Origin: Heteronotia binoei
Taxonomy: Eukaryota
Assembly: GCF_032191835.1 (NCBI RefSeq)
Contig: NC_083228.1
Location: 45,880,001 to 45,944,000 of the forward strand
Direction: 5' to 3'
Length of the DNA stretch: 64,000 nucleotides
Position 1 is the first letter of the stretch. Each line of letters opens with the position of its first letter. The translations under genes and the position numbers were made by a program. The notes beneath the pieces were generated by a model. That model did no database searches. It had not been told where the DNA came from and was given only the letters and a program-made list of their open reading frames with translations. Positions 1 through 64,000 of this stretch are shown here, piece after piece.

Positions 1-482
1 GTGTCCAGAAAAGAAACAAGTACACACAGAAGGCATTGTTATTCCCATTAAAATTACAGTACTAATTAAACTAATTACACATATGAGCCAGGCAAATTGC
101 TATAATTTTGCTGTAGAAAAGGCTGTGTGTTGTTTAATGGGACAATGATAACTCTGAATAAAACAATAGTGGGGGGTAATACATGTCAATACAATGTAGC
201 AATCCATTAGCCAAAATGCTTCTCCCCTCCCCTATTTTAAAGCAAAGTTACATTTGATGTCAGGTAGAATATTTATCAGTTTTGAAAACACAGTATTGCC
301 CTCCCAGTCAGAATGAACACGCACACACACGTTTTGGGTAACTAAACAGGCCACTTTTATTAAAACACAATTAAACGGCAAAGGGGCATCCTACTAAGCA
401 GAACAAACCTAAGGATCACCCTCAGACCCTAACTTGTCCTGTACAGGTGAGCCACTCTGCCCCTGGCACAAGCTATCCCGAG

Positions 483-1267
483 TAGGCTTCCCACCCCCCC
501 CCCTGCCCTGGTGGGGGACCCCCAAATTTGCAGCCTCCCCCCTCGCTCTCCAAAAATCCGGAAGGGGGGGGGACATGCGTGTAGGCATCATGTAGTTGTA
601 GAGCTCCTGATCCGTTTGTAAAATGTGTGCCTTTAAGGCTGGCAGGAAACAGGAAACAGAAAGGGCTTCATTGGAAAGGGTCAGTAATAGTTTTCCATGG
701 AGAACGGCCCCTCCCTTTCTTTTGCTTTCATTTTCACAGCAAGTAGAGTTCTGCAGGAAGAAGATCTAGTAAGTATTTGTGTGTGTGAGAGAGAGGGAGG
801 GGGCAGGGGATTCCCTGTTTTGGATGCCCCCCCTTTAGAAAGCATGGGGGGGGGAAATGTCTACTGGGCACTCTATTATTCCCTATGGAGAATGATTCCC
901 ATAGGGAATAATAGGGAATTGATCTGTGGGTATTGGGGGCTCTGGGGGGGCTATTTTTTGAGGTAAAGGCACCAGATTTTTAGTATAGCATCTAGTGCCT
1001 CTCCCCAAAATACCCCCCCAAGTTTCAAATGATTGGACCAGAGGGTCCAATTCTATGAGCCCCAAAAGATGGTGCCCCTATCCTTAATTATTTCCTATGG
1101 AAGAAAGGCATTTAAAAAGGTGTGCTGTCCCTTTAAATGTGATGGCCAGAACTCCCTTGGAGTTCAATTATGCTTGTCACACCCTTGTTCCTGGCTCCAC
1201 CCCCAATGTCTCCTGGCTCCACCCCCAAAGTCCCCAGATTTTTCTTGAATTGGACTTGGCAACTCTA
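483..1267. mobile_element. Non-autonomous hAT-type DNA transposon (TAGGGTTGCCA-like TIR family)
   Basis: Degenerate TIRs (taggcttccca ... ttggcaactcta) flanked by a perfect 8-bp TSD atcccgag at 475-482 and 1268-1275; no coding capacity. Confidence 0.8.
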
Positions 1268-4200
1268 ATCCCGAGGATGGCCAATACTGGGCCAGCCAGG
1301 CCAAGAAAGTCCTTCCCCTGTGTAGGCCTTAATCATCTTGAATGAGCCATACAGGGGAGGGTCCCATGTGATCTGCCCTCCCAGCAGGAAGCTGTACAGC
1401 CCATCTACTGGTCCAGATGACCACTTGTCCCCCAAACTGGGGCTAAGCCACGGGTTCTCACCTTTACAACCTAAACCCCATAACTCCATCCTGCCAAGTG
1501 ATCGAATTAGATGACCCACCATTCCAATTACCCAAGCAGTACAAGGTAGGAGAAAATACACCCCCAATCCGGCCAATAGGTTTGGAGGTGGCAAAAATTC
1601 CTACCTGGCCCCACTAATAAGGTGACCAGCTGAAACCTGTACTACTGCAGGGTGGGTGGGTGGGCCGGGAACAATAATGCACTGCATGGTTTGGGATGGG
1701 GCTAGTGCTGGTGCTGATATAGCCCCAGTGCTCCGCCCCTTACCGGTCCCCATATGCACGGAAAGGCCGGTAGCCTCCTCCTTCTTCTGGGGCCACAATT
1801 GCAGCCCCTGTCCTCAGCCGCCATTAGTGGCTCAGTCAGAAGGGAGCTGGAATACTGCAAAGCATACTAAAAATGACTTCATGTCACATTTTTTTTGTGT
1901 GTTCTCTATCTGAAAGCACAAATGGAACTTTGAAATGAAAACTTGAAATTTTAACTCAAGATGACAGTAGTAAATACCTCTCATATGGAATCCTGTTTTG
2001 TTTTCTGGCATTACAGAGTACAACACCAGTAAATCAACATCATGTTTTATATTATGACCTAGAAAATGGTTGTGTTAACCACAACCTTAGAGATCACATA
2101 ATTGTTTTTCTAAGTATAGATACACTATGACAGCTTTAGCAAGGATAGTATATTCTACTTTTTCACTAAATAATGTCTAGCATCTGTTACTGACATGGTC
2201 AATTTTTTCCATAGTTCTAAATATTTCATTTAATTAGAAACTGGTAGCTGAATAATGATGTACAGAAGTTCTGCAACTGTCTCCTTTGTGTGTAAATCCA
2301 AAAGGGTGAAAGGCAGGCTAGTTCTGACATACTAATTTTCTCTCCATTCCTGAGGAAAGTATACTAGGAGCAGAGTATAAAATTACCGATTTCTTTTTAA
2401 AAATTATATTTAAATCCATCCTATCCCAAACCCAAAACTCCTTCCTCAGCATAACCCAAACAACATCTAAGGAGCCAATATGGTATACTAATAAAGAGTG
2501 CTGAATCTGAGAGAACTGATGCCATGAAGCTGAATGGTTGACCTTGGACCAGACACATTCTTTCAGCCAAACCCACATCCCGATTGTTGCAAGGATATAG
2601 TGAGAAGGGAGAATTATGTATGTTACTTTGAGTTCATCGGAGGAAAAACAAGATTAAAATATGACAGATAAGTAGATGTACTTACCTACACAGATATTTT
2701 CCAACCTTTTCTTAATTTAATGTTCAGCCCAAAGGCCTGCCAAAATACCTAAATCTTTCAACACTTTCAAAACTTGTTGATGTTTAGACAGCTCTGTGTT
2801 GGGAAGCAATTCCATAAGCAGAGGGCACAGAGTATAACCATAAATAATTTTTAACACATTTGCTTCCAAACCTAACACAGAGATAAAAAGTTGGATCCTG
2901 ACTATATTTTCTGTCAGTTTAGTTAACATTATGGGTTGACCTTGGTGGGTCTTAGTGGAGAACACAGGAGTTTCTCTCTGGAGTATTGGGCCTCCATTCT
3001 TGGACTGTGAAACTACATCGTGGATGGATTGTCCTTCTTTAGAGATCAATCCACCAGAATTATGTCAGAAAAAGTGATTTGGTATTGGTGGCCTAAAAAA
3101 AACTTCTGCTAGTCTCATGAAGGGAAAAAATAATCCATGAGAGGGGACATTTCAGGGCAGATGTTGTATCATGTTGTTTTGATTAGCCATTCAGCCATAT
3201 GTTCCATATCCTTTTTCCCAGCCAGAAGCAAAATAAGACTTCATTTTTATAAATAATAAATGTGCTTTTGGGAGAACCTGCATGACAAACTTCACCCAAA
3301 GTGTATTTTCTCAGCCAGGTTATTAAGAACTGAGAAAGAGACCATCAGATGGAATTGCTGAAAGACTCCTCTAAAAAAGTATAATAGTCCCACTGGATCC
3401 CACTATAATATCCCTTATATAGGTGGGTCTTTTCTTTTTTACCTTTGTCACAATGACACATTAAGTTAAGGCATGGCAAAGATTACAGCTAGTGGTCCAG
3501 AGAAGACAAATAAACAAAAATACTCTTGTAACCAGTTTTTCTTTTTTTCCCGTCACAGGAAAGCCAAGATAAACCAGTCTGCTGGAAACAGAATTACATT
3601 CAAGGTGTATATGACTGTTATAGTTTAAAGATATTTTGTAGTTATAACTGTAAAGGAAATTGCCCTGCTATCTTTCCATTTCTTCTTGACACTTCAGCAA
3701 AAGAACATTGATATCTCGGTTAAGATGCTGTTATACTTGATGGCTGACTTCTATTTCTTTTATCTTGAAGTTAATTATTTTTTGTCTGTGGTTGGCTATT
3801 TGTTTCTCATGAACTGATAAATACAATCAATAAAAGGAATCCTTCAAGAACAGGACTGCCAAAATTCATTTGGCATGCAGATGATTTGTTTTCCTTTCAT
3901 CATTAGGATAGAACTTTGATATGATTCCTTCCCACAAGACTGTCATTTTCATTCTCTGTCAAGATGCCTGTCATGTATTGAAATGAAAAGAGCCCCTTGC
4001 AGATCCTATTTACTCTATGGAAACATGTATCCCAGAACAAAAACAGTGCATGCATTTCCAGAGCAGTTAGTGATGCATAAACAGACTGTAGGTTGTTCTG
4101 GATCTTATACAATAAACTGTGGAGCAACCCTTTTCTGGCATCAATGCATGAAAGTTGTGGTTATAGAATCATAAAGAAATAGCTGTCAAGAATAACCAGC

Positions 4201-4588
4201 CTTAAACTCAGAGGATAGCTGGAACCATTCTGAAATATTTTGAAAGAGCCACAAATAAACTGATTGCAGTTTTTTTTCAAAACAGAGAGCAGTTTCTGGA
4301 ATGGAACCCAGAATGTTAACTTGAGTAGGGGTGCGGGAGCTAGTGAAACAGTGGTGTATCAGGCTAATTTTAGCAAATTGTGTAGAGGCCATTCCAATAC
4401 ACAAACCTTCCTCTTCATGTACATTAAAATGCATGTGATGTCTGGAAGCATCCAGGTTGGGACTGGGAACAAAAGCAATTCCTTCTTAACTAAAGCTGTA
4501 AATCCTGAAAATTTGATATGATCTTTAGCTTAGACCCATTGCCTTCCTGAACCATAGGTCTGATTTACCAGCAAATCCCATTCCTGAG

Positions 4589-4806
4589 CATGAACATATG
4601 AACATATGAAGCTGCCTTATACCAAATCAGACCCTTGGTCCATCAAAGTCAGTATTGTCTTCTCAGACTGGCAGCGGCTCTCCAGGGTCTCAAGCTGAGG
4701 TTTTTCACACCTATTTGCCTGGACCCTTTTTTTGGAGATGCCAGGGATTGAACCTGGGACCTTCTGCTTCCCAAGCAGATGCTCTACCTCTGAGCCACCA
4801 TCCCTC
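4589..4806 (-). mobile_element. tRNA-derived SINE with CR1-like 3' tail
   Basis: Minus strand has A-box-like tggctcagaggtag, B-box ggttcaatccc and an (atatgttc)n tail; near-identical copy at 44405-44615. Confidence 0.85.
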
Positions 4807-5004
4807 CCTGAAAGATTGTCACTCATTCTGGTTCCCTGAAAATTGTTCCACATCAGCCATAGTAACTCACCTGAGTACCAAACAACTAGCCACTGTCCAA
4901 TAGCTACAGAAAACTGAACATGAACTCCTTATATCTAAATAGTCAAATATTCTTCTTCTTACTTGGAACAAACAGATATTAAGATTTTTCTTCATCAGAT
5001 ATAT

Positions 5005-5139
5005 CAGGGGTGGCCAACGGTAGCTCTCCAGATGTTTCTTGCCTACAACTCCCATCAGCCCCAGCCATTGGCCATGCTGTCTGGGGCTGATGGGAGCTGT
5101 AGGCAAAAACATCTGGAGAGCTACCGTTGGCCACCCCTG
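5005..5139. mobile_element. Palindromic hAT MITE
   Basis: Long TIR caggggtggccaacggtagctctccagatgttt and its reverse complement; perfect 8-bp TSD agatatat at 4997-5004 and 5140-5147. Confidence 0.92.
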
Positions 5140-8100
5140 AGATATATAAATAGGGAAGAATCATGACATCCCAACAAGGGTGTTTTATTAGATGTGAAAA
5201 TACTTAGGAAGCATTTAATCTTACTCCTATTGCTGTGACCAAGCATAAAGTATTATACAATATGCTGTAATTAATTCTCCATTTTTGGTATTTATTACAT
5301 ATCCTTTGCAGACATTACCTATGTTACCAATTCTTGGTGTTTACCTATGGAAGACTCAATAGTTTAAATTCATTTTAAGTATGTAAAATATTGTTCTTTA
5401 GTACGTAATACATTCACTACTACAAGCACTGCTGAAACAGAAGAGTATACAATTCACTCTACTATCATAAATGAGCAATCTTAAGCAGTTCTACTCAGAG
5501 ACAAGTTCCATTTTATTCAGTGAAGCATATTTCCAGGGACATATTCTGAAGATTATAGCCACTTAAAGCTCTTGTGCTCTCTTAGTAGACCCTACCCTTT
5601 GTCTCTTGCTGGCTCATATGTCATGGGACTTTAGTATACGGAGTTATGAATTTTAAGCTCATGAAATTTTACAAATAGAGATAAAGTTATCAACAACAGA
5701 TAGAAAGAAAAAATGTCTGGAGAAGTTCCATTGGTTTTAGAACATGAATATTTTATATACATGTAGGTGTTCCATAACTTGGAAATAATTAAAAGGTAAA
5801 GGCTGTAAACTCCCTCACTTGCTGTGTCTTCTGCAATGTTATATATTTTTGTACACTTGTATCTCACCCTCCTTCCAAAGATTTTTTTAATTATTTTTTA
5901 AGTAACATCTTTTAGTGATCAAGGTAGCTGGATAACTATAGGTAACTCTTCTGATTTGGGACCAAAAGCTGTTTTTTGTTGTTTATTCTGATAGCTTTGA
6001 ATCGTTGTGGAAGTATCTGCAAAAGCTTCTGAACAAACAACCTTTGAGTGTCTGCAAAGACCCAACTCTAAGCCACCCATGGAAGTATGCTAAAATTCAA
6101 TAGAAAGTGGTTTCCACAGAGAACCTGTTATAACTGTTTTGGAAATTAAACAGGGATATGGTATCATGCTTACTTCTGAAAAAGAACATGACAGTACCAC
6201 CTCAAGAAAATTTCACTCTTCTAAGTTCATTGAAATTCATGTAACTCTGCTTAGAATTTCAATGTAAAGCCCTTAGGCTGAGAAATATTTTTTCATATAA
6301 ATAGTCTCTCCTCTGTTATTAAAAAAATATATCTACCATACCAATTCTTGGAAAGTATTTCCCTAAAAACAGAAACACATAATGTATTACTTGGAGAAAA
6401 TAAGTTTGTTCTCCATTCTGAATGGCAAGCAGCATCCTTTTTAAGGGGCATGGTTACATCTGTTATGGTAATGATTCAAGTGTAAGGCTTTACATTTGGA
6501 ATATACTTTTGTTTCAGTGTTTTAAGGTCATACTGTCTATATTAATTTCAGATCAGAAGCTGCTATTTCTTGTTATGTATTATCCAATAAGGGTTATATG
6601 TACATGATCAGCTCTGGGCCAAACTAGTTGCAACAATATCCATGAGTCCAATCTATGGCTGATGACACCATTTTAAAGGGATTTATGAATGACACAAGGA
6701 TCCAAGCATGATTGGTCCTTCAGTATGGTGGGCTGAAGTAGTCTTGTCCCCTACCCTGCTCAAAGTACTGAAACAGCTGCAACTCCCCACGGTTAAATTT
6801 TTAAAACCCTTTAAAATGCTGTTGGTGTCCATGGGTTAGAACTGTGGTCGCCATCTTGTCTGGTTTGGCTTCTGACTAGGCCCTTAGGTTTCTCTCATGA
6901 CATCTCATCAAATGTGCTTTATTTTAACTTTACGGATTTCCTAGAAACTCTGATAATTATGTAGTAAAAAAGAAGGTTTTTCTAGTAGTTGTGTAGATTT
7001 TCCTGCAGTTTTCTTACTAACATAATCAGAAGTAAGGGCTGCAGGCTTAAAGTTTCCATACAAGCCTGCTCTTGATCAATCACATCAAAGTATGAATGAC
7101 AAAGATGAAGGCACTATGGAGGGAAATTAGAAATGATCCATCCTGATGCTTCTAAAAGCTTGGCTACATGGCAATATGAGAACAGGATTCAAATCTGTCC
7201 TTAATTCCACTGATCACCATATACCTGCCAATTTTTCTTGGGATGTGACTTTAGGATTTAGTTGTTCCCATCCCACAGTTGAGCCTGTGTTATTCTAAAG
7301 GTACAATTTTTCCCCTTTCATAACAACTATAACTGGGGGGGCCTTGATTTGCATGATACATCACTCACACAAATGTGTCTCCAAGTACAGCCAGAGCTGA
7401 ATCACATTAAGAACAATTTGGATGCCTGAATGATTTCTCAGGATTCTACTACCAAACATTCTTATTTTTGAGATGGTCTTTGTATTTCAACAAGTTTGTG
7501 TGGAATAAGCTTTAAATGACAAAAAGTTTATCAATTTTAAGACCAGCAAGACTATATGATTCAGTCTTCCCAATGATGACTGTTCTTCTCATTGACAATC
7601 AAGCTGCCATCAGTTGTTCTCAATACTTCTCAATACTGAACATGTTCTCAATTTGATAAAATGTTAGAAATGACATCAGTTAAGAATTGCAATATATTAA
7701 TCTTCTGGCAGTCATTTTCTTGGTTTTTGCTTCCTCATGACCACTGTTGTCCCTTATGACCACAATAATCTATTTCTGTATGAAAGGTAGAACCATACAA
7801 TGTCAGATTGGGTTGCATTTAAAAGCATTCTTAGATATAAAAATAATCTGTACTCCAAAAAAACCTTGCTTGCATCAAGAGACTTTTTAGAAGTGAGAAA
7901 CAAGATTCATAAAGAATCAAGGACACACTATGAAACATTCTTTTTCATCCACAAAATATTTTCTGTGTTCTGAAAGTAGCTGTCCCAATGGTGATAGTTA
8001 CAAATGTGCACAATCATGTCTACATTTTAAATGCATTCATTTTTTTAGTACCAAAAGTCCTGGATTTTTGAAAAAGGTCAGTTGAACATGAAATATCAAA

Positions 8101-8475
8101 GAAAAGGTCCCAATGAAGTAAATTAAAATGGTAAAAAAGTGTGCTAGAGGGTGAAAATAAATTATCAAAGAAAGCAGCATGCTTTCATTCCGTTGCCCAT
8201 GTGGAAAGGAAAGATAAAGAAGCAGGCAAAGAAACCTAAGTCAGGGAAAATGAATGTTTAAAAATCTAGCTGTCTCTGGGGTCCCAAGTAGACAATAAAT
8301 ATGGAATATCAGACTTTATAAAGTCACTGCTATAATGGCTACATCATTGGATATACCAGGGGAAAAATGCTATTTGCTCAAGATCTCAAGCAGCTTAGAG
8401 AGAAACCTCTGACTTAAGTATTTGATTTCATCTGCTCATTAAATTGTGTATGTGTATGCCTGTATAGAACACTAA

Positions 8476-10520
8476 CAGCCCAATTCAGACATACGTGGTG
8501 GCCAGCCGCTTGGGCATGGGTGAATCTATGGCGCTGCTCATTGGCTTCCAAAGGGGAGACGTTACGCCATGCTTGGAGGGGGAAGAGCGGCTCAACGAGT
8601 GAGAGAGAACCCGTTGCCATGGTGATTCCGCCCAGGTGCACGCCATTGGCCCGCTGCCAAGGCAGGGATGGGGGAGGTGCAGGCTCGCAGGGGACCATGG
8701 GATTGGCCAGTACGTTGCATGTGACCAGGCAAGGGGGCGAAAAGCCTGCGCCTGAGAGGCTGTCAATCCCCCCACTGTCTCCCACTGTTAGAGACTCTGC
8801 CAATAGCAGGCTGGCAGGCAGAGGCATATGTGGACAAGCAGGAAGTGCCAAGTGCAGGAGTTCTCTGTCCTTGTCAGCAGCTGGAATGTGTGTCTGGGAG
8901 AGGCCAGACCAAGTCCAAAAGACACCCCATGGAGCCCCCCCCCCGGTGTTGCCCTGCTGCCGCCCCCTGCTTTGTGAAAGGAACACCTCCCCTGGGGGCC
9001 GCAGAACACAGAGTGTGAGCCGCTGGGCATGCCCTCCCAAGTGCTCAGTGCACAACAGCCCTGTGTGGTTGGGTAGGCCATCAGCCCAGGCAGGCTGAGG
9101 GGTGGCACTCCCTTTCCCTGTCCAGCCATGCGGGGGGCAGCATGGTGGCTCATAGCCCATCCCCCCCCAAGAACCAAGGTTGCTCACCCTACCAGGCATT
9201 CCCTTGGAGAGGCCACTGATGGGGGGGTTGCCCTGGGAATGTGCAGCAGATGCCAAGCAGGAGAGACAACAGAGGGCACAGCTCAGACTTTATTTTTCCA
9301 GAACAGAGTGCAACGGTCTCCCTGGAGTGCGCTGGGCAGTCTCGCTGTGGGCGGGGCTCCATTCCAAGCAGCAGGCAGAAGCAGCTGAGGGAGTGGGGGG
9401 GGGCAGTGGAGCAACACATGTGGAAGCCTCTGTGTTGGAGTCTCACCTGCAAAACGGAGACAGAGATCACCTGCAGAGGCGACAGCTGGAAGAGCAGGCT
9501 GCATTTCATCCAGGCACTCTCTTAAAGGGACAGTCTCTGACTCACCTTCCCGCATCGGGACAGCTGCCACCCCCCACCCTTCCAGGGGTTGGGAATGCGG
9601 CAGAGGGCAGACAAAGGGAAGGGAGCAGGCAGCAGCACAGGGGAGTGGGCTCAGCAAATGTCCCCTGCTGGAGCCCACTGCCGGGTTCAAGTGCCAAAGA
9701 TGCTCACACATCGAGTGGTCGAGAGTGAGGGGAGGTGGAGGATGGGGGGGGAAGTGGAACTTACCCAGCCATGGGTGACAGTCCTCGCATGCTGAGCCTC
9801 CGGGAGCCTGAAACCTGTGGAGACCTGGAAACAAGAGCAGTTAGCCCCAGGGGAGAGACCTCTCTCCCCCTCGCAAGTCAAAGATACTGGCAAAGCAACT
9901 GTGCAATGCAGAACCCATCACCAACGTGCCTGTCTGTCCCTCACTCAAGTCTGCATGGCTGGGAGCTCGCCGGCAGAGCTTTCCGCCATGCAAATCTGTC
10001 CCTAACAACTGAGTTGTGCAAGGCAGAGTGAAAGTATTTCTAGGAGGGGGGGCGCGATTGAGCGCCAGGGAGGGAGCTCGCCAGGCCAAGGCATGAGGGG
10101 ATTGGTGAGGCAATCACGCCACTCCCTAAGGGGTTTGCAAGCTTCTGCAGTGGTGGAGGCGACCTTTGTTTTGGGTTTCAACGAGTGCCTATGGGATACG
10201 CCACTATTTTTGCAGGTGTGATGTTGCGCCTCTCGGGAGGGGCGTGTCATGGGTCAAACTGCTCAGGAAGCCACCAACTCCACCTCCTCCTCCGCCTGAA
10301 CGCTGCGCTCCACCTCACTTCTGCCCGCACTCGGGCACAGCCCTCAGGTGCCGCTGCGCTCGGGCAGAGTGGTGCTTGGGCGGCCCCCCCCCGACCATGT
10401 AACTCCCTTCCACTGTGGCAGCACTGGTCGCATACCAGAACACACCCTTCCTGCACCCACATAGCGGCTTGTCTGCTCCCAAAAGACTTTCCGCACACAC
10501 CCTCCCCCCGGATTGTACTG
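8476..10520. mobile_element. GC-rich putative PIF/Harbinger-type non-autonomous element
   Basis: Sharp GC-rich block in AT-rich DNA; imperfect TIR (cagcccaattc vs reverse complement cagtacaatcc, 8/11); TAA on both flanks (8473-8475, 10521-10523); no recognisable domain in its ORFs. Confidence 0.5.
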
Positions 10521-11129
10521 TAAATGGTCAGTCCAGCTCTATAAAAAGATTTCTCCTACTTTTAAAATTTGCTGGATTAGATCCTGAAATAGTCATGCTT
10601 GGTTGACTTAAAAGAATAGGAAATCTGCCTGGAGGAACTTTCATTTTTACCATACAGTCTCCTATACTAATGATACTTTCACTAGCAATCGGCTCCAAAT
10701 TACATGTAGAATATATTTTCCTTGGACCAAGAGAGAAAGACCTATAATTTAAGACAAAAATATTTGACTAGGGAAGAACATATTTGAAAATGAGGCCTCT
10801 GTGTTTTATCCCTACCTAACTGGTCTTATTTTCAGTATTCATTTTACCACCTAGAGTTATTACTGAAGAATCCTGAGCTGGCTGAAATGCATATGGTCTT
10901 GGTCACCTATAGTTTTTGATTGTATGATTTTTATCCTGTTTTGAGAGTACTATTGGGCCCATAGATTTTTCCCTAATTTGTAATAGCTGTTCACCTAATT
11001 TGTTATAAATACATGCATTTTGGTATATTTTATAATATTTATGTTGTATATTTTAATTGATATTATTTGGTCCTTATATTTGTGGTAATTAATCTTTTGG
11101 GTTTTTAATTCAACTTGTTTGGGTTAAGT

Positions 11130-11559
11130 TTTTCTCCCTTTTTTCTTCCACTATGAATGTGCAATATATAGTTATCAGGCAGAGCCTACTAAAAGATCTA
11201 TTGCAAATAAGTTTGGCTTTTTCTGAAGTAATTAGGGGTAAATGCATTATTTTTGAAGTAGTAAAGCTGACAGATTCTGGCTGCAGTGTTTCATTAACCA
11301 TGATGAATACAAGGCAATTGTTGCACCAGTGTTCTACATCCTGCTTCATTCCTGGCTACCAGTAAGTCTCCTTTACTCTGTCTGAAGTCAACTCCTTTCC
11401 TCGGTAGCCCTGCTCATGATGCAGTAAGGCATGCAAATGGGCCAAAATGACTCCTCCTCTTGGTTTTGTTAGAAGATTATCAAGTGAATAAACCAGTGTT
11501 ACATCCACTGATTGTGCTGGGTGGCTGGTGCTGTTAAGTCCGGATATTGTGCTATATGG
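11130..11559 (-). pseudogene. Fossil LTR-retroelement/ERV integrase N-terminus (zinc-binding HHCC region)
   Basis: Minus-strand translation HHEQGYRGKELTSDRVKETYW*PGMKQDVEHWCNNCL matches the integrase H..GH.G...T.......YWWP.M..DV.....C..C pattern. Confidence 0.7.
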
Positions 11560-13017
11560 CAGGTATATCCAACAGGTAGATCGCAATCCACCAGTAGATC
11601 ATGGAGGGGTCACAGGTAGATCATCAGCCCCACTTGGTCTCATGGTTTGCTGGACAGGTGTTTGGGGTTTTTTATGATTGTTTGGTGTGGTGGTATTTGA
11701 TTATTGGTGCCAGTAAGATGAATTGTTATTTTTACTTTTAGAACTGCATGTGTAGTTTTGACATCATCCAGAGGTCTTCAGTTCCTGTTGATCTTTAATA
11801 CTTTGGGACAGTGACAGTTTTGAACCAGATTCAGCCAGTGTTAACTTGCCACCCCAGTATAATGAAGATGAGTGCTCCAAAGAAGAGCAAAACCTTCCAC
11901 TTTCAGGATGAATGGGAAATGGACAACTTCATCATGGTGAAAGACAAGTGTTATTGTCTACTTTGTAAAGCCGCTGTATCCTTGCCCAAAAAGGGTAATC
12001 TGGAGCATCATTATAAGGCTCTGCATAGCAATAAGTTTGATGTTGATTTTCCAGCTAAAAGTGAAATTTGTAAACTGAAGCTCAAATAATTTAAATCTAA
12101 ATTCGCTGCACAGGAACACTAGATGGCGAAACCAAGGTCACATTCAGTCAATGCAGCCATGGCATCCTTCAAGGTCAGCAACCTGATCACAAAGAAATGC
12201 AAACCTTTCAATGAAGGATAATTTGTAAAAGATTGTGGAGTACTTGTCATACCCATTCAAAGCAGATATGGACATTAAGGAAACTGCAGCTGCTATCTGT
12301 AAAAATTACTCATTGAACAAGGCATCTCTTGAAAATGAAATAGTAACCCTTAAAAATGACATTTTTCTCAAGACCCATGCTGAGCAAGAATCGTTTTGGA
12401 AGCTAGTACCTAGAGACAAATTTCCCAACTCGAGAAAATGCACTGAAGCTTGTACACTCCTGTTTTGGTTCAACATATTTGTGTGAATCTGCGTTTTCCC
12501 ATCTGAAAATGACAGAGAGTGCACAGCGTTCCAACATGACAGATGAACATCTCCAGGTTTCCCTGAGACTGGCCCTCACGCAATATTCATCCAACTTCAA
12601 AAAGCTGGTGGATGAAATGCAGGCTCAGATGTCTCTCTAATTAGCAAGAGCGAAGTTTTAAAGATTGCGCAAGATCAGCCTGGATCAATACTTGACCTAC
12701 ATTTAACACAAATTACTCAATAAAGGTTAAAGAACGTTATTAAGACAGTTAAAGAAAGTTATAACAATAAAAAATTAAGAAAAACTGTTCACTGTTCTTT
12801 CTGGATCTTCGTCTCTCTGTTTTGTTTTCGCTTATTTTGCGTACCAGTAAATGACAGAAGTATTGTAAATGGGGGGAGGGGGTGCAGTGGAACCCAATTT
12901 TGGTGGGTTAAAATCTAATTCGAAACTAATTTGAAACTTAATTTTCATGGTGGTAGATCACCAGCACTTTTGTCCGGAAAAAGTAGATCATGACCTGTTC
13001 GAAGTTGGACATGCCTG
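11560..13017 (+). mobile_element. Internally deleted hAT transposon (Charlie/GTF2IRD2-EPM2AIP1-like transposase remnant)
   Basis: TIRs caggtatatccaac / gttggacatgcctg; perfect 8-bp TSD ctatatgg at 11552-11559 and 13018-13025. N-terminal FQDEW..CYCLLC..NLEHHYKALH and C-terminal ESAFSHLK..RSNMTDEHLQVSLRL dimerisation-type motif; catalytic middle missing; stops and frameshifts. Confidence 0.9.
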
Positions 13018-13025
13018 CTATATGG

Positions 13026-13560
13026 GTATAAATGGAGCAAAATTGGTGTCTTGGTTCATTTCATGCTCTTGTCCCAAAATCCATGTCTGTGTTTAGTAAT
13101 GCATTGTTGTAAGTTCAGTTCTGGATGTGAAGGTGATTTGGCTGCAACATCTGNNNNNNNNNNNNNNNNNNNNNNNNNNNNNNNNNNNNNNNNNNNNNNN
13201 NNNNNNNNNNNNNNNNNNNNNNNNNNNNNNNNNNNNNNNNNNNNNNNNNNNNNNNNNNNNNNNNNNNNNNNNNNNNNNNNNNNNNNNNNNNNNNNTACCA
13301 TTCTTCAGTGAAGGGTAAGTTCAGTTTAGTACCTTTTTTAGCATACAAATTGTTGTAAGTGAGAACTTGTTTAATGTTGGGGGCTGTCTATGGGCAAGAA
13401 AAGGTCAGCCTCCCAGTGCTTTTGAGGCAGGAATAATATTATCCCGCATAGGTTGTAGGTAATTAATTATGCATTGAGCTGATTTGAACTGTAATGTTGA
13501 TTTGTTTGATCTTGAAGTTGGTTCTGGCTTGATCCATCTGTCTCTGACTACACATCACAA
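13026..13560 (-). pseudogene. Fossil retroviral-type RNase H (continuation of the pol fossil across the hAT insertion and gap)
   Basis: Ordered minus-strand motifs TDGS, SAQ, IDS, NNLYAKKGTKL..W, [gap], DVAAK, in different frames; span fits an RNase H domain. Confidence 0.45.
13154..13295. other. Assembly gap (142 N)
   Basis: Run of N characters. Confidence 1.
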
Positions 13561-15975
13561 GGATGCCTCTTGACCTTTCCACCTACCATTAAAAAGACAA
13601 CTGGTCTGCAAAGAGCTACTCTGCCATCATAAATAAGAAACTCTATTTATCCGGGGCTGTAAAATTTTACAATTCATTTTAACTTTTTAATAAAAATGTT
13701 ATCAGGGTATGATCATTATGATACAGGTATGATCGTTGAATGCAAATGTATCTGCTTTTTTAAATTTGGCTATGATTATACAGTGCATTGGATTGTAGCT
13801 GTCATTTTTTTCTCATGATGGTGATAAATAATGGATTGCTTTCTTCCCTCTCTCCAGAGAAATATATTGCAGTATGTTTGGTACTACTACGTCTGTTGTC
13901 AATATCAGTGAAGAGTGCGCAGAGCACATAATTTTCCTTAATACTTAGAAATGACGATGATATATTATAGGCTCATTTAGCATATGATATTGCAGAAAGG
14001 TCCTACAGAAGACATGACTATTGTTTTCTTTTTATGAGGTTAATGTTTAAGGGGGGGTGGGCTGTCCTGGCCAAGATTCATGGTTGGGTAGTGAAAATTG
14101 TTTGAGGAGGTCCCTGAGCATAAGAGCACAAGATTATAACTTTTATTTATAAATACTGCTTTGAAAACCCCATAAACAAGCCTCGGTTAGATTAAGTACA
14201 GCTCTGAATTAACATATCATGCATAAAGTAAGTAAGTAAAGCCATGTTTTTATACATGTTTTTGCTTTTTCTGCATATTAGTGGTAGGTGTTGACAATAA
14301 AATGAATGCCACTGAGGATCTTTCATGATAGCACAGATCTTCAGATAACTGACAAATAAACAAACAGCTTGAAAGAAAACAGATAAATCAGACATCTGCT
14401 TTGAAAAGTGGCTTCAATGAGCTTTCGTCCTTAAATCCAAAAAGAAAAAAGCATTCCATTTGTCTAATTCCTGCTAATACCATATGATACCAGTCCTAAG
14501 GGACAGCTCTGAAAAGCCTGCCAGCAGAGTATATATTGTCTTTCCCACATCATTTAAAACAAAGGATCAAGAAATATTTTAATTTGAGGCAGTAGCTGAT
14601 TGTTCCTGCAGCTTGTCCTGAAGTCATCTTGCAAAGAATGGAACTGATGCTGTAAAATGTTTCATATGTGTGTGTGTGTGCATGCGTGTGTTTTCCTTTG
14701 AGCTTACTATTTTCTCTGACAAGCTTGGAATCTCTTCCTTCGAATGGAAACAGTGTCCTTACAAAATGCAATGCAAAAGAAGGGATATTTCCAATCAATT
14801 ATAATCTTATTGGCATTTTCCAGATTCACAGGGTGTGCCCAAACAGCCTGAACCAAGTGGCAGGTTAGATTAGGTGAATCCAGAACCCTGAGCAAAGGCT
14901 TCCTGCAGAGCCAGGCACCTGCTCAGTTAGCCTTGTGTATTATACTATTTTAGAGGTAAATTAACTCATAAAGAGAGACGAAGAGAGAGAGAGAACCCTT
15001 TGGTGCAGTAGAACAATATCTGAAGTGAGTTTTCCCAAAATAATTTTAAACATGGGATAATACTGCATTTGCTAGGCATGTGATTAATTACATAAGCTTT
15101 TGTTGAATTGCATCTTCCTTGTCTTGACAAACACGCAGGATGCCATTGCAAAATATTCTCCCAAAGCAGTATTATTCCTATTATCTGAGGGTCTCTCATA
15201 TCTAATCTTCAACATATGCTTTGATTGAATATGCTAATAAACATGTTTTATACCCTGATTAGCTGCTGGGGGCAGCTTTGTCCATCATGTCATTGAAAAC
15301 TTAAAAGAAAACAGGCACACCAAACATACAGGTTCCTACACACCGGTTTTTCAATAGAAGCCTCTCTCTTTCTCTCTCTCCAGCTGACTTCACCTCAGTT
15401 TTAGCTTGGAGTTTCTCATCCATTCCTCCCTGAGCAGCTTTGTGGGATCAGCTGGCTGCCGGTTGCTCAAATGCTGGGAAGCCTGGCAGGGCAACCTCTT
15501 AAGGATCCTGCACAAGTTTCACAGAAATTAATGAAGCCCCATTGAAGGCAGAAGAACATAGAACAGCAGCAAAAATCTTATTTCAGCTGATGAAGAGTTC
15601 AATCCAAAACAGGATTATACTCTTCTAAATCAGTTGACTTCAGTGACTTAGAACAGTGTAACTCTGCATAGGGCTCTGTATGAAAACTTTCAATTTTTAT
15701 TAACTAACGCTAACCATGATTATCTAAGGATATGTGTATATTTTTTAGTATTGGAAAGAAATAAAACCTCTTCAGTGGGAACTTCTAGTTGCACAGTAAT
15801 TGAATGGATGCAGAGTCGTGTACAGCTGGAACAGCAAACCAGATACCAGAGTGTACAGGTATCTGTCAGTGTCCTAGATAACCTTTGCTATTGTCTTAAA
15901 AGAAGAATGGGTCAGGTGAAGATATGTTTTCTATTATCCTTCCCCAACTTTTTTTGTGTTACTTCACAAGACTGC

Positions 15976-16253
15976 AGAAGAAGACTGCAGATTTATACCC
16001 TGCCCTTCTCTTTGAATCAGAGACTCAGAGTGGCATACAATCTCCTATATCTTCCTCACCCACAACAGACACCCTGTGAGGTGGGTGGGGCTTAGAGAGA
16101 GCTCTCACAGACGCTTCCCTTTCAAGGACAACTCTTGCAAAAGCCATGGCTAACCCAAGACCATTCCAGCAGCTGTAAGTGGAGGAGAGGGGAATCAAAC
16201 CCAGTTCTCCCAGATAAGAGTCTGCACACTTAACCACTACACCAAACTGGCTC
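15976..16253 (-). mobile_element. CORE-type tRNA SINE (MIR/Ther1-derived, Squam3-like)
   Basis: Minus strand gagccagtttggtgtagtggttaag (A box), gggtttgattccc (B box), core cacctcacagggtgtctgttgtggg, tail gggtataaatctgcagtcttcttct. Confidence 0.8.
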
Positions 16254-16339
16254 TTACATTGCAGTCCTAAGAACACTTTCCTGAAAGTAAGCCCCACTGA
16301 CAAGACCAGAGTAGGATTCTGATACCCAATAAGGAATAG

Positions 16340-16500
16340 ACAAATTAGTGTCTGGCAGACCCAGGTTTGAATAACTACTGTTCCATGGCAGCTTGCTGGG
16401 TGACCTTAGACCTGTCAAACAGTATCAGCTTAACCTAGTTCACAGGATTCTTTTGGGTCCCCATGGGGGAAAGATAGGGCATAAAGTAAGTAAGTAAATA
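16340..16500 (+). mobile_element. Old MIR-like CORE SINE fragment
   Basis: gacccaggtttgaat, ctgggtgaccttag core and (taag)n-like tail. Confidence 0.55.
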
Positions 16501-18203
16501 AAATCAGACATATTTAGGATTATTCTCTTAGTCCCTCATTGATCAGCTGTGCTGTTCTTGGACCCTTGTGCTCCATTCCTCATGGAAGAAGGGGCAAAAA
16601 CATTCCAATTGTGTTGCCATGTGTTAAAACAGCTGGTAAGCTGATCGTATTAGAATAATCAATACAATCAACAGATTAAATTCTTATGACCATACATAAG
16701 CTCCCAAGTAAGTATGGTGTTTCTATAATTAGTTTTTATTCAATTTATATTTATTTAAAATATTTCTATCCTACTTTTCTCCTAATTGATAGGACTCAAA
16801 GAAGCTTATATCAAATTAAAAGCCAATAAAATTTCAAATCTCAAAAATACCAGAAGAAGCAGACTACAACTTTCATTTGTGAGCCATCTAAAGTATAATT
16901 AAGTTCATTTGTGTCTCTCCACCTCCAATGTAAATTTTTGATAAGTTCTTTAATGCAACACTATAGCAGAACAGTGTAACCATATGGATGATTATTTCAT
17001 TTTAATGTGGTGTTTCACTGATATGTGAAGAGGGGCATTTCTACATCACCACGAAAAGCATTTGGGTGTGATTGTATGTGCACCATAAAAAGGCTAATTT
17101 AGGATAGCATGCTACTGATATGCCAAAATACAGTACTGATTTTTGCAGTGCTTTATTAATACACACAAGAACCTTGGTAACGTAAAAGGTCAGTGGAATG
17201 CAAATGAATTGAACACTGTAGCAAAGTGCCCATGTACTGATCTTGGAATTAATTTTAGAAATTAATTAAACTAGAATTCAAGTGAGATAGAGCAAAGGGC
17301 AGAATGAAACTCTGCAGAAACATAAATGGAATAGGGGAGATCCACCTGTTATATATTAATCTGGATATGAAGTAATCTGCTATAGTTCTGGAGAATCTTG
17401 CACCTAATTTCAGAGGACTGGACCTGAGCACTCTCAGTCATGATTCTTCTAGATATACCATGTGCTTCTTCTACAATTCTGTTGTTGTAAATGTTAAACA
17501 ATTACTTTAAAGATAGTTGTTGGAAAGAACAGAATGGCCATATGTCACATTCTTCCAAGATAATTCCTCAAAAAAGTAGGCTTTGTTTATTTGCCTTCCA
17601 TAAATCCATTGAGGTTTCACTTGATATGCTGAAGAATGAGATTCTTTTGTTTTGTTTTTAATAATACTGCAAGATGAAAATTTCCATAAGCAGGGAAGCC
17701 AATAAAAGAATGCCAGGAGCATGATGTGTTGTTTGTTCACAGATGGAATGTGAACAGTTTGCATAGAGTTTTTGTGTTGGTATTTGTTTTAGCTCAGCCA
17801 GATTTACACCATGGGCAGACTACCCTGCCACAATGCCCAAGACTTATTATGGGAAGCCTGCTATTATCTGAAACTGGAGTGTGTTTTTTTCCTTGTAAAT
17901 TCCAAATAAACAGAATGTTAAAGAGTTGTTACTGAAGCTTTCATTAAGGTACCACAACATGATCAAAACAAACTACAGGACAGCCTCCTTTGTTCCTTAA
18001 AAATATAAATTCCCAGAGAGTTTGATTTTCACTGATAAGGCAGGCAGCAGGAATTTTTCTAGTATTCAAACAAATACTCAACCATTGTCTTTCATCAACA
18101 GGACATAATCCCACCCACTCAGTTTGCTCATGCTCAGATAACTTTGACCACAGCCTTATCTGTACCACAAATTTTACACAATTTTAACTGATCATCACTC
18201 CCC

Positions 18204-19478
18204 TGTGAGAAAATGACCCCTCTGTCACAAACATGGTTGCCAGGGCGCCTGGAGGAGTGAGCTTGCATCCGCCTGGCCAGTGAATGCGAGTAAAGCTATC
18301 CAGGAACTATGTAGGACTCCTGTGTACCAACTACCACGTATACAAGTGCTTGAGACAGACAGAGAGTGTCTGCAGACGCACACGGACGTTTCCCCGCTAC
18401 CGCGTGGAGTCCGCCATGGCGAGGAGGAGGCTACGCCGCCAAGGAGCTGTCCAGGCGAACGGTGTTGAAGCGCTAAGCATGGAAGCCACTGTGTTTCGCT
18501 AACACCACATGTAGCCATCTTCCTGCCTGGTTGGGCTTCATTCCTCCTTAGTGGGAACCTCACGTACACACCTTGAGTCATTCCTAGCCCACAAGCAACC
18601 TATCTGTTTCATGAATGGATTAATGGTTCAACTGTTGATCCTAATTACTCAGTAATATCCTGAGCAACAGTCCGCACCCAGGAGGTGGTGAGAAAGAGGA
18701 AGGATCTCTCCTGCCACATCTAAGCCCTTTTGTCTACACCGGAATACCTAGGTCCATATCTGATTCCCTATTGTCACCTTCCCAGATAATCCCATCTCAT
18801 CCCAATCACCCAACCATTTCCATACTGATATCACCGGAGCCGCCCCAGGCCCTGTCGCAACTTGGAAGTTTCCAGGATGCCCAGGATGAAGGAGAAGTTC
18901 ATTGGTTGAAGCATACACCCAATCAGGTGTCGCCATGGACTCGCCATTGGTCCAGCCGATGTCCAGCCTTCTTGGTCATCAGCGGAACCTCCCATTACCA
19001 CTCCCAGTCACCTCCCATCCCCTCAGGACTGAGGTGACTCTATATAACCTGTGGACTAGCTACCCACAGGTGTGCTCTCTATTCAGCAACCCCCTTATCC
19101 CGCTGTATAGATCCATCCCCGATTCCTGATCAGTTTCGGGTCCATTCCCCATTCCCTCATTCGTCGCCATCGGAGTCTTCCTTGGAGTCTGCGAGAGGTA
19201 GTATCACCCTGTATGTCCATCCTTTATGTACCCCTATCGATCTCTCTATATTTCTCTAGATCTGTGTGAATGTGTGAGTGTTTTGTATTTTTACCTTGTA
19301 TGAAAGAAATATTATTCTAAATAAATTACAATTGATTTTATTAAATTAGAGTCCAGTTTATTGAGCATCACTCTCTGAATGGTTGAGCCTGGTATACATA
19401 GATAAAAAAGATTCCTATTGGGCCAGCTGTCTCTCAATCTAATTCCCCAAGTTCTTTTTGAGAGCAGTTACCCTAACA
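18204..19478 (+). mobile_element. Solo LTR (~1.27 kb)
   Basis: TGT...ACA termini with 4-bp cccc on both sides; TATATAA at 19041; AATAAA at 19320; GC/CpG-richer than flanks; no internal coding region. Confidence 0.65.
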
Positions 19479-20954
19479 CCCCACCCCCACCAATCAAGTT
19501 AATTGAGCTCTGCAACTTCACAGAACTGTAATCCTCACTATTCCATGAGAAGTGGAACTAGTTGTGAAATCAGTCTAAGGCTGAATTCAGATGGCCAATT
19601 TGGTCCAATACAGGAACAGCCCATGTCTGGATTTAAATGGTATGTTCAAATGCACACATCTGGGTCCTCCCATCCTTACCTCATCCTCTTCTGTTGCTCT
19701 GCTGGTTCAAAAAGCTACCAGGTAGTAAGTGGTAGCAAATCACTGATGTGCTTCCAGGTTACCTTTCCCAGCCATCTGAACCTCCGAGGAATGTCAGGGA
19801 ATCATTACTCATATGCTTGAGCGGTGTGACTGCTCCTCCGGGCGCGTGTAGCCCATCCCTGTTCCAGCAATGGGCTGAGCACTGTCTGACCACCCCCAGG
19901 GTGCTTTCCACTAAAACTACTTTCTTCTGAGATGGGAGGCTGCTGCCCCAAGCTTTCCATCTATACCCATCCTGCAACCATATATAGACAATGATTTGTG
20001 AGTAAATCCAATTTATGGAATTTACTACTTCTAAGTAAACATGTACAGGCTCCAGCCATCCATATGCAGTAAGGATATGCCTAAAAATTCCCTTTCTTCA
20101 TGGTTGGTCTTCCGCGTTTAGTGAGAGAGGTTCCTGAAGACACAAAGGAATCCTGTCTTGTACACAGCTGCGATTAGACTAGCTATATACATTTATTTAC
20201 AACTATAATACAGACTAGCAAAATGCTCCGCAAACAATTCACCGTCCAACCTCCAACAAGTAGCAGAGTACTACTATACATTTATACATGTCCTCTAGGT
20301 AAGTGACCGATCAGGTTTAGTGCTGAGTCATGGTCACATCACTCTGGCTGATGCAATCTGGCTGTCTTCCAGATGCCCCTGTCAGCCAGATCATCTAATG
20401 TCAATTAGATCCTTTGCTGCCAGCATTGGTCTGTCGCCTGCACATACACTGACAACGCTCTCATCAAGAATGATGTTTATAATGACTTATTTGGTTTTAG
20501 TAGTCAATTTTGAGTAAGTTATGTTTCAAATTCGGTAGGGTTACTCTGTGTAAGCAGACTCAGGATTCCAACTGTATCATTCCCATGAGCAATGAGACTA
20601 ATGGAAGAACTCTTAAAGAAAGTTCAAAATGGTACTGAAGAAGATAATTAATGAAACAGAGAACCTATAGAACAATATCAAGACAAATTAATTGCAGAAG
20701 CACATATTTAGGTGACAAAACAAACCCTACAGAAATCTTGTTACAGATGGTCCACTAACAATAAAAAACCCAAACAATATTTAATTTCATTTAATAGCAG
20801 GACTTGTACTCTATTATGGATAAAACAAAAAAGGAAACATTAATTTGGGGAGATCAGGCTGGGACCAAATTTATACCATGGGTGGTTTTAAAGACATTTA
20901 CTACTCAATTGCTGAAAAGGGCACATTTTAGGGTTAAAACAACTTGAACAGAGC

Positions 20955-21036
20955 TTTTCTATGTAGAATTACACTTTTCTAAGTCCACTGAAGTTAGAGG
21001 GCTCAGAAGGATGTAACTCTGCTTAGGACTGCACTT
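20955..21036. mobile_element. Short palindromic MITE (Harbinger-like, ...cttaggactgcact end)
   Basis: Degenerate hairpin ttacacttttctaagtcc ... ggctcagaaggatgtaa; related degraded copies near 15600-15675 and 37575-37665. Confidence 0.5.
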
Positions 21037-21319
21037 ATATGTAAGCTCAGTTGCTCATTGCAAATACTAATAGCATACTAGTTCTTTATTAGTATAACAT
21101 CCTGAAGTGTTGACTTGCCATCTGCAGTGCAAAAATTAATTCTCAGTGGGACTTTCCAGGCCCATTCCAATAACCGTTATCATGCTGGAAATGATAACAG
21201 ATTCCACACACACCTGGAACATCTCTTCTCACAAACATTGTGTGGAGCCCACCCTCAATTCAGGAGCAATGTGCCCAACCTAAATTAGGGAGTTTTGAAT
21301 GCCAGAATGTGAATTTGCA

Positions 21320-21535
21320 TGTTACATGAAGCTAGCTTATACTGATTAACACTATTGGTCCATTAAGGTCAATACTGTCTACTCAGATTGGTGACAACTC
21401 TGCAAGGTCTCAGGTGAAGTTGATCAGAGATAGATTATTTTCTATCCATTCCTTTTAACTGCAGATGTTTGGGATTGAACCTGAGACCTTCTGCATGACA
21501 AGCAGATGTTCTACCTCTGAGCCATGGCCTCTCCC
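21320..21535 (-). mobile_element. Older copy of the tRNA/CR1-tail SINE
   Basis: gggattgaacctgagaccttctgcatgacaagcagatgttctacctctgagcca head, with a tail similar to the 4589-4806 copy. Confidence 0.75.
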
Positions 21536-21760
21536 TATAAAAGAGCCTTTTCCTGTCAAACATTGTTGGGTGATTAAGACTTTATTGAATGACAGCTCAC
21601 TGGTCTTACAGGAAGTATATTGGACAGGAAAATGGTTACATTTTTAATATATTGTTTGATATGTTTATGGAATCCCCAAATCTATACCTGTGAGAATTCT
21701 ATTAGCCTTAATTACTGCTACAGCTAATTGAGCAGTTACACAGTTTTCATTGAGCTATGT

Positions 21761-21813
21761 GGACTGGATGGGCCGTTGGCCTGATCCAACAGGGCTTCTC
21801 TTATGTTCTTATG
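21761..21813 (+). mobile_element. CR1 3'-terminal fragment
   Basis: ggactggatgggccgttggcctgatccaac...cttatgttcttatg, matching the CR1 end at ~42010-42058. Confidence 0.75.
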
Positions 21814-22013
21814 ACCTTTGGATCTCTTCTGTAAGATCTGACTAATTCTTAACATTATTGGGAACAGATAAAACATCCATTCTACTAAATGGAAAATACA
21901 GCAAAGTCATACTACTACTATTTTTGAAAGATTCTGATTCATATGTTTGAAACCCTCAAAATTATAACTAAAAGAATTTTGGTGGCATTTTGGGATGCTA
22001 CAACAGTAGGAGG

Positions 22014-22196
22014 CAGGGATTTTTTTTGTAGCAGGAACTCCTTTGCATATTAGGCCACACACTTCTGATGTAGCCTATCCTCCAGAAGCTTATAGTAGGT
22101 TCTGTACTAAGAGCCTTGTAAGCTCTTGGAGGATTGGCTATATCAGGGGTGTGTGACCTAATGTGCAAAGGAGTTCCTGCTACAAGAAAAGTCCTG
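22014..22196. mobile_element. Palindromic hAT MITE
   Basis: Inverted arms of ~50 bp (ttttgtagcaggaactcctttgcatattagg); perfect 8-bp TSD gtaggagg at 22006-22013 and 22197-22204. Confidence 0.92.
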
Positions 22197-22331
22197 GTAG
22201 GAGGTAAGTGGGGTGAACAGAAGTGTCAAGAGAAGAAAGAGAAAAGGAGAGACCATAGGGGCTTTGACAGGAGAGAAGAAGAGAGGACAGCAAAAGCAGG
22301 GGCCTTGGAGACAGAAAATGTGATGAGGAGG

Positions 22332-22634
22332 TAGAGTTGCCAAATCCCCAGCTTGCCACAGCGGGGGACTTTTGTGCATGAAAAGCATGCACACTGCATG
22401 TACCATAGAGTTTTTCCTCCCAAATGGCTAGAGCATCTGAGAAAACCAGTTTTCCCAGAAATTCCTAGAGTGGCTCTGCATGGGCGCCACCATTTTGATG
22501 ATGTCACTTCCAGGTGATGTCATCACATCAGCAATGTAGGGGGACGTTTCCCCCAACAGTCCAATGTGGGCCGGCAGGTTAGGAACCTCCTGGGTGGGGA
22601 ATTCCCCGCCCGGACTGGAGGCTTGGCAGCCCTA
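22332..22634. mobile_element. hAT MITE (TAGGGTTGCCA TIR family)
   Basis: tagagttgccaa ... ttggcagcccta; TSD tgaggagg/tgaggaga (7/8). Confidence 0.8.
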
Positions 22635-23218
22635 TGAGGAGAGAACATCAGCAGCTGGAATCAGCAACATGATAAGGCATGTTGGGAGAGTAAAAGGACA
22701 GGCAAGAAGGTCAGAGGAACCAGTGGCTATGGAACAGAGTGAAGCCGAAATGCAGGGAGTTGTATAATCATTTGTAGTAGACACTGGGGCAACTAACAAA
22801 GTATAGTTCATAAACCATTGATATATTCATCTGAAACAACATTTGCTTCTCATAAGCATGGATAATGATATCAACTCATTGTCAGTTATAATACAAGGGA
22901 ATATATACAAAATAATTAGTACCAATTGGTGACGGACTTTAGTGATTACGTTGTTTACTAAGGATTCAAACATAGATTGAAAACAACAGAATCTTCCTAT
23001 TTACCTGATTCCATACCCGTCAATTGTAGCATGATTGCCATCATCAGTCATACACAGTTATATTAGTGGTTCCAGAGAACAGTGGTAACAATTGGCTGTT
23101 GTCCCCTGTTCTTTCCAACATTATACTCCTGAGGAGCTAATACCTTATAATTTGTTTCCTATTGTTTCAGAATAACAGCTGGATGGTCTTTCCATTACTA
23201 TTTTATGCTATATTGCTC

Positions 23219-23221
<3 letters not shown>

Positions 23222-23258
<37 letters not shown>
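23222..23258. repeat. (TA)n microsatellite
   Basis: Direct read. Confidence 0.95.
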
Positions 23259-23261
<3 letters not shown>

Positions 23262-23263
<2 letters not shown>

Positions 23264-23968
23264 TTTTACTATAATGCCATTAAGAAGTAACACTTTTTTT
23301 CATCTGACTTGCAACCTCTGGGCATTATAGAGAAAGCTGTCATAGATTCGGAAACAAAGAATTAGTGCAATTGCTCAGGCTGTAGCTTCAGGAGGAGAGG
23401 GGATTACACTTGAGAGGTAGAGATTCAAGTTCATAGCTAGAGTTATCTCAAATTGGGAGCCTTATGAAGGTTGGAACTGAAAAAATTTGTCTGGAGAACT
23501 GGGTGTTGTGTGTTGTTTTCTATTGGAACTGAAAAAAATTTGTCTGGAGAACTGGGTGTTGTGCGTTGTTTTCTATTGTTGCAGAAGAAAAGCACCATTT
23601 CTAGTATATAGTGTATTGCTTTGCCATGGTTTGGAAACAAGAGATTAAGCAACTCCAACCTGCTCTAGCTGATATTTCTTGTTTCTTCCTGTTCATTGGA
23701 ATGTCCTGAGCTGACTAATGCATGTGTGTGTGTGTGTATTTCTAGTTCTACTATAAATCCATTAATGCTTTTTCTCATCTGACTTGCAACATCTAGGCAT
23801 TATAGAGATTCAGAAACCAAGAATGAGTGCAATTTCTCAGGCTGTAGCTTCAAGAGGAAGGTTTTTTCACACTTGAGAGGTAGAGATTCAAGTTCATAGC
23901 TAGAGTTAGCCCAAACTGGGAACCTTATGAGGGGTGGTACTGAAGAAGTTTCATCTGGAGAACTGAAT
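23262..23968 (+). repeat. Diverged local direct duplication (~230 bp unit, ~480 bp offset), plus an internal ~54-bp tandem
   Basis: catctgacttgcaac...acacttgagaggtagagattcaagttcatagctagagtta...ctggagaactg present at ~23300-23500 and ~23776-23965; ttggaactgaaaaaatttgtctggagaactgggtgttgtg twice at 23471-23578. Confidence 0.9.
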
Positions 23969-26010
23969 GAAGGGTTAGCAGAACTGCTAATTAATAACAG
24001 TATGGGGTGGGGGAGAGAGATAGGGAAATAGCAGTATGGCACAGTGATGTCACAGCAGAAACAAGCTTATATATGTAAAATGAATGATAGAGGCATGTTT
24101 CCCCTTATGTCAATAAACTGTGGGAAAGGGGAGGAGCAATTATCAGAAAAGAACTACCACTGTCTGAAGAGGAAAATCCAGGAGGTAGATTATTTTAGTG
24201 CTTTGATATCCCCTAACATATGGGTCCTCTGCTGTAATTTTGAATATAGCTTATTCTGGAAAAGCATTAATAGGTTTATGAATGATCCCACTATGGAACT
24301 TATATACCTTGTGCCAGTATGGAACCAGTATGGAATCTTATATACCTTGTGCATCAACATAGAAATGTGAAAAGAATATATTTTAAATCAACCTGCAATC
24401 GTAAGAGATTGGCATCATTCCTAGAAGCAAAGGTGGGGAAAGTAGACAATATTTTAGGAAGAAAATTTATTGTGGTTATTGAAAGTCAGGGTGTCCCCTC
24501 CAGCACTGAAAAGTTATTAGTCTGACAAACGTCAAACACTAATCTCAGACTAATAGGATTTAATTTTCTGAATTGTTTTCATAAATATTCCAGCGTGTCT
24601 TCTGAAAGATATCTTATATATGTGTACATTTCTATTTTTGAAGGCAGGAAAGTGCATTAGAGAACAAGATGAATAATTCATTGTGATAATATTATTTACA
24701 TAGTGAAATGCTATTTGATTTGTTTAGCATATCTTGAAACACAAGTATCCGAGCTGTCTGTCACAATTATCATGGAAATATGTGAGCATGCAGAAGACAA
24801 CTTTTAGAAATAGCAGTCAAAATATGACCTCACAATGCAGCCTGCCATCTTCAGCCTATGAATTTAATTTCCAAAAGACTTGCCTGTTTTCTTTCCTGTC
24901 AGCAGCACAACCAGAACTGTGCAGTAATTTAGTAATAAGGCCTGTTGTGACAAAAAAACCCAACAGATGCTAGAAATTTGCTTTTGTGAATTTCATGGGC
25001 AAGGGGGGGGGGAACGGGGGAGGGAAGGGAAAGATAGAGGGAGGCAAGGTATGTCAAGAAGACAGCAAGGTATGTCAAAAATGCAAAGAATACAAAGTTT
25101 CAGAAGAAGAGGAGTGGGAGCCCAGTCGGATGCATGTATTTTGTTCTCTTGCCTCAGCCAAAAAGAAGGACATAAAAATGAAAGTCTTTCAAACTGGCCA
25201 CCCATATTGATTCTTTTAAAACTGAATCTAATTTTGGGTTGCCATAGTGCTTTCTATCCCATTAGCTTCTGTAGAAGATTGCTTTTAACTCCTTTGTCCT
25301 TCATTATTCTCAGAGCTGGTTGAGAGATGTTATATCCACTGCCTCATTTACACAAAGAACTGCTTGTACAAGTGGCTTGTTGATTTTTACTGAAGGTAAA
25401 AACAGTTCCACAATTCACCACTTGTTTATTCATATTAAAGGCTCCTTGAAATCAACAGGGCCTCATCATCTCTAGTTCTGACTAGTGTGTGGGCCAAGTC
25501 TTAAATACACGGGTAATATTTTTGATTTGATCTCCACCATGACATACTCCTTGCTCATTCCACCATTGCTGCTGTTATTTTATTCTCCCTTGTGGGGGTA
25601 AGTCATTGGAAAGTGAGGAGCCACTAGAGAAGGCTGAGAAGAAGCAGGTTCGTATTATGAATCAGAAGATAACTCTTGAGAAATTCTTATGGATTGTCTC
25701 AGACAGTTTACAAATGCCAAAGACCACCTAGCCACTTATGAATTTGCCGAACCATTAAGTCATGTTCAGAGGCCCTGCTGTGGGTTCATTCTCCTGTCTT
25801 CAATTAAGTAGCTTCTAACATGGGAGAGAAATTTCTTGGTCATGGTACCAACGCCATATATTTTAACTTTGTTTTAAAAACTTTTTTAAAAAGTTATTTG
25901 AATAAGGTATGGGTGGTTATTTTAATGGTTTTATAATGTACTTTTATTATGTAGGTTTTAATTTTTAAGCTGCCTTGGCAGCCATTGAAGGTGTGTATAT
26001 ATAAAAAAAT

Positions 26011-26087
26011 TTGCCACTTTGTGACACAGAGTGTTGGACTGGATGGGCCGCTGGCCTGATCCAACATGGCTTCTCTTATGTTCTTAT
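26011..26087 (+). mobile_element. CR1 3'-terminal fragment within an L2-like 3' end
   Basis: gtgacacagagtgttggactggatgggcc...cttatgttctta, followed by gggatataaat...aataaataaa. Confidence 0.7.
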
Positions 26088-28303
26088 AAAGGTGGGATAT
26101 AAATTTGGTAAATAAATTAAATAAATAAAAAAATACCAAGTGAGCCATCAGGGAGCTGACTTAACACACTATGCAGCTCATATTTTTAAAAGGATCATGT
26201 GTTTATTCAGTGTGATCCTGAAAGATATGGTAGTGCATATGTGCTAATGACAGGTCAGAGGATACAACATTTTGCCAGTGTTGAATAATGAAACATTAAC
26301 CAGTATTGTGCAAACAGACATCAATTCAAACATTCAGATGTCTGCTTGGTTAACATGTCCTTTTATACATGACTTGATTACTATTCATTTTATATAAAGG
26401 ACCCAATTCCAAGGGAAGGATTGTATTTGGGATGATGCAAGGAAAACTGAATGTCTCTTCCAGATACTACATCAGTTATCACCTATTATGACCATTATAA
26501 TTCAAGAAGTGTTTTAAGATAGATGCTGAGCTGATATAATTTAGTACACCTTCCGGTAATGTCAGGGGTGTGTGGCATATGCAAATAACTTATACAAATG
26601 AGTTATGTTAATGAGCTCTGGCACTTCTTTTTTTATGAAATGACCCCTGTGTGTAACCCAGGAATTGAAAAGAAGGGCAAGTTCAAGGCTTAGGACATGC
26701 TTTCTCGAAGCCCCCCTCCCACTCACAAACCTTGGCTTAAGCAAAGTAATTATCTATTACAACAGAGAAAATACACTTTGCCACACCAATTATGATACTA
26801 CTTCCCCTTAAACTCCTTTCCCTCCCCAACCAAAGACCCAGTAGTCAGTATCCTAGAAGTGTTGTTTGCATTTCAAGACTGGTTCAGCTGCAGACCCTTA
26901 GAAGCAGACCTCCAGTGAGAAGGAAAGTTCTCAGGGCCTCTCTCCTCCATCCAAGAGAAGAAGTCAGCTTCAATTCGAAGATAGATTGTCTGGGGGCTAA
27001 CCTCCTCCATAAGAAGTGATTGTCATAAAGGGAGGGCCCGCATCAGACAAAAACGTCTTCAGCTGAGACCTCAGCACTCGAGTCCTTGGAGAGACAAACA
27101 ACTAGCCCTCATGCTCCATCCCCTATCCAGTTTTTTTCTTCCAGTCACTCCTACAAACACTCCTCCCAATATGCAAATTAAATAATTTCATTGCTCCACT
27201 CAACGGCAAATTTCCCCAAAGCTCTACATACGTGTGTGTGTGTGTATGCAAACAAACATTGATTTTAATAATTACTTCAAATCTCCATTATTTCCCCCTC
27301 CAGCAATTTGCATATTTAGCTATTTGCCTATTTAGCTATTTGCCTAAGATGGCAAAATAAGAAAGCTTGAAAGACTCTTCATCAAATGAGTGCTGCTACT
27401 TTTCTGCCTCCATCTTCAATTACTTTTCCATTTGTAGCTTTTTAGAGTGTTCCTTGATCTCCATGTCCATTTATTTAGTATTTGAAAAGTTAAAGCAATT
27501 AGATATCCAGTTCATTACCTGTCTTATCTTGTATTATTCAATCTGATCTTCTTCATACTACTAAATTTAAAATCTATTTGGGAAAAATGTTATTCATGGA
27601 ATTCCTGCAAATAGATTTTTCCATTTGGCACAAGAAAATATTATTTGGACCTATTTTGTAAGTGTTACAGTATATTGCTGATGCCAGGCTCCAAAATGCT
27701 GCTTCTCAATAGCCCAGTTTTAAATTATGCATTATTTTATACCGAGAGACAGCTTGAACAAATATTTTGACTGTTAGCCGAGGCACAGTCCAGTCTTGTG
27801 TGCATCAGCCTATGAGATAGCAACAGCAGCATTTGTGGCAGTACAGTCGCTGCAGAGAGTTGAGAAAAGATGCACAAAGCAGCAAAAATTAATGAGCTGT
27901 TATTTTTTTTTTAAAAAAATGACCATATTCTTTACATTGAAAAGTGAAGAAAAATGCCATTGAAAATTCAAGCTGCTGAGTGCCTTTCAGATGGAATATG
28001 CTACTGTGAAGCATAAATAGCTGAGAGATATGAGAATGGAGACTGAAGATCCATGGAAGCTTAAAGGACGGGAAAGTGAAAAAAAATGAGAACATGAAAG
28101 CAAGAGAAGCCAACTCAGCAAGAAACCAGAAAGCAAATGAAAAGGAGCAGAAACCTGTCTCATTTTCAGGATTTCAATCTGTTACAGAGTTCTGAGTTCA
28201 ATTAATGTGGGGAGAAAATCCAGCTTCATTTATGAAGCTTGATTTGGTTTGTGGTGACATCACAGGGGTAAGAAAAAAGAACATTTATGTATTTATCTGC
28301 TAG

Positions 28304-31300
28304 ATCATAGAATCATAGAGTTGGAAGGTACCTCTATGGTCATGTAGTCCAACCCCCTGCACAATGCAGGAAACTCACAAACACCTCCCCCAAAATTGAC
28401 AGGATCTTCATTGCTGCCAGATGGCCATCTAGCCTCTGTTTAAAAACCTCTAAGGAAGGAGAGCCGACCACCTCCCGAGGAAGCCTGTTCCACTGAGGAA
28501 TCGCTCTAACAGTCAGGACGTTCTTCCTAATGTTGAGCCAGAAACTCTTTTGATTTAATTTCAACCCCTTGGATCTGGTCCTAACTTCCAGGGCCACAGA
28601 AAACAATTCCACACCATCCTCTATAAGACAGCCCTTCAAGTACTTGAAGATGGTGATCATATCATCTCTCAGCCGCCTCCTCTCCAGGCTAAACATCCCC
28701 AGCTCCTTCAACCTTTCCTCATAGGACTTGGTCTCCAGACCCCTCACCATCTTCGTCGCCTTCTTCTGGACCCGTTCCAGCTTGTCTATATCCTTCTTAA
28801 AATGTGGTGCCCAAAACTGAACACAATACTCCAGAGCAGAGTAAAGCAGATACCATCACACCACATGATCTGGACACTATACTTCTGTTGATACAGTCCA
28901 GAACTGCATTTGCCTTTTTAGCATGTTGACTCATGTTCAGAGTATGATCCACTATGATCCCTAGATCCTTTTCGCACATGCTACTGCTAAGACAAGTCTC
29001 CCCGATCCTATAACCATGCATTGGATTTTTCCAACCTAAATGCAGAACTTTACATTTATTCCTGTTAAAATTCATTTTATTGATTTTAGCCCAGTTTTCC
29101 AGCCTGCCAAGGTCATCCTGTATCCTGTTTCTGTCTTCTTCTGTGTTTGCAATCCCTCCCGATTTAGTATCACCTGCAAATTTAATAAGCATTCCCTCTA
29201 TTCCTTCATCCAAATCATTGATAAAGATGTTGAACAAAATAGGTCCCAGGACGGATCCTTGAGGCGCTCCACTTGTCACTCCTCTCCAAGAGGATGAGGA
29301 ACCATTCATAAGCACTCTTTGGGTGCGATCTGTAAACCAGTTACAGATCCACCTAACAGTAACAGGATCCAAACCACATTTTACCAACTTGTCAACAAGG
29401 ATAGTATGTGGAACCTTATCAAAAGCCTTACTGAAATCAAGATAAACAATGTCTACCGCATTCCCCTGATTCAGCAAGGTAGTCACTTTCTCAAAAAAAG
29501 AGATCAGGTTAGTCAGACATGACTTGTTCTTGAGAAAACCATGCTGGCTCTTAGTAATCACATCCATTCTTTCTAAATGTTCCAGGATTGACTGTTTGAT
29601 TATTTGTTCTAAAACTTTTCCAGGTATAGATGTCAAGCTGACAGGTCAGTAGTTACCCGGATCGTCTTTTTTCCCCTTCTTGAAGATGGGGACAACATTT
29701 GCCCACCTCCAGTCTTCTGGCACCTCTCCTGTTCTCCAAGAATTCTCAAAAATAATAGCCAGAGGCTCAGAAATTACATCCGCAAGCTCTTTTAGAACCC
29801 TTGGATACAATTCATCTGGCCCTGAGGACTTAGTTTCATTTAAAGAAACTAGGTGTTGATGTACTACCCCTATGCTGATCCTAGGTTAGAACTACATACC
29901 CTCCTTATATGTTCTGTTTTGTTGAGCACCGTTTCCCTCAGAAGAGAAGACTGAGGAAAAGTAGGAATTGAGCAGTTCTGCCCTCTCTTCATTACCTTTT
30001 ACACTTTCACTTTCTTGCCCTCACAATGGGCCTACCATGTCCTTGCTCTTTTTCTTATTCTGAACATAAGAAAAGTACCCTTTTTTGTTGTTTTTAGCAT
30101 CTTTGGCCAGCCTAAGCTCATACTGAGTTTTAGCTTTCCTAACTTTTTCTCTACAAGCTCTGGTGATTTGTTCATATTCATCCTTGGTTATAAGGCCCTC
30201 CTTCCAATTCCTATAGGAGTCTTTTTTATTTCTCAAGTCTTTAGAGAGCTGTTTGTAGAGCCACTTTGGCTTCTTTAGGCTTTTTCCATTTTTTCTTCTC
30301 ATAGGAATTGTCTGTGATTGTGCTTTCAGTATTTTGCTTTTAAGAAACTCCCACCCCTCCTGAACCCCCTTCCTCCTAAATATTTCTGACCATGGGATTT
30401 TACCCAGCATCATTCTAAGTTTATCAAAGTTTGCCCTTCTGAAGTCCAACCTATAAGTCTGACTACGTATAGCTTTTCCCTTCCCTAAGATTGCAAAATT
30501 CCAAAATCACATGGTCACTACTGCCCAGGGTGCCCACTATTTTCACTTCATTCAATTCTTCCTTGTTGGTGAGAATCAAATCCAAGATAGTAGATCCCCT
30601 TGTTTCCATCTTCACTTTCTGGAAAAGGAAGTCAGCGAGACAAGTCAGGAATCTATTTGACTTTTCATTTTTAGCAGATTTGGACTTCCAACAGATGTCC
30701 GGGTAATTGAAATCTCCCATGATCACTGTATCCCTTCTCTTGGAGAACTTTGCAATCTGCTGTAGAAGTATCTCATCCAAGTCCTCTGCCTGACTTGGTG
30801 GTCTATAGCAGACCCCCATAATATCACTGTTATTTCTTACTCCTTTTATTTTTACCCAGAGATTTTCAACTGAGCTGCCATGCTCTGATTCACATATTTC
30901 CTTACAAGTATATACCTCCTTCACATATACTGCTACTCCTCTGCCCTTTCTCATTTGCCTGTCCCTTTTAAATAAGTTGCACCCCTGAATCCTAATATTC
31001 CAGTTGTGAGTGTCATCCCACCAAGTTTCAGTAATATCTATTATGTCTTAGGTTCCTTCCTTTATTAGGACTTCCAGTTCCTCCTGTTTGTTTTCCATAG
31101 TCTGTGCTTTAGTGTAGAGACACCAGAATCCACGTTTTATACATCCCGAGGGTTTAGTTTCCATACAAGCCTGCAAGTTAACATTACCTAGCATATGCTA
31201 GCTCTTTGCAAATCTTTAATGTTCTTATCCCCAGTTCCTGGCATCATATGAGGCTTTGAATTATTGTCTCATTTCCCCATACAATTTAGTTTAAAGCCCT

Positions 31301-31350
31301 CCTTATAGGTTAGCAAGGCTGTTACCAAACACCCTTTTCCTACCTCCAGA
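28304..31350 (-). mobile_element. CR1 LINE, 5'-truncated (ORF1 C-terminus + disrupted ORF2), (ttctatga)n tail
   Basis: APE motifs GVCYRPP, MGDFN, LDLIL, GSSDH; RT motifs QHGF..NKSC, YLDFSKAFDKV, PQGSVLGP, FAGD; LGxFSL..RRLR; tail atcatagaatcatag. Confidence 0.97.
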
Positions 31351-31397
31351 TCTTGAATTGCAAAACACGATCAGTCAAATATATGACTGTGACAATT

Positions 31398-31455
31398 CTT
31401 CTTCTTCACCATCACCATCATCATCATTATCATCATCGTCGTCATCATCATCATG
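31398..31455. repeat. (CAT/CAC)n trinucleotide microsatellite
   Basis: caccatcaccatcatcatcattatcatcatcgtcgtcatcatcatcat. Confidence 0.9.
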
Positions 31456-31599
31456 CCGGTTCCTATGGTGGCAGCAGTTTCAAGGTAGCAACCACCTGTT
31501 CACCACCTTGCCTGCATTCCAAACAGTGCTCAGAAGAGCCACAACTAGTATATCAAATAATGGTTTCTGAGTATCACTGCTGTATAGTATCCCATTCTT

Positions 31600-32085
31600 G
31601 TTGAGCTCCCTCCCCGAACTTAATGGTCTGGCATCCACATATCTTTGGGACTGCCTCTCCAGATATACCCCCAGAAGAGCATTGTGCTCAGTACATTAGA
31701 ATTTACTGATGGTCCCTGGCCTGAGAGATACCCAGTTGTTCTCAACTAGAGCCAGGGCATTTTCTTTTCTGGCTTCAAAGTGGTAGAACTGTCTGCCAAA
31801 TAACATCCATACCCTGTGGGATTTGATTTAGTTCCACAGGGTCTATAAACAAAGACGTTCTGTCAGGCATTTGGTTGAAAACTGATGGTTATATCCTTTT
31901 GGCACTCTCACTTTACTCCTCCCTGAAAAGCAATGACACTACTGAAATTCTTAGTGTCATCTTTGTTGGTAACTACTGTGTTTTGTTGTTTTTAAGTTTT
32001 ATTTTGGATTGTAATTTTTTTTATGTTGTACATCACCCTGAGCCTTGCCTTGGTGGGGGAGGGCAGTTTAAAATATAATCTAATG
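31600..32085 (+). mobile_element. Degraded L2-like 3' fragment
   Basis: tgcctctccagatat...agagccagggcattttc...tcaccctgagccttg...gggagggcag, similar to the 3' end of 34270-37388. Confidence 0.65.
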
Positions 32086-34269
32086 AATACATAAACTCTG
32101 TTCTTCTCAAGCACCAGTTCCTAATCCCAAAGAATTTCCCAAGCCAAAATGGAAATCCTTAAAGGAGGAGTATATATAGCTGCCATGAATGTAGGAATGT
32201 GTTTGACATGGAATTAATCCTACCCAGCCTTTTACATTTATTTAACTCTTCATTTATGCAATAGAGACTTGGAAAGTGTGACATTTTTTGAATTCAACAT
32301 GTGTAGCCATTTTGTCATTACTTTCAAAATGGCTGTCATAATATCGGATGTCTCTTGAGACAGATTGTAGGGTCTGCCTGTTACATAGGCAATACATTTT
32401 GTGAGACTTTCCTCAATACTTTTGTTGAATAAATGCTGTTTACTTGGAAAATTTTAACTTTATAGAGACTTAAATGGTTGAGTAATCCTGTTGCTGAAGA
32501 TATTACTTCTGTCTATCATAGATGCAACCTGTCCAATGGAATTTCTTATCTGTCACACAGATGCAAGCCAAAGCTTATCTAGGATGCTCTGGTTATCTGA
32601 CTTCGAGTTAAAGGGTGAGTGCTTACACTGGGAAATTATTTGTGTAGATTTCTAGGTTTTAAGGATAAGTGTGAAAAACTGTGTCTTGAGGAGTATCGCA
32701 GGCTGTAAAAAGTCAAGAGTTTTAATAAAATCTCCTTAGAAAGCAATTTGTACTATAACTGTATAATGCTACGAGGTATGTCACAAGATGTAGTAGATTT
32801 CAGAGGATTACCTTACACCATGGACATAGAAGATTACACACAGTGTGGCAACAGACTACATAAAATGAAATCTTTTTCAATTCATTGAGTTTTGGTGATG
32901 TTCTGCATATTCATGATTATAAAACACTTCAAGGAATGAATTCAAGAGCGGCATCTTTTATTGTCATGTTAATCATTAATATTTTGGAGCTTGCCATTTA
33001 CATTAGTGAATATAATGTCCACAAATTTGATGACGGCCAAATTTCCCTTAGAAAAACATGAAAATAGTAAAGAGCAGTTATATTGCTCCTGGAAAAGACA
33101 AGACGAAAGTGGGAAACACTCTATGCAGATACAGCAGGAGCTCATTGCAATTAGTGAAGACACAGGGGTCTTACCGGCTGAACCACAGGTTTTGCATCAA
33201 TCTTTATTTCCTGAAGAAAAATTAATTAATGAACAATACTTATCCCAATCAAATCCAGAAAATATTCACAACAGGCACCACACCATACATTGTGAAAGTT
33301 CTATATGAAAGGAATTTCTTTGCAGAAATAGATTGGCAATATACATGTGGAATATAAGAGATGATGATGATGTGGTGGATGACTTGAATTATGCCAGCAT
33401 GCTTCATGGGAGTTCCTTGATATAAACATTTAAACACAGGCCAGAAGAGATATCATGCCATCACTGATGAATTTTTTTTTTATCACTATTCTCCCACCAG
33501 CCACAGGAATGGTGGTGGGAAACAGGACCCAGGGCAGCGAATCTCCAACCCCCAGACAGAAAATGGCAGCCCTGGTTTCCAGTCTGCTTTTTGCTCCCTC
33601 TCTCTTCCACACACACACACACATATACACACAAACACTGACTTCTGTTTACATTGTGTATTCTTTCTGTGATACCATGCTGTTCTATCAAAGTTCTTAG
33701 AAATAAACTAATTTATACCAACGTCTCTTAACTACAGGAAGGACAAGAAAATATAAATGAGGCCCCTTTATGCAGCTGCCTGTTTTCTAATACCATTTAT
33801 ATGGATGTCTCACTTATACTAATATCACCAGTTGAAACGCTAAACATTTCAAACATATCATTTACTAGTGGGGGAAAAGAAGGCACATATTCATTTTTAC
33901 TTGAAAAGTAATAGCATCATGAAGGGTAAAACCATTGATAATCACTGATAACATAGTTTGACATCATAGGTTACAATAGCTCAAGAAATCTAAAATGCTC
34001 ACTGCTATATCACTGAGGCATGGACTAGAGGAAGTGGTGGCCTGCTGGCTAGTCTTTCCTCTAGCCTTAGAGATTCCTGATAGCATACCAGGCTAGTAGA
34101 TGGTTACACATTTGTCTGGTTTCTAACCTTCATTGTTTTAAAATACTATAAGATGCCTTAAGAATATTAATTGAAAGGTGATCCAGATAGATAAGTAGGT
34201 AGGTAGATCTCCCAGAATTTGTAATGCAAATTTGGGGGATAATATTCCACTTGCCTTTTTTTTCAATCA

Positions 34270-37200
34270 TATTCTCGGCCTCCTTCCAGTCTGTGTCCCA
34301 TCCCGATAGTGACAGGTAGTGAGGCTAAGAGGAATAGCCCGCCTCCGTCATTGATGTTATGTAATGCCAGGTCCATAAATAATAAGACCTCGATCCTTAG
34401 GGAGTTCCTGCTCAAGCAGGATATGGACCTGGCTTGTGTGACCGAGACCTGGGTGCAAGATGGGGAGATGGTGGCTCTCTCCCAGATGACTCCCCCGGGT
34501 TTCTCAGTCTTTCACCAATCACAGACTAGCGGGTGGGGGGAGGGGTGGTGCTATTCATACGGGAGAATTACTCCTTCTGGGCTCTCCCAGCCCCAACGAT
34601 CAATGGTATTGAATGTGCCGGACTGGTGTGGGATGTTGGGGAGAGGTTGGTGATCTGGTTGGTGTATCGTCCGCCTAACGCACCGGGCAGCGCCTCACCA
34701 TCCCTGATGAAGGCCGTGGCAGGTTGGGCACTGGAAAACCCAGGGCTGATGGTCCTGGGTGATTTCAATGTCCACGCCGATGACATGGCCTCCAATCTGG
34801 TGATGGGCCTAGTATCTTCCATGGCGACACTGGGACTCTCCCAATTTGTTACAACTCCCACACACCAGGCTGGTCACATGTTAGATTTGATCTTTGGGTC
34901 TGGGATTTTGGTGCATGATATTGCCGCAGAAGCAGTGCCATGGTTGATCACCTTGCCCTCAAGGCCCCTGTGAAGGTGCCGCCCCAACCCTGTATGGGCG
35001 GAGAGCCTATTTTGGCTCACCCGCAGAGTCTGATGGACCCTGAGCGGTTCCAAATGGCCCTACGGGATCCCTGGTCCCCTGGCGATTCCCTTGATGACCT
35101 GGTTGAGGCTTGGCATGGCCAGCTATCCAAGGCCATCAACAAGATCGCACCCCGACGTCCTCTGCGCCCTCGTGTGAGGCTGGCTCCATGGTACACCGCG
35201 GAGCTACGGCAGCTGAAACAAGGGCTCAGATGACTAGAGAGGCAGTGGCAGAATACTCATGACAAAGCGACAAGAACATCTTACAGAACATTTATGAGGT
35301 CTTATGAGATGGCAGTCAAAGCCGCAAAGAAGGACTACTTTGCGCCTAGGATTGCGTCTGCAAATTCGCACCCGGCACAATTATTTAGTATAATTAGGAA
35401 CCTTACAACACTGTCTCAAGGCAGACCAAATGTGAGAGAATTAGAGATAGGCTGTGAGGCTTTTGCGAAATTTTTTGCAGATAAAATCACATCACTCCAC
35501 CAGGACTTTCCTGCCACATTGGATACAGTACGAGATCTTGAGGCTCCATGTCTGTCTTCTGGTTCAGTTCTGGATCACTTTGACACACTTAGCCTGGGGG
35601 GAGTTGACGGAATTCTCTCTACTGTACGTTCAACAACTTGTGATCTGGACCCATGCCCCTCTTGGCTGATTAAATCTTGCCAGAGGGAGCTTACATGTTC
35701 TTTACGGGACATTGTAAATTGATCCCTCTCAGAGGGGCAATTTCCAACACCTCTGAAAGAGGCTATGGTCCGACCTCTCTTGAAAAAGAGTACAGCAGAC
35801 CCGGCCAAATTGGCAAATTACCGACCGGTTTCAAATTTACCATTTTTAGGTAAAATGATAGAGAGGGCAGTAGCGCTACAGTTGCAGGGTTTTCTGGATG
35901 ATGCTTCCATCTTAGATCCTTACCAGTCTGGCTTCCGCCCAGGCCATGGGACGGAGACAGTGCTGGTCGCCTTGGTGAATGATCTCCAGCGGCATCTGGA
36001 TCGAGGCGGCGTGGCAATGCTGATGTTATTAGACCTGTCGGCCGCATTCAACACGGTCAACCATTGGTTATTGACCCATCGGCTCGCTGACGCAGGGATC
36101 AGGGGGTTGGCCTTACAGTGGCTTTCCTCCTTCCTTGATGGATGGGGACAAAGGGTGGCAATTGGGGGAGAGCTGTCCCAGAGGCACTCGCTAGATTGTG
36201 GTGTGCCACAAGGAGCAGTTCTCTCTCCGATGTTATTTAACATCTACATGCGCCCCCTTGCCCAGATTGCCCGGAGGTATGGGCTGGGGTGTCATCAATA
36301 TGTGGATGACACCCAGCTCTATCTACTAATGGATGGCCGGCCTGACTGCATCCCAAAAAACCTGGACCTGGCGCTGCAAGCCATGGCAGGTTGGCTCAGG
36401 CTGAGTGGGTTGAAGCTGAATCCAATGAAGATGGAGGTCCTTTGCTTAGGTCATGGTGCTCTGGGAGGAGAAATTCCTCTCCCAATTTTTGACGGTGTGT
36501 CACTGAAAGCAGCACACCGGGTCAAGAGCTTGGGGGTCCTACTGGAGCCTTCATTGTCAATGGAGGCCCAGATAGTGGCCACTGCCAAGTCCGCGTTTTT
36601 TCATCTTAGACAGGCTAGGCAGTTGGCCCCCTTCCTCGAGCACCAGGACCTAGCAACAGTAATCCATGCAACAGTCACCTCAAGACTGGATTACTGTAAT
36701 GCCCTCTACATGGGGCTGCCTTTGTGCCGAACCCGGAAGCTGCAGCTGGTGCAGAACACAGTGGTTAGGCTATTGTTAGGGCTCCCAAAGTAGGAGCACA
36801 TACAGCCGGGGCTGAGCGGGCTGCACTGGCTGCCGGTTGCATACCGGGCTTGGTACAAAGTGCTGGTTATTACCTTTAAAGCCCTATATGGTCGAGGGCC
36901 TGCCTACCTGAGGGACTGTCTCTCCCCATACGAACCCCAGAGAGCACTGGGAAGCAGTGGGAAAGAACCAGCTGAACATCCCTGGGCTGAGGGAGGCCAA
37001 ATTGAAGAACACAAGGGAACGGGCCTTTTCTATTGCAGCTCCACACCTGCGGAATCAACTTCCGGACGAAGTGCGGGCCCTGCGGAGTCTTGAGCAATTT
37101 TGCAGGGCCTGCAAGACTACTCTTTTTAAGATGACCTTCGCTGAATGCTGAGTTAATGATAGATTCGCTGCTGTTGTATTCCGCCATCAATTTATTAAAA

Positions 37201-37388
37201 ACCTGAAATTTAGCGCCATAAATGTTATTTTTAAGTGGAATGTTGATTTAAACAATGGTTTTATAATGTAATATTTATTGAATTATATAATTTTATTGTA
37301 TGATATTGAATTAATATTTTGTGAGCTGCCCTGAGCCTGCTTTGGCGGAGAGGGTGGGATATAAATAAAAAGTATTATTATTATTATT
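34270..37388 (+). mobile_element. L2-clade LINE with nearly complete but disrupted ORF2
   Basis: APE motifs CNARSINNK, VTETW, VYRPP, GDFN, LDLIF; RT motifs PLLKK, NYRPVSNL, LLDLSAAF, GVPQG.VLSP, YVDDTQL, SRLDYCN; (tta)n tail. Confidence 0.95.
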
Positions 37389-39602
37389 CTGATGAAGTGT
37401 GGTGGCAAAGTCCACCAATATTTCCAGTTTTTAGGTATATTTAACAGGACAGGCACATTTGTGGTTAAATGGACAGCACTGAACAATTTGTTTAAAGTTA
37501 CAATGATCAAGTATCTTGCATCAGTTTTCAGACAAAGTCTAATATTATACAATTTAGCCATTCACTTACAGGACTTAGGAGTAAATTGTCTGCATACTTA
37601 TTTAGGAGTAAGACCAAATGAAATCAGTAGAATCTACCTTAGAATAAATGAGCTCAGGATATTGCTTTCAGAAATGCCATTTTTTGAAATTTCATGTAAC
37701 CACTGGATACTAGGGAGTTAATTTTTCATTTGTATTATATTCTCGGCCAATTATTTTTCATTACCGTTTTCTCCAAGGTCAGAAAAGGAGAAAGACTGAA
37801 AGTCCTCTAGATAAGGTCCATTCTCAGCAGTTTAAGAAAACAAGCTAATTGGCACATATGCTTGTGAATCCACAATGAAGTTGTTAATGGAAGCCACACT
37901 TCCCATATGGTTCGAGTTCATGGTGTATTCTAAAAGTTTTCTATGGAAGCTGTTAAACAAATCCTAAGAGAATAGACAATCAAGGAGAAACCCAAATCAG
38001 TGTTTGGGTTTCCAATTATTTTTGAACATCTTCTCACAATGTCTTTTGTAAACTATTGTAATTTCTTTCAAAGAAGCCAGAAATCTATATGGTTATAAAC
38101 CTGGAATCTAACTTTGCAGAGTAGAACGTGTTCAGAACCTTTTTGAACCTCTTGGGACTGTTGAGATTAGGCACCACAACAAAATGGTAACCATAGTGAA
38201 AGGACAAGTCACAAAATGACTGCCATGGGAGTTTAGTCCAATCGCATAACATAGGAAGATTTCACAGACGTATCTTCCTATGATGGAGGCAGCTATGTCC
38301 AAATAGGTGTTCATTACAGACATAATGATGACTGCTGGACTCTTCTGAAGTGCATCCTATTCAAGTGAAAAGAAAGAAAGCCTTTGCTTTGATGAAGAAA
38401 TGCCTATGGGGAAAAAAATGGGTTCCAAGACACAACAGTGGCTGCTGTGGCAACTATGAGCAACACTTTTTGTAGAATAAAATGTATGGAAACTGGCAGT
38501 TGTACACGCTAAAACATGAGAAGCTAGGAGATACTTCTGCACACCATTGCACACTCCAGCTGTTCCTTTCCTGACTCCATTCCACAAACATGCACATATT
38601 TATGGGCAGCAATATCTAAATTGATCCTTTTCTGCTTACATTTGGAAAACATTTCTTTGGCACTTCTCAACATAAATGTTCCTGAGGCAGTGCATAAAAA
38701 GAAGAAAAACAACTTACAATTTAAAATAAGGGGGCTTGCACCAGCATCTTGTCAGTGAATAATGTCACTTACAGCAAAACATCAGTAAAACTATGGTGGT
38801 TTTTTCAAATTGTACAGCATCCTTTGAGGTTATTTCCAATTTTGGAAGTGATGCCAGCATGCTGGCATGATGCCTGTGTGCCAGTCCTGACCTCAAATGC
38901 TCCTTTGGGTTGCCCACATTAGAATGGCAACACTTTGTTATGCTCCACATATTAGCCAACTCTCCAAGGACAGTCAGCAACTACTGATTGCCTTTTGGTA
39001 CCAAGTAAGAATTTTCCATTTTGTAGCCTTCACTGCTTGGTTTTTTGGGAAATTGCCCCCACCCCCAAATCTCCCAAGGTCTTTCCTTTCTACCTTGACC
39101 TGTTGGCTTCATGTTCAGCAATTACAGTGACTATTATTTTGCTTGAATTTTGTTTAGGAATTTGCCTCAACTTTACAAAGATGCAGTGCAGGACTGGAAA
39201 TGGAAATAAATGGGAAATATTCTTGGATATCTCTTAGAAATGTTCAAGGATTTACTTGAGATGCCTCATTGGCTTAGGGATACAGTTGTCAGACTCACTC
39301 TGGCAGCCAGCAGGAGCCTGTTGAGGATATTGTCAACAATGGCATGGGGAAATTGTAGAAGTGACTCCATATGATCACCAACAATGGGCAATAGTTGCTG
39401 GGCAGGGGTTAAAATCTCCTGTTCAAAGCAGGCATATGGCAACCCTTCTTTACTCTTACCAGAAGTGCCATCAAAGGGCTTATAAAATTGCAGAATCTGT
39501 CTAGGATTGCACTGCCAAAGGCCTTGGGATATCCAGCCTGCCCAGTCTTTCAAATTAATGTGGCTGTAAAGATATTGATTGGCAGATACCTTCAACTAAT
39601 AA

Positions 39603-40996
39603 GACCAGGCCCGGATGGCATACATCCTAGTGTTCTGAAAAAACTCAAAGGTGAACTTGCGGATCTCCTTACAAAAATATGTAATCTTTCATTGAAATCT
39701 GCCTCCATTCCTGAGGACTGGAAGGTAGCAAATGTCACCCCCATCTTTAAAAAGGGTTCCAGAGGAGATCTGGGAAATTACAGGCCAGTCAATCTGGCTT
39801 CAATACCAGGAAAGTTGGTAGAAACCATTATCAAGGACAGAATGAGTAGGCACATTGATGAACACAGGTTATTGAGGAAGACTCAGCATGCGTTCTGCAA
39901 GGGAAGATCTTGTCTCACTAATCTGAGTTCTTTGAGGGGGTGAACAAACGTGGACAAAGGGGACCCAATAGATGTTGTTTACCTTGACTTCCAGAAAGCT
40001 TTTGATAAAGTTCCTCATCAAAGGCTCCTTAGGAAGTTTGAGAGTCATGGAGTAAAAGGACAAGTTCTCTTGTGGATCAAAAACTGGCTAATTAATAGGA
40101 AACAGAGTGAGTATAAATGGGCAATTTTCGCAGTGGAAAAAAGCTCAGTACTGGGCCCCATGCTTTTTAACTTGTTTATTAATGATTTGGAGTTGGGAGT
40201 AAGCAGTGAAGTGGCTACGTTTGCAGATGACACTAAATTAATTGTTCAGGGTGGTGAGAACCAGAGAGAATTGTGAGGCACTCCAAAGGGATCTGTCGAG
40301 GCTGGGAGAGGGGGCGTCAATGTGGCAGATGAGGTTCAATGTGGCCAAGTGCAAAGTAATGCACATTGGGGCCAAGAATCCCAGCTACAAATACAATTTG
40401 ATGGGGTGTGAACTGGCAGAGACTGACCAAGAGAGAGATCTTGGGGTTGTGGTAGATAACTCATTGGAAATGTCAAGACAGTGTGCGATTGCAATAAAAA
40501 GGGCCAACGCCATGCTGGGAATTATTAGGAAGGGAACTGAAAACAAATCAGCTAGCATCATAATGCCCCTGTATAAATCAATGGTGCGGTCTCATTTGGA
40601 ATACTGTGTACAATTCTGGTCACAGCACCTTAAAAAAGATATAGCATTGGGAAAAGTGCAGAAAAGGGCAACTAGAATGATTAAAAGGTTGAAACACTTT
40701 CCCTATGAAGAAAGGTTAAAACACGTGGGGCTCTTTAGCTTGGAGAAACGTTGACTGCGGGGTGACAGGATAGTGGTTTACAAGATTATGCATGGGACAG
40801 AGAAGGTAGAGAAAGAAATACTTTTCTCCCTTTCTCGCAATACAAGAACTTGTGGGAATTCAATGAAATTGCTGAGCAGTTGGATTAGAACTGATAAAAG
40901 GAAGTACTTCTTCACCCAAAGGGTGATTAACACATACAATTCACTGCCACAGGAGGTGGTGGTGACTACAAGCATAGACAGTTTCAAGAGGGGAAT
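39603..40996 (+). mobile_element. CR1 LINE (5'-truncated), 5' part
   Basis: [53 protein letters not shown]. Confidence 0.96.
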
Positions 40997-41743
40997 TTAT
41001 TTATTTATTTATTTGATTTATATCCCACCCTCCCCACCGAGGCGGGCTCAGGGCGGCTTACAACTTAAAATTCAAAACAATAAGGTTAATAAATGTTAAA
41101 ATACATTGAATAATTTACAGCAGTTAAAACAAGAAATCAAGAAAACGATCTAACAGTGCTGTGCTATTCTACAACCTTCCTTTGCAGTTTTTAGGTACCA
41201 GTCAGTTATACGCCAACTGGAAGAGGACTGTCTTACAGGCCTTGCAGAACTGCCCAAGGTTCTGCAAGGCCCTCACCTCTTCTGGTAGCTGGTTCCACCA
41301 GCAGGGGGCTGTAATTGAAAAGGCCCTATCCCTGGTTGACTTCAGACGGGCCTCCTTTGGCCCAGGGATTACTAGCAGATTTTGGGAACCAGATCTAAGC
41401 ACTCTCTGGGGAACATGTGGGGAGAGACGGTCCCTAAGATAGGTAGGTCTTAGGCCATATAGGCCTTTAAAGGTGATAACCAGCACCTTGTACCGAACCC
41501 AGTGCATCCAGTGCAGTCCCCGGAGCCCTGGCTGAATGTGCTCCCTCCTGGGGAGCCCTAATAACAGCCGGGCAGCGGCATTCTGCACTAGCTGCAATTT
41601 CCGGGTTCGGCACAGGGGCAGCCCCATGTAGAGTGCATTACAGTAGTACTTCAAGGTGATCGTTGCATTACAGTAGTACCTCAAGGTGACCGTTGCATGG
41701 ATCACTGTTGCCAGATCGCCATGCTCCAGGAAAGGAGCCAAAA
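40997..41743 (-). mobile_element. 5'-truncated L2 inserted antisense into CR1
   Basis: YCNALYMGLP..LQLVQNAAARLL; 3' end matches 34270-37388; (taaa)n tail; ggaat duplicated at 40992-40996 and 41744-41748; internal 30-bp tandem at ~41635-41695. Confidence 0.92.
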
Positions 41744-42058
41744 GGAATGGATAAGCATATGGAGCAGAGGTCCATCAGTGGCTATTAGCCACAGCTTATT
41801 GTTGTGGAAAGGAAAGGAATGGATAAGCATATGGAGCAGAGGACCATCAGTGGCTATTTGCCACAGCTTATTGTTGGAACTCTCTGTCTGGGGCAGTAAT
41901 GCTTTGTATTACTGTGGAAGGGCTTCTAATGCACAGTGGAAGGGCTTCTAGCCCCACTGGTAGACCCTAGATAGCACTTTTTTTTGGCCACTGTGTGACA
42001 CAGAGTATTGGACTGGATGGGCCATTGGCCTGATCCAACATGGCTTCTCTTATATTCT
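41744..42058 (+). mobile_element. CR1 3' UTR (resumes after the L2 insertion)
   Basis: ggataagcatatggagcagagg...gccacagcttattgttg duplicated; ends gatgggccattggcctgatccaacatggcttctcttatattct. Confidence 0.9.
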
Positions 42059-42660
42059 GTTTATTTCTAGATCTGAGTCAAGAAGGAATTACCTGAGCAC
42101 ATGGAGTAGGTCGACTACTATCATTCTCTGAGGAATGATTTAGAATCCTCTACTAAGAAAGTTTAGAAAGTTCTTCCATGTGAGGTTCTCTTTGAGCCTC
42201 CCTTTCTTTCAGACAACAGGCTAAAACATTCCTTTTTATCCAGATTTTTAAACAAGATCTTTTATCTCTTAAATTGTCTAGTCTGTTTCTGGTTCAAGGA
42301 CAGTTTTATCTACATCATATTAGGCTTCTTGCTGTAATGTAATGTATATAGTTGTTATGCCCTGACTTGTCTGAATGGCACATGTTCATATTTGGTGGCT
42401 TGTTTAGTGGGATTCTTTTTAATGGTTGCGTTTTAACAATTTTGTTTTATTGTGCAAGCTGCTTAGAGCAGGTTTTTGGAGAACTGACATATGAATTTCC
42501 TACATAAACAACACATAGAGGTGACACTAATCTTCCATCAGACCTTCTACTTTTGTAAGCAAAGAGTAAAAAAGTAATATCAGAATATCACAGCAACAAT
42601 GCCTGAAAGAACATGCAAAGTAATGGTGCACTCTAACAAAATGATTCAATCATTGGTGGT

Positions 42661-42834
42661 GGTGGAAGATGCTATCATGTCACAGCCAACTTATGGTGAC
42701 CCTGTAGAGCTTTCAAAGCAAGATATGTTCAGAGTTGGTTTGCCATTGCCTGCTTCTGCATAGCAACCTTGGGCTTCCTTGGTGGTCTCTCACTCAAATA
42801 CTAACCAGGGCCAACCCTGCTTAGCTTCCAAGAA
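42661..42834 (-). mobile_element. 5S rRNA-derived SINE (SINE3-type) with Sauria-like tail
   Basis: Minus strand tcttggaagctaagcagggttggccctggttagtatttgag matches 5S boxes A/IE/C; tail gcaatggcaaaccaac...ccataagttggctgtgac. Confidence 0.8.
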
Positions 42835-44314
42835 GCTTTTATAACATTCCATTGATGCTGTTGATTTACCCCTAGTGATTTATCAACAGCATCCATGGAA
42901 TATTATATTATAAAACCTAATATGGTCATCTGATACAGCCCTTGAACACCTGTATAAGAAACCCTTTAGCCTCTTTACTCCTTTACCATGATAAACTGTT
43001 CATCTAAATATATCCATTGGCCCCCATTTTCATTCCAAGATAGGATGCTGGAACACGGAAGTGAATGTAATAACCAGTATCTTAAACATAGCCAGAATAT
43101 GTTTATACCATCCAGAAATAGCAAGAATCCTTTTATTCCCAAGTGCATGTGGTTCCAGTTTACTTTGCCTTTCCTGAGACTTTTGTAGACTTGTAACCAA
43201 TGGCTAATTACAATAAATGAACTAAACACAAAATGGATGTGTAACTGACTTGATCTTAAAGGACAGATCTATCTTCATTAACAAGCAGCTTGATGTGTAA
43301 GACTTTCCATATGAACAATGAATTTTATGTGCTTAAAGCTGAAATAAACAGGATAGCACCAAGACGTTGCAATAAGAGATAACTAGGACTCTGTTAAACA
43401 ACTGCAGAGAGAACTATATAAACTGACTCTGCCTATAACTGCAACTTTATGAAAAACTAATAAAATCTCTGGAAGGTTCTTTTTTACCCATGTTGTCAGC
43501 ACACTGCTAGCTAATGACTTTTAGAGTAGGTCAACTGAAAAGCATTTTCTTTCATATTTATACGTTGGTAGAAACATGTATTTCCTTTGTCAGCTGTTAT
43601 TGTAAAATGCAGCAGTTGTAAATGTGATTTTTGATTTATTTATTGTGACCATCAACAATTACTTACTGCAAATAACAGAGCAGATTTGATACATTGCTTT
43701 AAAAAAAAACTTAGATGAGTCTATAATGGTATAACTAAATCACAGCCATGTGTAAGTGTATAATGTATTGCAGATCTAACAACTTTTGAAAAAATTAAGA
43801 CTGAAAATAAATTAATTAGGAAATGTGCCTGTAACAACTGCTTGTTTATTCTTATATATAATTGGCACATATGGGAATACATATCTATATCCCACTTTTC
43901 CTGCCCCTTAATGGACGTCTGGAGTCCATGGTCTCAGGTTCCTTCAGACCTGGCCTGGCATCTATCCCATCAATCAGCTGTTGTCAGAGGAGACTGCAGG
44001 GGTGGGGTTGCAAGAAGGAATGTTCAAAATTGTTCAGAATTTTATTTTGATATAAAATGAGCTCTGGAGAGTCAGCAGTAATAGTCAAACAGTTATTGAG
44101 ACTCAATCAGCCACTTGTATATCCCACATGCCCAAAGGCAAAATTTAGCAATTGTATTAATTGCCTCCTGGGAAGGGTTTTCAAGAAGGAAAGAGACATA
44201 AAATTGTTCAGGTATTAATGGTTGACAAAAATGGAGCAATATACTGAGATCAGATGTCATTATAGAATGAGTGGTGCTGTGCAGCCGAACATGTTCAATA
44301 GACTCGACTCAAAA

Positions 44315-44830
44315 GAGCCACTTTGGTGTGGTGTGTCACTTTGGTGTGGTGATAAAGTACACAGACTCTTATCTGGAAGAACTGGGTTTGATTCCCCACT
44401 CATACGAACATATGAAGCTGCCTTATACTGAATCAGACCCTCGGTCCATCAGAGTCAGTATTGTCTTCTCAGACTGGCAGTGGCTCTCCAGGGTCTCAAG
44501 TTGAGGTTTTCATGCCTATTTGCCTGGACCCTTTTTAGTTGGAGATGCCAGGGATTGAACCTGGGACCTTCTGCTTACCAAGCAGATGCTCTACCACTGA
44601 GTCACCATCCCTCCTCTGCTTGCAGCTGCTGGTATGGCCTTAAGTCAGCCATAACTCTCGCAGAGCTGTCCTTGAAAGGGCAGCTTCTGTGAGAGCTCTC
44701 AGCCCCACATACCTCACAGGATACCTGCTGTGGTGGAGGAGGGCAAAGGAAATTGTAAACTGTTCTGAGATTCTGAGATTCAGACTGAAGGATGTGGTAT
44801 TAATCCAATATCATCTTCTACTACTATTAC
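44315..44830 (+). mobile_element. CORE-type (Squam3-like) SINE interrupted by a second SINE
   Basis: Head gagccactttggtgtggtg...gggtttgattcccc stops at ~44404 and resumes at ~44616 (gcagctgctgg...cctcacaggatacctgctgtgg...). Confidence 0.8.
44405..44615 (-). mobile_element. tRNA/CR1-tail SINE nested in another SINE
   Basis: Near-identical to 4589-4806. Confidence 0.85.
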
Positions 44831-45569
44831 TTGTTCTGTATGGCATAGCCATAGCCATTGAGGGAGTAAAACATGATGGTATCTTCCTTCCGGGAAGGCT
44901 GAAGGAAGGACATTAAAGCATGCCACTGATGTTTGGAGATCTTAAGGATCTAAGATAATCTTTGGCATAATAACATTTGGCATACTGTAGAGTAAATGGA
45001 TATTTCTGTAGCTGTGCCCTATCTGATTGTAGAGCATGATCCCAGAACTTCTGTTTAATCTTTTTTTTTTTTTTTTTTGGTGTGGGGGGGTGTTGATACC
45101 CAATATGCAGTAAGATTTGGAGAGACTGTGCTCCCAGAGTTTCCCCTCAAATGCTGTTTGAATAGTGGTTGAATAGTGGCTATCAGCAAGGAGCAAGGAT
45201 CAAGGATACTAGACCCACTGGATGGAAAATGAGTTTTAACCAGTAGGTGGATTTGACTAGCCACATAAGAGAATCTAAGGGGATAAGCCCAGCCTCTGTT
45301 CAGTGTTGTGGCCTTCTATTTGTCACCTATGGATTCAGTGTTGTTTGTTTTACAGTGTTGTTGTAAAAATGAGTACTGTGGCTTTTTAATTGTTTATTGT
45401 AAACTGCTCCTCACTACAATATGTGGTGAAGGTACAGAGTGCTCTTCTAAGGCCCATTTGTGAATAAGATAGAATGATAGTATCATCTGCAGGAATCATT
45501 TTATCAGCAAGCTTTGGGGAATGGAAGCTTGGATTTCTTAGGTGTCACACCAAGGACTGAATACAGGAT

Positions 45570-46378
45570 GATCTTCAGGCTGGAAAACTGGCCTTAAACA
45601 AATAAAATGTAAAGTTCTGTATTTAAGTAGGGAAAATCCAATGCGTGGTTATAGAATGGGGGAGACTTGTCTTAACAGTAGTATGTGCGAAAAGGATCTA
45701 GGGGTCTTAGTGGACCATACACTGAGCATGAGTCAACAGTGTGATGTGTCGGCTAAAAAGGCAAATGCAATTTTGGGCTGTACTAACAGGAGTATAGTGT
45801 TCAGATCACGTGAAGTGATGGTGTCACTTGTACTCTGCTGTGGCAAGACCTCACCTGGGGTATTGTGTTCAGTTTTGGGCACCACATGTTAAGAAGGATA
45901 TAGACAAGCTGGAATGGGTCTAGAGGAAGGTGACAAAGATGGTGACGGGTCTGGAGACCAAGACCTATCAAGAAAGGTTGAAGGAGTTGGCCATGTTTAA
46001 CCTGGAGAGGAGGCAGCTGAGAGGTGATATGATCACCATCTTCAAATACTTGAGGAGCTATCATAAAGAGGACGGTGGAATTGTTTTATGTGGCCCCGGA
46101 AGGTAGGACCAGAACCAATGGGTTGAAATTAAATCAAAAGAGTTTCCGGCTCAACATTAGGAAGAACTTCCTGACAGTTAGAATGGTTTCTCAGTGGAAC
46201 AGGCTTCCTCAGGAGGTGGTGGGCTCTCCTTCCTTGGAGATTTTTAAACAGAGGCTAGATGGCCTTCTGACAGCAATGCAGATCCTGCAAATTTAGGAAA
46301 GAGGTATTTGTGAATTTCCTGCATGTGCAGGAGGTTGGACCCTGGAGGTCCCTTCCAACTCTGTTATTTATGATTCTA
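45570..46378 (+). mobile_element. 5'-truncated CR1 (same family as 28304-31350)
   Basis: CLNSSMCEKDLGV, AKKANAILGC, LNQKSFRLNIRKNF; tail cccttccaactctg...atgattcta. Confidence 0.95.
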
Positions 46379-48342
46379 GTATATAAAAAGTAGAGGTAAC
46401 CAGGATGCAGCCCTGCTTTACTCAGGGCTGTAGCCAGGATTTCAAGTTTGGTGGAGCATATAGCCATGATTTTTTTTTGTTTGAGGGCTGCCAAAAACCC
46501 CTCTCTGCAGCAAAAAACAAATCAACACTGTGCTACACTCCTAAGAACATCCTACAGCATCCACAGGTCAGGGGCTTCAAAGACACCTGAGGGGGAGGGG
46601 AGGACAGGAGAGGGCCACAATCAGACAGGAAGCCTAGGCTCTGGGTCCCCACCCTGCCATCTGCTCCTCCGGGCCCGGCTGCTGCCTTCTGGGTCAGTGA
46701 GGGGCTTATCCTCTATGTGGAGGGGAAGAGAGCTACAGCCAGGAAGGAAACCAAGGCTCCAGGGCCCCACCCACTGGCATACTGCAGCTCAATAAGCCCA
46801 GAGCAGAAGACAGTCCAAAAACACTGAGCTGCTTTTCCGGTTTTCAACAAAACCCATTGAAAGGTTCTGCTGTACCGTTCAATGGAGTTTGTGGGGCCCC
46901 AAACCAGAAACCAGTTTGGTTTGCTAACCGACCTCCTGTTTCAGTTCATAGTTTGGTTTGTGGTTTGGCCACGAACCACAAACCAAGTTGCATTTTCCCA
47001 GTTTGGGTCCAACCCTAGGCATGATGTTTTTAAGTACAACATTTTGATTGAGTCTAGCTAGCGTGAAGGGCAACCTAGATTAAATTGTTGTTCAGGATTC
47101 CTTGTTGGCTCCAGACAACCCTATAGCTGAATGAAGCCATGGCCACAAGTGATAGATGAATGATTTGCTAAGGAACAGAACAGTGGAAAGCAGAGAGTTA
47201 AACAACCACCAAGCCAAATAATAGAGTGGGTAGATCTCTACTCTTCTTTTAGTTTCCCAGCCATTAATTCTGTAATCAGATCCTCACCATTTCATGAATA
47301 TTAGACCAATATGACAGTGATAGATATTGCAGTTGAAAGAATATTAATTAAGGTTCGTTTCACATCCCATAGTTCCCTGTAATATAATCAGAGTTTGAGA
47401 CATTGCAATGAGAAAGGAAGACAAGCTTCATGATGCACTGTGTTAGCTTCCTCAGCTGATTCAAAGTTATTAATTTAAACACAGGGGATGTGTAGAACAG
47501 TTGGAAAACCAGCATTCTTCATTTTTTCAGATGTTAAGGAAAGCTGTTTCTCACTTAGCCCATGTTTTTACTAGATTAATCTTTGCAGGCAAGATGAGTT
47601 GTGGCTTCTATATGATTATAATTTTCCTCTTTCCAAATAAATGTAAAGAGTAAGTAGTATAAATTATGTAGGGAACAATAACTGTATAGGAATTGATGAC
47701 AAACAGCCAATCTAATTTATTATTTTGCTGATTCTCTGACACTCTGCATTTCAAGGTGATCCAATTTAGTTATACCTTGTGCACATACAATGGTATGTAA
47801 ATTAAAATAATGCAATCTAAGATGGGAAGAAAGTATTTCAATGGAATATCTTCTCGATCGTATGCATATTGTCAATATCAATACTTTACAGAGCAAGAAA
47901 TCAAAATATATCATAAATTGTAAACGCAAATATGTGCATTTCTATTCAGATCTCATTTGTGTTCCAGGTTAAATCAATATGAGTGACATAAATGAATGGC
48001 ACAGCCCTATGAGCTACTGAATCAATGAAGCAGCCCAGAGGATCAAATGCAAGAAGTGACAGGCAACAGCTACCAGGATGAAGGACTAGCCAGACTACCC
48101 TTTAACAGCAATCACTTTGAGAGCCGGGAAGCAGAGATTGTCTGCTATTTTCTGATACAAAGCTCTTCTAAAGAGTTCATGGAATGTTATGGGAATAGGT
48201 CCATTAAACAAAACATAATGGAGAATGGAAATTGGAATCACCCCATCATCATATCCACCCCACTGCTACATTTCCACAGTGCAGATCTATAAAACTTTTA
48301 TGAGTGGTCAGGGGCCTATTGAATTTTTGCCAATGGGAGGAA

Positions 48343-48855
48343 CAGGCCTGTAGCTACAGGGGGGCCTGTGGGGGCACTGCCCCCTGATTTCCAGGCAGGG
48401 CCCCCTGACTCCCAGGGGGCCTCCTGCTTGCGGTCTTCTTATTTCATTTTCTTTTTGCTGTTTTCTTTTTCCTTCTGAGCAAGGAAAGTGTCATTAGTGG
48501 CAGCCAGATCCAGGAGAGCTGAGCAGGGCAAAGTGCAGTGCAGCAGCAAAAGCAACAGCTGGAGAGGAGGGAGGCAGAGGAAGCCATGTGGAATGGGCTG
48601 GGAGGGGGGGGGCAGATGGAGCTCCTGGCTGCAAAGTGCCAAGGTGGGAGAGAGGGATGTGGAAGGAAACCCCCCACTAGCACGCAAGGTGCAGTCCCTT
48701 CTTCACTCCAGAGTTTTAGGATTGGCTGCCTCAATTTGGCCACATTTAGAGCCTCCAGCTTTTGCCCCTACCCCAGAAAGCTTTTGAGAAGTGGCAAACT
48801 CCACAGTGGATGGAAAAGGGTGCCCCCGACTTGTAAAATCCTGGCTACATCCCTG
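48343..48855. mobile_element. hAT-type non-autonomous element
   Basis: caggcctgtagc ... gctacatccctg; TSD gggaggaa/gggaggag (7/8). Confidence 0.75.
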
Positions 48856-49079
48856 GGGAGGAGCTGGACTGCTCTGCAGCCCACTGAGGTAATTTTGCTA
48901 TTTGTGATAATTTGTGACTAAAATCTCTCACACCCATTCCAGCTTGGACCCTACATTAGCAGCATCAGGATTAGATGATTCCATGGTGCCAGTTTCTCCA
49001 GTTTTGTGGGAAACCTTTCAGTTGAGAATGTGGACAGGATTCTTGGAAGTCTGAGACTTACCACCTGTTTATAGTACCC

Positions 49080-49960
49080 TTGTCCCTCCTGGCTTCTAGA
49101 TCTGCTGCAGGAGACTGGCAGATTGGATCAAGGAGACAGTAAATGCCTCCATGAGAGACTGGTGACAGCTCCTGTCTTGAAGTGGGCAGTGGTGCATCCA
49201 CTCCTAAAGAAACCTATTATGGACACAGGAGAGTTGAACAACTGCCAATCTAATCTTAGATGAAGCATTCTTGACCAGGGTGATTGAATAAGTGGTGGTT
49301 GGCCAATTTCAGAAATCCCTGAATGAAGTGAATTGCTTAGGTCCATTCCAATCTGCTTCCAGGACTCTTTATTGGAATGAAACATCTTTAGTTGCCCAGG
49401 TAGATGACATGTAGAGGAATATGGACAGGAGGAGTGCAACCCTGTTATTCTCCTGGACCTCAACAGTGATTCCAGTCCTGCCTCATTTCAGAATGAGATG
49501 CTGGGAAACTGCTGTTTTGCCCTTTGTTCCATAGGGCTCCCCAAGGTTCCACTTGTTCTCCATGCTTTTCAACAAATATTTAAAGAGGTCATCCAGAGAT
49601 CTGAGATGAGCTGCCACCAACATGCAAATGACACTCAGTTCTATCTCATGTAGCCAGGAGATCCCAAGAAGGCTATGGAAACCATGAACAGGTGCATAGA
49701 AGCAGTTTTGTAATGGATGAGGGCTAACAAAATGAAACTTAATCCTGACAAAATGGAGGTGCTACTGATGAAGCAGGTGAAGATCTTTTTGCTTCATCTG
49801 ACATATACAACAGTATTGTCCCTTCTTCTGGTGCTGGATTCTATAAAATTATATAATTGTAATTGTATTTTAATTGTGTAAGTGTTTTAATGTCTTTACA
49901 TTTGTTGCCTTGTGGACCTTGATGGAAAGGCAGCATAAAAATATTTTAAAGAAACAAATA
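49080..49960 (+). mobile_element. Old, internally deleted L2 fragment
   Basis: AVVHPLLKK-like, gacactcagttctat (DTQ.Y) and aaacttaatcctgacaaaatggagg (KLNPDK.E) remnants. Confidence 0.75.
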
Positions 49961-50855
49961 ATAAATATAATCCAGGGAGAAGACGAAATAAACACGTCAA
50001 CCATTCTGTAGATTTTCACACAAACCAAATGGGAATCAGAGCAATTATCTGATTATCTGTTGATATTTCTGTCCAAAGTAATTTTTTAACAGTTCAGTTT
50101 CTGGTTTTCTATAGGAAAAATATGACATCTAAAAGAAAACAAGGCTTTCTCCTGATCTCACACTAAACAGCAGTCTTTCAGTTGCTTCCAAATAATAATC
50201 TGGGTTTCCAAACCAAATTTCAAACTCTTAATCTCTTCTCTCTGGTTCAGTTTCAACCTGCAAGCCTGAGGAAACTCTTGAAATCTAATTTCACTGACAT
50301 TTAAAAGTTGCTTCTAATATTTCAAAAAGGTCAACAATTTTAAATCTGTTTTTACTTTACCAGAAAACTTTTTGCACTTCATAAAATAGTGATAGTCAAT
50401 TGTGAAAGATTGTGAAACATCCATTGATCATGCTCCTTCATTGAGGAGCAGCAATATCACAATAACTGGCATATAACAACCTATGTGATGCAAGTTGTAT
50501 AGGTCTACCAAGCTTTGATGACTAATCCAGTTCTTACCATTGAATATTTCTATTACTTTCTGCTTCATAAGAACCTTGTGGAAAATGATAGAGCCCCACC
50601 CTTTTATGGTGACAATTTGCTCCTGCCCTAACAGTGAAAATTTAAGTCTTATTCACTGGATTGAAGTAGGATGAGTTGTTAACAGATGATGTTCACAATT
50701 TATTAAAACACTAACAAGTTCCAAGGCAGTGTTGGTTACCCTATCTAAAGTCTTCCCACTAGATTGATTGCATTTCAGGCAACCCCAGTTTGGGATCTTA
50801 AATGCCATTTCAACAGAGGTAGCATGTTGCACAGCTTGACTGGAGTAGTCTCTAC

Positions 50856-52090
50856 TAGGGATGGGCACAAACCAGGAAAATGGTGATTTGTGGTACATAT
50901 GTTTGCACAAACCATGAATTTACACGAACCACAAATTTTCTAAACCATTTCATGGTTCATTGGTTCAGGAGATGGTAGAACAACCCCCTCAAGAATTATA
51001 GATTCTAATCTCACACGGACTCTTCAAAAGGCTCTTCACCCATCCTCCAAGTTTGGCAAAGATTGGATTTAAGGTGTCCAAGTTATAGCCCCACAAAGCA
51101 CGTGTCTCCAGAAAAGCTAAGCTCTAGTTGTCAAGCATACAAGTTATTCTCAATATAAAGCTGTATTATTTAGTCTGTTACTTTGCTGGTGCATATCAAA
51201 GCTATGTAACCCCTTGCTTAGTTCTCACCTCTTGTAACAAATACAGGAATGCCTGCTTTGAAGATTGTGCCTCCCGGGACAGTTCCCAAGCCCAAGCCTG
51301 GGACTCAGGGTGTTACTAACCGCAAAAGATAGCCAAACACATAATTGTAGCTTTTCACATGCCTGTGTTAGAATTCCTAGTTTTCTCTAAGGTCTCTTTG
51401 ATGTATCCCTTAAAGCCAGCTACTATATGTTATACTGTATCACTTTCAACCTGTTCCATCCATGAGCACAATGGATTATCAATAAACTAAGACTTTGTAT
51501 CCAAATCATCGCTTGGTTCTTTTGAAACTCCTATGCTTGACATTAGCTTCAGGTTCAGTCCCTGAAACCACAGCAAGGAACATGTTACCAGTGAGCAGAG
51601 GCATTTAAAAAATTGTCCCACTGTGTGAGAAAAAAAGGATTCCCTCAAAGCCTTCCCTAAATTAGCCACTTAGCAAACAATTCTACATCAGGTCTCACAA
51701 TAACTAACACTTCTCTCTTTGTGCTGCAAAGTGAAAGCAGCTGAGCCAGGTTGTAGTATTATATTGGCATATAATCTGTTCCCATAGAGCAGAATGCGAG
51801 CTCCATGGTTGGCTTCCAGAGCTGCCAATCAAGCTATGAACAACTTCTTGGGGTGTTTCTAGGACTCTCCACAAGTTCACCCCCAGTATTGCCTAGGAAT
51901 TCATTTAATCAGGACCATGTGGTTTGGAGAATGAACTGTAAAAATGAACTACCCAAACCCCCATGGAAAAAAGGAAGTTCATTTTTGGGTTCAGGAATGA
52001 CATGACCAAATGAACCGATTTGGAATGAACCATGAATCGACCCAGTTTGTGCTCAAACCACGTTTGTTTTTCAGTTCATGCCCATCCCTT
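50856..52090. mobile_element. hAT-type non-autonomous element (TAGGGATGGGCA TIR)
   Basis: tagggatgggcac ... atgcccatccctt; perfect 8-bp TSD gtctctac at 50848-50855 and 52091-52098; subterminal gaacc/ggttc motifs. A related right end lies at ~46900-47017. Confidence 0.88.
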
Positions 52091-54329
52091 GTCTCTACTC
52101 TAACTTTCCACAGGCAAAATGAACTCAAGTAGTATTCATAAACGTAGGAATAATTTTTTTAAAAGAATGAAATATAACTTTTATTTGCAACAGGGACAGG
52201 AGAAATAAGTAGGTTCAGTAACAGGATTAAGAACTCCTAGTTGGGAATTTCCTGGAGATTTAAGGGTGAAACCTGGGAAAGTTTTGGGTATGCAACCCTA
52301 CCTACCACTCATCCAAGTTAAAAAGAAAAAAAGATAGTCCCCTGTGCAAGCACCAGTCATTTCTGACTCTCCTTCAAAATCACTAAAGGATCAGGCCTAC
52401 ATGAAATAGCCCCTCCCAGAAAAGGTGAAGCAGGCAAAAAAGACATATTTTTGTGAATGCCTAAATGCTGGTATTTTTGCTTCCCTGGGACAGAAGTCTT
52501 TTGACTCAATTTCCCTTCCCTGTCTTGCAGAAGACAGGTGGGGCACACATGATTCATGTGCAACATGAAGGCAGGAACAGAGCTGGTACAAAACAAATGT
52601 GTATGATGGCACTATCAGAAAAAAAGATAAGCCTGTGTCAGACTCAGAAGAATGCAAGCTTGTCATTGCAACTGGTGTTATAAAAAGGATTAATACATCA
52701 CTAGCAGTTAACTTCAGCCAAGATTAATTTATATGTTCCTCTAGGAAAAACAAACAAACAAAAAGTTTTCTTATCCAAGTACAAGAAGTAACATGTTTCA
52801 TTGTTGAGAAATTTAAAATATTTGAATTCCTTATCTTCTTTGGGCTTTTTAATGTTTTGATTTGGGGGGTAGTTGATAACTTGGATTGTTTTAAAGTTAT
52901 CCAGTATTCTGCAACACACTTCTTATCACCCCATTAAAAGCCTACTGTGCACTGTCCTTCTGAGAGTTCCACCTCCTTGTCCATTGAATAGTATGTGCAG
53001 CTGCATAACAATCCCTGGATGAACTCTACCACCTATTTTTCTACAAAATGACTGCTGGACATGACCAAAACAAATCCAGGAGTAAATGGTTTATTAAATA
53101 TAATGGAACCAACAAAATGTAGATCTGGTCAGGTGACTGCAAACTGACAAAACAGAAGCAAGTTGGTTTTGGGAAATGAAAAAGAAAAAGCATTAGAAAA
53201 GTATCCTTTAAAAATTTTGAATGCAAATGTTATTACTTTTTTAAAAAGCCCCTCTTTGCTTTGATTTTCTCATATTTAATTGAACATTTTATGAGCAGTG
53301 CTATCCTGTCCTGTAGCAGCTACTTCTCATGTGAAAAAAAGAAACTTATGCATTTATACAAAGAGGAGAGGCACATGTACCTCTGGGGGTGCAGCTCATA
53401 CATCTCCTTTGAGAAAGATTCACAATTCATTGTTTACTGAAGAACAGAGATATTTGCAAAGAGGACATGTTCAAATATCTTAAGTACTTTGCATCATTGA
53501 AAGCAATAAGTGACATGTCTGAGATTAAATTAGTCTTATCTGTTTTATAGCAGTGTTGCAAAAATAATGTTATCTATGTATTAGAAAAAGTTTGTGCTGG
53601 CCTGATAGTTGCACACCAGTAAACCTGGGCTCTTTCTTGATTGACAAATTAGAAGCAATTTGCTAATTCCTCGTGACATCATTTTTAAAGCTTTATAATT
53701 AAGATCTTTTTTTTGTCACTCCCACACTCTTCTTCTTATAATTAAAGTAAAATGTTAATTCCTGTACCAGAATGTGGTTCCTTGCTGTGATGCCTTTGAA
53801 GGTGAATGGGGATGGGGAAGAGGAGGGAAATGTGTTTTTGTCAAATGATAATGTTCACTTTTGATCTTTTCTATGTGAGTTAGATTGCCAAATTACAATA
53901 GCATTCCAGTGGAATGAATGTTAGAAGCTGTACAGATTAAAACTTTCATGCATTAAGGGATGGAATAATTAGTTACACTAAAGGAATATTTTTATTTAAA
54001 GAAATGTCATTTGTGAAGCATTTGGCTTTGATATATGGTTGCACATAAGAAATCCAGTGTTCCGTTGTGTAAAAGAAAAACAAGGAGTTATTAGTACACA
54101 TATACAAATATTTGTTGTTTTCTTGGTATTATGCAGAAGAATCCATAAATAAGGATGATGGTTAGAAGTTACACTCCAGATAGGAAGGTTCTCAATAGCA
54201 ACAAGTCAGTGCTCAAATAAGAAGATGTATAGAAGGATATAATGAAAAGCACAAATCCCTCCCACTGGCATTCAAAAGTTATGCTTTCCAGCTCTGTTCC
54301 ATCAGAGAACTTTACAAATTATACATTGG

Positions 54330-54520
54330 GGATCTCCAGCAGCTTGCCGCCTCGTGGCTTTGCTGCAGGGGAGCGTTTGCCTCCCTGGAGGGAAAGCGGA
54401 CTTTGGGCGCGCTTTTAGGCGCGTCTTTAAGGGGGCGGGGCCTAGGCCGTTATGCCTGTTGTGTGCGTCGGGATCTGTGGTAGCGCGGGGAAAAGAGCGT
54501 CGTGGGACCAATCGTTTTTA
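54330..54520 (+). promoter_or_regulatory. CpG-rich putative internal promoter of the YR element
   Basis: Many CpGs; GC box ggggcggggc at ~54432; CCAAT at 54508. Confidence 0.45.
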
Positions 54521-55069
54521 CTGTGGTTTATTCCTTGATCTTTGAGGGTGGAGGAGCTCCTTGTTGGGGGCTCTTTATACAGAGGACTTTCCTTCCACAC
54601 ACACCCCAAATTTTGCTTTTGGGCATGCGTGGTTTATTTTTCCTTGATCTTTGAGGACAGGGGGGGCTCCATGGTGGGGGCTCTTTATATGGAGGACCTT
54701 CCTTCCACCCACCCACTTAATTTTGACTTTTTGGTGTGCATAGTGGTTAAGGGGCCTTTCTTTAATTATTGCTCAGGCAGCCATTGCTCCTTCTTCTTAT
54801 TGTAGGCTTGGCAGCCATTTTACAGGCTTTTCAGTTTGGGATAAGGCAGCAGCCATTTGAAGGGTGTGAGTGGGAGGCCATTCCTTAATTACTGCTCAGG
54901 TGGTGGCCATTTTACAGGCTTTTTTAGTCAGTGTTAAGGTGGTGGCCATTTTAAGGGTGTGATTTGGGAGGCCATTTTTAGTGAAGGTTTTTGGGTGCGG
55001 CCATTTTAGGGGCTGGGTGCTGGTCCCCTTTTTGAGTTGGCATTTCTTTGTTAAGTAAGAGAATGTTGG

Positions 55070-56443
55070 GATGTAAATGGGTAGGAAAGTCCAAGGGCAA
55101 GCAGCCTGCATGTAAGGCTCCTAAGCCCCCGCAGAAGTGGCCCCCACCTCCTGCACTTTCTGATGAGGAGGGGGAGGATGAGGTGAATGCTGCGTGCCCT
55201 GGAGCAGGTGTCTGGGTTGCCATCTTTGGTGGGTTCTAAAAAAGGGCCAGTTTCCAAAATGGTTTTTCAGGCCAATATATTAATGCGTTTATCTATTTTA
55301 GAGGGCAGGTCTGCTGCTGCTGCCAGTGGAACTTTGTGTTCTGGGGTTCTTGATGCTGGAGCTGGCCCTTCATCTGGAGCAGGGGGTGCAGGTACTGCAT
55401 TGGTATTTGTCGGATTTCCAGGTAAGATAGGTGATGGTTCTGGTAATTACACGGGGCTTGTTTGGCCATGGGGGCCTTGGGGTCCAGCTGCACCTACCGG
55501 TGTGGGCTTGGCTCCTGGGAGTTCAAACACTTCTTCCTCTGTGGGCATGGGGCCTCAGGGTAACTGGGCATGGCCACAGGGCCAGTTTGGATCTTGGGGG
55601 AATTGGACTGGGGTGGGGAAGCAGGGGGTTGCGCCTTCCTTAACTGGGGGTTGGGGTTTACCCTCCCTGTATGGTTCAGTCCCTTTTGGTGTTTTGCCCT
55701 TTGATGAGGTCACCTTATTTTTGGGTGATCACCTGTTGCCGGCCACAAAAGAAAGATCCTTAAAGGGGAATATGTGGATATATTCTCCCTTTTATTTCGG
55801 GAGTTAGAAAAGAAAGACAAGGAGGAGCCTAACAACAAGGAGAAGGAGAAGCTAAAAAAAAGGAAGGTGGATCAGACCTGGGCCAATTGGCTTCCAGGGT
55901 TTTTTGTGTATGCTGGAGTGATAGCATGGCTTCCGGGTTTTTTTGTGTATTCTGGAGTGATAGCCCTGGTGGGCGGCAGCGCTGATCCAGTACATGGACA
56001 TCATATACAAAGCGTACGTGATGTTCAGCAGCCCGGCCTGGATTCAGTATAAGGAATTCAGGATGAGGGCCACTTTGTACCCTTCCCTCCCCTGGGATCG
56101 CATCCACCAGCAGCTGTGGCTGCAAGTTATGTCACCGGTGCGACCCAACTTGGGCGACCATTCTGACAGCGGTCATTTAATTGCTAAGGCTTCCGCTTCT
56201 CAGGCTACTTTGTCATCATCTTCCCGTGGTTCAGTGGGGCAGGCGGTTCAACCCCGCTTGCTTTGTTGGGAGTTTGGGTCACAGGGGGCGTGCAGTCAGA
56301 AAGCTTGCCAGTTCAAGCATGAATGCCCCCTGTGTGCTGGGCCACACTCCTTTAACAACTGTCCTAGGGAGAGACAGGGTGGGAGTGGGGGTTCTTCCCA
56401 AGCTGGAAAAGGGCCCCAGCCCAATAAAGGTGGGACCTCTTGA
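55070..56443 (+). pseudogene. gag-like ORF (frameshifted) with C-terminal Cys/His finger
   Basis: LGDHLLPATKE..., DIFSLL, AW..Y..FR; CWEF....CSQKACQFKHECPLCAGPHSFNNC; 39-bp in-frame tandem at 55888-55965. Confidence 0.85.
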
Positions 56444-58010
56444 GCGGTGACTAGGTAGGTACCCATGCAGGGCTGATAGTTTATATTTGTTGAACGGTTT
56501 TACATTGGGTTTTAGAATTCCTTTTCAGGGTTCTCGGGTGCCAACTTGGTCTTGGAACATCAGTTCGGTTAATGGTTTAGAGCATGTAGTGGAGGCTAAG
56601 ATTGCTAAGGAGCTGGTGGAGGGCAGGATTTTGGGCCCATTTTTTAGTCCTCCAGTGGTTAACCTTAGGGTTTCCCCTTTGTGGGTGGTACCTAAGAAGG
56701 CGCCTGGTGAATTTCGTTTGATTCACCACCTTTCTTACCCCAAGGGTTCTTCTGTTAATGATGGGATTCCCGAGGAACTTTGCTCAGTTAGGTATACTAC
56801 CTTTGATCAAGCCGTGGGCGTCGTTTGACGCTGTGGTCAGGGGGCTGAGCTAGCCAAATGCGATATTAAATCTGCATTTCGCCTTCTCCCTGTCCATCTG
56901 GATGATTTTGAGCTTTTGGGTTTCTCTTTTGCAGGGCAATTTTACATGGACAGGGCTTTGCCTATGGGCTGTTCTGTATCATGTGCTGCTTTCGAGTTTT
57001 TCAGCACATTCCTCGAATGGGCTGTGCATGAGAAAGTGGGGTTACAGGATGTTGTTCATTATTTGGATGACTGCCTGTTTGTGGGTCCCATGGGTTCTGG
57101 ACATTGCGCTCAGTTGTTGTCCAGCTTTATTGAGCTGCCTGCTGAGTTGGGTGTGCCATTGGCTGAGGAAAAAACTGAGGGCCCAGCCCAATGCCTTGTG
57201 TTTTGGGGAATTGAATTGGACACCCTAGCGCAATCGTCCAGTATTCCTTGTCAGAAGTTGGAGGATTTAAGGAGTAAGATTAGTACTTTCCTCCTTAAGA
57301 AGAAAGTTACACTTCTTGAGCTTCAGCAGTTAGTGGGGCACCTTAATTTTGCTTGCAAAGTGGTTGCTCCTGGAAAGGCCTTTCTTTGCAGTTTCTGTGA
57401 TGCTATGGCTGGCCTTCGCTTGCCCCAGCACAGGACTAGGGTTACCAGCAGCATGAGGGAGGACCTGCAGTTGTGGCAGGAGTTTTTGGAATCCTTTAAT
57501 GGGATTTCTTTTTGGAGAGAGGGCATGAGACTTGAGGCGGAGCTTCAGGTCATGTCCGATGCTTCTGGGTCATTAGGTTTTGGGTTCTACTTCCGTGGAC
57601 ATTGGTGCATGGATGTTTGGCCGGATTCATGGGTGCAGGCTGGTTTGACCCAGGATCTCACTTTTTTAGAATTTTTTTCCATTTTGGTTGCGGTTTGGTT
57701 GTGGGGGAGTGATATGGCCGATCGCACCGTTCATTTTTGTTGTGATAACATGGCTGTTGTTTATGTTACTAATTCACTTTCATCGTAACGGGTTATGAGG
57801 TTGGTGAGGGCCTTCACTCTGCGTTGCCTGCAGCTTAACATTTTGTTTTTGGCCAAGCATGTTCCTGGGGTGAATTACAGGGTGGCTGACGCTCTCTCTC
57901 ATAAAGAGATGGAAAGGTTTTGTCAGCTGGCCCTGGATGCCAATCAAGAGGCGGCCCCAATGCCCCAGGAGCTATGGCTGATTGGAGAGCCGAGGCCTGC
58001 AGAGCAATAG
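56410..58010 (+). pseudogene. pol: reverse transcriptase + RNase H (one frame, in-frame stops at 56448, 56826, 57786)
   Basis: VSPLWVVPKK, FRLIHHLSYP, DIKSAFRLLP, LPMG, YLDD, SDAS, LEF, CDNMAVV, ADALS. Confidence 0.95.
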
Positions 58011-58888
58011 GCCTAGCCATTGCGCCTAGCACCAGGAAGTCTTACGAATGTGCTGTGCGACAGTTTGAAGACTTTAGGGCCGAGGTAGGGTATCGCAATG
58101 TTTGGCCCCTCCCGGTGGAGCAGTTGCTCCATTACTGTGTTTCCTTAAAAGGTAAGGGATTGGCCGTGCGATCGATTAGAGGACGCTTGTCTGTGCTGGC
58201 TTTTGCTAGCAAGGCGTTAGGGTATAAGGAGGAAACAGCAGATTTTAGTATTCGAAAGATGCTGGAAGGGTGGTCCAGAGAGGTCGGGCCTAATCCTGAC
58301 ACCAGAAACCCTATGTCTCCTGCGATTCTTAGGGGTTTGAAGGGGGTTTGGAGTGCAATTTGTGCAGCTCACTTTGAGGCTGTATTGTTTCATGCAGTCT
58401 CTTTGGTGGCCTTTTTTGAGGCACTCAGGATCAGCGAGTTAGTGGCAAGCTCCAGGAAGGATGTTTCTGGTAGGGCGTTGTCTCTTGGGGATGTTAGGTT
58501 AACTGGGGGAAAGGCGGCTCTTACTGTCTGCCATTCCAAGACGTACCAACAGGGCATTGGGACTGTAGTGGAGCTCGGTCCATGTTCAGATGTGGAGCTT
58601 TGCCCGGTTTCCGCATTGGCTGATTATTTGGCGGTGCGAGGCGGCTGCGAAGGGTTGTTGTTTTGTCATTCTGGAGACAGCCCTCTGACAAAGCATCAGT
58701 TTTGGGCAGTGTCTAGGGCTTTAGCTCTTTAGGGGTCGTCGGGAGTGAGGTTTGGTACCCAGTCCTTTAGAATTGGGGCGGCCTCTATGGCCGTGGCTTT
58801 GGGATATTCTTCTTTGTCCATCCAGCGCCTTGGCCATTGGCGGTCTCGGGCTTATAAGGGTTATATTCGCCCTTTGCTCCACTCTTAG
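57974..58888 (+). pseudogene. Tyrosine recombinase (one in-frame stop at 58730)
   Basis: LRISEL (catalytic R), HSKT (K), GTQSFRIGAAS (HxxR with H>Q), LGHW, final YKGYIRP; overlaps the end of pol. Confidence 0.93.
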
Positions 58889-58949
58889 CCTTGTTTAGTG
58901 GAGTTGGGGTAGTTTTTAGGTTTTATAACTTGTTTGTTTTTTCTCTTTA

Positions 58950-59533
58950 GATGCTGTTGCTCCTGGCCGGAGGAGCCGAGTTCTCATCTGCAGGTACAGT
59001 TATGTGTTTTGGGCGGCACATCAGGCTCGGAGAACTGCTGTTGGCTTTCAGCTGGGACTCAGCCAATATGTGACTGTGGAATGGCGGGGGCACCGAGGTC
59101 TTTAGTGGCCTGGTTTGCTTCCACTTTTATTTCATGGGAGTGTTGTCCCGCCTCCTCAGGTTTTAATTATTCACCTGGGGGGAAAGGCATGGCTTTGATT
59201 TTGCAGGCTCAAGATGATTTCAAGTACATTAGGAAGAGATGGCCTGGTGCCAGTATAGTTTGGTCGGCCATGATTCCGCGCTTGGTGTGGCGCAGTGCTT
59301 GGAATCCAGCTGGGATAGAGAGAGCTTGTTACAGAGCAAATAAGGAGATTCATAAGGCATTGGAGGGTGGTTTGGGCCACTATTTGCCCCATCCGGATAT
59401 TTCTACAGAATATCCTGACCTCTACAGAGGGGATGGGATGCATCTCTAGGAAAAGGGTAATGTGCTTTTTCTGAGGGATCTTCGGCAAGGGCTTGCATTG
59501 TCATTGGGCCTTTTGGTGGGTGCTAAGCCCTAA
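58950..59533 (+). pseudogene. SGNH/GDSL-type hydrolase ORF (disrupted)
   Basis: VLIC(R)YSYVFW (block I-like), WRGHRGL, IIHLGG(K) (block III-like), WSAMIPR, YRGDGMHL (block V DxxH). Confidence 0.8.
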
Positions 59534-60899
59534 GTAGAGACTTGGCCTTAGTTGTGGCAGGTTTTACTGGGTTTATGGTGCCATTCATCCTGGGGAGGAC
59601 CGGTTAGCCTCCCCCTTTTGGGGAGTAAGGGGTCTGGCATGATCAACCTTTGGGTATTGGTGACCTGAGGTGTGTGAATGCAGACTGTCCTGGAGACTCG
59701 ACCAGATGGGTGCCTTTCGCTGAGACACGCGTCTGGTGATTGGGCCCTCCAGTGCGTGCCTCCCTGCTGGGCCTGCCTGATGGGAGCTGTGACACACAGC
59801 TCCGGCTGGGGGGCCAGTTCTCTCACCCACTAAAAGGCAGGGGAGTGGTCTGTGGAGATCCCTGGCCCTGACCTGGCCACAGTTTGGTTGCCCTAGCCGT
59901 TGCTGTGTTTATTTAATAAAGTGGCCCATAGTTTTACCAACTCACTTGTGTCTGCCTCTTTATTCCGACTTGGGAAGCCAATGGGAAACATACTATTATG
60001 GGGAAAGGAAGCTGGTATTTAATGAAAGAAATATTTTAAACAAAATAAAGCAAACTTTAAACTATTTCACATTTTCAGCACTTGGATATCAACTTGTGGT
60101 TTGGTTTGGTCTTGTCAGCTGAGGCAATAGGCTTTCAACCAGGTTTCTGGAACCTGATCAGCTGTCTGCCTTTTACATTCCAGAATTAAATGGAAAAAGA
60201 AGGGGAATTAAATTTTTCTTATGATCATGGCCTGAAACATCACTTTTTCTTCTTCTTCTTCCCCCCTTTTTAACATTGAGCCTGATGAAGGGTTCTGAAG
60301 AATGTGAAAGTTAGCACACTGTTTTATGTTATTTTGCTTGATCTCAGCAAAAATGGTCTGCCATTTTGCTGTAGAGTGACTACCTGCATCTTTTCCCTCT
60401 ACTAAAGTCAGTGGGTTGTTTCCATGAGCAGTTTTTAGAGTTAGATCAAGTGTTTAGAGTCTATAGAGTTGGGCTTTTAAAAGCATTTCACTTCTGTCAC
60501 TGTGACAGTTTTGATGTTCTTTAATTCAAGAAGTATGAGGGGACCAAAGGCCTGATTCAGCAGGAAGGAGACATATAGAGTAGCTGAGTCAGGTCAAAGC
60601 CTCTTAAAATCAGACACTACAAAAACATTACTTTAGCTTTATGAGTTTCTAATAAAGTTTTTGTAACTCATTCGTAAGCATTCATTGCAACTAGATATCT
60701 GCCTGCAGGCAGTTGTCTTGATAGGCTTTACAATAAAAGCATAGTCTTGGATCTGTGTGGTCATTTTGCCTTACTGACAGTAATAGAAGACAATTCTACT
60801 TTGACTCTGCCCCAAATACATACCTTGGTCATAAGCATGGGGGTTTTAGCACCATAGGACATTAAATAGGCAGTTTTTATGCCTCTAATATTTGTTTCC

Positions 60900-61030
60900 A
60901 TGCCTTTCCTCTAAGAAGATTAGGGTTCTATTGTCTTCCATTTCCCCCCAAAGTGACCTTATGAAGTACGTTGTGCCCAACTTCACCCAATGAGTTCCAT
61001 GGCTGAATGGAGATTTGAACCTGGGTGTCC
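60900..61030 (-). mobile_element. MIR-like SINE fragment
   Basis: ttgtgcccaacttcacccaatgagttccatggctgaatggagatttgaacctggg. Confidence 0.55.
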
Positions 61031-61061
61031 ATGGAAGTAGCATACAAGTTTGCATAAACAC

Positions 61062-61266
61062 ACAAAAAGTACTATCAAACCACAGCTGACTTATGGTAAC
61101 CTCTTGAGGTTTTCAAGGCAAGAGACATCAGAGTTCCCTGCCCCTACATGGCAGCTCTGGACATCCTTGGTGGTGTCCCATTCAAGTACTAACCAGGACC
61201 AACCCCACTTAGCTTCTGAGATGTGATGAGATGGGGCTAGCCTGGCCCATCCAGGTCCGGGCTACA
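61062..61266 (-). mobile_element. 5S rRNA-derived SINE (SINE3-type)
   Basis: Minus strand ccccatctcatcacatctcagaagctaagtggggttggtcctggttagtacttgaatggg resembles 5S rRNA, followed by a non-5S tail. Confidence 0.85.
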
Positions 61267-61382
61267 TAAATACATATGCAAATATTAAATAGTGGTTTGA
61301 TTTACAAGTTATTTTTTTAAGAAAAGAATCAGCATCCCAAGATATTTATTGAGTCTTTATATATACCTAACTGATAAATCAT

Positions 61383-61679
61383 AGAGCCCCATGGTGCAGA
61401 GTGGTAAAGCTGCAGTACTGCAGTCGGAGCTCTCTGCTCACAACCTGAGTTCGATCCCAGCGAAAGCTGGTTCAGGTAGCCGGCTCCAGGTTGACTCAGC
61501 CTTCCATCCTTCTGAGGTTGGTAAAATGAGTACCCAGCTTGCTGGGGGGGAAGTGTAGATGATTGGGGAAGGCAATGGCAAACCACCCTGTAAAAAGTCT
61601 TCTGTGAAAACGTTGTGAAAGCAACGTCACCCAAGAGTCGAAAACGACTGGTGCTTGCACAGGGGACTACTTTTACCTT
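61383..61679 (+). mobile_element. Sauria SINE (Squam1-type), full length
   Basis: tRNA-like head, gttgactcagccttccatcct core, Bov-B-like tail ggcaatggcaaaccaccc; 15-bp TSD taactgataaatcat at 61368-61382 and 61680-61694. Confidence 0.93.
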
Positions 61680-64000
61680 TAACTGATAAATCATGAAATT
61701 GTTAGGTAGTTTTGTGAAATTTGTTATAGAAGTAGAAAGACAGCAGGAAATTAAATACTACACAAGTTGAAACTTTATTGTTTGCCATCTGTCTTTGATA
61801 ATGAAGAAGAAAAATTAAAGTTTATCATTCAGAGGAGAAAATGAGAATCTGGAACACAAGCAGGTAATACTAATTTATCTTTCAGATTTTCTTGACTTGC
61901 ATAAGAGTTTATTCAGGCAGAAATAACCAATGGTATTCAAACTTGCTGCCATGAACAGTCTCTAGATTATGGATTTTTCAAAGTCCTTGGCTGAGGTGCT
62001 TTGATGTTTGCTTGCAGGGAGGGGAGTTAGGAGATGAATCCTTCATGTCCTTAAGGAATTTAGCTGTATATAAATTCCTCCATACTCAAAACAGACATGA
62101 TTTGTGTCATCCAGTTTGGATTGGGCTCATGTAGGAAGAGAGGTTTTAACTCTTCAAATTCCAGTCAGCTTCACTAACCAATAGCAATCTCTTTCCACTA
62201 CTATTAGCATTTTAAAGAAAAGAGAGAGTGGTTTTCAAAGAACACACCAACTTTCTTTTAATACATCTAATAACAGTACAGGGTTTCAATTAACAAAACC
62301 AAGTGGGACTTGACAGGTTCAGTTCCTTATTCTCTTACCATATGTCCCCAACTTAATTGTAGCTGCACATTTATATAATTTATATTTTCCAGACCGAGGG
62401 AGATACATGATCTTCATACTGTCTGTTTTGTCCCTTGGGCTGGATGCTGCCATATTGCTGTGCTAGCACAACAATGGGCTTTTGGCTGGCTGCACAAAAG
62501 CCCACTGTTGCTTGTAAAAGTAGGCAAGTTCTTCTTGCTTGTAAAAGTATACATCAGTATTTTAGGAATGAGGATTTCTTATTCAGATTATTATTGATAA
62601 GTGTTTTTATTATAATTGGTTAGTCTGTATTGTGATGGTCACTGTGAATTTTGCATGGATGTTATATTAATCTTCCTAGAGTAATCAGAAAGCCTTAAAG
62701 TAGGCAGGCAATTTGCTTCAGAAGGAAGGAAGGAAGAAAAGAGGAAGGAGAGACAGACAACACACCAAGGAAGAACACAGCTGTAAGCTCTAAGAGACTG
62801 GCTTGATTAAAGTCAGAATCAGGCTGTCCCTGGCAACCAGTGCAAAACAGGAGGCGAATGCTGTTTAATGCAGCAAACAGCATTAAAATCATAGTTTCCA
62901 GAGATTCTCAGAATTAATAGCTATTACTTAAGAGTTTTCCTTGGAAGTGATATGCCATCAACCCGAAGGCCATTTTCTTGGATGTTTGTGTTGGAAAAGA
63001 GCATTTCTGGTGTGCAAAAAAGAGAAGAAGACACTGAAGGGGGCAGCAATAAAACACACAGGATACGGAGGACAGCAGCTTCTTTCTCTTGTTAAGTGTC
63101 ATTTCTATCCTTGTCTTTCTTTCCTATAGAGTATCTTAGTTTTTAAATACATCTTTATGTACTTTTTAATCACTATGTGCATCATTGATGTGTCAATTAC
63201 TCTGTCTGCAAACATCTTGTAGGTTACCTTGGGTCCCCAGTGGGGTAAGGTGTGCCTAAATAAGTAGTACTATATGCATGTGGCAAGCCCATATCTATAG
63301 CAGAATGCAAAAGAGAAAACTATGAATATCTTTGAAAATTGTGATGTATAAATATTACAATATTACAAGGAATGGATAGTTTAATGGGCCATACACCCTG
63401 TTACAGTATTTCCCCCCTAAAGCCATGTTTTAGTTACTTTCATGGCAAAGACAAAAAAGACCCTTTCCAACCCAACACCCTCCCCACAACACACTCAAAT
63501 AGCACTGGATAGAGTCTGAAACTGTCAAACAGACTTTCTTGGGTTTTTGGAATACAGTCTTTTGTATTTTTCTAAAAAAAAATAATGATATGCAATCCCA
63601 TACACCACTGTTGCCTCATCTTATCTGGTAACCTGTAGGTAGTGTCTTCTGCTATAAGCATGCACTACCAGTATTATCTTGGGATTTACATTGTACATTC
63701 TGATAGAAACATGCATGAAATACAAGAGCAGAAGTATCAGGACTCCTAAATTAGGATAGGGAGCTATTATGAATCAAAACCAGTGTTATACTTAAAATTG
63801 GATCCAACTTAAAACTACAGCTGTCAAAAAGATTTCCATCAGCAGATATTTCTATCAGCAGCAGCACTGAGGAGGAGGGCTGGAAGTCTGCTGGGGGGGT
63901 ATCAGTGAAAACTGAGAGCCCTGTCCATCAGCAGAAATGTTAGGCAGGATCCAACCTGGTGTCATCACTTAGTGTATAATGACATTATGTTTGTAGATTT

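What the first reader, a model, noticed from the sequence alone, without database searches (positions are those of the whole stretch)
55421..59200. Env-like, splice-dependent expression of the retrotransposon's hydrolase as a Gag-hydrolase fusion
Seen: the hydrolase frame has a stop at 58926-58928 and no ATG before its first motifs, so it cannot initiate on its own. It opens exactly at a strong 3' splice site (ttataac, then ttgtttgttttttctctttAG at 58949-58950). Inside the gag frame is a consensus donor CAG|GTAAGA (55421|55422) in phase 1. Joining them gives G+AT = Asp, reading in frame into AVAPGRRSRVLIC(R)YSYVFW. This would remove a ~3.5 kb intron (rest of gag, pol, YR) and give an N-terminal Gag-SGNH fusion. 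Established: retroviruses express env from a spliced subgenomic RNA, and some Ngaro-group elements carry a hydrolase ORF after YR. Inference: the element uses a retrovirus-like splicing strategy that tethers a lipid esterase to Gag or particles. I do not recall this being described, but cannot check the literature.
Basis: partly seen in the sequence, partly recalled or inferred. Interest (0 to 1): 0.82.

Follow-up and report, generated by a model that had tools for sequence, protein, structure and literature searches.

The report
Spliced leader feeds retrotransposon enzymes
A lizard jumping gene appears to use RNA splicing to attach the front end of its first protein to either its DNA-inserting enzyme or an esterase-like protein, which would explain how such elements make their downstream proteins.

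Summary
The splice sites are real and in phase. The window copy is a dead, Ngaro-like tyrosine-recombinase (YR) retrotransposon, but its relatives support the predicted join. Of 192 retrieved proteins, 31 carry this ORF1 leader joined to the SGNH hydrolase; 24 are named gene models from six lizard species. All 31 have a G-initial-codon residue at the position of the window's acceptor. An unspliced Anolis ORF1 reads Gly-Lys at the same point, as the window's donor does.

One donor and two acceptors would give ORF1p, leader-YR and leader-hydrolase. The leader has two RhxxhE helices, suggesting co-assembly (untested). 'Env-like' is loose: no signal or membrane segment; MLV P50 and the ZfL2-1 coiled-coil esterase are closer.

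The evidence is gene models, not junction reads. Ten literature searches found no description, but two key reviews were not held. Host genes have captured the hydrolase exon (TSG101 in squamates and manatee; DUSP12).

The parts
54324..59980 (+). Decayed YR retrotransposon, Ngaro-like gene order (ORF1, pol RT/RH, YR, SGNH hydrolase); ends approximate
   Evidence: GC and skew shift; frames; Pfam RVT_1 and Phage_int_SAM_1; tblastn of relatives
54523..55014 (+). 5' untranslated region with degenerate tandem repeats (about 110-nt and 39-nt units)
55063..55421 (+). Coding part of the shared leader exon (ORF1 N-terminus, about 120 aa): basic patch, acidic patch, two helices with RhxxhE-type motifs, flexible linker; one frameshift near 55188 in this copy
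   Evidence: P0031 residues 1-42 and 49-129 match 55063-55188 and 55190-55441; helices 35-63 and 72-89 in the model of P0163; motif count
55419..55427 (+). Phase-1 splice donor CAG|GTAAGA; unspliced ORF1 reads Gly-Lys across it
   Evidence: Anolis carolinensis full ORF1 P0190 also reads Gly-Lys where it parts from the hydrolase fusion P0163
55422..56443 (+). Rest of ORF1 (Trp/Gly-rich linker, helical domain, Cys/His finger), broken by frameshifts and a 39-nt duplication; removed by either splice
   Evidence: alignment with P0190 and P0194; tblastn; repeat D10
56181..58010 (+). pol frame (RT, then RNase H-type region ending in ADALS), overlapping ORF1 and YR; internal stops; start not determined
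   Evidence: RVT_1 E=1.7e-8; RNase H label from recalled motifs
57886..57908 (+). Second (YR) splice acceptor inside the end of pol: branch-like CTGAC, pyrimidine run, AG at 57907-57908; weak in this copy (score -4.9)
   Evidence: 6 of 6 lizard models place the junction 25 codons (one 26) before the conserved Trp, as this AG does
57909..58888 (+). Tyrosine recombinase exon, one internal stop at 58730-58732
   Evidence: P0189 residues 153-482 match 57890-58876, E=3e-95
58920..58950 (+). Hydrolase splice acceptor: AG-free pyrimidine tract and TAG; all three frames hold stops between the YR stop and this site
58951..59533 (+). SGNH hydrolase exon, entered in phase 1; broken in this copy (two stops, one deletion with frameshift)
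   Evidence: fold of relative P0163 is SGNH
59915..59920 (+). AATAAA, probable polyadenylation signal shared by all transcripts (inferred)

Best explanation
This family of lizard YR retrotransposons expresses its downstream genes by alternative 3' splice-site choice. One transcript starts upstream of ORF1. Left unspliced, it is the genome and makes full ORF1p (and, by a route not determined, Pol). Spliced from one phase-1 donor after about 120-200 codons of ORF1, it makes leader-YR (acceptor at the end of pol) or leader-SGNH hydrolase (acceptor after the YR stop). Shown in sequence: sites, phase, closed frames. Shown in database gene models: all three products, with conserved junctions. Inferred: that the models reflect real RNAs (about 0.85 for the hydrolase, 0.75 for YR). 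Further inferred (about 0.5): the leader's two RhxxhE helices form a short parallel coiled coil, so recombinase and esterase co-assemble with ORF1p in the RNP; the basic N-terminus binds RNA or directs nuclear import; the esterase binds or cuts membrane lipid as proposed for ZfL2-1 ORF1p. The window copy is dead and keeps the signals as fossils.
For: (1) P0031 (Heteronotia binoei) follows the window's ORF1 frame to the donor and resumes at 58950 (72% identity over residues 127-206). (2) 31 of 192 retrieved proteins are leader+hydrolase, 23 of them outside the 8 used to build the leader profile; 24 are named models from six species. (3) 31 of 31 have G, D, A or E (G-initial codons) 14 residues before the Gly of GHS, where the window's Asp falls; background 47.5%; 12 of 12 clusters at 70% identity (0.475^12 is about 1e-4, computed by hand). 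(4) Matched sets: P0163/P0190 are 122/128 identical, then part, the unspliced one as Gly-Lys; P0173/P0189 (X2/X1) share the leader, then hydrolase or full YR; P0192/P0191 likewise (141/144); three isoform pairs differ by a YR-derived cassette. (5) 6 of 6 YR junctions map to one site, and P0189's junction peptide back-translates to a pol frame compatible with the window's MERF. (6) 5 of 11 short-extension proteins read through F/L/S/P-rich (pyrimidine-tract-like) residues into G or A at -14, as unspliced acceptors would (judged by eye). (7) Met between junction and GHS in 1 of 31. (8) 41 RhxxhE motifs in 31 leaders against 0.56 shuffled.
Against: All relatives are predicted proteins; no DNA, exon map or read was seen. 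That NCBI isoform sets (X1, X2) rest on transcript alignments is recalled, not tested. The homologues are related, 11 of 31 are Eublepharis, and the RhxxhE count is partly circular because the profile selects for it. P0031's own junction is probably at -16, so its -14 Ala is coincidence. Residue -15 shows no donor signature (21 of 31 against background 0.60). In 48 non-leader long proteins, -14 is unremarkable (27 of 48), so reach beyond squamates is not shown. The YR acceptor is weak in this copy, and a Met precedes the conserved Trp in 3 of 6 models and in the window, so YR could also start on its own. No split direct repeats were found.
Confidence: 0.8

Rival explanations
1. The splices are annotation artefacts or cryptic noise: gene predictors, or sloppy splicing of dead copies, join the strongest donor to the strongest acceptors, and the element does not rely on them.
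For: The evidence is gene models only. Cryptic joins do occur among them: YR-internal cassettes, an ORF1 C-terminal donor in P0177, host-gene joins. A second donor at 58151 scores as high as the proposed one.
Against: The acceptor position is fixed in 12 of 12 sequence clusters; the YR junction is fixed in 6 of 6 models from two genera; the hydrolase has no start of its own yet keeps GHS, GxND and DGxH nearly invariant, so it needs a route to expression.
Confidence: 0.08
2. YR and hydrolase are translated from their own starts (internal promoter, non-AUG start, re-initiation or frameshift), and the fusions are minor.
For: The window's YR frame has an ATG at 57974, and Met is at that place in 3 of 6 models. 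Several short database proteins begin with Met just before GHS.
Against: All three frames are closed between the YR stop and the acceptor. Met lies between junction and GHS in 1 of 31. Anolis YR models have Leu at the Met position. The short Met-starting proteins begin where relatives have Val or Ile, as expected from alternative starts called by ORF finders (inference).
Confidence: 0.07
3. The fusions are continuous ORFs in internally deleted, non-autonomous copies, created by genomic deletion rather than splicing.
For: Locus DNA could not be inspected; deleted copies are common among Ngaro-like elements.
Against: Isoforms of one LOC id include or skip a YR piece (LOC134392018 and LOC134398982), which needs introns. 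Deletions would not fall on one codon position and phase in many families, nor on the window's GT and AG. A retrocopy of spliced RNA would itself prove splicing.
Confidence: 0.04

Closest known systems
Hydrolase-bearing Ngaro elements (Xenopus DIRS-53_XT, DIRS-54_XT; 10.1101/2021.08.05.455354, passages and section 8 read)
   Same: ORF1, RT/RH, YR, then an SGNH ORF 'with no proven function'; no methyltransferase.
   Different: The paper has 0 hits for 'splic' and 'intron' and describes all ORFs as overlapping. Here the hydrolase is cut off by stops and entered by an acceptor. Split direct repeats were not found in this copy.
MLV SD' RNA, proteins P50/P60 (PMC10496198, passages)
   Same: Donor inside gag, acceptor in pol, product is Gag N-terminus fused in frame to a downstream enzyme part; reported as packaged in virions.
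   Different: P50 carries only the integrase C-terminal 116 aa and is accessory. Here whole enzymes are fused, two acceptors are used, and for the hydrolase this looks like the only route.
Esterase-containing ORF1p of non-LTR elements (ZfL2-1; PMC3905857, passages; PDB 4c1b among fold hits)
   Same: Basic segment, coiled coil, poorly conserved linker, SGNH esterase; suggested membrane role.
   Different: ZfL2-1 encodes it as one ORF1 with an antiparallel dimer. Here the architecture is built by splicing in an unrelated retrotransposon order, and the motifs suggest a parallel trimer as in L1 ORF1p (PMC5940361, passages).
Retroviral/gypsy env splicing (recalled); plant Ty1/Copia GAG splicing (PMC5580714, abstract); rotifer LTR elements with GDSL ORF3 (PMC5408684, passages)
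   Same: A subgenomic spliced RNA balances products; a GDSL ORF sits in the env position.
   Different: Env has its own start, signal peptide and membrane anchor. Copia splicing makes Gag alone. The rotifer ORF3s are said to lack coiled-coil or membrane domains.
DIRS1 ORF1 co-opted in TMPO/LAP2alpha and ZNF451 (PMC4495291, passages)
   Same: A YR-retrotransposon exon becomes an alternative exon of a host gene; precedent for the TSG101 and DUSP12 fusions.
   Different: That case uses ORF1 (LAP2alpha domain); the paper has 0 hits for TSG101 or hydrolase.

Membership tests
YR retrotransposons (order DIRS) | RT plus tyrosine recombinase, no DDE integrase or protease | tested here: met
   RVT_1 and Phage_int_SAM_1 on window frames; relatives P0189 and P0191 hit Phage_integrase and match 57890-58876
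Ngaro superfamily | Split direct repeats A1...B1-A2-B2 | tested here: not met
   No significant terminal repeat by blastn or 8 local alignments against shuffles. Degenerate Xenopus copies often lose them. I therefore call the copy Ngaro-like, not a member.
Ngaro superfamily | No methyltransferase after RNase H | tested here: met
   The pol frame closes at 58008, about 40 codons after ADALS, with repeated stops beyond; that last piece was not scanned with Pfam
Ngaro superfamily | SGNH hydrolase ORF after YR (vertebrate subgroup) | tested here: met
   feature as stated
Ngaro superfamily | RT groups with Ngaro in a phylogeny | not tested
   No named reference RT sequences were in hand
DIRS-like superfamily | Inverted terminal repeats with internal complementary region, and MT domain | tested here: not met
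   (no inverted termini beyond 6 bp)
SGNH/GDSL hydrolase | Fold and catalytic blocks S, N, D-x-x-H | tested here: met
   On relatives: model of P0163, domain 137-323 mostly pLDDT above 85; Foldseek hits are SGNH enzymes, E 2e-8; motifs conserved. The window copy itself is broken.
SGNH/GDSL hydrolase | Esterase or lipase activity | not testable with these tools
   needs an assay
Retroviral Env | Signal peptide, membrane anchor, own start codon | tested here: not met
   N-terminal hydrophobic stretch in 0 of 31; 19-residue hydropathy above 1.6 in 2 of 31; start is shared with ORF1
Retroviral-type Gag | Capsid fold | tested here: inconclusive
   Model of P0190 has mean pLDDT 43; best Z 6.0 to unrelated helical chains; no PDB sequence match
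U2-type GT-AG intron | Consensus donor, pyrimidine tract, AG, compatible phase | tested here: met
   branch-point match absent for the hydrolase acceptor, present for the YR acceptor
U2-type GT-AG intron | Junction-spanning RNA reads | not testable with these tools
   No eukaryotic read or genome collection was open
Coiled-coil + esterase ORF1p architecture (ZfL2-1 type) | Leader self-associates | not testable with these tools
   Helices and motifs predicted; the complex predictor was not available

The most novel reading that the evidence does not exclude
Hydrolase-bearing YR retrotransposons of squamates run a retrovirus-grade splicing programme: one trimerising ORF1 leader exon is spliced onto either the recombinase or the esterase, so both enzymes are recruited to the ORF1p RNP through a shared coiled coil. 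This rebuilds by splicing the coiled-coil-esterase protein that CR1/L2 LINEs encode directly. The ready-made phase-1 acceptor has also let host genes capture the hydrolase repeatedly, including an amniote-old TSG101 isoform (UEV domain plus a His-less pseudo-esterase) kept from lizards and snakes to manatee.
Probability: 0.45. Interest if true: 0.87.

Novelty: new variant of a known kind. Interest (0 to 1): 0.76.

Why it matters
In the papers I could read, YR retrotransposon ORFs are described as overlapping frames with no stated route to expression, and the Ngaro hydrolase as having no proven function. A conserved one-donor, two-acceptor scheme names the real protein products, so the recombinase and esterase can be expressed and assayed in their true form, and it is testable at once in existing lizard RNA-seq. 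It also explains a class of 'uncharacterized' lizard gene models as transposon isoforms, and points to an apparently undescribed, conserved TSG101 isoform made from a transposon exon.

Tried and rejected
Word-indexed homologue search with the stop-free hydrolase piece found nothing (7 candidates). Pfam missed both window hydrolase halves. The Atlas gave a GDSL lead for the hydrolase and nothing usable for the leader.

Cluster look-up for provenance could not be made. Complex prediction of three leader copies was not available, so there is no result either way. Goodwin and Poulter 2004 and Poulter and Butler 2015 were not held.

Terminal repeats: none found. Donor signature at residue -15: null. 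The ATG at 58951 was rejected as a start: it is out of frame, and P0031 aligns from 58950 in the hydrolase frame. YR-to-hydrolase frameshifting was rejected because all frames are closed. A pol acceptor was sought; only a weak in-phase site at 56367 appeared. The full ORF1 fold was uninformative.

Host gene context: 77 of 177 stop-free frames outside the element were scanned and no host exon was identified. The tree dropped P0100 and half-filled P0104 through my motif-cutting error; it is unrooted and no donor or order of events is claimed from it.
Full report
Observation. CAG|GTAAGA lies at 55421|55422 in phase 1 of ORF1; the hydrolase frame has a stop at 58926-58928, an AG at 58949-58950, and no in-frame ATG before its first motifs; G+AT gives Asp in frame. 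With approximate recalled matrices the acceptor is the best of 390 AG and the donor second of 380 GT in the element. Chance estimates are about 0.0015 for the acceptor in its slot and 0.017 for the donor in ORF1. The proposed branch site is not a yTnAy match. All three frames carry stops between the YR stop (58886-58888) and the acceptor.

The element. It spans about 54324-59980 and has ORF1, pol (RVT_1), YR and an SGNH hydrolase. Every ORF is broken, so the copy is dead. Its gene content is that of hydrolase-bearing Ngaro elements, but no split direct repeats or inverted termini were found, and RT phylogeny was not tested. I call it Ngaro-like. The nearest named relatives are from geckos; the host is inferred to be a gecko. 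ORF1 is 'gag' by position only, and my fold test was inconclusive.

Test of the hydrolase splice. A search with the hydrolase C-terminal half found 716 relatives, 150 listed; two more searches added 42 proteins. Of these 192, 31 carry both the ORF1 leader and the hydrolase, 23 of them outside the 8 seeds. Twenty-four are named gene models: Heteronotia binoei 1, Eublepharis macularius 11, Gekko kuhli 1 (a record flagged unverified), Anolis carolinensis 1, Anolis sagrei 5, Elgaria multicarinata 5; seven are unnamed. P0031 follows the window's ORF1 to the donor and resumes at 58950. The window's acceptor puts the junction residue 14 places before the Gly of GHS. At that position 31 of 31 fusions have G, D, A or E, all G-initial codons, against a background of 47.5%; this holds in 12 of 12 clusters at 70% identity. 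That is the signature of an exon ending in G joined in phase 1 to a fixed acceptor. Five of 11 short-extension proteins read through pyrimidine-tract-like residues into the same position (by eye). Anolis P0163 (fusion) and P0190 (full ORF1) are 122/128 identical and then part, the unspliced one reading Gly-Lys as the window does. Against: residue -15 gives no donor signal (21 of 31, background 0.60); P0031's junction is probably at -16; and 48 non-leader long proteins show nothing at -14 (27 of 48).

A second acceptor. The leader search returned four leader proteins without hydrolase: two full ORF1s and two leader-YR fusions. Anolis sagrei X1 (P0189, YR) and X2 (P0173, hydrolase) share the whole leader; Elgaria P0191 and P0192 share 141/144 residues; three isoform pairs differ by a cassette from the YR N-terminus. 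In 6 of 6 models the YR junction lies 25 codons (one 26) before a conserved Trp. The window has an AG at that place (57907-57908), after a branch-like CTGAC inside pol's ADALS codons, though the site is weak in this copy. Met precedes the Trp in 3 of 6 models and in the window, so an independent YR start is not excluded.

Mechanism. Most likely (0.8): one promoter, one phase-1 donor, two acceptors, giving ORF1p, leader-YR and leader-hydrolase; Pol's route is unresolved. The leader is basic, then acidic, then two helices (35-63 and 72-89 in P0163) and a disordered linker. It holds 41 RhxxhE motifs in 31 leaders against 0.56 after shuffling (partly circular). That motif stabilises parallel trimeric coiled coils in L1 ORF1p. 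I infer (0.5) that the leader recruits both enzymes to ORF1p assemblies; the complex predictor was unavailable. The hydrolase fold is SGNH, with the ZfL2-1 esterase among the hits; activity is untested. No signal peptide and little sign of a membrane anchor were found, so it is not an Env. The central limit is that all relatives are predicted proteins. That NCBI isoform sets rest on transcript alignments is my recollection.

Host capture. Nine full-length models join TSG101's UEV and proline-rich region to this hydrolase, in Varanus, three Podarcis species, Naja, Crotalus and the manatee Trichechus; isoforms differ by one Ala at the junction, as a tandem phase-1 acceptor would give. DUSP12 is joined to it in Gekko japonicus and in one unnamed relative. 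Both sets have Leu in place of the catalytic His, and each forms a clade (100/99, unrooted). This supports the acceptor as a working site, again from models.

Literature. Ten searches listed no paper whose title or abstract opening describes splicing in Ngaro or DIRS elements, or a TSG101-hydrolase isoform. I read passages of 10.1101/2021.08.05.455354 (plus section 8), PMC9341512, PMC5408684, PMC3905857, PMC9004415, PMC8547959, PMC10496198, PMC5940361, PMC7192593, PMC4495291, PMC5633606 and PMC3783388, and the abstract of PMC5580714. Goodwin and Poulter 2004 and Poulter and Butler 2015 were not held, and the preprint's supplements were closed, so prior mention is not excluded. The closest mechanism is MLV SD' P50/P60; the closest architecture is ZfL2-1 ORF1p.

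Verdict. Observation confirmed; interpretation right on the splice and the fusion, loose on 'env-like', and incomplete because YR uses the same donor. New variant of a known kind. Interest 0.76.

Noticed in passing
Proteins P0178-P0187; not in the window: TSG101 isoforms end in this hydrolase in lizards, snakes and manatee; short branches, catalytic His replaced by Leu. Probably an old domesticated exon; no description found.
   Followed up: partly
Proteins P0166, P0006, P0042: DUSP12 catalytic domain plus hydrolase in Gekko japonicus and an unnamed relative (His also replaced by Leu); a VGLL4 N-terminus plus hydrolase in an unnamed protein.
   Followed up: partly
Proteins P0010, P0056, P0114: Unnamed proteins of 2000-3100 aa with several diverged copies of this hydrolase in one chain; possibly a domesticated multi-domain gene.
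   Followed up: no
window 58151|58152: AAG|GTAAGG inside YR is the best-scoring donor of the element and is in phase with the hydrolase acceptor; relatives show YR-internal cassettes ending at other positions.
   Followed up: partly
window 56319 and 56367: Candidates for Pol expression: an ATG formed by the His codon of ORF1's Cys/His finger, and a weak in-phase acceptor just after the finger.
   Followed up: partly
window 54523-55014: Degenerate tandem repeats in the 5' UTR, with acceptor-like sites at 54776 and 54805.
   Followed up: no
window 54324-54329 and 59976-59981 (approximate): The element's apparent ends carry a 6-bp inverted match; not significant in the alignment test.
   Followed up: partly
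window 28343-31047 (-), 34243-36790 (+), 39413-40273 (+), 45572-46387: LINE-type RT and endonuclease fragments; two inverted copies of one family at about 28.3-29.1 kb and 45.6-46.4 kb.
   Followed up: no
window 11799-12086 (+): Spin-doc zinc-finger match (E 5e-6), likely a DNA-transposon remnant.
   Followed up: no
window 8000-10500: GC-rich island (up to 60% per kb) with many open frames and no Pfam match in those scanned.
   Followed up: no
Unnamed proteins P0057, P0059, P0072, P0104, P0119, P0120, P0143, P0148 and others: More distant hydrolases with long low-complexity N-termini unlike the lizard leader; may be the same strategy in other vertebrates, but unnamed and with no fixed junction.
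   Followed up: partly
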